Of a stretch of 64,000 nucleotides of DNA, positions 1 through 64,000 are shown piece by piece. How positions within the stretch are numbered: position 1 is the stretch's first letter; every line of letters starts with the position of its first letter. The stretch lies in assembly GCA_003344405.1 (NCBI GenBank), contig NOWV01000137.1:1-64000 (forward strand), in the 5' to 3' direction. The position numbers and the translations under genes are program-made. The DNA is from Trichoplax sp. H2. Lineage: Eukaryota. Below the pieces are notes generated by a model that saw nothing but the letters and a program-made list of their open reading frames with translations, was not told the DNA's origin and ran no database searches.

Positions 1-162
1 TAACCCTAACCCTAACCCTAACCCTAACCCTAACCCTAACCCTAACCCTAACCCTAACCCTAACCCTAACCCTAACCCTAACCCTAACCCTAACCCTAAC
101 CCTAACCCTAACCCTAACCCTAACCCTAACCCTAACCCTAACCCTAACCCTAACCCTAACCC
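1..162. repeat. Telomeric repeat array (TAACCC)n = (TTAGGG)n on the - strand, about 27 perfect copies
   Basis: Perfect hexamer array from base 1, ending abruptly at ~162. C-rich strand on + as expected for a left chromosome end. Confidence 0.98.
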
Positions 163-1775
163 CATTTAGCACGGATTTCATATCTAATATCCATTACTGA
201 AAAGGTATCTAAAAAATAATTGAGTGTATATCTAGAGAAATTAAGGATTGTATTACTAATTATCCGTTCGATATCGATTCAGGATTTAACCTTTATTAAC
301 ACCATTGATGATACCGATAATTCTAAATTAAGTAACTGTAATTACAATTTTAGCTGTTTAATGCTCCTTAATTAAAAAATGATATTAAAGATTTTATCAT
401 TCATAAAAAATGAGTAGTTTGGATACATCTGTAAATCGAATGCAGAAGGTAGTCTCTACAAATTAGATGTCATTTAACCCTAACCATAAACGGCAATACA
501 AGTAGATACAACAGTGAATTAGATTCTCAATAGGGATTATATTGTTTTCTACGATTATTATTTTATCACTGATCATATTTATTGTGGTATATTTCATAAA
601 GTAAATGTGGATTTTGATCTAAAGTAGTCATATGCTTAATGAAATGAATACAAATCTATACTTGGATTGTTTCTCAATTAAACTTTTGTATTTATGAAAC
701 TGATACAACATACGTATCTTACTATAATATTAAGTAATGAAATGATATCGGTACTGAGCCAATGTTATTGTTTAACATAATTTTCTCTGTTTATGGGTAT
801 GTAATGATATTACATATAGATGTCGATTAAATCCAAGATTGTCTAGTGCTAATATAAATGAACCGGAAAAAAATTGAAATAATCACCACAACATCGGCCA
901 ACGGTTCTACGATGATATGAGGTTCTGCAAATTAGCAGCTAGCTGCTATATCATTAAGTTAGATTATGGCACAGATTTTTTTTGAAGTATTAGTTCCATC
1001 TTGAAAGTTCTTTATGAACATACGAACAAAGTCTGCAGTCTTCAACAGATCTGAAACTAGAATCGCCATCTTGAATAGCTTGCGTAAGTCTTACATTTTT
1101 ATGAGCGCAAAATAGTAAGTACTGATGAAGGTCAAGGACCAATTTTAATTATAGAGATTTGCTTAATCTGTTCTGGCGCCTCATAAATTATCTGTCGATT
1201 CTTATTTATTCAGCAAATTAATACACTGCAGATATACGATGTAAGTAACATTACAAATTTTCTGATGCCCAACACTATCTTAATTCTAAAAACAAAATTT
1301 TATTAGCAACTTTATACGATCTTAGATAATTAGCAAACATAGTTAAAAACAACTTATGAAACGTTTATCATGCTCAGATAGCAATCATCGTATTTATTCC
1401 TGAATGCCCTCAAATTTGTTACTGATCTACTGCTGATATAATCTAAAAGTACGCATAGTTTCTGTTACTTATGCTCAATGAAGCATGAGTCAAGTCGTTT
1501 AGACCCTTAAATATTCAACTAAGTCAAAATTTTAGGATAAAAGACAAGTCGAAAATTAGTTTTATGAAATTACTACCAATTACAGCTAGAATACAGTTAG
1601 CTAAGTGTCAAAGTCCGATTAGGTCTCCTGTCTTTAAAATCTAAATTTCTGATACCTTCTGCAATTATATAAAGTCATAGTAAAAATTATGAAAGATTGT
1701 TACGAAAAACTGCAACTTTGAAAACATTCCATGCGACGCTTTCCGTCCATCAGGATCTCGCTAGATCCAAAAAAT

Positions 1776-4700
1776 TTATTTCTTGTCACCCTTCGCTTTT
1801 AGTTTCTCCATTTCTACATAATAAGGGATCCTCACTGAATAATCAATTTAAGATCATAAAGAAACGGTATTGGACGATTACCTTGCTGAAGCTTTTGATT
1901 CTCTTGCGCTAATTCAGAGTTTCTGGATGACAAATAAATAGCATCTTGTATTGATTCTTCAAGAAGTGATCTATAGGATTGGTCCATGGTGGCTTTTTGC
2001 TGTTCAAAAACGTCCCTGTAGTTTCGGAAGGTCTAACGTACAATTCAGAAGAAACCTTTAATATCATGGGTCTTAATATACGGGTATATTCTATGCAGAG
2101 AGAAGCAGTCCTACTTGAAATTGCTGAAGTTTTTGAATTTCGAATGCTTCCTTATGGCGTTTATAAACATTGTTGATATCGTCCTCCAATCTTGCCTTTT
2201 CCTGTTGCAATTTACTGATCTACAAATTTGTCAACAGTAATTTACGAGTAAGTTAGTTTAAGAATCAATGATAAGACATGTACTATAAAACAATATATAC
2301 CTTTAATGTGAGTATTGATCGTTCAGCCTTCATTTCTATTAGATCATTCTCTAGCTTTAGTATTTGTTGTTGCGAGTACTCGATTCCTTCTGCCATTTTT
2401 AACTACAGTCAGAGTATAAATAGCTATTAGATTTACACGTGATGTTAGTTTTTGCCCAAACATGACAGTTTTACCTGTACTTCAGCTTTTTCCTGCTGAA
2501 TTTCAACTTTCATTCTTTCTAATTCTTCTTCAATTATTGCATCATCTTCCTTTTCTCGCTTTTTTCTTTCCTCTGCCTAGTATTTGTATTGTTTAACTCA
2601 TGTTATAAAGTAAGTAGACAATGAAACTGTTACTGCTGTACCTCTATGACTTGCTGTATTTCTAAATTGCCGCGGGAAGCACTGTATTGCATTTTAGCAT
2701 CCTTAAGTATAAATTATTAGTTTATTAATAACACTAACAGTTGACAGATTATTAAACTATATGGCTACCATTTTTCCTTTTTTCATTTTCTCTTGATTTT
2801 CTCTTAACCTTTTCTTGACATCTTTCAGGATTTCATTTTCGTGCTTCAATTTCTCTTTAACTTCATTAATTGCATTAACATATTGTTTGGTTTCTTCTTC
2901 TGATCGTTTATCTGAGTAGATTCATTAATATGAATTACATTAAATGGATTTAAAACATCAAGCATTTTCATATATAATAGGTTTGGATTAATAAAACAGA
3001 AACTGTACTTGATTCTCCAAGCTTTGAATATTCAGATATTCGATTTTGCAAGTCGTCTTTCATTTCATCGACAACACGCCTCTTTTCTTTGTATTCCAGA
3101 GAGAGCTATGCGTAGATTTATAGCAGATTAGTTAATTCAGTTCAATTTAATATTTCTTATTAGATTTTCTTGACGTATAACAAATAATCTTACTGAGTCC
3201 TTTTCTTGCTGCAAGGTAACCAATTTTTCTTTTACTTCTCGGGTATCTTTCTTGTGGATATCAAAAACCCATTCTATCATACCCTATTGGCGATACAATT
3301 GTTGTAATTTCAACATAAAACTATCATCAACATTGACTTAATCAAAATATTTGATTATTCGAACTGAAAATAACTTAATGTACCATTGCGCTTATGTATA
3401 CGTTACATAGCAGCTACCATCTCTAAATTTAACCACAGTACTCGTATACTAATATCACTTTTAGAGAAATGCTTTGATATCTCTAACCTTTTCAGCAAGA
3501 TTGCGACGTCGTTCTTCTTCGTAAATATCAGAGTAGCGTTCCTTCTCGTACCAGGTTTGTCTCTTTGCAACATTAAGGTCTTTAATCATATCCTGTTTTA
3601 AAATTTTGTTGGCATTGTAGGAAAATTTACTAGGTGCAGATCAAATCAGTCATTATAATCTAAATTGACCTCTAGCCTCTGGATGTCTTCCTTATTTTGC
3701 ACCGCTGCTTCTGGACTAGTTGAAGCAGTGGCTAATTTCTCTCTAAGTCTGTTTATCTCATCCCTAAGCTCTCTAATAACTCGCATATTGTCATCCTAGA
3801 TGCATAAACAAAATTGGAACCCGTTAAAATGCGTTAATGCTATGCATGTCAAGAAAGACAAAGCCAATAAAAAAATCTGAATGTTTTCAACATTTTAAGC
3901 TTATAATATTAATAACCTCTGTTTGCTTAATAGTGTTCTTAATGCTTCGAATAGACTGAGTAAAGTCCAACGTATTTAGCGTTTCCTGATATTTTTCACC
4001 TATAAATTGTTATTGGATTAACACTATGCTACATGATCCTACTTTTTGCTAAGTACCAACTTCGAAGCTATCTACTCGCAGCGAAATGCTATTTCAAGAG
4101 CCTTCTACCTGATGAAGAAACTGTTCCTATGAATACTGTACAGCTGTTACCGCCAAAAGCATCCTAATTGCACATTAGCGAGAAATAAGCAGAATAATAT
4201 AATCATATAACCATTCTTTAAAGAAAAGCATATACAATAGCAAATTGTAACCTGTAGTATTCGAGTGATTTTACTCTCTCTATATGGTATAACTGTTCGT
4301 TTCTTAGAATTTACGAGGTCTTGTACGACTTTATGAAGAGTGTTGACCCTAAATGAATGGTAGAGTTACTTAAGCATTTATATGTTCCCTAAATGAGAAT
4401 GAATATCTAGGGGCTGACAAAATAAATAATGGTTACACTATATATTCTGGCAATTACTAGCTTTTGAATGCCATAGAAGGGATATTCATTTCATGAGCAT
4501 TTGTCGAATACTTACCCTTTATTTGTCAGTTCATATCCTGATCCTTGACTATCCTTCTTCCGTGGTGGAGCTGCATATCATTTTTATTAAGTTATGAATA
4601 ATTGAATTTTTGAAAGCTTGAATAACAGTAACTAATTTTACCCAACCAATCTACATTACCAATAACCTCTAATTAATTTTCAGTTTACCTGTTATGCTGG

Positions 4701-6177
4701 CAATCACAATTTTGCTACGTAACCCGAGATCACCAGCATTTTCTTGTTGCTGTTCAATGGTTATGGTATATACATCGTCAGTTCTGCAATGATCGCATTG
4801 TTAGCCAAGTAGTTTGAAATATACGAGTATGAGCAAAATTCTTAATAAATTTAAAGTAATCAATTAATTTTAATTAACCGTACTTTCTTGCTGCACCACC
4901 ACCTTTCTGGTCTTTCAACAGCTTTTTAACGCGACTACCTTGCTCATATAATTTCGTACAATCTTCGCTTGAGCGTACAACAATTTCAGAAAGACCATCT
5001 ATGTATCTGTGTAAAAGATATTAATGACGCTAATTTTACTTCAAATTCAAAAATAAAACTAAGTGTCGACAAAAAATATTTTAAACGTCTTCCTTACAAG
5101 CCTAACTGCGGATGTTGTCTAATTTTCATTTCGTTTGAATGAGGATTTAGCAAATCTTGCATTTCTTCATCTCTAACCTATTCGATTTCTAACTGTTAGT
5201 TATATAAGTACAATATATAATTTTAAATCGAAATTAGCGTAGAAAGACCTCGAGAAATGAAGCAGTTGTAAGACAGCGTTTTCCAGATGATTGTAATCCT
5301 TTGAAAATGGCCTGTGATAGCTGGAATGAATTATAATTATAACACACTTGAAACATAAATCTGGTGCAAAACATCGATAACAACTATGCATCTATACATT
5401 AATTAATTCAATAAAGTTGCTAAATTTAGATACTAGTAAGAAAGATCTTCCTACCAGAGGTACAATTCCAACTTGGTCTTCATTTCCTGACAAAGTATGG
5501 GTTTTACCAGTACCAGCCTTAGCAAAGTAGTTAACGATATCTTTAGCACGATAGATAGTGTACTACAATTAAGAAATATTTACAAAGTACCTGTCCGTAA
5601 GTAACAATTGTTAAGTTCTTTCCAGATAGTGCTTTTTTAATTAGCGGCTCAACAGCATCATGGTATATGCTATCCTAATATTAATGAAACATTATTAGAC
5701 GTTATTTTTTTATTTCACATCCAAAATAACACCATTGCATAAATGACATCCAGTTTGCATACAGTTTTTGCGTCTGATGAGAAGCTGTAGTCGAAAGCAA
5801 AAGTTTGTTCCTGAAAGACAACAGCAGTAATAAAACGTTTTAGTAATAGTTAGGCAGGCGTTCATCTTTTACTATTTCGCATTAAATCAAAGTACTTAAT
5901 ATTTTCCTAAAGTTTTCATGAAATTTGATGCAATTACTGTTTACATGTACCTTGGTATCATTTCCAGAAGGATTAGGATTATGAATAATAACTTTTTCGT
6001 TGTGCATTTTAATGATTTTGGTTGCTCCTTGACCAGATTCAGAAGCTGTAATATCATTAACAGCATAGGCAAGTTCAGTTAGAGGAATAGAATTACAGAA
6101 AAACAAACAGAACAACATAAACCGATATTAAGCCTACCAGAGAAGGGACGACATCGGATAGAGGTTATTATATTCAT
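1776..6177 (-). CDS. Kinesin-like protein, multi-exon: N-terminal motor domain with degenerate switch motifs, long C-terminal coiled coil
   Basis: Hand-spliced GT-AG exons give MNIITSIRCRPF, EQTFAFDYSF, TIVTYGQ|AGTGKTHTLSG (P-loop), ASFLE|VRDEEMQDLLNP, IRQHPQLGL|YIDGLSE, IPYRESKITRILQ|DAFGGNSCT, YQETLNTLDF and neck DDNMRVIRELRDEINRLREKL. Stop TAA at 1776-1778. The true start may be an ATG|gt exon at 6897-6895 (MEESMNII). Confidence 0.9.
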
Positions 6178-7537
6178 AGATTCTTCCTAACAATGGTTAG
6201 ATCCGCAAATTGCGATAAAAATATTGAAAGATACGAGATTAATTTACTGCGCTAATTATCCTAACTTGCCATTATTTAGTGATTGAAATGAAATCAGTAA
6301 TGCTAAATCATAACACATAGTGATACAGTTGGCTTATAAAAGCATTTAAATTGACTATAAGCATAAACAATTATGAAGAGAATAACCTTGTTTGAATAGA
6401 TTAAACTGTATCTTGTTTTATAAAAGAGGAAGTACACGATATACTATATCTACTCCAATTGAACGAATAGATGAGTGAGTATGAACGTAATAAGTTAAGA
6501 AATTTTTAGCTTGTATAAAATCTCAATTTTAAGGAGCTAGATATTGCTATATCAACGGGGGAAATAAGAAACTGTGTTAAAATGATTTCACAGCGAAGTT
6601 TAGTTGCTTACATGCCGTATACACATGTACATGTCCAGTTAAATTAGTTATCATCGAGCATTCTATATCGAAATCGCATGCTTAGATAACATTTTTACTG
6701 TTAACTTGCTAAAATCGCATGTATAAATTTACTACAACAATCCTCACTAATATAGACCGAAAATCTGTCACTTACGGTACAGAACATAATAACTAGCAGG
6801 AATAACAAACAGAAATATATCACCATTAAGTGTTAACCAATATTATAAATTCTTTGACATTTGAAGCAACATGTAGTAAGGGAATTATTCATACCATGTT
6901 TGTGCCTCTGGTAATTTTCTTCCTGATTTGTGTATTTGTTATTCAAAAGTTCACCTTCGTGTCCCGTAGGCACTAGTTGCTAGTATTGATAGTCGAAGGT
7001 AGCAGTTATAACTACGGGATTAAACAAAATGCTTTACAGTAAATTGTGGTCAAAGCTTTTACAGATCGAAACTTTTCAATAAAATTGTGAATAACAGCGA
7101 CTGGTCTCCAGTAGTAAAGCGATGTAAAGCTTGGACTTACACTTGGAAAGTGCATCTATTTTAAGTGATCTATCTCCAATTAATTAGCTATGGCACAGTA
7201 CACAGGTGGATACCGTTGCGGTATATGGTACCGTACAGTATTTCTCTTGCAGTATAACAGCGATATTAAAAGTGACTGATGATCAACACAGTGCAACTGG
7301 CTATTTCAGGGCCGTTACCAGCGCAACTGCATGATTAAAATAGCTAGCACTATGGTAATTAATAAAGACGGCATTAATGAAGGGAAAACTCCTTTTGCAG
7401 CAATAAGTACAAGAAAATTGCATACTGAAACATTTAGCTCGTTAGCTAGAAATAGCAGTACTGTATTGGTACTGTAGCATGTTATTTGAATTCTGTAAGA
7501 TGCCCCGTCCTTTTCTCGTATGACGCAGAACATGACT

Positions 7538-7565
7538 ATTATGACGTCATAATCTCTATAGCAAC
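7538..7565. promoter_or_regulatory. Composite CRE palindrome plus RFX X-box in the kinesin/PCM1 divergent spacer
   Basis: ATTATGACGTCATAAT (7538-7553) is a perfect 16-bp palindrome with a TGACGTCA core. It overlaps ATCTCTATAGCAAC (7552-7565), which fits the X-box consensus RTHNYYWTRRNRAC. Confidence 0.55.
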
Positions 7566-7739
7566 GCTATTTCAACGCTGTGTAGAATGTAATTGGGCAT
7601 ACTTATGGCATCGTACTGAAACGGGACTCTCCATTGACCATTTTAGTATTCCCCAAATTTCCAACCGGAGATGTTTTAAAGTAATTATCGAGTCTTGCAG
7701 AAGTTTTAAGCAGAAGATCTCTGCAATCTTTATGTGAGA

Positions 7740-8360
7740 TTGTAGTACAGTACAGTGCTGCACTATGCTATACCGGTGAGGAAACTTTATGTACTGTATA
7801 GTACAGGTATACAGTGTGAACGAAATCAGCTCTGATGATAAGCACTGCAGTAATACTGTGCATTGTGCAGCATTGTACCATGCCTGTATCGCGCCTGATC
7901 GCGCCGAAATATTAAAAAAAAAAATGATTTATTTATTTAACTGCCCGACTTGGCCAATTTATTTTATAATATAGTATAAACTACCATTCAGTTTCAACTT
8001 GCAACTAAGAAAGAGTATTACGCTGTCAGATTGTTTTACGCCTTATCACGCAGCCTAGTTCAGAATTTTGTATACAATCTACGCTCTGGCTCCGGCTAGA
8101 CGGATACAGATCTGTTTTCACATGCAGACTGCTGACCATTTAACGTGGAATTCAGTATACCGTACTGTACTTCCGTACAGTGTACAGTACAGTCCAGTAT
8201 TCCTTTGCTATAACCGTACTGTATTGTACAGTACACAGTGTACAGTACTGTACAAGTGTACTGTACAGCCTGAGTACAGCATACCGTACAGTACACGGCG
8301 CAATCGCGCAAATGAATAATCCTGCGTTGTACATACTGTATACATACACTGTAGAGAAGT
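7740..8360. repeat. Low-complexity self-complementary TACAG/CTGTA/GTAC array upstream of PCM1
   Basis: Dense tacagt/actgta units, including the perfect palindrome TGTACAGTACTGTACA at 8239-8254. Confidence 0.75.
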
Positions 8361-9471
8361 ACATCAAGCTCGGGTAGATCTTTGGCGCTTCCTGGAAGGA
8401 CTGGTATTTCAACAGTTTGACCGATATTTTATCCTATTTGATCCTTCTACGTCTAACCCACTGGTCGCCCTGGCTGCAGTCAGATGGTAAGAAATAGACA
8501 TTATAAAGTACCGTGTCATTTCAGCCTCGATTTTCTCGATGGAGTTAATTTTGAATTAATCATACACGTCTGATCAACGGGTTAATTTCATGACAACAAG
8601 TGCATCAAACGCGTTCTTATATTGGCAGTGCATGATATACAAAATTGAGAGAAAATTCCCAAAGAAATCAATATCGCATAAGTTATCACTGGAAATTACT
8701 GTAATGTAGTGTACAGTCATATGTATCTTGAAATAAAGACTTGAAGATAATTGAGAAAACAAACATGTAATAAGACTCTTCTAGCTACCGAGCTACTGTT
8801 GCAACGTGGAGGCGGATTCGATGAAGTTGTTTGTGTCTATCAATCAGAATCGATAGACCTGTATTATAAGTAATATTAAGCACTATATACAGACGACACA
8901 GTTTACTAGACGACGTCCACAACATCAGCTAGACACTATCTTGGTATTCACCGTTACGGTCGTTATCTTGTGGCATCTACTTTACCGGAATAGATCCTGT
9001 CTGGAAGGACAGGCTATGTACCAACTACTGAGATAATTACAATCTGTAATAAGTCCAATAGTTACATTTTACAACGTACCTAGCGATTTTCAAAATCATT
9101 GTCAGCAATGACTTGTAAAGCATATGCACAGTAATTTCTTTATTAGAATCATCAAAACTTAAATATTTCACCATTATCTGTATGTGGTAGAAAATTACCA
9201 ATAGCTACTATTGCAGTAAATAAGACGTCATGATTTGACGATGTCGTTCATTAATTACGGTTATATTAATAGTATCAAAGCTTACCCTTATACTGCATCT
9301 GCTGAAGGTGGATAAATGAATGCATGACAGTCAAATAGTATTAAAAGCCGGTACTATCGATTGAATCGATCTTTTAAGTATAAATAAGGCGACCATAGGG
9401 AGTTAGAAAAATAGATATCTATATTCTATACTGTGACAATGTGCCGATGTCATTGGTGTTCTAGGTAAGAG

Positions 9472-12400
9472 ATGGCTTCCAACTTGAAATACAGCAGCTC
9501 TTCCGAACCGAGACCAAAGCATTTACGGGTGTCAAGAATAACAAATGATCGCACACTAGCTCAATCTGCGCCAAAGCCGTCAAGCAAGGTGAATGGCATA
9601 ATACTTTATCATATAGCATGGTTTATCCTGCACTATGCCGTTTTATATCAATTGGACAATTCTTAAATGACAAAGTGTTAAATTGCTGAGAAGCCCATGT
9701 TATTGATAGACGTGCATGCTATAATTCCTATTGTAGTAATTATAGTTAATCAAGCTGCTACTTTTAATCTTAATCAACTTCCCTATGTTGTTATAAAAAT
9801 TCGTCATATTTTACTTATACACGTACTTAATACTATACTAGAAGAATGCGACGACACCGTTAGCTACTATGCAAAGTGCTCCTTCGAATGAAAGGTAATT
9901 GAAAATTGATTTGACAGTCATAATAGGAAACGCAGACTACGAAGATCATATGTATTGATTGGCAGCTATAGTAATAACGATGCATAATTAATATGACAAT
10001 ATACGTTGCATACGTGTTGTAAATTTTTGCATATTTTAGCCATCGATTAAAAGATACCATCAATAGAAAAATTGCATTTGATGTTGATGAAGAAGAAATA
10101 GTGAGTTCAACGATATTTCTGTTTATTGCCCCTGTTGAATAAAAATTCCGTAATATGAAATCCTTAAAAATTGTTATTCCTTCTTTCTTTTATTGCAGAA
10201 TTCGATGGAGAACGGAATAGATGATATCGAATCGTTTACTACGGAAAATCAAAGCGATATATCAGAAGCGGTTAGTTTGATGATAGTTATACTGTACGTT
10301 ATCTGCTATGAATACGTGTACTTTTAGCACTTCTTTCTTAGTTTTAAAATAACAAGACATCCACTAAATGTAATATAACTGCTCCTCTATACTGTAGATT
10401 GACTCTCAGATGGTTTATGAACGCCTGATGCAAGTGAGGGTAAGCTAACACTTTATTGTAGTAACTGTAATATTGTAGATTAATCTGAAATGTTTTACTC
10501 TGTGTGCAATAACAGAAATTTCTTAAGCAAGTTACGCAAAGATATAAAGAACTTCAAACTATAGAAGTTAATGATGATGGTAGAAAGGTATTTGTGACTT
10601 ATATCTAATACCATTTTCCATTTAATTCTAACAATTGACTTTGTGCTCATGAATACAGAATTTGTATGCACAGCAAAAAATCAGACTTGCTGGATTTATT
10701 AAGACATTAAAGGGACAGGAGCAAGGATATTTAGATCTGATGAGAAAAGTTATGGTAGGTATTTCATTGCAAATGAAACTACATGTGGTATATTTGCAAA
10801 TATTGTGTTAATAGTTTGATTTATCCTCTGAAACCGAACCCTAACTAGAATACTGAGAATGTAAGATCTGAGGCAGACACAGAAAGCAATCTTTCGGAAA
10901 CATTGCGATACGATGATCAAATTGAAACTAATAATCCAACGAATGACTTAGTAATTGATGACTCTAAATTGCTAACAATTTTACAGTTAGATTGTTTCTT
11001 TGCTTACTCGCTTAGATCTAAGTCGAATGCTCTATTGCAGGCGGATGCAACGGAAGATGCCGCAGAAGAGATGAATGCTTTACGAAATAAATATGCGATT
11101 ATGCAAAATATCCTTACGCAACAAAAGGAGGTAAATCGCTGGATATCAGAAGTAAATTATAAAATTTGGATTGATTAAAGGTTTAGTAAATTTTAGCATT
11201 GTCTACGGTTATTAGCTGAATGAACTTCGTAGTCGTCAGGCCGCTTTAGTTGCATTGCAACAGCGATCGCAAGACCGACAACACGATTTAAAGGTAATTG
11301 TAAAAGAGATCGTATTGCTATCCTATTCATGGCTTCAAGGTTGTTTTTAATACTAATTGAATGAACGTGTTTGCTCAGGATGCATCGAATGACCTATTTG
11401 CGGAGGCAGAACTACCAACAAAAATTGAAAATGTCAGATATGATTTACACTTATCATATTTAACATGAAACAAACTTACTGTCGCAACTCCTTTATTGCC
11501 GATTTAGGATGAAACGGATAAAAGTAGTGAACCTGAAAGCGCTAATAAACGACAAGCTGAACTTTTAAACAAGATGCTACTATTGAAACATCGGCAACAG
11601 CAGTTAGACGATCTAATAAATCAATATCGTAGCGAGAAACAGCAGATACTTCAAGGTTGTGTATTCCGTTGAATGGGGATAATGTTGATAACAGATAAAA
11701 ATTTAAATTAATGAAGAACTTGGTATAGTAAAGTTGGAGTAGCTCAGAATCAGTTTATAAAGTACTATAGTATGCACTACAGAAAAATGACGATAGTTAT
11801 TTGTTAAATTTATAAGTATCAGTAGGCGATTCGAAAAATGCCAGGAATATCGATAGCAATGAAAGGTATCTTCTGTAAAATTTTTCTTTCAATAATGACA
11901 TCGAACGTATTGTAACATATAAGTGTATTCCTGTTTTTAACAGCATTCAAGATACAGAAAGTATGGAAAAATTTGCTGACGTCAATGATGATCCGGAGTT
12001 ACTGCAAAAATTAAGGTTAAATTCAAGCATCCTTTATTTTGATTTTAATACTGAAAGCCTAGATCTTATTCAATTTCTAAAACATCTTATCTTAAATTAA
12101 TCAGATTATTGCAAGAATCACGATCGCGTGTCGCTCGTTTAAAGGAATTAATTCCTGAGGTTCGTCTAATGTTTTAGATATTTAGCTGAAATTTTACTCG
12201 GATATCTGATATAAGTCATCAAACATAAAATAGTCGTCAGAATCGATGGCATCATCACAGGTTGTAATAGATGATGAGGAAGAGAATGCCGGTAGCAGTT
12301 CGATAGACGACAGTCTAGCTATTTCAACGGAAGACCCTGAAATCCAAGAGAAATTAACGTAAGAACTATAGTAACTAGAACTTGTTTGCAATGCCTGAAA

Positions 12401-15400
12401 GGAAATTTGCCTATTGGTTATTACTGATATCTAGAAAATTAAACGTTGCCAAGAAACGATTACAAAAATTAAAAGAATTGATGAAAATCGTTCAAGAGGT
12501 AACTATTGCTCGTTATTAATGTAAGAGTAATTTCTGGGCAGCTTTTGCTTTGGAATATGTCAATGAACTTATTTATTACATTTCTTACGAATTATCAACT
12601 AGTCATCCGCTGAGCAACTACCACCGGATTTATTACAATTAACAGAGGAGCTGACCACATCCAATCCCGATAATAGGAGCGACAGCAGTGTATGCCTTTT
12701 CATTGTTATTACCAAGATTTAACTATCAATCGTTATCAGTATTGCGACAGTATACTATGTCATCATTCTAGGTATCTAGTATTAATAGACCAAGATTGAA
12801 AAAATCTGAAAAATTACATACGGAAGAAAGTAACAAATCTGATGATGTGGACCACTTTCAAGAAGAGCAATTGCATAAACTGCAAGAAAAGCAAGAAAAG
12901 TTATTACATTTAAAGAAAGTTCTCGAAGAACTAAAATCTTCTCTCTCTGATTCTCTTAACCTACCGCCAGCACCTACAGATGATGTAAGATTGAAATTAT
13001 AATCGGTTGTATAATTCTTGGTATAGGAATATTTGTTGCTAAGATTTCACATTATGTATCTAGCTGGCCGCAAAGAGTGATAAAAGGAATGATTTAGGTA
13101 CGTGAAAACTTTTTCTGGTTTATCTTACTTTACGTAAATTGTTCCTGAATTTTATTGTTGATACTGATTTCTATTCAAGCTTTGAATAATTCCAATTCGG
13201 CACTATGGGGTGAACTACGTAAGCGGCGCGAATTACAGGAAGAGCTTAAAAGTAAAAGAAAGCAATTGCAGCAATTGCTTGCTGTAGAAAAGGCAAAGGT
13301 AGATTATGTGATACCGTAATGTTGTGTGATCGAAAGTGTTGTTGAGTCAGGGCCTTAATCATGTCAATTGTACTTTAGGAAATGGAAGGCTTGGCGAATG
13401 GGCCATCGTAAGTTTAGCTAAACCGTTGTATGACAATTAACTTCCAGCAATGTGTAGATAATATCTTGACCGAAGTAATGTTAACTTTAATATTGCACTT
13501 TACAGAGTGAATGGCACCGAAGAAGTTATGGGGTTAGTCCTGTATTGACGTAAATGCTTCATATTTATACATACGTTGATGTACAGTATAGTGAGTAGAA
13601 AGATTGGTTGTACATGATGTTGCATTTAAATAGAAATACCTTAATACTATTATGTAAAACATGATATGAAGTGTCACAATTTTGATTTAATTAACTAATG
13701 TTTATATTATCAATTTAGAATATGTTCTATTGAGTTGCTGTACCGTATGCAAACAGTATTACCTACCGTATAATAATAATTTTAATGATACATACGATCA
13801 TTTTTCTCGAAAATAGAATTATGGAGTAATTATCATGATTTTGGTGAAAGTAGTCATATAAATAAATACTATGAAATCCCTAAGCCAAAGCCATGTGCAA
13901 TAAATGCTCGGGATTAAGTCACAAGGCTAGGTTATGTACACATTTTGATACTTGTCAAAGTGATTATATTCTCTTGCTAATTAATAAGATATGGATATGA
14001 CGGTGCCACCACTCAAGCAACGTGGGGTGGTTCTACGCCGGACGTTGGGGATTTTAACGCAAATCTAGAAGGTATAATCTATGATGCCTGTTTTTATCAT
14101 AATGTAACGCTTACATTCTAGCTATGTAAGTTTTTATTTTTAATGGTTATCCTTGAATGAATAATTTAAATTGACTTTTCGTTATTAGTAGCTTGGTTTT
14201 TGTACAAAGCGCGTAATGAATGACTTTATTAATATAGACGACTTGGATGACGGTTACGTTGCAACCAGAGGTATGGAAGAAGATTCTGCTTCTAGCGAAT
14301 CTAATGAAATCGGTGAGCAATTTTGGATTGTTAATGTATTTGCCATTCGCATTGGTAAAGTTACATTGAAGCGAAACCGGACCTTGTAGCTTATCTCTGA
14401 TCATACTAATTGTTTATTAATTCTATAGAATCTGACGATAGGAAGGAATTTAAGTCTGATAGAAATCGTAGTAGAGACTATCGTAATGTTGATAATGATT
14501 TGGTAAATAATGAATTGGTGGTCAGCCAACTTTATGATGTACTGTACAGTAGAATTGATTCTTGTTTTTGACTGCCGTTAGTTGAGTAGGAAAGAGCTAC
14601 TTGCAGTTAAAAGGCAGTATGCCGGCCTAGGAAAGCAAATGGATGGAATGAAATCTCTTTTACAATCGCTAGCAGTTAACTTGCGAGTGCCTTCCAAATC
14701 TGATGAAGGTTAGGGATTGTATACGTATTGCAAATAACATACTTATGAGTGCTTGCGGTAGTCAGTATATAATAGGCTTACATAACGTGAATATTGCTAT
14801 TAGAACGGTGAATTAATGAATTAAGCATTTGTTTAGCTCTTTGTACTAATGGACGTAAATTGTCAAATAATGATTTATGATGTTATATTACATTGTTATT
14901 CTATATGCGTAGAGATGTATTTATCTGAACCTAATGAAAGACCAAATTTTGGTGCTGTCCGTAAAGGGCAGGATCAAGTATACATGAGGCAGCTGGAAAT
15001 GAGTAATACATTAAACCAGTGTCTTTTACAACAAATGAAGCAACAACAGGAAATACAGGAAGTTCAAAAGCAAACGAACCAGCTGTATTGGATGTTCATG
15101 GATCGCCGTCATAAATATACTGATCAGGGTTCGTTATAGAGTTCACTATCGTATATAGTAGAATGCTTGTTTAAATTTGCGGAACCGAAAGGAATACTCG
15201 CATTGTACTTTATAGGAAGTAGTATTTTCAGATTATGTAGCCCGATTTATATCCTGAATTTTCTACTTTATGCAGCATTAGGCAGGTTGTACTCGGATTC
15301 AAGCTTGACATCGGGTCCGGAAAGTACTAACAACGAAAGATCATTCCAACGTTCAAAGAAAGGGTATGAAAAGGCAACTAGTGACTGAAAAAAAAACAGA

Positions 15401-18400
15401 TTACTTTAGTTACGTGTTGCTGACTGGAAATGATGATTTCATCTAAGGATTCACTACCTTATCTAAAATGTCTATTAAGTTATTGTAATTAACATTTAAC
15501 GTCGATCGAAAATTATCCTTGGTTAACTTTCCTAACTTAGCTTATACACGGATAATTAAGTGTTCGTCTATGTTCCGATAAATTACGTTTATCTATCTTA
15601 TCTTAAGTAAAAGTCATGAAGATCTTTTAAGGCGGATAGCCAGCGATAGGTAAGTTGTGGTTTCTGCTGATTCTATGCTGCTTATAATGTAATATAAGTC
15701 AATACATTAAAGGTACACGTTATTAAATGTAGAGAGTCTGGTATAACAAGTGCTACCGATCAGTCACTTTTCGAAACTTTAAGAGAGCCAATCTATTCTG
15801 AAGTAGCTGCATTAATATCTCAAAATGAGGACAGGCCTCACTTTTTGGTAATACTTACAATATAATAGCTTCACTGTACTGTGTTGTCGTGATAATGTAA
15901 TTACGAATGTAAAGAAGTTTTATTGTACGCATTTGCTACAGCATCGTTTATATATTTTCGTTAGATTGAACTATTCCGAGAACTACAACAGTTAACAACG
16001 GATTATTTACGTCAGCGAGCGATATTTTCGTTACAAGACCTTACTAGGCGTTATTTGCGGGAAGATACCATAGCTACAAGAGAGCCACAGCGCAATCAAC
16101 GGGTACGCTTTCTAATTAATTTATACTCCCAAGGGGCTCTTTAAGAGATCGATATCGCTTTCCAGTACTGTTGTAGACATGATGTAGGAATAATCAAGAT
16201 TTATTCTATTATTACTAAGCCTTGGGCGTTATCAAATGCTACTTCCGAGCATACACCAAGTGAAAGTATTGCTACCATTGATGATGAAGAAATGCAGGTA
16301 ACGCATTGGTGTTAGTTTATACTTCTGTAGACGTTTGTGTTGTTTAATTAAAATCTATCTTATTGCTGTAAATATTCACCTATTTCGTAAATGATTGCAT
16401 TAGGCTCAACTAGGAGGGCGCCGTAGCAATCGAAGACATACTCAAGACGACGATATTAGCTGTTTGAGCTACGATTACATGGAAGTGGTTGATTCGGCTA
16501 CATCTATGGCCACTCCACCGTCCAACTCCAGCCCGTACGATTTACCTTTTGCTTCAGACTCTTTAGGAGATACAATTATCCACTTAGATAAGGTGATACG
16601 CGTAATTTACGAGCAGTTTTAATCATTTATTAAGATTGTACACGCTTAGTATGTAATTTCTACTAAGCTAATAATTCATTTATTATGATCCATTTGTTTA
16701 ACTATACAGGCACTTAAAGAAGTTAGAGCCGTTGATGAAAGGGCACGACGTGGTACATTCACGATAGGTAATTCTGCAGTGGGTTTCTTACGTTAATTTA
16801 TACTAGTCATCTACCATCTCGAGACTGCTTAATGGCGAAAATAATTCATGTTCAGAGCGTCTATGAATATTTGGAAATAAACTATCTTTTCAGAAACGGA
16901 AATGGCCAAGGAAGGAGTTGATAAGATTTCGAAAGCAAGTAGTATTGAAAGTCATAAAAGGAAGGGCGATGCAACTTTAAGTAATAATAGCTCCGCTTAT
17001 GATGTTGAAAGTAGTTCATCGTTGAGCGATGTTCCTTACCCTCGCGTTAATACTCAAGAACTGGACCGACGAATACATGTGATTCTAAAGGTATAGATTT
17101 ATTTTGGCTTATTTTAGAACTAAGGAAATTAACCACGAAATTTTGTTACCAGGAACTGGTACCCTACATAAAGGAACACTCGCAGGAATCTTGTTCTTCG
17201 CCTATGTTAAGTGCTATTTGTGCTCGTGTTCTGTCGTTAGCACAGAATCAAACCGAAAATGAGGAGTTTGCAAGATTCTTTCATCGTCAGTTGAACTCAA
17301 CATTGATAGACTCGCTTGGAAAATATATTGGAAGAAGGTGATTGCGCAATTTTAAAGTTGTTATCAAGACTGTCAGTTAAAGATCTAGTGTGTATCGATG
17401 TTTTTATAATTTATTGATGTTATTCTTGTTATATGCTGCCAACTATCAAAGTATGAAGATCGTAGCACAGGAAATTCTAGTCGACATTTCAGAGATTCTA
17501 TTTAATGAGCTAGCATTCTTTGAACTTATGCAAGATGTCGATAGGTAACGATTCTAAACCAAAGTAGCTAAGCTTTCACAATGGTATATCTGTAATAGTT
17601 ATAATGTGAATATTTATGCTAGCCACGAAAAATCAAGCCAAGAAATACCATCCTATTTACCCAGCGGTAGTGGTAATCAACAATATACAAGTGAAGGTAG
17701 CAAGATTTGCTGTGCTATGATGCAGTAATTTTAGACAAATTCCATCAGTTTGTCCTTGTCGTTTTTAAGTCTTTTTGGTGTCCATAATATTATCGTACTT
17801 TTATATTTCTCACGCAGACGGGAATGATAATTCAGAAATTGACTCTGAAACTGAAGCGGAAAGCGCTGAAGATAAGCCAGTTGATTCCGTTCATGAACGA
17901 GAGGTAAAAACCGCAGTTGATATGCTATCGAAAGATAAGAGTGATCAATCTATGGACGTTGAAATGGAAGAATTAGGCAAAGTATGTACGATTAGATTCA
18001 TTCTATGAAAGACATTGTTACATGCAGAGTTTGTATCATTACCATTTTATCAAGCCTAACCTGAAACTGTAGCATTAATTTGATTCGTCTTCAAATAACT
18101 TCATTTTTAACGGTAGGATCGCGACGATGCTATGGCAAATCAGTTTGAAGAGCGGTCAATTGAGCTGATGCAGGAAACGGAATTTATTGATTGTACTGGC
18201 GATTCTGCGTAAGTATTTTCTATTGCTTTTAGTAGTCGGCTCAGGATTATTGCATTTGGCTTGTTAGCAATGATTAATTTCTGGCGTTACAGTCAAACGG
18301 AAGATTTTAATAAAATTAGTACTGGAAATAACTTGGATGGCAAACAACACTCGACGGAAGGCAACTCCACTATTAGCAATGAAACTATTACCGACGACAA

Positions 18401-19243
18401 CGGCAATTCAGCGGATATGGAGGTACCAACCAGATTACTATTTATTCATGTGGATTAAATTTAAGGAACAATGCATTTTCAGATCTGATAGCAATGAATT
18501 TTCGCATCTTAGGTTAAATCATTTAGCAAACTCGATGATGAAGACGATCAGCACGTTGCAAATACGGGCACAGCAGATTTTGAGGTAAACACTAAGCAGC
18601 TATAATAGATGTCATAAAACCTATGCAGAAATTATGACGAAGCTAAAACTGATCTGCAATTGATCACTTACTTTGCGATGCTACTCTAGTATTGAAGGTG
18701 GATAGAATTAATTGCTTTCTCTTTTAACATGTACACTTCAAACGCTTCTTTAGAATGACGAATTAGGTGTTGAACATCTTCCTTCGAAATTGGATGTGAT
18801 GACCAAGGTTAGCAATGCTTGCTGTAATTACGGAGCTGAAATTGTAATTAATAGCAAAAGATTGTTCTATACGTAGTTAGCATATGTTGAATACGTATCC
18901 TGATAAATCACGCATATCAAATGATAGGAACAGCTGCTAGAAAAAATCGAGGATGAAAACCGCCAAAATGATCCAGTGGTAGCAGTAATAAACACTTCTT
19001 CGGATAAAGGTTTTTTATAGTAATCACAACCTTGAAAGTTGTGTTTTTATTTGTGTTAGGCAGTATTCGGTATCTTTAAAATAGTACTACTTTGGCAGAA
19101 TTGTTATGATCTTTTCTTTATTTTGGAGACCTAAGATTTTTTGCTCATTTACTATCGAAACAAACAAATAATCTTTAGAGCTGGCTTCCACTAATGAAAA
19201 CATCGATCCTGCTACTTTTGCAAGCGAAGCTTCCACTCAGTAA
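9472..19243 (+). CDS. PCM1: Pericentriolar material 1 (centriolar satellite scaffold), many short exons
   Basis: Spliced exons give TDQSLFETLREPIYSEVAALISQNEDRPHFL|IELFRELQQLTTDYLRQRAIFSLQDL (PCM1 C-terminal domain), ATWGGST, RITND, DVPYPRVNTQELDRRI, FARFFHRQLNSTLIDSL and VEHLPSKL, plus many coiled coils. Stop TAA at 19241-19243. Confidence 0.93.
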
Positions 19244-21499
19244 CGGGAACATTTGAATAATTTACAATGCTATAAATGATTCATCGCTTATCATTACAGC
19301 TATCGAGGTTTACTTTATAGCGATATTGGCTAGGCAGATTAGTGGTAGTATCCAATACCAAACAGAGTTTTGTCGTAGATTGTTGTCAGTAGGAATGAAA
19401 TACTGCATCACGTATTGCATATGCAGTTAAATGGAGCTATACAATTGGAAGTTATTCCGGGTGATGAATAATCCCTGAGTTGGGCACTTGTAACATAGCT
19501 GTTATTTAATTTACGGCAGTCTAGAACTTACAATCATTCAATAATACTGCTTGCTTGTATGTATTTTATTTAAAGATCGCGACACCACCGGTAAATGCGC
19601 GTTTCATACTTTATTTCTTATATTCAATGTCGTCTTTAAACTTTAATTGACAACTATCAATAAATGTAATATTAATAATCCTCTTTTGAAAATTCTTAAA
19701 CGGATTGTTTTCACAACACGCATTCTTGCTTATAATAAATGATTAGATGATGCGTGTATCCTTGCAGCTGTACCACTAAATGTCACTATCGATTAACAAT
19801 ATTATCAGTGCATTTTTTTAAGGTGATCCAGCCCTGTATATTTTAGATTTTCATAAGTTAACATGCAATAAATGCCACTGTTACCTTCACCTCGGTCAGG
19901 TTTTTATTGTATTTCTGAGATCGTAATTTGCCCATTGTTGGTATTAGTATATTTTTAGGTCTTGGAATAACTTACGCATATGGCTTTGAATTAAGATACT
20001 ACGTAATACAAATGTAGATAGGCGTATTTAGGGTATTATACACTGTTACAGTAGAGAATGACGAGGGCAACTGCTCTCACAATATAAGCATACTTATTTA
20101 CAGCTTCAGTCTTTGAGGCCTGATTGGTACCTGATAATGGTATTCGCAGATAAATCATGACGTGGTTTATTAACTTACTGCAGCGCTGAATCTTATAATT
20201 AGTAATTCAATAATTTGTTATATTTAAACCTCGCAAGTGGATTTACGAGTGCTAACAAACTTGGCTTTCCTCAACTGCAAGCTCACGGCTTACGCATATG
20301 TCAAGGTATTCTATCATGGATCAACGTAATACGCTATAATGAAATGCAGTACTTGATTAAAGATCTGATAAGATCATAAATTACTATGACTATCCGTAAA
20401 ATGTGGTTTAAATTTCTTTGTAACTTGGATAATAGCTTGGACTTGCTTTGCCGTTGTAGTATACTCTATTTATTCATTCAGTTTAATCGTAGTGTAAGAC
20501 TAGCCATGTACATGGGCTCTAACTGTAAAAATTTAACTATTTATTCTTATGAATACGTCACATAAAAAATGGTCAAAGTATGATGTCTTATGCTTAGAAA
20601 TAGATCTTTTATATGTACAGTACTTAGATTTAACCGTGGATTATGACAATGGAAGTTCTCTATTAATAACTACATCACATACAATTGCGATAATAAACGG
20701 TTTTCGAATTTTTAAGCAATCTCCTACTTCGCTATAAATCTGTAGCAGCTAGCTTTCTAGTATTAGAAAATCTTACCAAGTGCACCTATGTTCGAAATAC
20801 GGTACCAAAACATTCATCAGATTGCTAGAAGATTAGTATACTATACTTAGTAAATATTTCAGTTCTCTACTCTAGGGCTACTAGGCTCGTCTGAAGCTTT
20901 CTTGCTAATCTTCTTTATTACGTAAGAGAAGAGTTTTGAAAATGTGGCAAAGATAAAAATTGCTATATGATTATATCTCTAAGCTTTAACGCTAAAAAAA
21001 AGGAAAGACTACGTAATGCTGCTTTCCTAATAACATTTATAACAATGTACGCATATCTTCTTTGCCTATGAATGTTATTGATACATTACTTTTACAGAAT
21101 GCAAATAGGTCAATTACGCGTATGTTGTACTTTAAATCACTAAGGAAGGTACCTTTGCTCTAACATTTAATAGAAGCAAATTACGAATCAGTACTTAGTA
21201 GATGTTGATAAAACAATAAATATTAATTATACCCAAGCTGTTTTGTTAAAAAGTAAATTTTGATAGCTACCATTACAAGTATGAGCACCTAGTCATTGGC
21301 AATTAGTGTGGTTAAATGTCCAAATACTAGTATATGCTTGCAATCTATAGCAATACTAGTAATATCAACACGTACACTGTACAGCTAAGATTACATAGGA
21401 GTTAGCAAGAGCTACGGATAGCTTAGAGGCATTAAATCGAGTTTGACTTAATTAGATAGAAGTTAATTTTTAAATTTAGAGCTCTATATTGTGCTATTG

Positions 21500-21870
21500 C
21501 CGAGGCGGCACCTCTAATTTATAGTGCTTTTGGAAAATGCAGTGGTATATTTGACCCCGAAATTGTAAAAATAAGCCATAAGATTGTAGATGTAACAGCA
21601 ACTATTGCTGATCAAATCGTAATTCAAATTAATCAAACTCATACAATCAACTTCGCTAATAACCATACACCCAGTTTCCGTAACAAAACTATTAATGTTG
21701 CTTGCCGAGCAGCTCTTCCAATTTAATACAGATTCTAAGGTAGTGTAATTTGATATTGAATATAAAGAGTCTAACAAAGCAGTTGATGAATGCCGAACCG
21801 TTAATAAGGTAATTACTTAGAGGCAACGCTATTGCGATGCAAGTATCGATTCAATGCACAAATTGGGTGT
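21500..21870 (+). pseudogene. Decayed copy of the CRD-like gene at 25171-26192
   Basis: Translates as PLIYSAFGKC...RNKTINVACRAALP*...FDIEYKE...VDECRTVNKVIT*RQRYCDASIDSMHKLGV, colinear with PLVYGTLGKC...RNKVADVACRSAFP...FDVQDGEC...INECPLAIKLVLQQQRYCDLSIRRTKKLGI. It has stops, frameshifts and lost cysteines. Confidence 0.8.
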
Positions 21871-24800
21871 CAACTATATATGAAAGAATGGCTATTTACA
21901 AGCTGTCTTGATATTTTGTATTAAAATAAATAACCAACTTCGTTATAACCATTATAATATAAAGCGGAATTTAACTGAAATTGAATTGCACGTTTGGAAC
22001 TCATTACTACATACATAAGTGTATATTAAGTTTACAGCAACAGCGCTGATATCTGCGCGTAAAATACATTATACTGTATTGATTGCGCTGCTGAACATGC
22101 ACATCGTAGAATACTCTATCTTAACATACTGTATACTATACTGTATTATTGTAGACGTAAGTTTCAGTGAAAAGTGTAGTACTCGTACATAATAAATATA
22201 TTCATCAGTGTGAACAGATAATTTAAAGATTAAAACTAGTTCAAACTAGGTTATTTATGCATTGGCAATTATTCAATTTTTGTAATTAAGCTAGCAATTG
22301 CAGCGCATAGTTGATATATTGCTTTTAGAAATGTAAGATGTTAATTAGGAACTTTCTAGGCATCCAGTCGTACCTAATCATGAATAACTAAATGCAATCT
22401 TTTCATTTTGCCGTATATCTTACTTATTAAGCTAATTTATTACTAGTAATCAAAATTTTACCTTATACGCATGACATACCGTGCAAGTTGGTACTTGCAC
22501 GCATCTATTTATTTGTTCATTTCACGGTATTTATTTATTCAATTAATTATACAATGCTCTACAATATATCAAAGTTTTCTATCTATTATAATTATCATGC
22601 TCGGCACATTATCACTTTGCCGTGTTATCGCTTAGATATAATGGCTTGAATAAATTTAATGATACTGAAGGAATTTAGATAGCATAATTACTTAGCAAAA
22701 GTTTCCAATATTAATAACAAAGCGGCAAGATATGTAACTACGTTTATAGGTCTATTACTCTGTAATAGACGTACGCTTGTTGGTTGTACAAGAAAGGCAA
22801 TCGACCATAACCCCTATCAAAGGTATTGAGGCTTAATTTTCCGGAGGCAGAAACATAAAGATATCATCCGAAATATGAAGCAAGTGTGCATTACCCGATA
22901 TAACTTACCACGGTGCGTAAGAGCATGTTTTGCTACAACTAAGGTAAACATTCAAACAAGTTGCTTTGTTGAGGCAGACTATTGCACCTTGTGCTATCGG
23001 CATCCCTTCAAGTAGCTAGGGACAGTAATTTGACCTACAGTTAGGGTTAGGGTAATCGTATACAAGAGGCGTTCCTAATTTTTATAAAAACCTATAAATA
23101 AGTGCAGCGTATCGCTTAAATCTTCAGAACTTTCTGGTTCACTGCCCGCAATAATAACAAAAATTTGGCTGTTCCAGAACTGAAACATTCGAAGTTCATC
23201 TTTAAAAATTCCATTTCCAGTCCTCGTGGTAAAAAGCTACTAGCGTTTATCAATCTCAATTTAAGTAAACCTGATTTCCCAGCCTATATTCTCGAGCTAT
23301 CGTACCATTTTATTGGCAAGCAGACAGTTGCAGCGATCACTTTCAGTCTTATACTTTATTTGTCCACTATAATTAGCGTAGTAGACGGTACATAAATTAG
23401 TGTCTTCTTGTCCTGTGGTTATAATATGTTTTGTTATTTGCTGCAAAATGCGAGTATATCTTGCTTTCTAATCTTGCTCTCTTATTTGTAATGATAATAT
23501 TGTTTACTCCAGTTACATGAAGTCAGCTTCATGTTGTCTACAATTGGTAAAATATCAAATTTACTTCAAGTAATTGACTTACAATAAGCATATTACTGTA
23601 TTACAAGCTAACTGAACAGGATGCTGCTATCAACATTTCAGCAATTATTGACCGTCCGAGTTTCTTGACTATTACGCTATTGATACTGTACTGATTGCTT
23701 TCATTTTTGCGTCTTCTTACAGATAACTTGTAAAAATGAATCGACGTTTCAGTTCTATTAAGTCTATAACCCACTTACTTATCCTGATGGTTATGATGCC
23801 ATCGACGTTAGCATTAACTGCAAATTCTTTAAGATTGAAACCGGAGGTAAGGTCATTAAATCAAGATACGCGCATACGAATCCAAAAGGCTACTTGCAGA
23901 TAATTTCAAATTAGGTCCATTTCTAACTGATATGCAATAGGCTATATGTTCAATAAGCATATATTTTATTTGCTTGTTCAGTATTTAACAAAGTTACCTA
24001 ATGTTGATTGAGGATACTAAAGCATATCATACCATAATTACATAATGGTTTTAACAGTTTTGGTACCAACAGTAAAGAATAATTACAATAGTATCGTACT
24101 ATAGCATATGAATTAGAACATGCCTAAGGTAAAACTAAACTTAAACTAAACTAGTGATATAATGCTCTTCAAAGCCAATGTTATATGGTTTACGATTCCA
24201 TAGTACATGCAATCTGATAATAAATGGCTTGCAGTTATTCTCATGGCAGGATAAAGATATAATTTCTTATAATTAAACATTATAATTGGCATTTCGCAAA
24301 CCGTAAACTTATTAACAAGTCAAGCTGCTATTGATTAAATCACAAGAACATATAAGTTGCCTTCAGATTCCATAAAATTCATCAGCTTTATACATAATCT
24401 TTTGATAGGCTAAAATGCATGACCTAAAGTTCCTGTTACTTTATAGCATTGTTGGCATTTAAGTAAATGATCACTAGAGGTCTATAACCGAATTTTTCTC
24501 TTCACTTCACCAAGCTTTCATTCGATATAAAACATCAGTATTGTTCAAAATATTAAAGCTATCTTGACATTCGAATAAGGAAGAGTGAAGGTTTTGTTAC
24601 GATTAAGAGTTAGATTATATGAATTATGATACTCAGACTATTAGTACTTCATAGCTTTTATTTAAATTTTTTAATGGTTTATTACAATCACGGATTCGTA
24701 TACGAGCTAGTGTTCCGGTAATCTTCGCCAATGTTATTTAACCGCATTGCCAGATGACAACTGTCAGCTTCTCTAACAACAAATAGTAGAAGGTTAACTC

Positions 24801-25170
24801 CTTGTCGACTAAACTAAAGAAAAATTGAGTTCCTTAACGTGTTATATTACACGAAACAAACAATATCGCAAAACGTTAGTCATCAACGACCAGTATATAG
24901 TCTACGATCAAAATCACTACGTTCCATAATTATTTACAGTGCTGACTTATTTACTCTTAAGTTTGCTATTACTGTCACTTCAATGGTCGCTTATGTATTA
25001 AGGTATAAGCAGAAAGATCAACATTTTATTTGATTAAGTTCTGTATTATATTGGAAAATAAAATCTTTTGCCAGTGTTACGGTCAATTTATATATTTTTT
25101 GGTAATTTACATTTTTTGATGCTGAAATAATAAAATACTATTAATTAATATGTTCTTATGATAAATTTAG

Positions 25171-26192
25171 GATGTAATTTCATCTTATCGCTCAAATCGC
25201 CAAAAGTTAGCCCCATTAGTTTATGGTACTTTAGGAAAATGCGTCAATATGCCAAGTAAAGCCACTCAATTTTGCTCATCGAGCTACATGATACCGGAAG
25301 TTTCAGCAACTATGGCTGCTGGAATGGCGCATGAAATGAATCTGTCTATGGCAATGATATTTAACACTAATCCTACAGCGGCTTGTCGTAATAAAGTTGC
25401 AGATGTTGCTTGCAGGTCAGCTTTCCCAAAATGTGATTCAAAAGCAAAGACGGTAAGCTTTGATGTGCAAGATGGAGAGTGTCTTAGAACAATTAATGAA
25501 TGCCCACTTGCCATTAAATTAGTCCTTCAGCAACAACGATATTGCGATTTAAGTATACGTAGAACGAAAAAATTGGGTATTTGTGTTAAACCTAAAGTAA
25601 CGGCTTTAAAAAATTGTCCTAAATCGCAAGCTGATGTAGCAGTACCAGATTGGCTATCTCATGATTTGCAATTTCAAGATAATACCATCACTGTTGCTCA
25701 GGCCATGTTAATTGCTGCTAATGTTAGTCAAGAGTGTACAAAACAGATAGGCTATTTTCAGTGTACCGGTCAGCCATTTTGTGCAAATGACAAGAAAACG
25801 GTCGTTAGCTATGGCAGTAAACAACGATGTTTGCAAGCGATGCAATGGTTAGTATTCTTTCCTCGCTATAGCGTAATAATATTTTTTTTGCATACAGCAA
25901 ACGAGTTTCAAACGCTAAAGTTTAATAGCTTCTAATTTTGGTCTACAATGTAACACGATATTCGATATTCTAACTGCAAATATATCCTTGCTTTCTTCTT
26001 TGAAATACTTATAGCTTACCGCCGCCGATGCGAAGTGCTCCACAAACATATGGTTTCTGTGGCCTCTTCGTTGATGAGACCGAAGCTGAAGTGTATACGA
26101 ATTCAGCTAGTCGCGTGATGAAAAATTCTTTGGTTGTGGCGTTATCATCTATACTTGTATCTTTATGGGGTGTTTTGCCACCAACTGATTAA
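25171..26192 (+). CDS. Cysteine-rich protein with two tandem Frizzled-CRD-like domains and a GPI-anchor-like C-terminus (5' exon not located)
   Basis: Exon 25171-25847 has two repeats of a C..C..C.......CxxxxPxC..C..C..C pattern. Exon 26015-26192 ends NSASRVMKNSLVVALSSILVSLWGVLPPTD* (small-residue omega site then hydrophobic tail). Confidence 0.65.
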
Positions 26193-28633
26193 TATGGGTC
26201 GCCAATTACAGCGCATAGGTATTACCAACGCTCATTTCTTTAATAATAAATATGATTCCAGTAAACAGTGTTACTATAGTTGATTGCCATTTTATAATTT
26301 ATTATCACTTGCATTATCATAGTATATATTTTGGAAAACCTACTTCAAAGTATATCTGGTAAACTTTTATAGGCTCTATAAAGCAGTACTTTAGAAGATT
26401 TAATAATGTAATGTAATGGAGACTAATTTTCTTCAAAATATACGTGGTTATATTGGAATTAGCTATAATCCGCTTAATCCATTGCATTAATTTAACAATT
26501 TGGTCGCTCTATTGCTGCTTTTCTATCCATACATTTCATATTTTTAATTCAATTTTGATTGTATTTTAATTAATCTATAGTACATTAATAAATGCGAGTT
26601 AGATGTACATATTAGTATCTCAATTTCTACATGATCTCGTCTCGGTATTATTCAATTTTACATAACTGACCATGTCCTCTTGTTTTATCTATATTTAAGT
26701 ATTTTACGATCCATACATAATTAATTACTTATACCAGGAGAATAAATCAAATATTTATACAATTTCTCCTTACGTACTTTCTTTGCAACTTTAAACTATT
26801 GTGCATCGTAGTAAAATAGCAAACCCATGAAAACATCGATTAAGCTGGGCACATTGGACTGTAGTGAGACCGAGATATAGCCAGATAAGCGAATACTCGT
26901 TGCGATAGCTTAGACTAACGTTTGGGATATGATCTAGTGGATAGCAAGGCATGCTACCGGTACCGTATAACAGCTATTTAGTTCAGAATGCAAATCGTGT
27001 ATAAATATGTAAGAAGATTGCATGCTATGATCCGGGCGATATACCTTACACCCTTTAATTCAAATATTTTACAGCAAACTATACATACAACCGATTCCTT
27101 TTCATTCCAGCTGATCGTCATTCAAATCTAATTTACATGGAAATGGATGCTATCGAAGAATACTTGTATATCGGATAGGTGGATCAATTAATTATATTAT
27201 CGAACACATTCATGCATAGTACTAAAGGTATTCTATGGCACTACTGCTGCTAAGCAGTTTGTAGTGGAGTGCAATACACAAGTATTGCATAACAAGCAAT
27301 AAACTGGACTGTATACTATTATTCGTCTTATTCTAAATTAAATCACCGTGTGAGATAGGCTAATTAACGTATTAACAATTTCAAGTCAGGGTATATTCTG
27401 TACTTACCAATATTTAAGCCTGATTTCCTGCTCCGCTTTCTACATTATAAAAGCAATTTTAAAGCAACTAACTAGTTAGTTCTACAAGTTACTGTACACA
27501 GTAAACTGGTATGCTTTGCCTACAGTATTCTAATTTATCATAGTTATTCAACTATTATGGATCATGTGGTTTATCTACTATGTAACCTCAAAAGATTTAC
27601 CCACAAACACAAACCTCAATGGAGAAACGTCAAAGTTACATCATTTTATCCCAACTCTCCTTTTGCAAAGCATTTCAAGATTATCCGATTCAACTCTAAT
27701 TAGCTTATTGCAGGCATCATAATTCTATTGAAACGCACCATCCATAATAGTATTGCGCTACTTTAAAGAACTTGCTTATTAAGTAACTGCCGACTATGCC
27801 ATTCCTACGTGCCTACGTGATTATACGCATGCATATTTATATTAATGTGAAGTAGAATATAAAAAGATAATTATACAATGGATATTCTCTAGTTTAAAGA
27901 AATAACCTCCAAAATTAAGAATATTACACGGCGGAAATATCGTCATCCTACGTAATTAGAATCCACTAAGTGCTGCTTAGCAGGCGCCATAATATTAAAT
28001 AATTTTCTTGTATTAGTATGTTGTCGTGACATTTATATGTTCGAATTTTCTAGCTTACAGTACATAAACGTATGTTTCATATATGCACAGATATAATCCT
28101 GAATAAATCAGATATGGAAAGTATGATAAACGCTATGCAAAGTACACGTACTATTTTGTGAACCCATAAGCAATAATTTTTACAAGTATGCAACTACTAA
28201 AACAAGTATATAATGACATAGCAATTTCTACATAAACCTTGTAAAAATAGTTTCTATTAAGTTTCGGCATGCAAAATAGAATATATCACCATTACACATG
28301 CAATAAAATTTGAAGTGTTTACACTTCTTGTCAAGGTAAAAAACAATTATAAAATGGAAAGGCGTTATAGTATTCATTTAGAGTACACTTTTCTTCATGC
28401 AAAATAAAAATATAGTTCTATCTATACCAATTCACGTAAAGCAGGTATTTTATATATCGATAGGTTTAGCAGAATCCACTGCAGCTCCATTATGTTATCG
28501 ATAGTAATTTTCTATAGAATGAAGTTCATCGAAACAGCCATCACATTTTAGGCGACACCAGAAACTGCGGAGTCATTTTGGCTACAACACTAAATCATGG
28601 TAAACCATAATTGGAATAATATGCTACGAATGT

Positions 28634-29755
28634 TTAATAGTCAGCTTGCATTAAATGGGTTACCTCCCGGTCTGCTATATCATCTACTTTTTTACATCCG
28701 AGTTCGGAAAAACTTTTACGGCACCTATCAGCATTGACGATATGAATTTGAGAGTAGATCAATTTAATAAGATCATTTTTACGCTCTGGCTTATCGAGGG
28801 TTGACACTTCATGATCTTTCAATTTCTTAGTAAGGCTGGCATCAATGCATTGCAGAACATGGGTCATGTCCAACGGGAGGAAAGGGACGAAAGAGCTGAC
28901 TAAACAATGCTTAACAAATTCGGACGAAGCGAAACCCGTACGCGATGTAGAATCGTCGGCCGATGTACCACGGTAACTGATTTTTCTAATGATATCATAA
29001 AAATTTTCTGAATCGAAATCGTCAACCTCGGTTTTTACTGTAAACTGTCTGCAAGCTTCTTCGTTGATTTCTCGAGAGGCATAATTACTGGTGAATATAA
29101 ATATGGTATTTGCAAAGCTGACATTATCCACGCTACTTTCGTCGAAATACGGAGATAAAGCATCGATGACTCCAGCTTCCAGTTTATCCACTTCTTCGAA
29201 TAGTACTAGTGGCCTAGTACGCGATTGCACAAATCTCTTGATTTCTGTCTTGAGTTTGTGTTTCTTACCGTCCATATTAAGATTAGTTAGGAAATCTTTC
29301 AGATGAATACGACGAACATATGAGCTACTTAGACCATTTTTATATAATACTTTAGCAAGTAACTTGGCAACCAAAGTTTTGCCAGTACCAGCGCCACCAT
29401 GAAAAGAGAGAACTAAAGCTTTTTTCGACGTTTTCTTTGAAATTCTCACTAAATGGCTAGTTAGCATATTCCTGATGATTTTCAAAGCAAGATCTTGTCC
29501 GAAAACATGCTGCTTCCATTCCTTAGTCAACTTTGCCTTGAAAATGTTGGGATCGTGGATAGCCCACTCGGCATTATCGCATTCCTTGAATTGGCAATAT
29601 ACATATTCTCCAACTTTGTAAGTAAAAGGAATCGCAACACTCCCTCCAACTAACGCAGCTGTAAAAAATTCGCTGTTAACTTGAACGAAGTAATTAGCTG
29701 CTAGTAATAGAAGACCAAGGTTGCAAGAGAAAATGAGTGATCGAGAAAGGTGCAT
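28634..29755 (-). CDS. Torsin-family AAA+ ATPase, single exon
   Basis: 373-aa ORF with signal peptide and hydrophobic segment, YCQFKEC, HVFGQDLA, KALVLSFHGGAGTGKT, LFEEVDKL, TIFIFTSN, FVPFLPL...HV.QCI and the C-terminal GCK motif. Confidence 0.93.
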   Translation of the reverse strand: MHLSRSLIFSCNLGLLLLAANYFVQVNSEFFTAALVGGSVAIPFTYKVGEYVYCQFKECDNAEWAIHDPNIFKAKLTKEWKQHVFGQDLALKIIRNMLTSHLVRISKKTSKKALVLSFHGGAGTGKTLVAKLLAKVLYKNGLSSSYVRRIHLKDFLTNLNMDGKKHKLKTEIKRFVQSRTRPLVLFEEVDKLEAGVIDALSPYFDESSVDNVSFANTIFIFTSNYASREINEEACRQFTVKTEVDDFDSENFYDIIRKISYRGTSADDSTSRTGFASSEFVKHCLVSSFVPFLPLDMTHVLQCIDASLTKKLKDHEVSTLDKPERKNDLIKLIYSQIHIVNADRCRKSFSELGCKKVDDIADREVTHLMQADY

Positions 29756-30063
29756 TCTACTTTCCTTGTTTGCATTCGCTATTGATGCTGTATCTGCGTA
29801 TTTTAAGCATTAGGATAAATAAATTATATAATTATTGGTAGCCTTGACCACTAATAGCGTATTCGCTTTTGAGCAAGTATTACAAACTGGTTATTATACC
29901 GTACTAATATTAACTTGTAATCTGCCTTAAGCCGTCAACAAATGCCGGGAAAACTATTACCTTAACAGCTCATTATGAACATCCATGACCAGTAGACGTT
30001 TGTATACAGTAAACTGTCAGTAGTTGCCAAGATTGGCGCCACTTACTACCCTATCTAAACTTA

Positions 30064-30530
30064 ACATTTCTTACTATCTATGATTGCAGGCTCGTACGAA
30101 TTAACATACTGTACGTCAACTTTTTACGCGTCGATTATTTCTATCGGCTCCACTGAAAACTAGTGAACAATATAGCTATTGCAATGACAGTTTATGGTTA
30201 ACATCAACTACGGTGCTTAGACAATTTAGTTTAGTACAGTATCCATTGGATATGTGTAGATTAATTATTTGACTTGTTACCCTACCTAAGGATACTTTTC
30301 TTACATTATTTACTTTCTATGATTGCAGGCTCATACGAATTAACCTGCTTCAATTTAGATTTTTTCAGTACAGCCATTGCATTGGCAGTTCATGGTTAAT
30401 ATCAACTACAGTAGTTGGACAATTTCGTACAGTATCCATTGCATACGTGTAAATTAATCATTTTACTTATTACCATACCTAAGGTTACTTTTATTTTCGT
30501 TCTATCGATTGGCTGTAGGCTTGTACAAAC
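30064..30530. repeat. Degenerate tandem duplication (~190-240 bp unit, two copies plus a partial third)
   Basis: Blocks tctatgattgcaggctc-tacgaattaac, cagtt-atggttaa-atcaactac, gtacagtatccattg and tacctaagg each recur at ~30075-30295 and ~30315-30490. Confidence 0.8.
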
Positions 30531-30939
30531 ACGATCACTTCTTCCAACGAAATGGACGAATAAACGAATCCACATGAAGGAATCTGTTTAAGCGGTGGAC
30601 AATTGATGATGCTGTATCATACCGCGATACCGGTGCACAGTACGTTACCGTCTGTACCTCTGTACGTCCGTAGGGTCTCCATTATAGTACTAAGTACTGT
30701 ACTGTCAGGGACTTTTCCTCTCGTGTCGCTTACCGATGATTTACAGTATAGTACCATGGACTAATACTGTATTAGTAACTTTAACACAATTTATGTAAAT
30801 TTAAATAACATATTTACATAAAGCGTCTTATTTGCAATAGACTGATACAAAATTTGTCTAATTTAGTATTGAAATTGTGCTTTCATATAACTTCAATCGT
30901 CGTAGATTTTTTATGAGACATCTGGTAAGATTTTATGGT

Positions 30940-31035
30940 CCTATACAGTACAGTAAAGTACAGTACTGTACAGTACAATCTGACCCTAGTGTGTACTGTA
31001 CAGTACAGTACAATACTGCACTGTAAATACTGTAG
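30940..31035. repeat. TACAG/CTGTA self-complementary array upstream of neurochondrin
   Basis: Palindromes GTACAGTACTGTAC (30958-30971) and TGTACTGTACAGTACA (30992-31007). Confidence 0.75.
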
Positions 31036-31144
31036 ACTGGATTTGCTGCTGCTCTCACAGGCAGCTAGAAAAGCGGTCGCAACTGAAGGCATCAGCGATT
31101 GATTGAAATGAATTGCAAATCCGAAATATCGACTACCATGCAAA

Positions 31145-34100
31145 ATGAATGAAAATCAACAATCCGACGACGCTTTCCTGAACTGTATTGATTTATTACA
31201 AGCATCGGATAATGATAGCCAAAAATTCGCTGCTCTCTTACTGGTATGTTGACGATAACTATCAAGTCAAAAGGATAAGTCGCTACTTTCAATCATACGA
31301 GTGTTGAGCTAAATAAGCGCCTAGTATTGTTTGTAAACTACAGAGCATTTTGTAGTGGGCCACCGTGGTAGATGGAGGGCTCAATCTTATCAATTGCATT
31401 TTAAATGCCTAAAATTCAATCAGTATATGCATCGAGTCAGATAGGATACAAACATCAACTCTCTCATGTTATTGGAGACTATAGTCATGAATAATATTTC
31501 ATCACCGTAAAAGGTAGTGCTTTTGCTAGTATGATAACGGCTAAGGATCGAAGCCTATGTAGCAGACATGATCCAACGACTCTATCGATGTGCGTTGGAA
31601 AAGTTAGCATTTCAGGACCAACATTTTATTTTGTAAGCTAATTTTCAACAACTGAGTTGATAACGATTTATTTTGAAAGGTTACAAAGTTGATACAATCA
31701 GAAAATTTGAATCTTGAGAGCAAGAGAAGACTCTTTTCTGCCATTGGAGTAAACTTTATTATTCGCCTGCTAAAGTCTGGTAAGAACTGCAGATAGCTTA
31801 TCGCTGTTGGAGCATTCATTTGTCAATTCTGATAGATTAATAGTCTGTTAAGTGTTAAGCTAATCCTAGATACAAAGTACATCATACACAAATATGCAAA
31901 CAGCTTGATAAAAACAATAGAACGTCTGCAATAAATAGCTTGAATAGGATGCTCAAATGATTCTATATTTAAATGCAAAGCGAAATCATCCGTTATAATT
32001 ATTTATAAACAATATTATTTAAATGTGCGCTTGCAGCTCAAGTTCCATCAGGATGTGATCCAAATATATTTAAGACCTTGGCTGTCACTGTTTTATCCGC
32101 TTTTTGCGATGACGAAGCCATTGTAAGTTAAATTGATGAAATTTCAGCTGCTGCAATCTACATGATGCTGCTGCGTGTATATTATCACAACCATGGACGA
32201 CTATATGTAATTTAGTAGTCTCATGTCACGAGCAATCTGTATCAATGTATCTAATTTGTTCATAATCCAATTGATCTATAGGTGAAAATTAATAAATAAG
32301 GGAATGATACTAATTTCTATTTGGTAGACCACTTCGCGTAGATTGTAGTTATAATTTAAAGCTCTTTGTATGCATGACTACTCGCAGTTACAATTATGTA
32401 ATGTAAATATTCATTTCTTTATTAGGTTACTGATTCAAGTATGGAGGAGTGTTTGCACCACGTTTTGCACATTGTGGAAAGGTAAAAAATGAATTCAATA
32501 AAATCAATCTGCTGTATTTACACCAAGAATCCTTAATACCTTATAGTTTCACGTTAACATTTTTTTTGGAAGTACTTCGCAAGGCTTCCAGTCACAAGCT
32601 GAATGCTATCAATGTTTACATGCTGCTTCATCATATCAAGTTGGGCGTCAGTATTTACTGAAACTTAACGCTATAGAGACGCTGTCAAGGATCGTTACTA
32701 AATGTGAAACTATCAGTGGTGAGTGTAATACCACAACAATTACATAGGCAACTATTCGCTAACACATAGAACGAGCATCGCAATATGATCAGAAATTCAG
32801 CTTTTAGTCAATGGTAATTAGGGCTCATGGTCAAATTGTGATTTTTTCCAATGCTACCTAGAGTCTGAATCACCTCTTCAAATTCTCCTTAATCTGTTAC
32901 ACGACTGCAATTTATCTCTGCCCGAACAGAAAGCTTCAGTTACCTCTCTATTAGAATTTTCAAGTCATCAATTTGCTACAAACCACGTATGAATAAGAAA
33001 CATTTACTATTGCTATTGCTATTAAGACGTCCTACTATTCTTTCCAAGCTAACATATATTCATGAATCTAAAATAGGAAAATGAGAAATTTGTTATCTGT
33101 CGAAAGATATCTGCCATTTTGCTAGCAACGAAGGTAATTCTGTAATTTCGTTATATCCTCGTTACTAGATAATCTTAAAATATTACTACATCGACTGCTA
33201 TAGTGACTTACTTGTGACAATGGTTGTGCTTTATTAGTCGTTTAATGAAAATTATTTGAAGAGAGAAATAGCACAGGGAAGCATTTGGATAATTGATCAT
33301 TTTATTTAATATAACGAACAGGGCTGCCAAGATATTCTGGGGCAATCATCCATAAAGTGTATTAGGCAAGGATTGTGGGATATCTTAAGAAGTAGAGTAG
33401 GTATGACTATTAATACGTCTTGATATAGCATTTCAATGTAGGAAAAAGGCGTCTAAAACTCCTGAATTTATATGCAGGTGCGAAGCATCGGGAGCCAACG
33501 TTTGAGCTATGTGCTGAAATGATCCGAAAAATGCAATTTATTTGGATTAAAAGTGACGATTTGCAATATACGTATGTTTTAGGGTTAAGATTAGAGTTTA
33601 CATTGATTGCAGAAATTTATCTACTGAAAATATAAAGTTTCTAAAAATGCATATAAAGGTCAAATGATTTACTACGGCGTTGTTGCTTAGGGAAGAAGAT
33701 ATCAAAATGTTACTGATATTAGTTAACCTAAGCTGTGTGGTAAGGCCAACGTTGCTACTTCTTATGCTTTAATATTGGGTAAACGATAACGCATTTAAGA
33801 ACTTATATGATATATCTTACAATTGATGTAGGAAGTGCAAGTGCAGTTAAAAACTAACGCCCCTGGACAAGTAATTTATTTGTCACTAATCTATTACTTC
33901 ATTAGAATATGTATTGCATTACTGACAAGCCCAATGTTTTTGGCGCTGTAGCTCTTTCTAGATACTTGTATATTATCTAGCTGTTTCTTCATAATCGAGT
34001 CCTTCATCTCGTGTATTTCTAGCCCAACCGGTAGATAGGAACAGTATTTGCATTGATGTCTTATTAATTTTCGAAAGTAATTCAATAATCTTTGCTGGTA

Positions 34101-36754
34101 TTATCTCAAGGGTTTCTAATATTTCTAACCATCTAGATATCGCTAAACAAGTCACTAATGATCATATTATGTATTTACGGCCGATGCTAAATGAGACATT
34201 CATAAGTGTCACTGAATATGTTCAAATGATAACAATGGAGAAGAATTTCTTCAATGTTAGTACTTCATATAATCGTCTTAATAGAGGTTAATGTCTTGAA
34301 TTATACCGATTGTAATTGCAGTTTATTCTTACTGTTTCATTTGACGCTATTATTGTCAACTCTATTGCATTACATATAGAAGCCGGAGCCTTTGTTGATC
34401 GCTTGTCTTCGACTATTGGCAGCTTATTTAGCTGAAGATTCTTCATTATCCAATCGGATTTATGAAGTTTTACCCCATATCTTAAAAATATCGTAAGTAC
34501 CACAGCTTTATTGGACTGCATATTGAGATCGTGAATATACATACTCAAGATAAATCTTAGCCGTAGCAGACACTTTATGAGTTCTCTATATCTTATGATA
34601 TTTTGATACTTAAAGATGCTATTTCGATTTATTTTACAGTTACGTCGAATTTGATCAAGCGACAGCAGAAGGTTGGTATTATAACGATTGAATTGCTTTA
34701 TTTATTACAGGGAAACATGATATAGATAGATATAATATTGTCGTCATTTGTGTTTATACTAGGTAGTCTACTTGATGATTCGCGTGGAGCATTACTAATA
34801 CGTTTCTATTTGCCGGGCTTGTGTCATTTAACGGCTGAAGAAGATGCTTGTAAAATTATGGCGGATAATGGTGGGATTAGCTTTTTAACCAAATACTTTT
34901 TGAGAATGTATTCAGATTTTAGCAAGAAAAGGTAACCTGCAGTAGTAATGATTGATCAGTATAAGTACGATGTAGTAAAAAAATAGCAATAACATATTTT
35001 TTCATTTGTCGATATCTAAATGGCTACGTTGATGAAGATTACAACGAAATGACAAATCATGCGATATCGAGTTCTTTGAGGTTAGATGTGTTAAATGCAT
35101 GATAATATATGTCGTTATCATAGTTTGCTTTATATTTCTAGCACGATTTGCAGTATTGCCTGCGATATCTAAAGGCCATAGTTTTGTTGTTTTCAGACTA
35201 CTCTTAAGCTGTTGTGTGGCATTTTCTTGAATATTTCGTTGGTGTATCCGATTGCAATAAGGTCTTGCCCTGAATGTTCAGGAATGTTGACTACTATGCT
35301 TGTAAATAGTGATGTGGACGGTATGTGATAACTATCGCAGTTTTGTTATATTGCACTAAAATGTATGGGTATAGTATTAGTTAATTAATGGTTGAATGTT
35401 TTTATCCTTATTTTAGTTGATGCAGTGTCTACTACTGTAGCCATTAACATAACTGCTTTAAGTTTTGCTCTAATTGAGTGCAAGGCTAATGCAAAGGGTA
35501 AGTCGCAGAAAGTAAAGTATATTTACTTCAGCTACCTGATTACGTGTAAATGAATTGAAAATTTGTTATCCTTCATCATTATTAAATCAATAAAGGTGGC
35601 ATAGATATGATGCCAAATGATACTTTTAAAGCATCTTTAGCGAATAAATTAAATTTCATCGGTTTGGCAACCCCTAATGTTGTATTAAACAGCAATGATA
35701 GACCAAGCAATTGGGAAGAACATGTAGAACTTTGGACTGTTGTAAACAGAGGTATATTAAATAAAATAGTTAAATCGATACCTAATGATGTACGCCCTGC
35801 AATAAATCTGGAATGCTGTTTGCATGTATGATTTAATCTACTGGTTGTGATGATACTTTGCTAATGCATAACAAGATAGCAGATTTACTTAGCTTATGAT
35901 TAGTTTTATTAAATAAAATCCCGCAATTCACGTACTGTATATGTTATAGTGGCAATAGGGATCATATAGATTTCCAGTGTACATATATTCAAGTTAGTGA
36001 TTGTAATCTTGCTCTTTCGGATTTTAATAGCATTACTAGGAGTGCTTCGATTGAATGTAGACTATTACATGGAAATTGTCAATAAATCTACTTTTTTGCA
36101 ATCGGTCTATGACTGGACACAAGTCTTATCAGGTAATTATCGATTATTTGATTTGCTACTTTTATCTTTATTGCAGGTCCTTATATACTAACTCGGGTGT
36201 TTCTATTTTTAGTCAGTAACCACATCTATGAACAAAACAATTACATGATTGATTTACTACAAACTGTAGAAGAATTATTTATTTGTTGCATTCAATGTCG
36301 TCATGGATTGAGAACAATACAGAAAATGATTGAACCTAAATCTTGGGCTACAATGATTAGGTAAATAATACGTATAAAATGCTTAATTACAGATTTATTG
36401 GCTATCTACGGGTACTGCTAGTTATTCTAAACGTCAATCAGGGGAGTTATTGATGAAAAATAGTTATTTTTACCGTTTCTCATAATCCATGGTTATCTGA
36501 ATTGTCTTTGAAACTGGAAATTACTAAATTTCTTTACTTGCAATATTTACTTTTCTGCTCGAGCAGTAGTTGATCGGCTACATTTCATTGCATAGCACGC
36601 CAATGCCAATTTAGAGAAGCACGGTTGTAAATTGTATTTTTGTGAAGAGGTGTTTGAAACGTATTTACAATTTCTAGTAATCAGGTTTATGAACTTGATG
36701 ATGTCTCTATATCCTTAGGTATTCTGTTTAAATGATTTGTTCACTACTTTATGA
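31145..36754 (+). CDS. NCDN: Neurochondrin, multi-exon
   Basis: MNENQQSDDAFLNCIDLLQASDNDSQKFAALLL|VTKLIQSENLNLESKRRLFSAIGVNFIIRLLKS, FKTLAVTVLSAFCDD, IRQGLWDILRSRV, LLILVNLSCV|EVQVQL, RLSSTIGSYLAED, LIRFYLPGLCHLTAEE. Probable stop TGA at 36752-36754. Confidence 0.9.
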
Positions 36755-37916
36755 TAGGAATCTCAACATGGCCAGATTGAAAGATTACGTAGATATCACT
36801 CATGTAAATGTTGACTAAATACTCACCGTACTCTCTTTGAAAAATATATTGAGCTTTATGTGGACAGCTTCGTTTAGGATCGAACGGTATCAGTATCTAA
36901 AACTGTTTGTTGATGAGGCTATCATTGCGATTATTGATCGCTTCACTAGATAGACTGTATTTTTGTACACTTGGTGATTTGTGATTTCATTAGGTTCATT
37001 AAGAAATAAATTTGAATAACTTTTGTTTTATAATTCTACGGAAATTAATAAAAGTTGTTATGCATATCGAATGAAACGGTAATACGCACGTTTTGAACAA
37101 TTTATGTGTCATCCCCTTGTGAAAATTTGCCATGAGTTGGCCACATTATTAAGAAGATCAAGGTGACATTTTACAATAAAATTATTTCAATTACTCATCA
37201 TTTTTATTCCTGGAATACGCATACTTAAAACTTGATAATGTATTGAAATAAGCCATCACTATAATCACTTGTAATTGCACGTGGTTTGATAGGGAGGAGT
37301 GTTAATGCGCTTCAGAGTATAACAAATAGTATTGTATAGGCCACTTAAGAAATTTAATTGCTCGGCCTTAATGAAAAATGCTTATCTCTGAAACAACTAT
37401 AATTATATAATTAATATTCATTTATAGTGAAGAATGCATAAATACAGTACTGAATATGCATAGCTCTAACAATAACATTTTAATCTATTATAAAAGGTCA
37501 GGATAATCATGCGGAAATGTTTACATAAGCATGAAATTATCCCTTATTACATTAGCCAGAACGTTAAAATTGTTTAATTAAGTTGATACCTTTGTCTTAA
37601 ACAATTATTCCTGTAAGGGTGGAGCAATAGGGTGGGTTGTACTGAAGTTATCATTAAGCAGAAACCGCGATCAATTATCGTTCATAACTCCTGTTCACTT
37701 ATCGCAGTGGATCGGTAGGAAATTGCTATTAGAAGAATTAGGTGTCGGACAGTTTTCAAGTTATCAATAATTTGAATTAGCTTCTACGTTGACAAGATCA
37801 TTTCTTCAGTGGCTATTGATATTAAAATTCATTGAAAGCCATAATCCTATTTTTGCTATATCGTATTATCTTGCACACTTTATTACCAGTGAAAAATAGT
37901 TGGTAACTGAAGAATT

Positions 37917-40900
37917 ATGGCTATTTTACGTCTTTTATTCATATTTTCCATATGTACTCTTGTGGTAAAAGCCCAGATGATGTCAGATGAATCTGACGTT
38001 TATTCGATGTCCAATTTTGAATTTATCACCTCAGGTTATGATGATGGATCTCAGCAACTATCAACTGCAATTCAAATGTTATCGATACAGTCAATAAGTT
38101 CTGCATCTGTTACTACATTTGTTTATACCAATAACCTGCGTAGCTCTCAACAATTCGCTCCATCATCGATAAGCGTGCCACCTAGTGATGTCGGTTCTTT
38201 GACAAGCAGTGTATCTACTTATGATTTGACTGCCAGTCAATCGGTCGTTCCTACTTCAACTACTGGCAGCAATACTAGTGCTACAGCTGGTACTTCAGTT
38301 AGTGCCCCATTTAGTGCTTCCATTAGTGCTTCAGTCGGCCCTTCAGCTAGTGTTACACGTAGTGCTAGTGCTAGCGCAGGTTCAAGTACTATTGCTAATC
38401 CTACTGCTAGTTCTAGTATTAGTGCTAGCCCTACTGCTAGTTCTAGTATTAGTGTTAGCCCTACTGCTAGTTCAAGAACTATTGCTAATCCTACTGCTAG
38501 TTCTAGTATTAGTGCTAGCCCTACTGCTAGTCGAGCGATTGATTACACGCCAACAAGTAGTTTCGACGACTCGGGTGAAAGTGATGCTGAAACAATTATC
38601 ATCATTAATCCAACAACGGCTACCAGTTCCAAGTCTGCAAGTCCCTCTGCGGCAACAAGCGTAGCTGTATCAGCTTCAGCTTCTAAATCATCGACGGCAG
38701 CAAGCTCAATGGTAGCTCAGCCAAGCAGTACATCTACTCCATTTTCTAGCTCAGTGGCTCCTACACCAACACCAACAACTCTTGCTCCAACGCCACCATC
38801 AGCATCACCATCAACTCCAACTCCAACTCCCACCCCAGGTAAGCATATTTTGGTAGGTTTTAGTAATACATTAAGTTACGGCAAAATATGATCAACGTCA
38901 TGTATAATTATTATTATTTTCAGACGTAAATCATACAATATACAGTTTCATTCCCTCCTATCTTTAGACAATATAGTTACTGTATTGCTCATGTATAATT
39001 TATTAGTTAAAGACACATGAAATTCGTAATTATTGCTGTATTAAAACAGAGATAATTTATAATGCGGTAATTTCGGTACGGTACCATAATCTTCTAAATT
39101 TAATCAGCTTAGTTAACGGGATCCCATCACTTTTTATCCACCATAATGGACGCACTAATTTCTCATAAATAATATTAAAGTCATTACTGGCTTCCCCGTA
39201 GTAATGAATAAGTTTAACTTATTTAAAATTCGACGCATCAGTTTACCGCTCGTATAAATAGTATTTTGATTAATTATTATGGAATTTGATGAATTTTCTT
39301 TTAATGAAAATTAAAGATGCGACCACTTGCCGCTAGGGAAAGTTACTAATTTAAAGATTTTACATGTACCCTCCTAAGAATATTACAACTGATATTGAAT
39401 TTATCTTATTTAGACTCTGGTTCATTGCGCCCATTCAGTACCAAAAATATGGTGCCGCTAGGTTATGCTTGTCAGCCGATGACAGTTCCTCAGACAGTTG
39501 GTCTACCATTCTATGGCAACCTCTATTATACCGCATACGTAAGTATCCAAAACGATCTGAGCATGCATGAAACAACGAAACTGGCTAAAATCTTTTACCA
39601 TTATAGAGTTAATGATAGTCCTATAAAATCCATGACAAAATACTGTAACGTATATACTCCAGCAGTCGCTTTACTTTTTCCGAAATACGAATACCGTTAT
39701 ACAGTATAAACGTGTTGCAGTCTTTATCTTACTAGTCTCCACCAATGAATAATTATCTACATGACATCTATCGCCGTCGGGTAATTAACTCTGACTTTCA
39801 TATCCATATGTTATAGTTATTAAGGCCAAGTGAAGATTTTTAGTAATAACCTCTTCGAATTGCTTTGTTTCTAACAGCTTTCATGAATTATTCATGCTTT
39901 CGTAGTTCATAGTATCTATCTACAAATATACGTGAATGCATATCCTAGACAATTGCATGATCTATTTTTAAGAAGTGTTTAAGAATATTATGACTAATTT
40001 CTTATTATTTTATTTATCTCAACAATATTTACAATATCTTTAATAACAAATTTCGTTTTATGTAAAATAAATAAAATCATATTCTTCCTTCCGTTTCATT
40101 TTGCACTTTAGATTTGTGGAAATGGCATGATTACCTTTAGTACAAATAGTTGGATCAATTACAGATTTCCTAAACCATTTGGAAGTCCTGGATCGCTAAG
40201 ATCTTTATCCGTTGCCGCCCCATTTTGGTCGTTAGTTTCCTTACAACAGCCAGTTAATTCTGGTACTTTCTACGAGCCGCTATCTGATAGCTTACTCGCA
40301 ACATATAGTAACGATGTTCGAACGGCTCTTAATATTCAACAATTCGCCGCAACTTGGGGCTTCCAAGTTACTTGGTATAGATTGATTGCAAATGAAACCG
40401 CTTTAACTTCTCCGGTGAGTACTGCATACTGTATAATATTAAATTGTAGCAATGTTTGCATGATATTTTTGTCATTCTCGGAAGAATTTTTCTCACGAGA
40501 CATCATTCTTGAAAGTATTGACAGGATCGCATAAATTTATAGTTACTAGACTTGATCTATGTATATAAATTACAGTGTCAATGACTGAAATATTTTGGCA
40601 TATAAATATTAGTATGCTATGAATTGATTAATCGTATTTTAATATACCATACCTGTGCTGTTCAGACCAATACCTTCCAATGTCAATTAATAACGGATGG
40701 TACCAACAGTTATGTGCTCTATCGCTATCCTAAGAACAGCCTGCAATGGTCATTGCCACAGGAAAATACCTATTTAAATAGCTTAGGTATTGGATCTCCT
40801 GTCGCTGGATATAACAATGGTCCCAGCTTTTTCAATATTAGGCAGTCAGCTACCGGCGGCATCAATACAGTTGTGACTGGTATTGGCAACACTGGAAAGC

Positions 40901-43900
40901 GCGGATTTTGGATATACAGGTAATTATACTATTTGCAATCCATCTAGTGGTTAATATGTACGATTTCCGATTCTCTCACACTTTACAATTCGTTACAAAA
41001 CGTTTAGCCTATCAAGTAATGTAGAAAGACCTCCAGAAGGATCATGCAGAAATTTCCTCACGCAACCTGCTCCAACTTCATTGCAAGCCATTTCCAGATG
41101 CCCATGCTCACTTGGTCAAGCCATTTTGGATCGTCGATTTATATTTGATAGTGCTAATTCTGCTACTCAGTTGTGTTACTATTCACGCTATATTGTCAAC
41201 AACTTTGTTCAGAAATGTTGCTATCAGAACTTCTCTCCTGGTTTTGGATCATATCTTAGTGGAATCTCTAGCCCTGGTGCTGGCTATATCGTAGGTTATA
41301 CTAATAATGCATATGACAATACTGGATATGGTTTCTGTTGCCATCCAGCAACACCACAATCTTTATGTGTAACCTTCTACAATAATTATCCAAGTCGAGA
41401 ATGTCAGATTTCACCACGCTTAAGTAAGTTACGTTAGTTATTATACTGAGGATGGAAATATTTGTATCAGACTTCATATTATGCATCTTAAATTGGAGAT
41501 TGATTCTAATTTTATTTTATAATATTTCCATTTACGATTAGCTTGGAGTTTTGGAGACCCTCATTTCACTACGTTGGATGGTGTTCGGTACACATTTAAT
41601 GGCCTTGGCGATTTTGTTCTATTGCAAAATAGAACAGCAGTTGTACCCGCCCTTGAAGTTCAGGCACGATGCGTAAAAGTAGCCCCAAATGCTGGTGCAA
41701 CAGCATTCCGAGCCGTTGGTGCATCTGAAGGCAATAGCGGAAGCATAGAATTTAACGTTAATACTGCAACAAATACTATCGATATTTTATACAACAAGCA
41801 GACTGTTGTTATTGGCAGTTCGGGCTCAACGACTTACCAAAGTGGCTTAATTGTTAACAAACTCAATACTACTTACGCTATCGCCCAATTTCCATCAGGT
41901 TAGGCTAAAATTAAAATAATTAAGACTGCAACTGATTAAATTTTAAATTGTTGTTGTTTTTGGATATTAAAAACTGGATTTTTTCCTCATATGAATACTT
42001 AAGGTACCGTTGTCATCGCTAAAGTCCGAAATGATTCCTTTATGGATATAAGCATGCAATTATCTGTTAATTACTTCGATCAAACGCAAGGCTTGCTAGG
42101 TCGATGGGACAACAATGCGAATAACGATTTCACTGATCAAAGAACTGGAGTGAGCTTCCTAATCTCTGCTGTTTCAGAATCACAAATTCACAACATAGCA
42201 GAAACATGTAAGATCAAGAATCATAATTTTTAGTATAAATACGCAAATAATACTACGACTGTCTGTCGTTAGCTTATTATTATACTAATTTTTCTATCTA
42301 TTTACTGAAGTTATATGCTAAATGATTGTCGTCCGCGTATGCTAATATCTTATGAGTAACATAAACAGAGTTTGCATGAAAAAATCGTACATCATGAAAT
42401 GATCGTTGTTGAAATAAAGCAACCAGGCTCTGTAATAAAGTGACTAAAACGTTCTATTTTTAATTTTAAATTAAAGGGGCCGTGGATCCGCTGAAACGAC
42501 TAATAGCAAATGATCCACCTTCGAACTCATCTTATGTACCGATCTTTCCCGCAAATATCACATTCAGCTCACAACAGTTGGAAAATGATGCTGCATCAGT
42601 ATGTCAAGGAAATCAAGCTTGTTTATACGACGTTGCGTTAACTGATTCATTAAGTATTGGTTCAGCATCTGCAGCAGTGGATCAACAAAATACTGTCGAT
42701 AAGCAATCCTTAGGTAAGTTGTTGAACGTAAGTTATAATTAAAAAGTTATATGGGATCGTTGATTTAGCGAACTAATAAATCATGGAAAGTTAACCGATG
42801 TCATATCGCTAACCAAAAATCTACTGGTAATAAATGTGGAAATATTCAATGTAATCGAACCAATTATTTCTCTAAAGATCACAGACCTCCGCAGATTGTT
42901 ACACCGAAATCAACAATCAATGCTACTATTGGGGAAAAAATTGTTTTTCAAGTATCCGCTGATAGCGCCCAACAGTATACAATGACTTATACTATTAGCG
43001 GCAAATTACCTGCAGATTATTCTTTTCCTAATGGCAGCGCCGATGGTACTTTTGTATGGAATGTTACTTCAGCTGATCCTATTTCGATCACTTTTGTTGC
43101 AACTGATTCACAAGGTAGATCAAGTGCAATCACACCCAAGATTAGCATTTGCAACTGTTCGAGTAATGGCCAATGTATGTGGAATGCTGCCATTGGCTCT
43201 ACATTTGCATTGGTCCCGTGCACTTGCAACGCTGGATATACTGGTTTACAATGTGAAAGTGATATCAATGCTTGCGCATTAAATGGAGAAGCATGCTTCC
43301 CAGGAGTTACCTGTACTGATCAACCAGCTCCAGCGGGTATCGATGGTTTTACATGCGGATCATGCCCTAGTGGTACAGCCGGTGATGGAAAAGTCTGCTC
43401 AGGTATGTTTTTCTTTTATGTTATTACTAATAAATTAAAATAGATATCTAATAAGATTTGAAATAATCGATTTAGATATACAGGAGTGCAGCGGATCTAC
43501 ACATGGTTGCAATCAAGTCTGTGTTGAAATTTTTGGTTCCTATAGATGTCAGTGCAATCCTGGGTACCGATTATCAAATGACTCAAAAACATGCACTGGT
43601 GAGTCGAATTCTATAAGAAATAGAATAAAATAAGAAAGAAAGTAAATTGAGTAATAGATTTTTTGGATTTCAGATATTAATGAATGTTTGGAACAAAATG
43701 CTTGTAGTCAGCGGTGTGTCAACACAGCTGGAAGTTATACCTGCGGTTGCAGATCTGGATTTACTCTACTACAAGATGGCCGAACTTGTGCCAGTAAGTT
43801 ATCGCAATACTAGTACTCTACTGAAAAAGTTTACATTTCTGGTCAAAACAATGCCTTTACTCTTGTGTTTATCGTTTTATAGGCTATCGATATATAATTG

Positions 43901-45908
43901 TAATTATTACTCTTTTCCACAGGCAATAACCCCTGTCAAACCAATAACATTTGCGGCATTCATGCATGTAGCATTATTAATGGACAAGAAGTCTGTGAGT
44001 GTAATAATGGTTATGCTCTTAACTCTGCCAAAGAATGTGCTGGTAAGATAGCGTCATAACTCACTATATATGTACAGTATATGATTTCTTGATCAATTGA
44101 TTAACGTTCCAACACTAACGCTATCAATCGATTCAATTCATAGATATAAACGAATGCGCTACCAACAACGGAAATTGTCAGCAAGTCTGTATTAATACTA
44201 TAGGTAGCTATCAATGCAGTTGCAATTCTGGCCAGGAATTGAGACCTGATGGCAAATCATGCGTTGGTAAATCTATTTTCCTTAAAGTTAATCATTTGCA
44301 ATATCCTTTTTTATCACTTTGTAATGATATTTGGTTGCTAATCGAACGCTATTGATGTCCTTAAATAAAAAAATAAAAGTTTCTGACGATTAAATGCGTT
44401 TCCTTTTTAGATCTTAATGAATGTAATTTGCATACCCATGACTGCGATTCAACTCAGTTATGTCAAAATACTCCTACATACTATTATTGTATTTGCAGAC
44501 CTGGATTTACTTTTATCAACGGCAGATGCCAAATTGGTAGGTTACACAGTCAAATATATACCTTGATTTTTACTTCATAAGTTGCTGTAAGTTGCTCAAT
44601 TACGTCAATGATAAGTTAATTTATTAATCAAATGGGATAGTGTGTTGTATCGAAAGATTTGCTGTACGTAAAACTGTTTGATTGCTAGAAAAATCTCTCG
44701 ATCTAATGTTAATAAATTTGTACTTTTGCAGCTCCACAGAATTATAAACCTCCAGTAACACCGATACCCGGCGTTTTGCAAAATATGAGTTCCGTTCAGG
44801 CGACTTTCCGATACAGTGCTGCTCCATCTGTGAGTATTGCATTCTATTTTATTCGTATAATTCAGTTAAATAATTTCATTCATTATATCATATGTTTCTA
44901 TTAGATTAAATTATAAATTTCTAATTTAAATATAACATATTTCATTCCTTACTTAAATTATCCTGTTTAGTGGAGCCTCGATACTAGGACTCGCTTTAGA
45001 GCTGCAGTAGCTGCTGTTGCAACACGCTATTGTCAGGCGAATCTGCAGATATGTAACCTAACATCAAGGTTAATAAAACTGAAGAGCTAATTTCTTTTCG
45101 AACCTTATTACTTGATCATACAAGATACAAATCAAAATATGTTTCATTTTTATTCATAGTGTCAAATTCCAGCAAAATAATGTACAATTTCTGACTGGTT
45201 TCCCTGTAGCTATGGGGTATGCTATTTTAAACTGTCTTAAGAAAGCAATTCATTCAATGATACAATTATAAATACTAACATGATGTAAAGATAATTAATC
45301 ATCTTTTTTATATACTATTAATTTATAGTAATAATGAAGTGGCTGCTTTCTATGTGAATATGCCTAATTCACAGAATACTTTACCTCGTCCGGCTCTCCT
45401 TTACGTTGTTGAGGCTAACAATCGGCATTTACCTGCTGCCGTTGGTGCTGATGCTCTTATTGCTGTCAGTACATTTATACCAACGCCAACTCCACCAACA
45501 CCCAGACCAACTACTCGGCCTACAACACCAACAATGTCCGCCACCACGCAACCTACATCAAGACCTACAATAAAAGCAACATCGCAAGCTACAACACCAC
45601 CAGTTACGTTAGCAACACCTCAAAATAATGACGCACTCATCATTGGATTAACAATTGGATGTGGTAGCGGTTTCATTCTGATTCTTTTTGCCGTTGTGGG
45701 GTAAGATAGTCTAAAAATTGGATAAAGATGTGGATGAAAATTGTCTAGTTGATTAAATTGCCTATTAGATTGGATTTGAAAAATTTGATAATATAATTGA
45801 TGAAATTTCTTTTCTTTTATTACCAGTTTCTGCTGTCGAAATACCAAAAATAAGCCGAAGCTCTACGAGGAAAGAGAACATGAACTCAAAAAGCTTAATA
45901 ATTTTTAA
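37917..45908 (+). CDS. MUC4/SUSD2-like transmembrane mucin, copy A: signal, S/T/P region, NIDO, AMOP, VWD, Ig-like, several EGF/cbEGF, SEA-like, PT stalk, TM, short tail
   Basis: [37 protein letters not shown] (NIDO); [14 protein letters not shown] and CCY (AMOP); [22 protein letters not shown] and GLLGRWDNN (VWD); DINEC EGF exons; [27 protein letters not shown]. Stop TAA at 45906-45908. Confidence 0.9.
38381..38530 (+). repeat. Coding 30-bp tandem repeat x5 (mucin VNTR)
   Basis: Units end in cctactgctag every 30 bp and encode [10 protein letters not shown] / [10 protein letters not shown] variants. Confidence 0.92.
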
Positions 45909-47104
45909 TATCATAGAAGGAAAATTATTCTGGTAGAGAAAGTAAATAGTAATAGCCTACTAGTGTAGTTTATTAGATGATATGCTTTAAAAAATATGAT
46001 ATATCTAATTTCATAGTATTTTTAACCGTACCATTAGCAATCACTATAATTTTTATTAAATCATGTGGATATTGCGAAAACTGTTGGTATTAAGGATGCC
46101 TATATTAATTATAGGAGCTTTTACTAATGTCTTAAAATATCCTTAATTCTATAATCACAGTGTCTTCTAGATTTTGAGAATTTTTATAGTTCGGAAATTA
46201 TTCATATTTTCGTTCATCATTTCTCTTATTAGTAACAATGTTAGATATAGTATTGCTAAATTTAATATCGAGAAAGATGTTCGTCACATCAGAAATACTA
46301 GAAAGATTTTAAAACACATGATTTCTAGCATCTATCTATTTTTTTTTTTCTGTACGATTAGCTCTCAAATGCTTGTCTATGCAAGCACTTACTGCATTTA
46401 ATTTGAATAACAATTTATTACGTGAAGCATTATCTCAGATAAGCTTACACGATTGTTATTATGTTCTTATTTGTAATATTCAACCAAGATAGACGGGTAT
46501 GTCCAGTTTAACTATACTTATATGGTTCATATGTCTGTCTGTAATTCGGAATTTTTTCCTATGCAATGCTAAATGAGTGACGAATTATCGAGGATAAACG
46601 TACACCTGCATTGTTTAACAATATTTTGTGTTCGCCTACGACTTTGATTCTAAATATGTTATTTTTACATTGATTTCAAATAAAAATTACGGTTTTATAA
46701 AGTACTGTTGATCCATTACAACAAAATATAAAATTTCTGATCTTTTTGAATTGATTAACGGTTATAATTCTAACGTAATTTAGAAAATATTTTAATCATG
46801 GATCAGAGCATAGCAATAAAATGTTGTAATTGTACAGTGTGACAAGAATGCATAGCTACATGTTACCTATTCGTGTATATTAATTAAACCCCAGCCTATT
46901 AGCAAGGCAGGAAACGTAAACCTTACTGATGTAGCCTAAATGCAGAGTTGAATCGAATTACAGTACATACAGCTGTATTGCTTTACATTTAATGCGAATC
47001 AAAGTTTGCAATGAAGAACACTTAACATTACCACTAGTAAATTAAACTCTATGAGCCTACTGTCATGTCTGTCTTCTCCGACATTAAACTGTTAAACCAT
47101 ATTT

Positions 47105-47570
47105 ATATAACTCCCTAAATATTGACGACCTTCATCGTGCTACTACTTCTCATTGATACGCTGTTTCAATCCCAACATAAACATCAGTATGTATACGGAC
47201 GTAGCTTCACGTAATTATGTAAGTAAAAGTAAAAATTACTGCACTATGATAAAAGGTGTCGTTATTTTTCTGTTGTAGATGATAATTCTACAGAGTCCTA
47301 CAGAACAGGACTCATAATAAAGAAGTTAATACCTATACAATCACAATTATATAACCCTAAACATTGACGACCTTTATTATATTACTACTTTGTAATGATA
47401 TATTCTATCAAAGGTACATAAAAACTAGTATCTATAAGAATGTGCCTTTACGCAATTATGTAAGTAAAAGTAAAAATTACTGTACTAAGAACAGATAAAT
47501 CGTCATTGATCTGTTGTAGGCGATAATTCTATGGGGTTCTGCAGTGCAGGACTCAAGATAAAGCAGTTTA
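47105..47570. repeat. Tandem duplication, ~240-bp unit x2
   Basis: Shared blocks ccctaaa-attgacgacctt, aattatgtaagtaaaagtaaaaattactg, tctgttgtag and caggactca. Confidence 0.85.
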
Positions 47571-48202
47571 CCATGTGAAGGTGTTGAAGTTTACGGTACT
47601 TATTCTTAAGATTTACTCACTATAATACTAAAGTAAATCTGCCTATATTTTTAATAATTGCAGGTAGATTTACTTTATTTATTTATCTACTACTGTTTGT
47701 ATTATCGCGATATTTAGTCTACGTAGATAGATATGTTATAGACAAAGTACGAAAATCAGGTATTGTAGATCTTTCCTGAGTATTTCATGCTCAACTTTAC
47801 AATGTTAGGCAATGCAATCTAATTTCAGATTAAGTAATGCTCTACCTAGGAAAAGTTAACAACTTATTCCTTTACCTACAATAAGTATTCTGTGTCTAGT
47901 TTGAAATTGATAGTCTAATGTACCATATGATCTACTCGCATATTTACTTTTTATGCATACTGTACTACTAGTACTAAGAATGGCTAGTTTACAGTGCTAC
48001 TACTCCAACTCTCTATAGCGCTACATTAGAATAACTCTTGTACGATACGTATACGCCATATTGCAATTATGCCTACTACGCTCGACGATATCATCTATAT
48101 CTAGACGTACGCATACATCAATAAAGACATATATATTTGACCCTACAGGAAAGCACTATGGATAGTTATGCGATTTTAGCATTGCATAGTGACCTCTATA
48201 AT

Positions 48203-48417
48203 GTACTCGGCAATGAGCTAGCCGGGAATGCAAGCGGTTGAAGACTTGAAGTACATCTTGAAGAACTAAGTATTATAAAAATAGTCTTGCTCTAATTTAA
48301 GAAGTACTGGCAAGTACTCGGCAATGAGCTACCAGGGGATGCAAGCGGTTGAAGTACATCTTGAAGAACTAAGTATTATAAAAATAGTCTTACTCTAATT
48401 TAAGAAGTACTGGCAAG
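48203..48417. repeat. Recent tandem duplication, ~105-110-bp unit x2
   Basis: gtactcggcaatgagcta...gaagaactaagtattataaaaatagtctt...gaagtactggcaa is repeated nearly identically. Confidence 0.92.
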
Positions 48418-48942
48418 CATGAGCACGGTACAAGTTGGTTAGCTACGGTATAAATAACCTTAATTACACGAGGTATCTTTAATTAATATACAGTAAATCA
48501 TTTTACAGTGCGATTAGACGTACGCAAACACTAATGTAGATATGTATAATTGTATGACATTGTTATATATAACTAAAGGTACTGAAGGTATACAGTATAT
48601 TAGCAGTTAGAACTAGGATTTCTATCATTCTACTGTATACTGTAAATGGATCTAAAAATACACCTATACTGTACTTTTACATGTACAGTATCTGTTATAT
48701 ATGCGAGCTAGTAATAACGTAAGAAGGAAGAAAAAATACAAGTTAGAAGATATACGGTACGCAAAGTATAACGAGCGTAAGTAGTAGGTACTAGTAATTG
48801 TATAACTAGCGTTACTGACATGAACAATGTATCAGTGATTGTTAGATTACAGTCAATGGTCTACTTTACACTAAAATCTATCTACGCCTACAGAAATATT
48901 GAGGAGTAGAAGGAGTTGATCAATTTATTAAATTTTTCAGAA

Positions 48943-50424
48943 ATGTCCGTCGTATCACAGTTAGTAGCATTAGTAACTGGTGGCGCTTCTGGTCTAGGTC
49001 GAGCCACCGCTCAGCGTTTGGTTAGGCAAGGAGCCAGAGTGGTCATTATGGATTTGCCGAACAGCCATGGTGCAGCTACCGCTGAAGAAATTGGTAGCAA
49101 TTGCTGCTTTGCTCCCACTGATGTAAGGCTTCTCACACTATGCATACAGCTATGAATTGATCGTAATTCACATTACAAGAAAATTGCTTTACGTGATTAT
49201 TTTGATGCTTTTAAACTCGTAATAATCCATTTATTGCTGAAATACTAGCATCAAATTGGCATGATTCTTTTCAGGCTTAATCTCAGATGTATTAGTTATT
49301 GTGCTATCACTATAACTCTTGTGTGGAATAACATTAAACTACCTTGGTACAATCTCTCTATGGCATTATAATATAATCTACAGTATTTAAGATAAAGCCG
49401 ATAATGCACTTACAGCGGTATGATTGTTGACATGAATTTGTGCCAACAAGGTAACTAAGGAAAAGGACGTGATGAATGCAATCCAATTAGCTCGAGAGAA
49501 ATTCGATCGAATTCGTCTTGTGGTCAATTGTGCCGGTATTGCACTTGCTCGAAAAACTGTCAATAAAGATGGCCCACATACATTAGAAGACTTTAATAAA
49601 GTGATGATGGTGAGTTATCGAAGTAACGCATTAAGACACATACATTACTAGCAAGTAGTTAATAGAATAATTAGTCTTTAAGAGGCATTTGCTTGTACAT
49701 AAGGATTATGAAGTGGGATGGTTCGATTAATGCGTGCATATACAGTAGATAATAAAATAAGTCAATTTGTTATTGACTTCATTGCAGGTAAACACTGTGG
49801 GAACCTTCAATGTTATACGACTATGTGCTGATGATATGGTCAAAGACGAATTACCTCCGGGAGCTGGCAGTAATCCTGATGAACGTGGCCTTATCATTAA
49901 CGTAGCTAGCGTTCTCGGACTTGATGGCCAACCGGGTATGACAGCTTACTCGGCTTCAAAAGCTGCAGTAGCAAGTATGACATTACCTATTGCAAGAGAT
50001 TTGTCGCGCAATGGTATACGTGTATGTACTATTGCTCCTGGTTAGTAATATCAATAAGTTAGCAAGTTTTTTAGATTAGAAATTATTTTCTAATTGATCG
50101 AAACATCGTAGAGTAATGTACATCGCAAATTAATTATGCTCATGCTTTCGTATGGTACATGTAATAATATGATATCATGATTATACTTACTAGTACGTAT
50201 TAATAGAAAAGTGATGTCTGGTGCTTTTGCTAGGTGCTTTTCTTACTCCAATGCTAACAAACAACACGCCTAAAGAAATCTTAGATTGGTACACCAAGTT
50301 GATTCCTTATCCAAAACGATTTGGAGACCCTGACGAATTTGCTCAACTTGTCGAAGCAGTCGTCGAAAATCCTATGCTGAATGGCTCTGTTGTTCGACTA
50401 GATGGTGCACTACGAGTAACATAG
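48943..50424 (+). CDS. HSD17B10: 3-hydroxyacyl-CoA dehydrogenase type 2 / 17-beta-HSD10 (SDR), 4 exons
   Basis: [79 protein letters not shown] and [16 protein letters not shown]. Confidence 0.95.
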
Positions 50425-53400
50425 TAATGCACCAGACATCGCATAAAAATTGAAATTTGAGCAAGATAATTCTTTATTGAACATCTATACGCTTTTATTT
50501 CGTAATGCTACATCATCCATTGAACGATATTTATTTCGCCCTTGAAGATTTTACATAAGCTGTTGCAGTCTTTAACATACGCAAAATTTAATTTAGTCTA
50601 TAGAACGAATTGAGGAGTTTCCTCAATTGTTTTAGTAGATGCTACAGTCTTTGCAAGCAGTAATAATTATTATGCAAGATTTGCTGGTCAATTTTACGGA
50701 AAGGTAACGTTCAATAAAATTTAAATTTTTTGGTGACACTACAGATTTAAAAATACTAAAAATCTCTTAGGATTTATTAGAACGTATCTGTTTAAAGTAG
50801 TAGATATACTGGTTGAAATAAGAAAAAATAAACAAATTTTCTGAAAGTGTACTACATCATCACTAATAACTTGTACATCTATTCATACATGCTTATTGAA
50901 GCTTAATTCGGGTATCAACTGCCATTGCAGGAGTTATCTCGAGATTTTATGCTACAGTCTAAGAATATTAGAAGATGCTATTTTTGAATATTGATTTTGC
51001 TGCAAGAAAGTGTCAGTGACATTATTTCATTGTTCAATGTAGTCGCTGTACTAATTAGAAATGATAAATAAAGAAATTAAATTATAATAACAAGTGGAAG
51101 AACTTTCGGCTTTCGAATTCCAAAATGATTACGACATCATATGAATAGTGGAACAATTCAACTTCTAATCCTTTCATTAGAATTTCTTGATATTCCTCAT
51201 TAGACTCACGCCTAAGTCTAGAAAAGGAGGCTGATGTATTAGATTATAGGAGTTTGGATATGCAATCATTTTTAACCTAGCTTTTTCATTGTTCGTAGTT
51301 ACTTTTAAAGTTAAAGCTATTATAATCGAAGAATAGCTGTAAATATTATCCTGTACTGCTATAAATAAAGTTATGATACTCATAATTTCTCATCTACGAG
51401 TAATTGGCCATTAGTATTACATAACATCTTTAGTCTGACAAGACTAATCTCAATTAAATATATTCCAATCGAATTCTAATCCAACATGCGAGTGTACTAT
51501 AAAACCAATATTTTACTATGTTTATGCTAAGTAAGTTTTAGAGTTCTAGTAAAAATGCTACGATAATTATGATCGAGATTTCACAATTGAATTAATAGAT
51601 AGGATAAAGAAAGAAACAATAATGGTTTAAGTCTGTTTAAGCTGCTAAGTTTATGTTTTTGCATTTAATCAAAAATGCGTATATAATTGAGTATTAGAAG
51701 TTCGCAATATTTTTAGCTGTAAAATTAATTCAATAATGCTCACATCCGATGGATTTCCAGCGTGAAGTTTACATAGTTTATTAGGCTTAGAGTTACATTA
51801 TGCTTTTATAAAGTTTATATCATAGATCAGAATGCTTATAAAAAATATACTCGAAGGACTTCCGGCAAGCAAAGGCACGAAGTAAAACCAGTTATATCGT
51901 GACAAGCGCTATATCATTTGCAATTTTCCAAATAGTAACATTATCAAGTGGCTACAGAATGTGAATTATTCCCATTATTCATATTTGTATAATTGATCTT
52001 ATCATAGATACTCCATGTAATTAAAACCCGTGGAAGATCATAGCTTAATCTTTATTGCACTCAGATAGAGTTGTGCTTATATCCAATGTTACGAAGACAA
52101 AAATGCTACATTATTAATTTATGGACTGTTTTCTTGACATAAGACTTACGTTCTAATTTGATTATTGACAATTATCAATGCGCAAAAGGCAGTATATTTA
52201 AGTTCTACCTTAAGCTTTGATAAGCTATTTTGAAATTTGTTCGACAAAAGTTTAAACAATTTATTAGATTTTTTAATAATTGTCATAATGCTTCCTGCTT
52301 TATGAAGAATTCAGATCTCAATAATAATAGTATAGAATAACATCCATGTATTGATAACTTTGGCTATTATGCTTAATTTAAAGACTAGTAGCTTACGTAA
52401 GCTAATCTAATACTGTTACAACATTGCTTAAAAATTGATGCTACACTTAAAATAAAATTCTCTTTAGTAAATTGATCTGATTAATTCGTTGATAGAGTAC
52501 AGATTTTAAGTCAATTTAAGATTCCTTTTATTTATTTTTATACAATATACATACAAAGGACATTTATAAACATCTCTCAAAATACAATTATTTGAAATAT
52601 AATGATATCAAAGCCATTAAAAATTGATCACAATAATCAACTGCAAATTATATTTCCTTATAAAACAGCATCGGAACTGGTACACAGCTGACCTTATGGC
52701 TACTCTGAAGGAGGAGCTTATTTATCAGCCTAATTCGAAAACAGTTCTTTAGTTGTTCAATATCTCTAGCTGCTAACTATCATCAAGCCATAAGAGGTCA
52801 TTCAATCAATCGATTTATAAGCAGAATCTTCTGTGGTGGATAAATTTTATTAAAAAATTGGATAAACTGTTTTAGCTTGGATAAATAACAGATCGGATTT
52901 AAAGCAAAGCTATTGAAAGATGGATTATTATCTCATATCTATACCACGTTGATAATACAAAAAAAATTAAATTATAACGCCGAAGATCCTAATACACTGT
53001 AGTAATTAGAAACAATATTTTGTCAAAAATAAGCTCTGTTATCGTAAAACATTAAGCGCTAGACAGAATCATTTCGGACAATCTACATGGTAAATTTAAG
53101 GTAAATTTAAAGGCTAATTTTTAATCTTTATATATCTACATAAATTGGATAACGTAGAAATTACTGAGCCGCTATATCAAAGATAAGGGTAAACTCTTTC
53201 AGTAGCAATTTCAAAATATTTACCGAAGTGAGTGTAGTTAAGGTTAATTATTTAAGGTTAGATAGAATGATTTTCGACTACCTATGGCGTAAATTTGAAG
53301 GAAATTGTTCTACTTTTTATCCGCTTAAGCCAGAAAATATGAAAATTAGTGAATCATAGAGTCAAAAATAGATATAAACTTTATCAATAGCAATTAAATA

Positions 53401-55484
53401 TATTTTACTAGGTAAATCCAGTTATTGAATATCATTTAGCACTGGAAAAAACAATTTAGGATTACTCTAAATGGTGAACCTTACTTAAACTATGATGAAT
53501 TAACACCTATTTATTAACCTACCTTTCGTTTTAAAGTGGTCTATCACCCTAATACAATATCGGCTTATAGATAATATAAAACGCTATAAGCATGCCTGGA
53601 TGCAATAAAAGGCAATGAATAAGGCATTGTTATTTGCGAATCACTCACTATATAGCTAGAGTAAGATATATTGCCAATGGGTCAAGTGCCCGCTACCTAC
53701 GCTAATTAATTATATATGAATAAGAAACCTTTCCCAATTTACTATTTATTCATGAAGGTAGACAGCTTATCCCAATTATCGAGTTTATTACAAATAAAGT
53801 AGAAACTGGATAGCAGAATCAAGTAACGATTGAAAAGTAATTTACCTACGGAAATCCAGTATTCAAATTATTCTAGGCTACTCTTAAGTCATGACATTAG
53901 ACAAGGTATGAACAAAATTTGTATTATTTGTCTGCTATCATTAACAGTGTACTATGGACGGATCGGAAATTTGGATAGCAGTAGAGAATTTAATTAGACA
54001 TATTGTGATATTTTATATAGAACATTTGATTTCCTATCGTTAAATTACAAATCCTCCTTTTTTCAAGTCTAGGCGTTAGGCATGATCATCGGAAGGGCGA
54101 TGCCTTCTCCATTATTCAAATAAATGATTTATGTTGGCTTGATCACGTTACTTCGCTTGTCTTTCATATATATATATCATAATCCTATTGATAAAAATAG
54201 CTTGATTTTTATTCCATTTTCGTATTAGAAAAAGTTGTTTTTCTTATGGTAATGAATAAGAAATTGCTGTTATTAAAGGACAAAAGTCATATCAACAATT
54301 AAGGTGGGACCGAATTGGTAATAACATGAGACAAAGCAAAGACCGAAATTTTCTGCAGTATCATAGTTTGATCATAGGGAAATGATTACAATCGCCTGTT
54401 ATAGAGATTTAAAAACGATTTGCCTTGAAAATAATGGAATTCTTTTCTAGACTAATTGGCCATAGAAATGACTTAAACTGGTTTTTTCACCTTATTGGCG
54501 TAGCTAAACCTACGTAGTGTATAAGATAATATAGCAGTCGTGCATCAGAGAAGAAAATTTGAGCATACGTATTCTCTTATTCATCGAGGACATCCAATTC
54601 ATTGTTCACTCATTCTATCTAAATTGGATCCATCTATAAATTAATTATTATTGACAATTAGCCTCTCGGTAGCTAAATCCTATATAAACAAATAGCCGTA
54701 ATAACGGACGAAACAAACTCATTTGGTTCTAGAAAATAGCACGTAGCTTGACTCCATCATTCTCCAAGAGTATTTATACTCCTAGCCAATGGGTACCAAT
54801 TTAAATCTATCGAGCAAGATGAACTATTGATATAGTCTAAAGAGAAGAAATTATCTTTTGACTCAATAGGTAGAATACTGAAGGCCGATCAAATTATGTT
54901 TTTTAATTGAAATTCAATTCCCTCTAGGAATTCTAAATAGGAACATTGAGCCGAGTGTCCAGTAAATTTTTAGTAAAGTATCCTATTTAGTCATTGATTA
55001 TTTCATCAGGAATGTCCATTGAAAAAGTAATGTTATGTTCTACCTAAGATCCGGTAATGCTTTAAAATACGAATTGAATTATTTAGCTTTGGATTATAGC
55101 GATTGTCTCCGTCAAGAAATTTTTTTTCAGCGTTGCAATAAAATTTCCATTTTCAATACAATTCTTTCTCGTTATTGTTTGCTACATAATAATCCTTCAT
55201 TCAATTTTTTTGTATCATTAACAGTATGAAATAGTTGGGTTGGGTCTGTATACCCTAAGTAGTTATTTTTCTAATTTAGGTGATCCTTGAAATACTGGAT
55301 TAGGAGCACTCTTGCTGATTCTATCCGGCATTTGGTCTATGTTAGGGTAGTGGTGTCTGTTAAGGAGTTATTGGAAGATTATCGATAAGAAAGATATCCG
55401 AAAATTGACATCATATTTGGTTAAGAGTTCTTTCACTCTTTGAAAAGTTTTCTTTATAAAAAATTATCCTACTTTCTATCCACC

Positions 55485-58400
55485 ATGACTCGATTAATAC
55501 TTTTAATATTTCTTATATGCTGCTATCAAGTACCAACAATATCTGGACAAGAATCGCTATCGTTAGCCATGCTTAGTATAATAGACGAAACTTATGTTAC
55601 CGAATCGATTGTACTCTCAACAGATAATTTTCTGTTTTCTATGGATATGCGGACATATACGTCTTCTATTTCCATGTCTATGCAGACATCAACATCCACA
55701 CTTTCCTCGAGCATTGTCGCAACCCCAAGTACTGCCAGTTCAACCGCTCGACAACCAACTCCTACGCCGGTGATAGGTAAAAATTATAGGATCCTTGTTT
55801 TTTCTTGGATATATTATGATTACGTCAATTTAAAGTCAATATGGGGAATGTCTAATTCAAATGAATAAAATACGATCTATAAAATGGTAGAATGTCATGA
55901 GTTGAGAAACAATTTAGTTTGCTAAGTAACGGTTAGGATGAACGAGTCCAGAAATAGGGAAGGCTAATATTCTCTCCGACTTGAAATAATTTAGAGTATG
56001 ACAGTCGTTTGTGTAGTGACATGCGATGCTAATTTTCTCTTCACTGCGAGATTAAAATTTGTACGCAAAACTGAAAAGGAATTGGTTTTAACTTAGATAA
56101 CGATAACGAATAATATGTACTGTAATGGTTAAATTAAGACTGAAAATGCTACTGGTAATTATTATCATAATAGTATTCTAGTGTTAAGATGCGTAAAACC
56201 GACAAAACAGTTACGGTAACGAGTTGATAAACGATGAATTTTCCGAAATAGCTGCCTAAAAATATGCTAAATATTCTAAGAATTAGGTCAAGACTGATAT
56301 TTTCAAACTTGAATATAGTCAGAGACAGCTGCCATTGCTAGAAAATCCTTTATTTCATCTAAAGTATACAATAATTAAAATATTTAAGGCATGGATGTAA
56401 ATATAAGAATTATTCTAATAACGGTAAATAACGATTAGGATAAATATGCAATCTAATGGTTAAAATCAGATTTCTATCGATTGTAGATCCTGTCGCCATG
56501 ACAGGAGATTTCGAATATAATCTGGCCAAATAGTCAAAAATGATAGTTAGCGCGTCGATATAAGTGCTAATTAAACTTATGCCAACTATAAATAGCCATC
56601 AGAATAACTAGCACAGAATAGCTAGATTAAGATTCCGATTTTCAAGCATGGAATCGTAAATCGTAACAAACTTTACTATGATTGCTGATACATTTTTAGT
56701 ATCCTTTTTTAACGTTGGATCAAATAGGTTACGGTTAACACGTATTTAGCATTTATTATACCCTTGGAATTGAATCAATGTCAGAAGCTGTATATATAAT
56801 GAAGTATTTTATTGCATAGCCAATAGTAAAACAAATTCTAACTAGCGTTAGCATTGCAAAATAATTTTAATTAAATCTGGCTTCTTTGGCTTTAATAACG
56901 AGTAGATAGTGGAAATATACGCCCTTTTTCACGAAATAATGGCGTTCCAGACGGGCAATCTTGCCCGAGTATCGATATACCGCAAACGATTGGATTACCT
57001 TTCTATGGAAAATTATTTTATAAAGCTTACGTAAGTATTAATTTGATGTTAGTCTTAGCCAGTATCTACGATAACATCTAGCTGTTATAGGCCAGACGAT
57101 ATAAAAATGCTGTCAATTCAATATTACCAAACGATATAAAGTAAGGAAAGTAGATTGAATTTAGCGAATCTCGAACGTCATTTTTTAATATCATAGCTTC
57201 GAAAGTTTATGCATTTATTCATTTGATGCTAATTTTTGGCTGGTTTCTGTCATAATATCACGCTGATAGTTACTAATATTAATACAGTACTTATCTGATG
57301 ATATACGAGAAAAGGTTTGTAAGTACCACACTATCAAATGATATACTGAACATAAGAAAACAGTAAAGAATCTTTAAAACTCTTCTCCTATGCTATAACG
57401 AGCTAAACTATATCAAAAAGACTACGAAGATATTGATTTAATTGCTAGTCTGGCTCAGCCCTCTTCGCAACAATATCAGTTATTCGACGATAGATGATTT
57501 AAAATGTTTTAATGTAAGAGTTAATTACTGATAGAAAGACAAGATATCTTGAAAACTATTTTTCTATATCAAAACTTCTTAGAACTATATTATCTGCCAT
57601 GCAAAAGCCTTGATTTATGATTCGTTCAGTGGGTTTCTATTAGTATAGCTTAATCGTTAATTTTCAAATGATACATTCGTGAAAAGATATAATCTCAAAT
57701 TGATTAAACTGCAGCATGTAAGGACCTAAGAAAACGGCTGACATTCTTGAAAATTAATTTTGCGCACCTCACTCGACTGAGCTATATTGCAAAGTTTATA
57801 GACGCCCTGACTTAATGTTAGTGTTGGCGAGTTTCTATTATAGTATTATAGATACTACTGATCAAACACTAATGGTTATAATTTCAACACAATCAAAAGA
57901 TGTAAGGCCACAAGATAAATTTAAAGGGTTTTAAAAATTTTTCATGTCTATCTTGACCACATTGCAATGTACGAGATGTAAAAAGTCTTGATTTAATGTT
58001 AGCGTTGGCAAGTCACTATTGCCATCTCGTAGTTGCTACTTATAATTATTAGATACTATAAAATGTTATAATTTCATGATCGAACGATATAAGGACGCAG
58101 CGTCAAGAATCTTTCAAAAAATATCTTTTCATACCATAGATAGCTATTACAACAGCTAATGATTGGTACCTATTTATAGTAAGGTATTTAATAATAACCC
58201 TTTTCAACGACAAAGAAATCCTTGTAGGCTACTTAAATTGTCCTAGTAATTAGCATTGATATCAACAGCGTGGCTTAATTGATTTATTTATGATAATCTC
58301 CTTGAAAAAATAATACTGTCAATAGAATCGTAAATTTATGGCCTTTACTTTGATATTTCCTAAATTAGATCTGTGGCAATGGTATGGTCACATTTAATCG

Positions 58401-61400
58401 AAATACATGGGTGAAATACCCAGTTCCCTATGGTGGTGCAGTAATCACAGCTAGTGTTGCTGCAATTTCGCCATTTTGGTGTTTAGCATCACCTCAACAA
58501 CCCAATGGCTCGGGAACATACTACGAAAAGTTGACGGAAAGCGCACTATCCATCTATAGTGCAGAAATTCGATCGGCATTTAATAAAACTGATTATGTGG
58601 CATCATGGGGCTTGCAAGTCACTTGGGAAAATTTAGTTGTTGATTCAACTCCGATTGATACTACTAAAGTAAGTTCTAGCCCACTTTTTTTCTTGTTACG
58701 GTAGTCTGTGGAAAAATATCTTGCTTTGATTCTGTTTTCTATATCAAAATTTTGTATCAAAAATATATATGTCTTATAGAAAAATACATTCCAAGTTCAA
58801 ATATTAACGGATGGGACCTCGACATACGCCTTATTTCGCTATCCTAACAATGGAATTATGTGGACCTTGCCTAGTAATTACAGTTATTTATCAGGCCTTC
58901 AAATTGGTTTTCCAGTGGCTGGATGGGGCAACGGTGGCTCAACTTATAATAATATTTTTCGATCAGGAACTACTGGAATCTCACAAGTTGTTATGGGAGC
59001 TAATGCTAATTCAGGCAAACAAGGCTATTGGAGATATGTGTGAGTCAATTAAGAACAATACCTACCATAAGGCGCAAGAACAAATTAATTAACTTTATCG
59101 TTATCAGCGATTCAAATGAAGTAGATTATTGATTTTTTAAAGTACCGTAGAATACCCGGTGCCAACTTAACCTTTCTATTTATATCGTAAGTAAATGACT
59201 AATTTATTGCAAATACGACTATTTATAGATTAACTCAGAATGCTCAAAGGCCAATTGAAGGAACATGTAGAGCTTTCTTGGCTCAGCCAGGGCCAAGATC
59301 TTTTCCACTCAGGTGCCCTTGTTCCATAGGCCAGGCTTTTTTCGATTGGCGCTTTACTTTTGATGCTGTATCAGGTAATTCGAGATGCTTTCGTTCACGA
59401 TTTATACGAAATGGGATTGCCCGTCGATGCTGCTACCGAGGATTTGGACTAGGCTATGGATCGTATATCATAGGACCACGCAATCCTACAGCAGGCTACG
59501 TAGTCCAATTCAACCGAGGCTCTTTCGATCATACAGGCCACAAAGCCTGCTGTAATCAGCAAACACCTGTTCAACTATGTGTTCAATTTTATAACAAATA
59601 TCCGAGTGGACTTTGCCGGCCTTCACCGCGTCAAAGTAAGTCAATTGAATGATTGTGGTATAAGAGATGTAATTTAAGATTGCAGTCATTCCTTCTACCA
59701 ATAAGCTATACCTACTGCAATTACTAGCAAATTTTTTAATTTAAAATTTATTCACTTTCTAAAATGACTATCCTATCTAATTGATATCGTCAAATATTAA
59801 CTTCTTCCTTTAGTTATAACTTTGACCTCCAATCATAACAATTTCTACCATTTAACTTATTCCAATTCTTAAAATGAATTTCCTGTTTGTAATTGATGCC
59901 ATCAGATATTTAATCATTTTTTTTAGCTATTACTTTGACTGTGACAAGGCTTAGTAAATTTAAATTGTAAAATTCATTTCAATTATTCTAAAAAATGAAT
60001 GTCTTATATTGAAGCCATCAGATATTGAATTCTTTTTTACCTATAACTTTGGTTACAAGAAACATTTGTAAATTTTAATTCCAATCCCTAAAACGGTTAT
60101 GCTGTATTTCATTAATTCTATCAGATATTAAAATCAATTTTAATAACAATGATTATTTTAATAATATAAAATTAAGGCCTCAGCAATTTCTTTATCGATT
60201 CCGTTTACTTCATGCATTTGTATTGCATTTTTCCTTTTTAAAATGGCTTTCAGTTTTAAAAGTGATATTACAGCATATGTAAATTATACTGCATAGTATA
60301 ATTGGATATCGAAATTATCAACTACTGTATTTATTGCTAACTGATGAAAATCAATGATATCTTAGGTTGGTTTTGGGGCGATCCTCATTTTAATACCGTG
60401 GATAATCAAAATTATACCTTTAACGGAATTGGTGATTTTATATTATTACGCAATCGAACGATGAGCCAAACACCCTTCGAATTCCAAGCTCGTAGTGATG
60501 AAGTTTCTCCTGGTGCTGGAGCTACGGCATTTAAAGCTGTTGGTGGATATGAAGGTGGTAGTGGGATCGTTGAATTTAACTATGACAAGGTTACTAAAAG
60601 TCTTCAATTATATTACAACAAAGTGAACCGGACAATCGGAGATTTACCACTTACCCTTGGTAGTGATGCTATTCATGTTCTTAAATTAAATTCAAGTGCG
60701 ATGAGAGCGGAATTTAAATCAGGTATACAGTACTACTACGGCGTTAAAGTTTGAGTTTGAGTTTAAATAAGCTACTTTACACCAAATTTCAAATTTGTTT
60801 TATGAGTCCATCTTTCTTCTCTTCCTCCTATACTTTAACTAAATTTAACGATTCAGCTGGAAATATATCAATATATATTAGATGTAATTCGGTTTTACCC
60901 TTAATTATCCCTACTTAGCTATATCATATGTATCGTACCTCAAAGTAGACTTAAGTTTCTAGCAGTTATGATTATGATCTTCTAGAAATGTAACATTACT
61001 AAACAGTTTAACCAACTGGTCTATAAATCTGCTGCATTAATAATATTCAGCTGAAATAAATATTGAAAATCTATTATCACGATGAAAAATGGTCAAATAG
61101 GTACGACACTGCAAGCCATTTTGAGATCAGATGGAATTTTAGATGCAACCGTGCAATTATCACGGGATTACTACGGCAATACAGAAGGCCTTTTAGGTCG
61201 ATGGGACGGAATTCAGAATGATTTTGCCAATTCGAATGGTGTTGAATTTCCACTAAGTAGCACTTCAGCGCAGGAAATTCATACTGTAGGAAATACATGT
61301 AAGTAGGTTCCTTCCTACTAGTATTTTATCGTTTATCAATCGCTTTAAATCAGTTCCAAGCAAATCTTTTTTTAAGTTTTTGTTGGAATACGTGTATATG

Positions 61401-63975
61401 GCTTGTCGTTCTTGAGACGACATCCATCATTTTTTGATAAATTGGCACTTAGCAAGAGCGAAAGTAATATCTACAGTATTGATTGTCTCTCAATCTCTCA
61501 GATATAATGTTCTTGTTCTCCATAAGGTTGATTATCACTTTATGATAAACTTGATCCTTCAGCACATTGTTAAGAAGGAATACATCTAGGCTTTCTTTTT
61601 ACTCCATTCTAAAACCTAAGTAAACTAATTTACCGGCTGATCATGCACTCTTATAAGTTTGTATGACAAGAACCATTTTGCTATGATTTCATATTTTTTC
61701 AATCGGAATTAATTAATAGTTGAATTTTCTTTTAATAACTAGTAGACATGCTTTATGCTTGATTAATAGCTAATTAATCTTGATCCGTACATTTGGATAG
61801 AAATTCATGTGTGAATGAGTAGAAGCACGGTCTGAGCTTATGTTTCATTTTTGCCTTATCAAGATGTTGATCGCATTTGGCTGAATTTACATTTTAACAG
61901 GGAGAGTAAATCCCGGAGCTGGAATCTTAATTAATTTTCCACCAACTTCAGGATCATACCAACCAAAGTTTACTGACAATATCACTTTCAGCAGTCCAGA
62001 ATTGGAAACAAATGCAACCAAAATCTGTGGACAAAATATTGCATGTTTATTTGATGCAGCTGTAACAAATTCTCTTGCTATTGGTTTACAGTCTAGATTA
62101 GTAGATCAGACCAATAATCAAGCAAAGGAAGAATTAGGTAACGTAGGCAATTGGCTATATTATAAGTAATTTTTGTGTTTTGCGTAATATAAACATAAAT
62201 TTTTAGTAAGAGCATTTGCACATTACCATAAATACAAAATGTAGATATAGTCTGGTCTATATACGGGTATTTACCACGATAAAAGAGTAAAGTTACTCTG
62301 ACTATCTACGATTATTTTTGCGAAATATAAAAATGATATTATTATAAGTGTGTTTACTTGTCTTATCAGATAGCTAGTGTAGTTTATTCTAAGAATGAAT
62401 ATTTTGCAAATATATATGAATAAAGTCTCATTTCGGATACGCTTACTTGCCTTGACAAATACTTGATGTAATCTGCGGGTATTTTTTGTCAAACATAAAT
62501 ACGACTCTTTAGTTGGAATATTAATTTGTCACGGCAAATACAATATAAGCCAAATAGTCTAGCCTATCGATCAGCATTTGCAGTAATTAAAAATCATCTT
62601 TCTCGTCGAATTCTAGACCATGAACCTCCACAAATGATCGTGCCTGCATCTATTAACGTAACGGTTGGCTCTACGGTTTCTTTTACTGTTACTGCTTCAA
62701 GCAATAATGGATATAGCATCAATTTTACGATATCAGGTCTGCTACCTACTGGAATAACATTCTCTAATGGTAGCAGCAATGGTAGCTTTGTCTGGAATGC
62801 TACATCAGCCAGTCCAGTATCCCTAACATTTATCGCTACTGATAGCAGAGGTAGGTCCTCCTCCGTAACACCAATTGTCAATATGTGCAATTGTACGAGC
62901 AATGGCCAATGTATGTTTAATGCTGCCGTTGGAGAAGCGTTTGCTGTGGTTCCATGCAAGTGTTCTGCAGGATATACTGGTCTTCGATGCGAGAACAATA
63001 TTGATGCATGCCTAGCTAATCCAGATGCATGCTATCCAGGAGTAAAATGTACAGATCAACCACCTCCAGCTGGAATAAATGGCTTTACTTGCAGTCCATG
63101 TCCTGCAGGGCTTAACGGGAATGGAAGTACATGTACAGGTAAGCCATGGTTTACAATAATCGTTACCAATTAAGGAGATAGTTGTTAGGAATCGTTTTAG
63201 TAACGTAGAAATTGTAGCAGGATAGAGTTATTATAAATGAGAAAGGGTGATGAGAATGATCTTTATGAGCAAACCTGCTGCTGAAAATACAAGAGTGTTG
63301 AGGAACTGTAATTCATTAAACTTAGGAGAATTTTTAATGATACAGCTCATAAATGACTTATTGCAGACATTAATGAATGCCTGGGATCTCAGCATAAATG
63401 TAATCAAACTTGTGTCAACCTGGTTGGCTCTTATCGTTGTCAATGTCGATCTGGATATCGCTTAAATGCTGATGGCAAGGGGTGTCAAGGTAATGCTTCG
63501 ATTCTGCCTTTAATTTGATTAATTTGAAATCGTTTCTCTATTCTATCAAGTAAAAAAGACGATAAACAATAGATTTCTGAATTAAAGTTAATTAATTTAT
63601 GTGTGTAAATCATATCTTAAGATATAAATGAATGCATTGGACTAAATAACTGTCAGCAAACATGCATTAATCAGCCAGGTGGTTTTCGGTGTTCTTGCTT
63701 CGCCAATTTTATCCTTAATGTTGATGGTCGGACTTGCAGAGGTTATATTAGTTTTTCTCTTCTTTGATAGTTCTTACTCTTAATAGATATTATGTTGTAT
63801 TGCTACATATGGTAGATTTGAAAACTCAATTACTTTTTGCACGTATTCCAAATAGCAAATAATTCTTGCCCTCAACCGAATGTATGTGGAAATAACCTTT
63901 GCCATCTAGAAGGCACTGCTGAAATTTGTACTTGCAAAAAAGGCTATCGATTAACTGGTCCTAATACCTGTATAG
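55485..63975 (+). CDS. MUC4/SUSD2-like mucin, copy B (3' end beyond the window)
   Basis: Signal [13 protein letters not shown], short S/T region, then exons matching copy A one for one: [61 protein letters not shown] and DINEC EGFs. Confidence 0.9.
57030..58150. repeat. Degenerate intronic tandem repeat, ~180-200-bp unit, about 6 copies
   Basis: Recurring tt(g/a)atgttag-gttggc-agtttctatt, gttataatttca and gat(g/a)taagg at ~57040, 57220, 57435, 57610, 57810 and 57990. Confidence 0.6.
59720..60140. repeat. Degenerate intronic tandem repeat, ~110-120-bp unit, about 4 copies
   Basis: atcagatatt-like block near 59785, 59900, 60015 and 60120, mostly followed by a tataacttt(g)-like block. Confidence 0.6.
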
Positions 63976-64000
63976 GTTAGTTTGCTACAACATCAATGCG

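Follow-up and report, generated by a model that had tools for sequence, protein, structure and literature searches.

Catalytically dead relatives of enzymes often expose non-enzymatic roles of a protein fold. Among the kinesins, few such cases are, to our knowledge, known, examples being KIF26/VAB-8 and Vik1/Cik1. Vik1 and Cik1, accessory chains of fungi, have C-terminal motor-homology heads that lack a P-loop, and they form obligate heterodimers with the kinesin-14 Kar3.

The residues on which ATP hydrolysis depends are described in a review of the kinesin-1 ATPase (PMC4924600). Contacts to the gamma-phosphate and Mg come from Ser201 and Ser202, Gly234 takes part in gamma-phosphate binding, and a latch between Arg203 and Glu236 is required for hydrolysis, which is powerfully inhibited when the latch is mutated. 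The gene that is the focus of this work, TRIADDRAFT_62201 of Trichoplax, is listed in a kinesin census as Triad_62201, with its family given as 'ND', and was excluded there as 'divergent' (Wickstead, Gull, Richards 2010, PMC2867816, supplementary file 5). The same file places the Lottia and Capitella orthologues under Kinesin-2 with no subfamily. Kinesin-17 of that census comprises 21 rows, none of them animal and without functional data, including Chlamydomonas 175469, T. brucei Tb927.3.2040 and Monosiga 25905. As far as this census material goes, the family of about 700 amino acids to which the Trichoplax protein belongs, its degenerate motifs and its distribution are unrecognised there, and its intact protist members might correspond to Kinesin-17. 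In a literature search outside subscription journals, no paper naming TRIADDRAFT_62201 was found, and among the matches listed for pseudokinesin-type or catalytically inactive kinesins only the term 'pseudomotor' appeared.

Gene structure and expression

The window analysed here, a stretch of 64,000 nucleotides from Trichoplax sp. H2 (contig NOWV01000137.1), carries TRIADDRAFT_62201 at a distance of 1.6 kb from a telomere array. The features of the corrected gene and its protein are as follows.

1776..6897, minus strand: full coding region of the gene as corrected, with 25 exons and 706 amino acids (ATG at 6897-6895, stop at 1778-1776)
6145..6156, minus strand: RxRP (N4) nucleotide-binding motif RCRP, residues 12-15, kept and absent from the public model
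5500..5596 (5596-5591 + 5517-5500), minus strand: P-loop GQAGTGKT, residues 92-99, intact and split by an intron
4777..4906 (4906-4884 + 4783-4777), minus strand: switch I equivalent KGGGAARKTD, residues 199-208, placed by HMMER alignment to KIF13B and by family alignments
4563..4698 (4698-4689 + 4570-4563), minus strand: switch II equivalent SITAPP, residues 235-240, placed by HMMER alignment to KIF13B and by family alignments
4527..4562, minus strand: loop L11 equivalent, 12 residues long, where family members with intact catalytic motifs have 16-17
4149..4308 (4308-4252 + 4163-4149), minus strand: L12/alpha5 microtubule-binding segment SKKR..IPYRESKITRILQDAFGG, residues 270-293, conserved across all clades
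3488..3795, minus strand: neck coil and CC1-like helices, residues 335-411, with DDNMRVIRELRDEINRLREKL and QTWYEKERYS, placed by a Pfam match below the cut-off, the KIF13B alignment and the orthologue fold
1812..2144, minus strand: C-terminal tail motif, residues 635-695, the region with the highest conservation in animals

The public counterpart of the corrected gene is a model of 647 amino acids (P0001), to which exon 9 is 100% identical; the correction adds four exons, removes one false exon and gives a different C-terminus. All borders of the 25 exons are GT-AG, and the 2121-nt frame is open throughout, which, taken with the confirmation by RNA, is not attributable to chance. The interval 4516-5674 of the minus strand, from which the gene was initially read, corresponds to exons 5-11. 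For three exons of this interval, 4884-5006, 4689-4783 and 4516-4570, the borders are GT-AG and the joints on their 5' side (5006 to 5098, 4783 to 4884 and 4570 to 4689) are directly seen in RNA contigs of two studies. The open frame across canonical splice sites, which the sequence-only reading had pointed out, is thus borne out at the level of RNA.

In total, at least 15 splice joints are supported by contigs of two runs, one of them labelled RNA, from two studies; the joint of 4516 to 4348 is absent from the 15 that are listed, and 9 further joints are not displayed. This evidence consists of assembled contigs and therefore refers to the major transcript. About 0.30 of the sampled sequence words of the gene were found in many runs, which is the share expected from spliced mRNA, and the six differences listed for the RNA contigs relative to the window all lie in introns or the 3' UTR (0/6 in the coding sequence). 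A search for alternative exons that restore SSRSH or DLAGSE, run in the three minus-strand frames of positions 1-6400, found neither motif in any open stretch. TRIADDRAFT_62201 is an expressed, properly spliced gene, and no alternative exon within positions 1-6400 gives back its switch motifs.

Motifs of the head, neck and tail

The alignment to the Pfam Kinesin profile (PF00225) that had been proposed for the protein gives 132.6 bits for the public model, with a cut-off of 29.3, and individual exons align collinearly to profile positions 57-83, 85-104 and 261-289. The closest solved relative is KIF13B (7e-33, HMMER). Within this head, the P-loop is intact, as originally reported, and the two switches are altered. 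The switch I equivalent, compared with NxxSSRSH, has lost the Asn and both Ser, with Ala at both serine positions, so that the earlier claim of a replaced switch I holds for these residues; it does not extend to the Arg, which is retained in the alignments to both KIF13B and the family. The replacement of switch II stands in full: SITAPP aligns to DLAGSE in the same two comparisons, with Asp changed to Ser, Gly to Ala and Glu to Pro, and the DxxG element is lost. The missing residues are among those described as essential in the kinesin-1 ATPase review (PMC4924600), in agreement with the view that the replaced motifs are needed for hydrolysis.

On the microtubule-facing side, the exon with L12/alpha5 matches Pfam Kinesin by itself (27.4 bits). 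The motif IPYRESKITRILQDAFGG is real, although it is encoded at 4290-4252 + 4163-4149 and not within 4516-5674, where the sequence-only reading had located it. Alpha4 and L11, which form the main microtubule sensor, are divergent in the alignment, and microtubule binding may therefore be weaker.

C-terminal to the head, the neck and CC1-like region shares 49-53% identity with the other animal clades. Its exon 15 alone scores 21.3 bits against Pfam Kinesin_assoc, below the cut-off of 29.5, and the whole public model has no Kinesin_assoc match. The predicted fold of the Acropora orthologue (mean pLDDT 83, with values below 50 in the motor only at the switch I loop, 202-205, and at L11, 244-257) best matches the auto-inhibited motor-neck-CC1 structure of KIF13B (6a20, E 2.4e-40, 421 columns). 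This match and the tree described below agree with the initial impression that the neck and QTWYEKE are kinesin-3-like. In the same orthologue model, the tail motif is a confident long helix. Neither Pfam nor PDB gave more than noise for the Trichoplax tail exon at E <= 10 (DUF6262 0.032; LytH 1.4), and a crude heptad count for coiled coil is weakly positive, with 0.04-0.05 of windows compared with 0.01 +/- 0.02 in shuffled sequence.

Distribution, placement and history of the family

The protein is the placozoan member of a family of about 700 amino acids whose full-length matches span query residues 99-630 with 28-52% identity and have head, neck, stalk and tail in collinear order. Its identity to the 30 animal rows, i.e., cnidarian, bilaterian and sponge orthologues over about 700 residues, is 37-48%, which, along with its expression and splicing, argues for a maintained gene rather than decay, as had been proposed. 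Named orthologues come from nine animal phyla (sponges, cnidarians, echinoderms, hemichordates, amphioxus, molluscs, annelids, nemerteans and brachiopods), mostly with one member per named species; among the best 120 matches, no vertebrate or insect family member was found. Three of the matches, P0029, P0041 and P0048, have degenerate P-loops.

The motifs were surveyed in 69 rows, comprising 3 sponges, the unicellular opisthokont Nk52, 19 protists, Trichoplax, 3 cnidarians, 12 deuterostomes and 30 spiralians. All catalytic motifs are intact in the three sponges, in Nk52 and in the consensus of the protists, whereas switch I is replaced in Trichoplax and in all the cnidarians, deuterostomes and spiralians. 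Every clade conserves the P-loop, RxRP and the Arg of switch I. The odd switch I of the cnidarian orthologues is near-identical to that of Trichoplax; bilaterian members keep DLAGSE and have a newly conserved switch I of the form xxAHRAR-AH (at least 80% consensus at several positions). Loss of switch II is confined, among the 69 rows, to Trichoplax.

In trees, the 14 degenerate rows of placozoan, cnidarian and bilaterian origin form a single clade (100/100), which persists with the motif columns removed (support 99, one change of state), and together with the sponges and Nk52 they form a clade supported at 100/99. Judged from these alignments and trees, the switch change is family-wide and ancient and not specific to Trichoplax, a point that the sequence-only reading had missed. 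No animal row has a longer terminal branch than Trichoplax (0.88-0.92 as against 0.09-0.61 in the others), which is consistent with relaxed constraint on its head. Overall, the Trichoplax protein is most strongly conserved in neck, stalk and tail, and the switch region is least conserved in animals: between Trichoplax and other animals, the segment from switch I to switch II is 21-26% identical and the tail 63-70%, the latter range being that for cnidarians and bilaterians. The pattern is reversed between sponge and protist, with 24% in the tail and 59% in the switch segment. On these identities, constraint is shifted from the motor to the C-terminal tail motif.

A phylogeny, which had likewise been called for, groups the family with kinesin-3 (96/97) but outside kinesin-3 proper, since the 13 kinesin-3 rows, labelled by their FHA, Kinesin_assoc, PH or CAP-Gly domains, are monophyletic without it (100/100) and have it as a neighbour. 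Its position next to kinesin-3, as sister or paraphyletic, has a support of 86 in one tree, built on the first 420 residues of the Trichoplax protein, and of 75/56 in the other. In contrast to kinesin-3 (KIF13B, KIF1A, KLP-6), the public Trichoplax model is devoid of FHA, KIF1B, DUF3694, PH and CAP-Gly domains; for FHA, no match was obtained at E <= 0.1, with kinesin-3 controls positive. For intact family members, structures of kinesin-2 and of kinesin-3 give equal scores. A placement with kinesin-2 was rejected: when the 34 family rows are constrained to group with eight kinesin-2-like rows, the log-likelihood drops by 38.2 units (p-AU 0.0012), although only two of these eight rows bear a kinesin-2 name and the other six joined the set after inspection of the tree. 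Kinesin-11 (KIF26A, KIF26B and VAB-8 of C. elegans) is probably a different lineage, set apart by the kinesin-3 grouping of the family and by match lists, with no KIF26-type protein among the closest matches listed. Unlike kinesin-11, the family retains intact members in sponges and protists, making its stepwise loss visible, and it has a length of about 700 residues and its own tail motif.

Possible roles of the Trichoplax protein

Since key residues for splitting ATP are lost, the Trichoplax protein is probably a microtubule-bound scaffold and not a motor. Members of the family combine an N-terminal kinesin head with a kinesin-3-like neck, a long helical stalk and the conserved tail. The switch I serines would have been replaced in the ancestor shared by placozoans, cnidarians and bilaterians, and this would have been followed by shortening of L11 in bilaterians and by loss of switch II in Trichoplax. 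Going by its residues, the Trichoplax head would still bind nucleotide and microtubules, with switches that could neither close on ATP nor support hydrolysis, which would leave a static, probably dimeric scaffold attached to microtubules, whose conserved tail may recruit a conserved partner. To this explanation as a whole, an ancient family acting as a non-hydrolysing microtubule scaffold, we assign a probability of about 60%.

Two other readings also accept the altered head. The persistence of P-loop, RxRP and switch I Arg in all clades indicates that the pocket is still under selection, and slow or unusual turnover is therefore possible, especially in bilaterians, which keep DLAGSE. The protein might accordingly still be a motor, slow or differently gated, that hydrolyses ATP in an unconventional active site where other residues stand in for Ser, Asp, Gly and Glu, and the bilaterian xxAHRAR-AH and DLAGSE do look like selection on the pocket and not like drift. 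Trichoplax, however, has no DxxG and carries Ala in place of each switch I serine, conservation among animals is lowest in the switch region, and mutation of the latch inhibits hydrolysis powerfully (PMC4924600), so that we regard such a motor as improbable. A little less improbable, yet still unlikely, is a non-catalytic subunit of a heterodimer that tunes the microtubule attachment of an active kinesin, as Vik1 or Cik1 does for Kar3. Its L12/alpha5 face is kept, and pairing with a second chain could run through the long helical stalk; canonical kinesin-2 and kinesin-3 genes of Trichoplax, listed in supplementary file 5 of the census (PMC2867816), offer possible partners, and non-catalytic heads that aid active partners are documented (PMC4338441, PMC3384419). 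Like Vik1 and Cik1 as described in these two papers, the Trichoplax protein would have a kinesin-fold head without hydrolysis that perhaps binds microtubules. Nevertheless, no partner has been identified, no co-evolving paralogue was seen, most named species have a single family member, and in sponges and protists the protein is a complete motor by itself. The Trichoplax head is N-terminal and keeps its P-loop, unlike Vik1 and Cik1, and the family is ancient and widespread. The analogy with Vik1/Cik1 drawn by the sequence-only reading is thus unsupported.

The remaining two readings concern the gene itself. A decaying subtelomeric copy, i.e., a transcribed relic on its way to a pseudogene, would fit the nearby telomere array, the longest animal branch and the sole loss of switch II in the family; it is largely refuted by the open 2121-nt frame over 25 exons with intact splice sites, by spliced mRNA in two studies, by a tail 63-70% identical to that of cnidarians and bilaterians, and by coding sequence free of the listed RNA differences, and we consider it very improbable. 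The least credible of all is an artefact of the exon model, in which the true transcript would use other exons carrying canonical switches. In its favour are several errors in the public model and nine joints beyond the 15 listed; for the major transcript, however, this reading is refuted, because RNA contigs directly join 5098 to 5006, 4884 to 4783 and 4689 to 4570, the minus-strand scan contained neither motif, and the switch I of cnidarians is odd in a near-identical way.

The scaffold reading may be extended, tentatively and at a clearly lower level of confidence, to all non-sponge animals. These might possess a 'switch-only' kinesin, a kinesin-3-related motor turned into a nucleotide-binding, non-hydrolysing microtubule adaptor more than half a billion years ago, in which the pocket (P-loop, RxRP, switch I Arg and the bilaterian AHRAR-AH loop) would serve as a sensor or latch and the invariant tail as the business end; vertebrates, insects and nematodes would have lost the family, which could be why it went unstudied. 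If so, Trichoplax, in which switch II is lost as well, would be a natural null for residual catalysis.

For the gene itself, the public model is corrected and a census entry that read 'divergent, not determined' is resolved. The conserved tail points to a putative, strongly conserved partner in most marine invertebrate phyla. The family as a whole represents a living transition series, from complete motors in sponges and protists, through loss of the switch I serines in cnidarians and bilaterians, to the additional loss of switch II in Trichoplax, and thereby provides a natural series for asking what role a kinesin head plays when it no longer burns ATP.

Gene model and chromosomal setting

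The kinesin-like gene lies on the minus strand and contains many short introns, and one of its exons translates to a peptide 100% identical to TRIADDRAFT_62201 (P0001, 647 aa), the public model from Trichoplax adhaerens. In our final model, which comprises 25 exons and 2121 coding bases for 706 aa, every junction is GT-AG. Of the words sampled across the locus, about 0.30 are present in public runs, the share expected from fully spliced mRNA. Contigs of four public sequencing runs were aligned to the locus; those of two runs from separate studies, X6 (labelled RNA) and X5, contain at least 15 splice joints, and X7 and X12 gave no aligned contigs, which can be a filter effect. The joints flanking the two odd exons (5006/5098, 4783/4884 and 4570/4689) support the exons 4884-5006, 4689-4783 and 4516-4570 proposed by the sequence-only reading. 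The RNA-run contigs also supply two extra exons, one of 60 nt (2701-2642) and a 5' one whose last bases are the ATG (6897-6895). The public model omits four RNA-supported exons (6186-6138, 5810-5763, 5320-5249 and 5177-5098), one of which bears RxRP, includes a false exon near 5391-5347, and is wrong in its last exon and C-terminus, where the RNA joins 1882 to 1813. Over 1-6400, none of the open stretches in the three frames of the minus strand carries a replacement switch motif (SSRSH or DLAGSE). All six listed differences between RNA-run contigs and window (1638, 1746, 3649, 3659, 4578 and 4627) fall in introns or the 3' UTR and none in the 2121 coding bases, a further, weak hint against decay.

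The window is eukaryotic (G+C 29-37%) and starts at a chromosome end: positions 1-162 consist of 27 TAACCC repeats without a mismatch, which read as TTAGGG on the minus strand. The stop codon of the kinesin-like gene lies 1.6 kb from this telomere array, and the name that JGI gave the gene, scaffold_38000001, is consistent with first place on its scaffold. The neighbouring features are:

17051-17341, plus strand: one exon matching the pericentriolar material 1 C-terminus (PCM1_C, E 2e-16)
28634-29809, minus strand: Torsin-type AAA protein, single 391-aa open frame (Pfam Torsin, E 1e-21)
37911-38891 and 55425-55868: Ser/Thr/Pro-rich mucin-like ORFs, one before each NIDO/VWD paralogue
40112-43443 and 58369-63173, plus strand: a tandem pair of paralogues with NIDO, VWD and He_PIG/EGF-like exons

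The centriolar-satellite gene (PCM1_C match) and the kinesin-like gene are separated by about 10 kb, and the Torsin-type gene apparently has no introns in an otherwise intron-rich region.

Motor motifs and their loss across clades

The Pfam Kinesin profile scores P0001 at 132.6 bits, in agreement with its initial recognition as a kinesin, and the best solved relative of P0001 is the kinesin-3 KIF13B (7e-33). Motif states were read from the KIF13B alignment and two family alignments:

aa 12-15: RCRP, intact
aa 92-99: P-loop GQAGTGKT, intact
L12/alpha5 segment with IPYRESKITRILQDAFGG: intact
Switch I position (NxxSSRSH expected): KGGGAARKTD, Arg kept
Switch II position (DLAGSE expected): SITAPP

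The alignments bear out an intact P-loop, a kept L12/alpha5 microtubule-binding motif and a replaced switch II, as first read from the sequence; the replacement of switch I stands as well, except that its Arg is retained. According to a review of the kinesin-1 ATPase (PMC4924600), Ser201 and Ser202 touch both Mg2+ and the gamma-phosphate, to which Gly234 also binds; the bridging oxygen is in contact with Asn198, and an Arg203-Glu236 latch, mutation of which powerfully inhibits hydrolysis, places the two catalytic waters. The Trichoplax equivalents are Asn198->Gly, Ser201->Ala, Ser202->Ala, Asp231->Ser, Gly234->Ala and Glu236->Pro.

Motif states in 69 aligned family rows, with the corrected Trichoplax model
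Three sponges, the unicellular opisthokont Nk52 and the consensus of 19 protists: GQTGSGKT, MNxxSSR-SH, DLAGSE; L11 of 16-17 residues
Three cnidarians: kNsggxr-sd, DMAGSD/E; L11 of 14-15
Trichoplax: cnidarian-like switch I, switch II lost; L11 of 12
12 deuterostomes and 30 spiralians: a fairly uniform new switch I loop, xxAHRAR-AH, with DLAGSE or DLAGxE mostly kept; L11 of 1-9

Among these 69 rows, switch II is lost in Trichoplax only. In bilaterian orthologues the P-loop Gln is often changed (spiralian form GATGSGKS), and three unnamed relatives (P0029, P0041 and P0048) have lost the P-loop consensus too. RxRP and the PYRxSKxTRxLQ face are retained in all clades. The aligned states indicate that the loss of motifs is ancient and stepwise.

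Family distribution and place in the kinesin tree

Searched with HMMER, 1.84 billion representatives yielded 23,497 kinesins at E <= 0.001. Among the matches listed, the nearest are proteins of about 700 aa in which a single continuous match covers head, neck, stalk and tail (28-52% identity). A profile search of a named collection gave the following orthologues:

Echinoderms: crinoids, brittle stars, sea urchins, starfish, one sea cucumber
Other deuterostomes: acorn worms, amphioxus
Molluscs: gastropods, bivalves
Other spiralians: annelids, nemerteans, one brachiopod
Cnidarians: corals, one octocoral
Sponges and a unicellular opisthokont: three sponges, Nk52

Stramenopiles and one dinoflagellate have more distant members (about 30% identity), and the best 120 profile-search matches include no vertebrate or insect family member; the single nematode row is an ordinary kinesin-3. 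The automatic NCBI names of the orthologues conflict (KIF3B, unc-104, FLA10, klp-20, KIF4, KIF13A), which is the mark of a family lacking a curated model. In supplementary file 5 of the 2010 kinesin census (PMC2867816), Triad_62201 is 'ND' and excluded as 'divergent', and the Lottia and Capitella orthologues stand under Kinesin-2 with no subfamily. We found no paper on the family or its degenerate motifs in the open-access literature. Judged by its sequence, the Trichoplax protein is a member of a widespread family, not a local oddity.

In an IQ-TREE analysis (61 rows, 500 columns, two very long rows excluded; UFBoot/SH-aLRT), the placozoan, cnidarian and bilaterian members, 14 rows in all, group in a single clade (100/100), which is joined next by the sponges (100/99) and then by Nk52 (100/99). 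Support for this 14-row clade is still 99 when the columns of the P-loop, switch I and switch II-L11 are left out, and the trait requires one change. The likeness to kinesin-3 noted initially holds in that the family shares a clade with 13 domain-labelled kinesin-3 proteins (96/97; 95 in another tree) and KIF13B is the best solved relative; yet kinesin-3 is monophyletic without the family (100/100), and the Trichoplax protein also fails the FHA test. The family comes out as a single sister group of kinesin-3 in one tree (86) and as paraphyletic to it in another (75/56). A forced grouping with eight kinesin-2-like rows, six of them picked after the tree had been seen, was rejected (p-AU 0.0012). 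For intact members, kinesin-2 structures and kinesin-3 structures give similar scores (sponge member: OSM-3 345, KIF1A 342, KIF3B 324 and KIF13B 322 bits, with a second comparison similar). The intact protist members may correspond to 'Kinesin-17', a family with no animal rows in the census and no functional data. The Trichoplax terminal branch (0.88-0.92 in two trees) is the longest of the animal rows (others 0.09-0.61), and its head therefore evolves fastest.

Predicted structure, constraint and probable function

The Acropora orthologue P0178, whose switch I is Trichoplax-like, was modelled with 52 family rows as alignment and stands in for the Trichoplax head. Mean pLDDT is 83.3 and, inside the head, falls below 50 only at 202-205 (switch I loop) and 244-257 (L11). 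The model predicts four long helices after the neck, the last of which (residues 589-708, pLDDT about 90) bears the tail motif. Its top Foldseek match is auto-inhibited KIF13B (6a20, motor-neck-CC1, 421 columns, E 2.4e-40), followed by other kinesin-3, kinesin-2 and further motors.

When sponge and protist are compared, the switch I-II segment is 59% identical and the C-terminal third of the head 69%, against 24% for the tail motif. Between Trichoplax and cnidarians, deuterostomes and spiralians, identity is 26, 25 and 21% in the switch segment, 53, 49 and 50% in neck and CC1, and 67, 70 and 63% in the tail motif (aa 635-694). Neck, stalk and tail are under strong constraint, and these identities indicate that selection has shifted from head to tail. 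Searches of Pfam and the PDB gave no match for the tail exon.

A decaying copy is essentially excluded, as it is contradicted by retention over the age of the phyla, by a reading frame that stays open through 25 exons and by the spliced mRNA; the gene is maintained, as the sequence-only reading had held. A gene-model artefact is likewise essentially excluded. Less likely than the preferred reading, the protein may serve an active kinesin as its non-catalytic partner or be a slow atypical ATPase. The suggested analogy to Vik1/Cik1 is at most a lesser likeness in putative function, and the Trichoplax protein is not a member of that group. The protein probably pairs through its helical stalk; the coiled-coil signal in a crude heptad test is weak. 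Most likely, judging from the motifs, it is a non-hydrolysing microtubule scaffold with a partner-binding tail: the head would bind nucleotide and microtubules with ATP hydrolysis not possible, which would make the protein a static, microtubule-attached scaffold, and the tail may bind a conserved partner.
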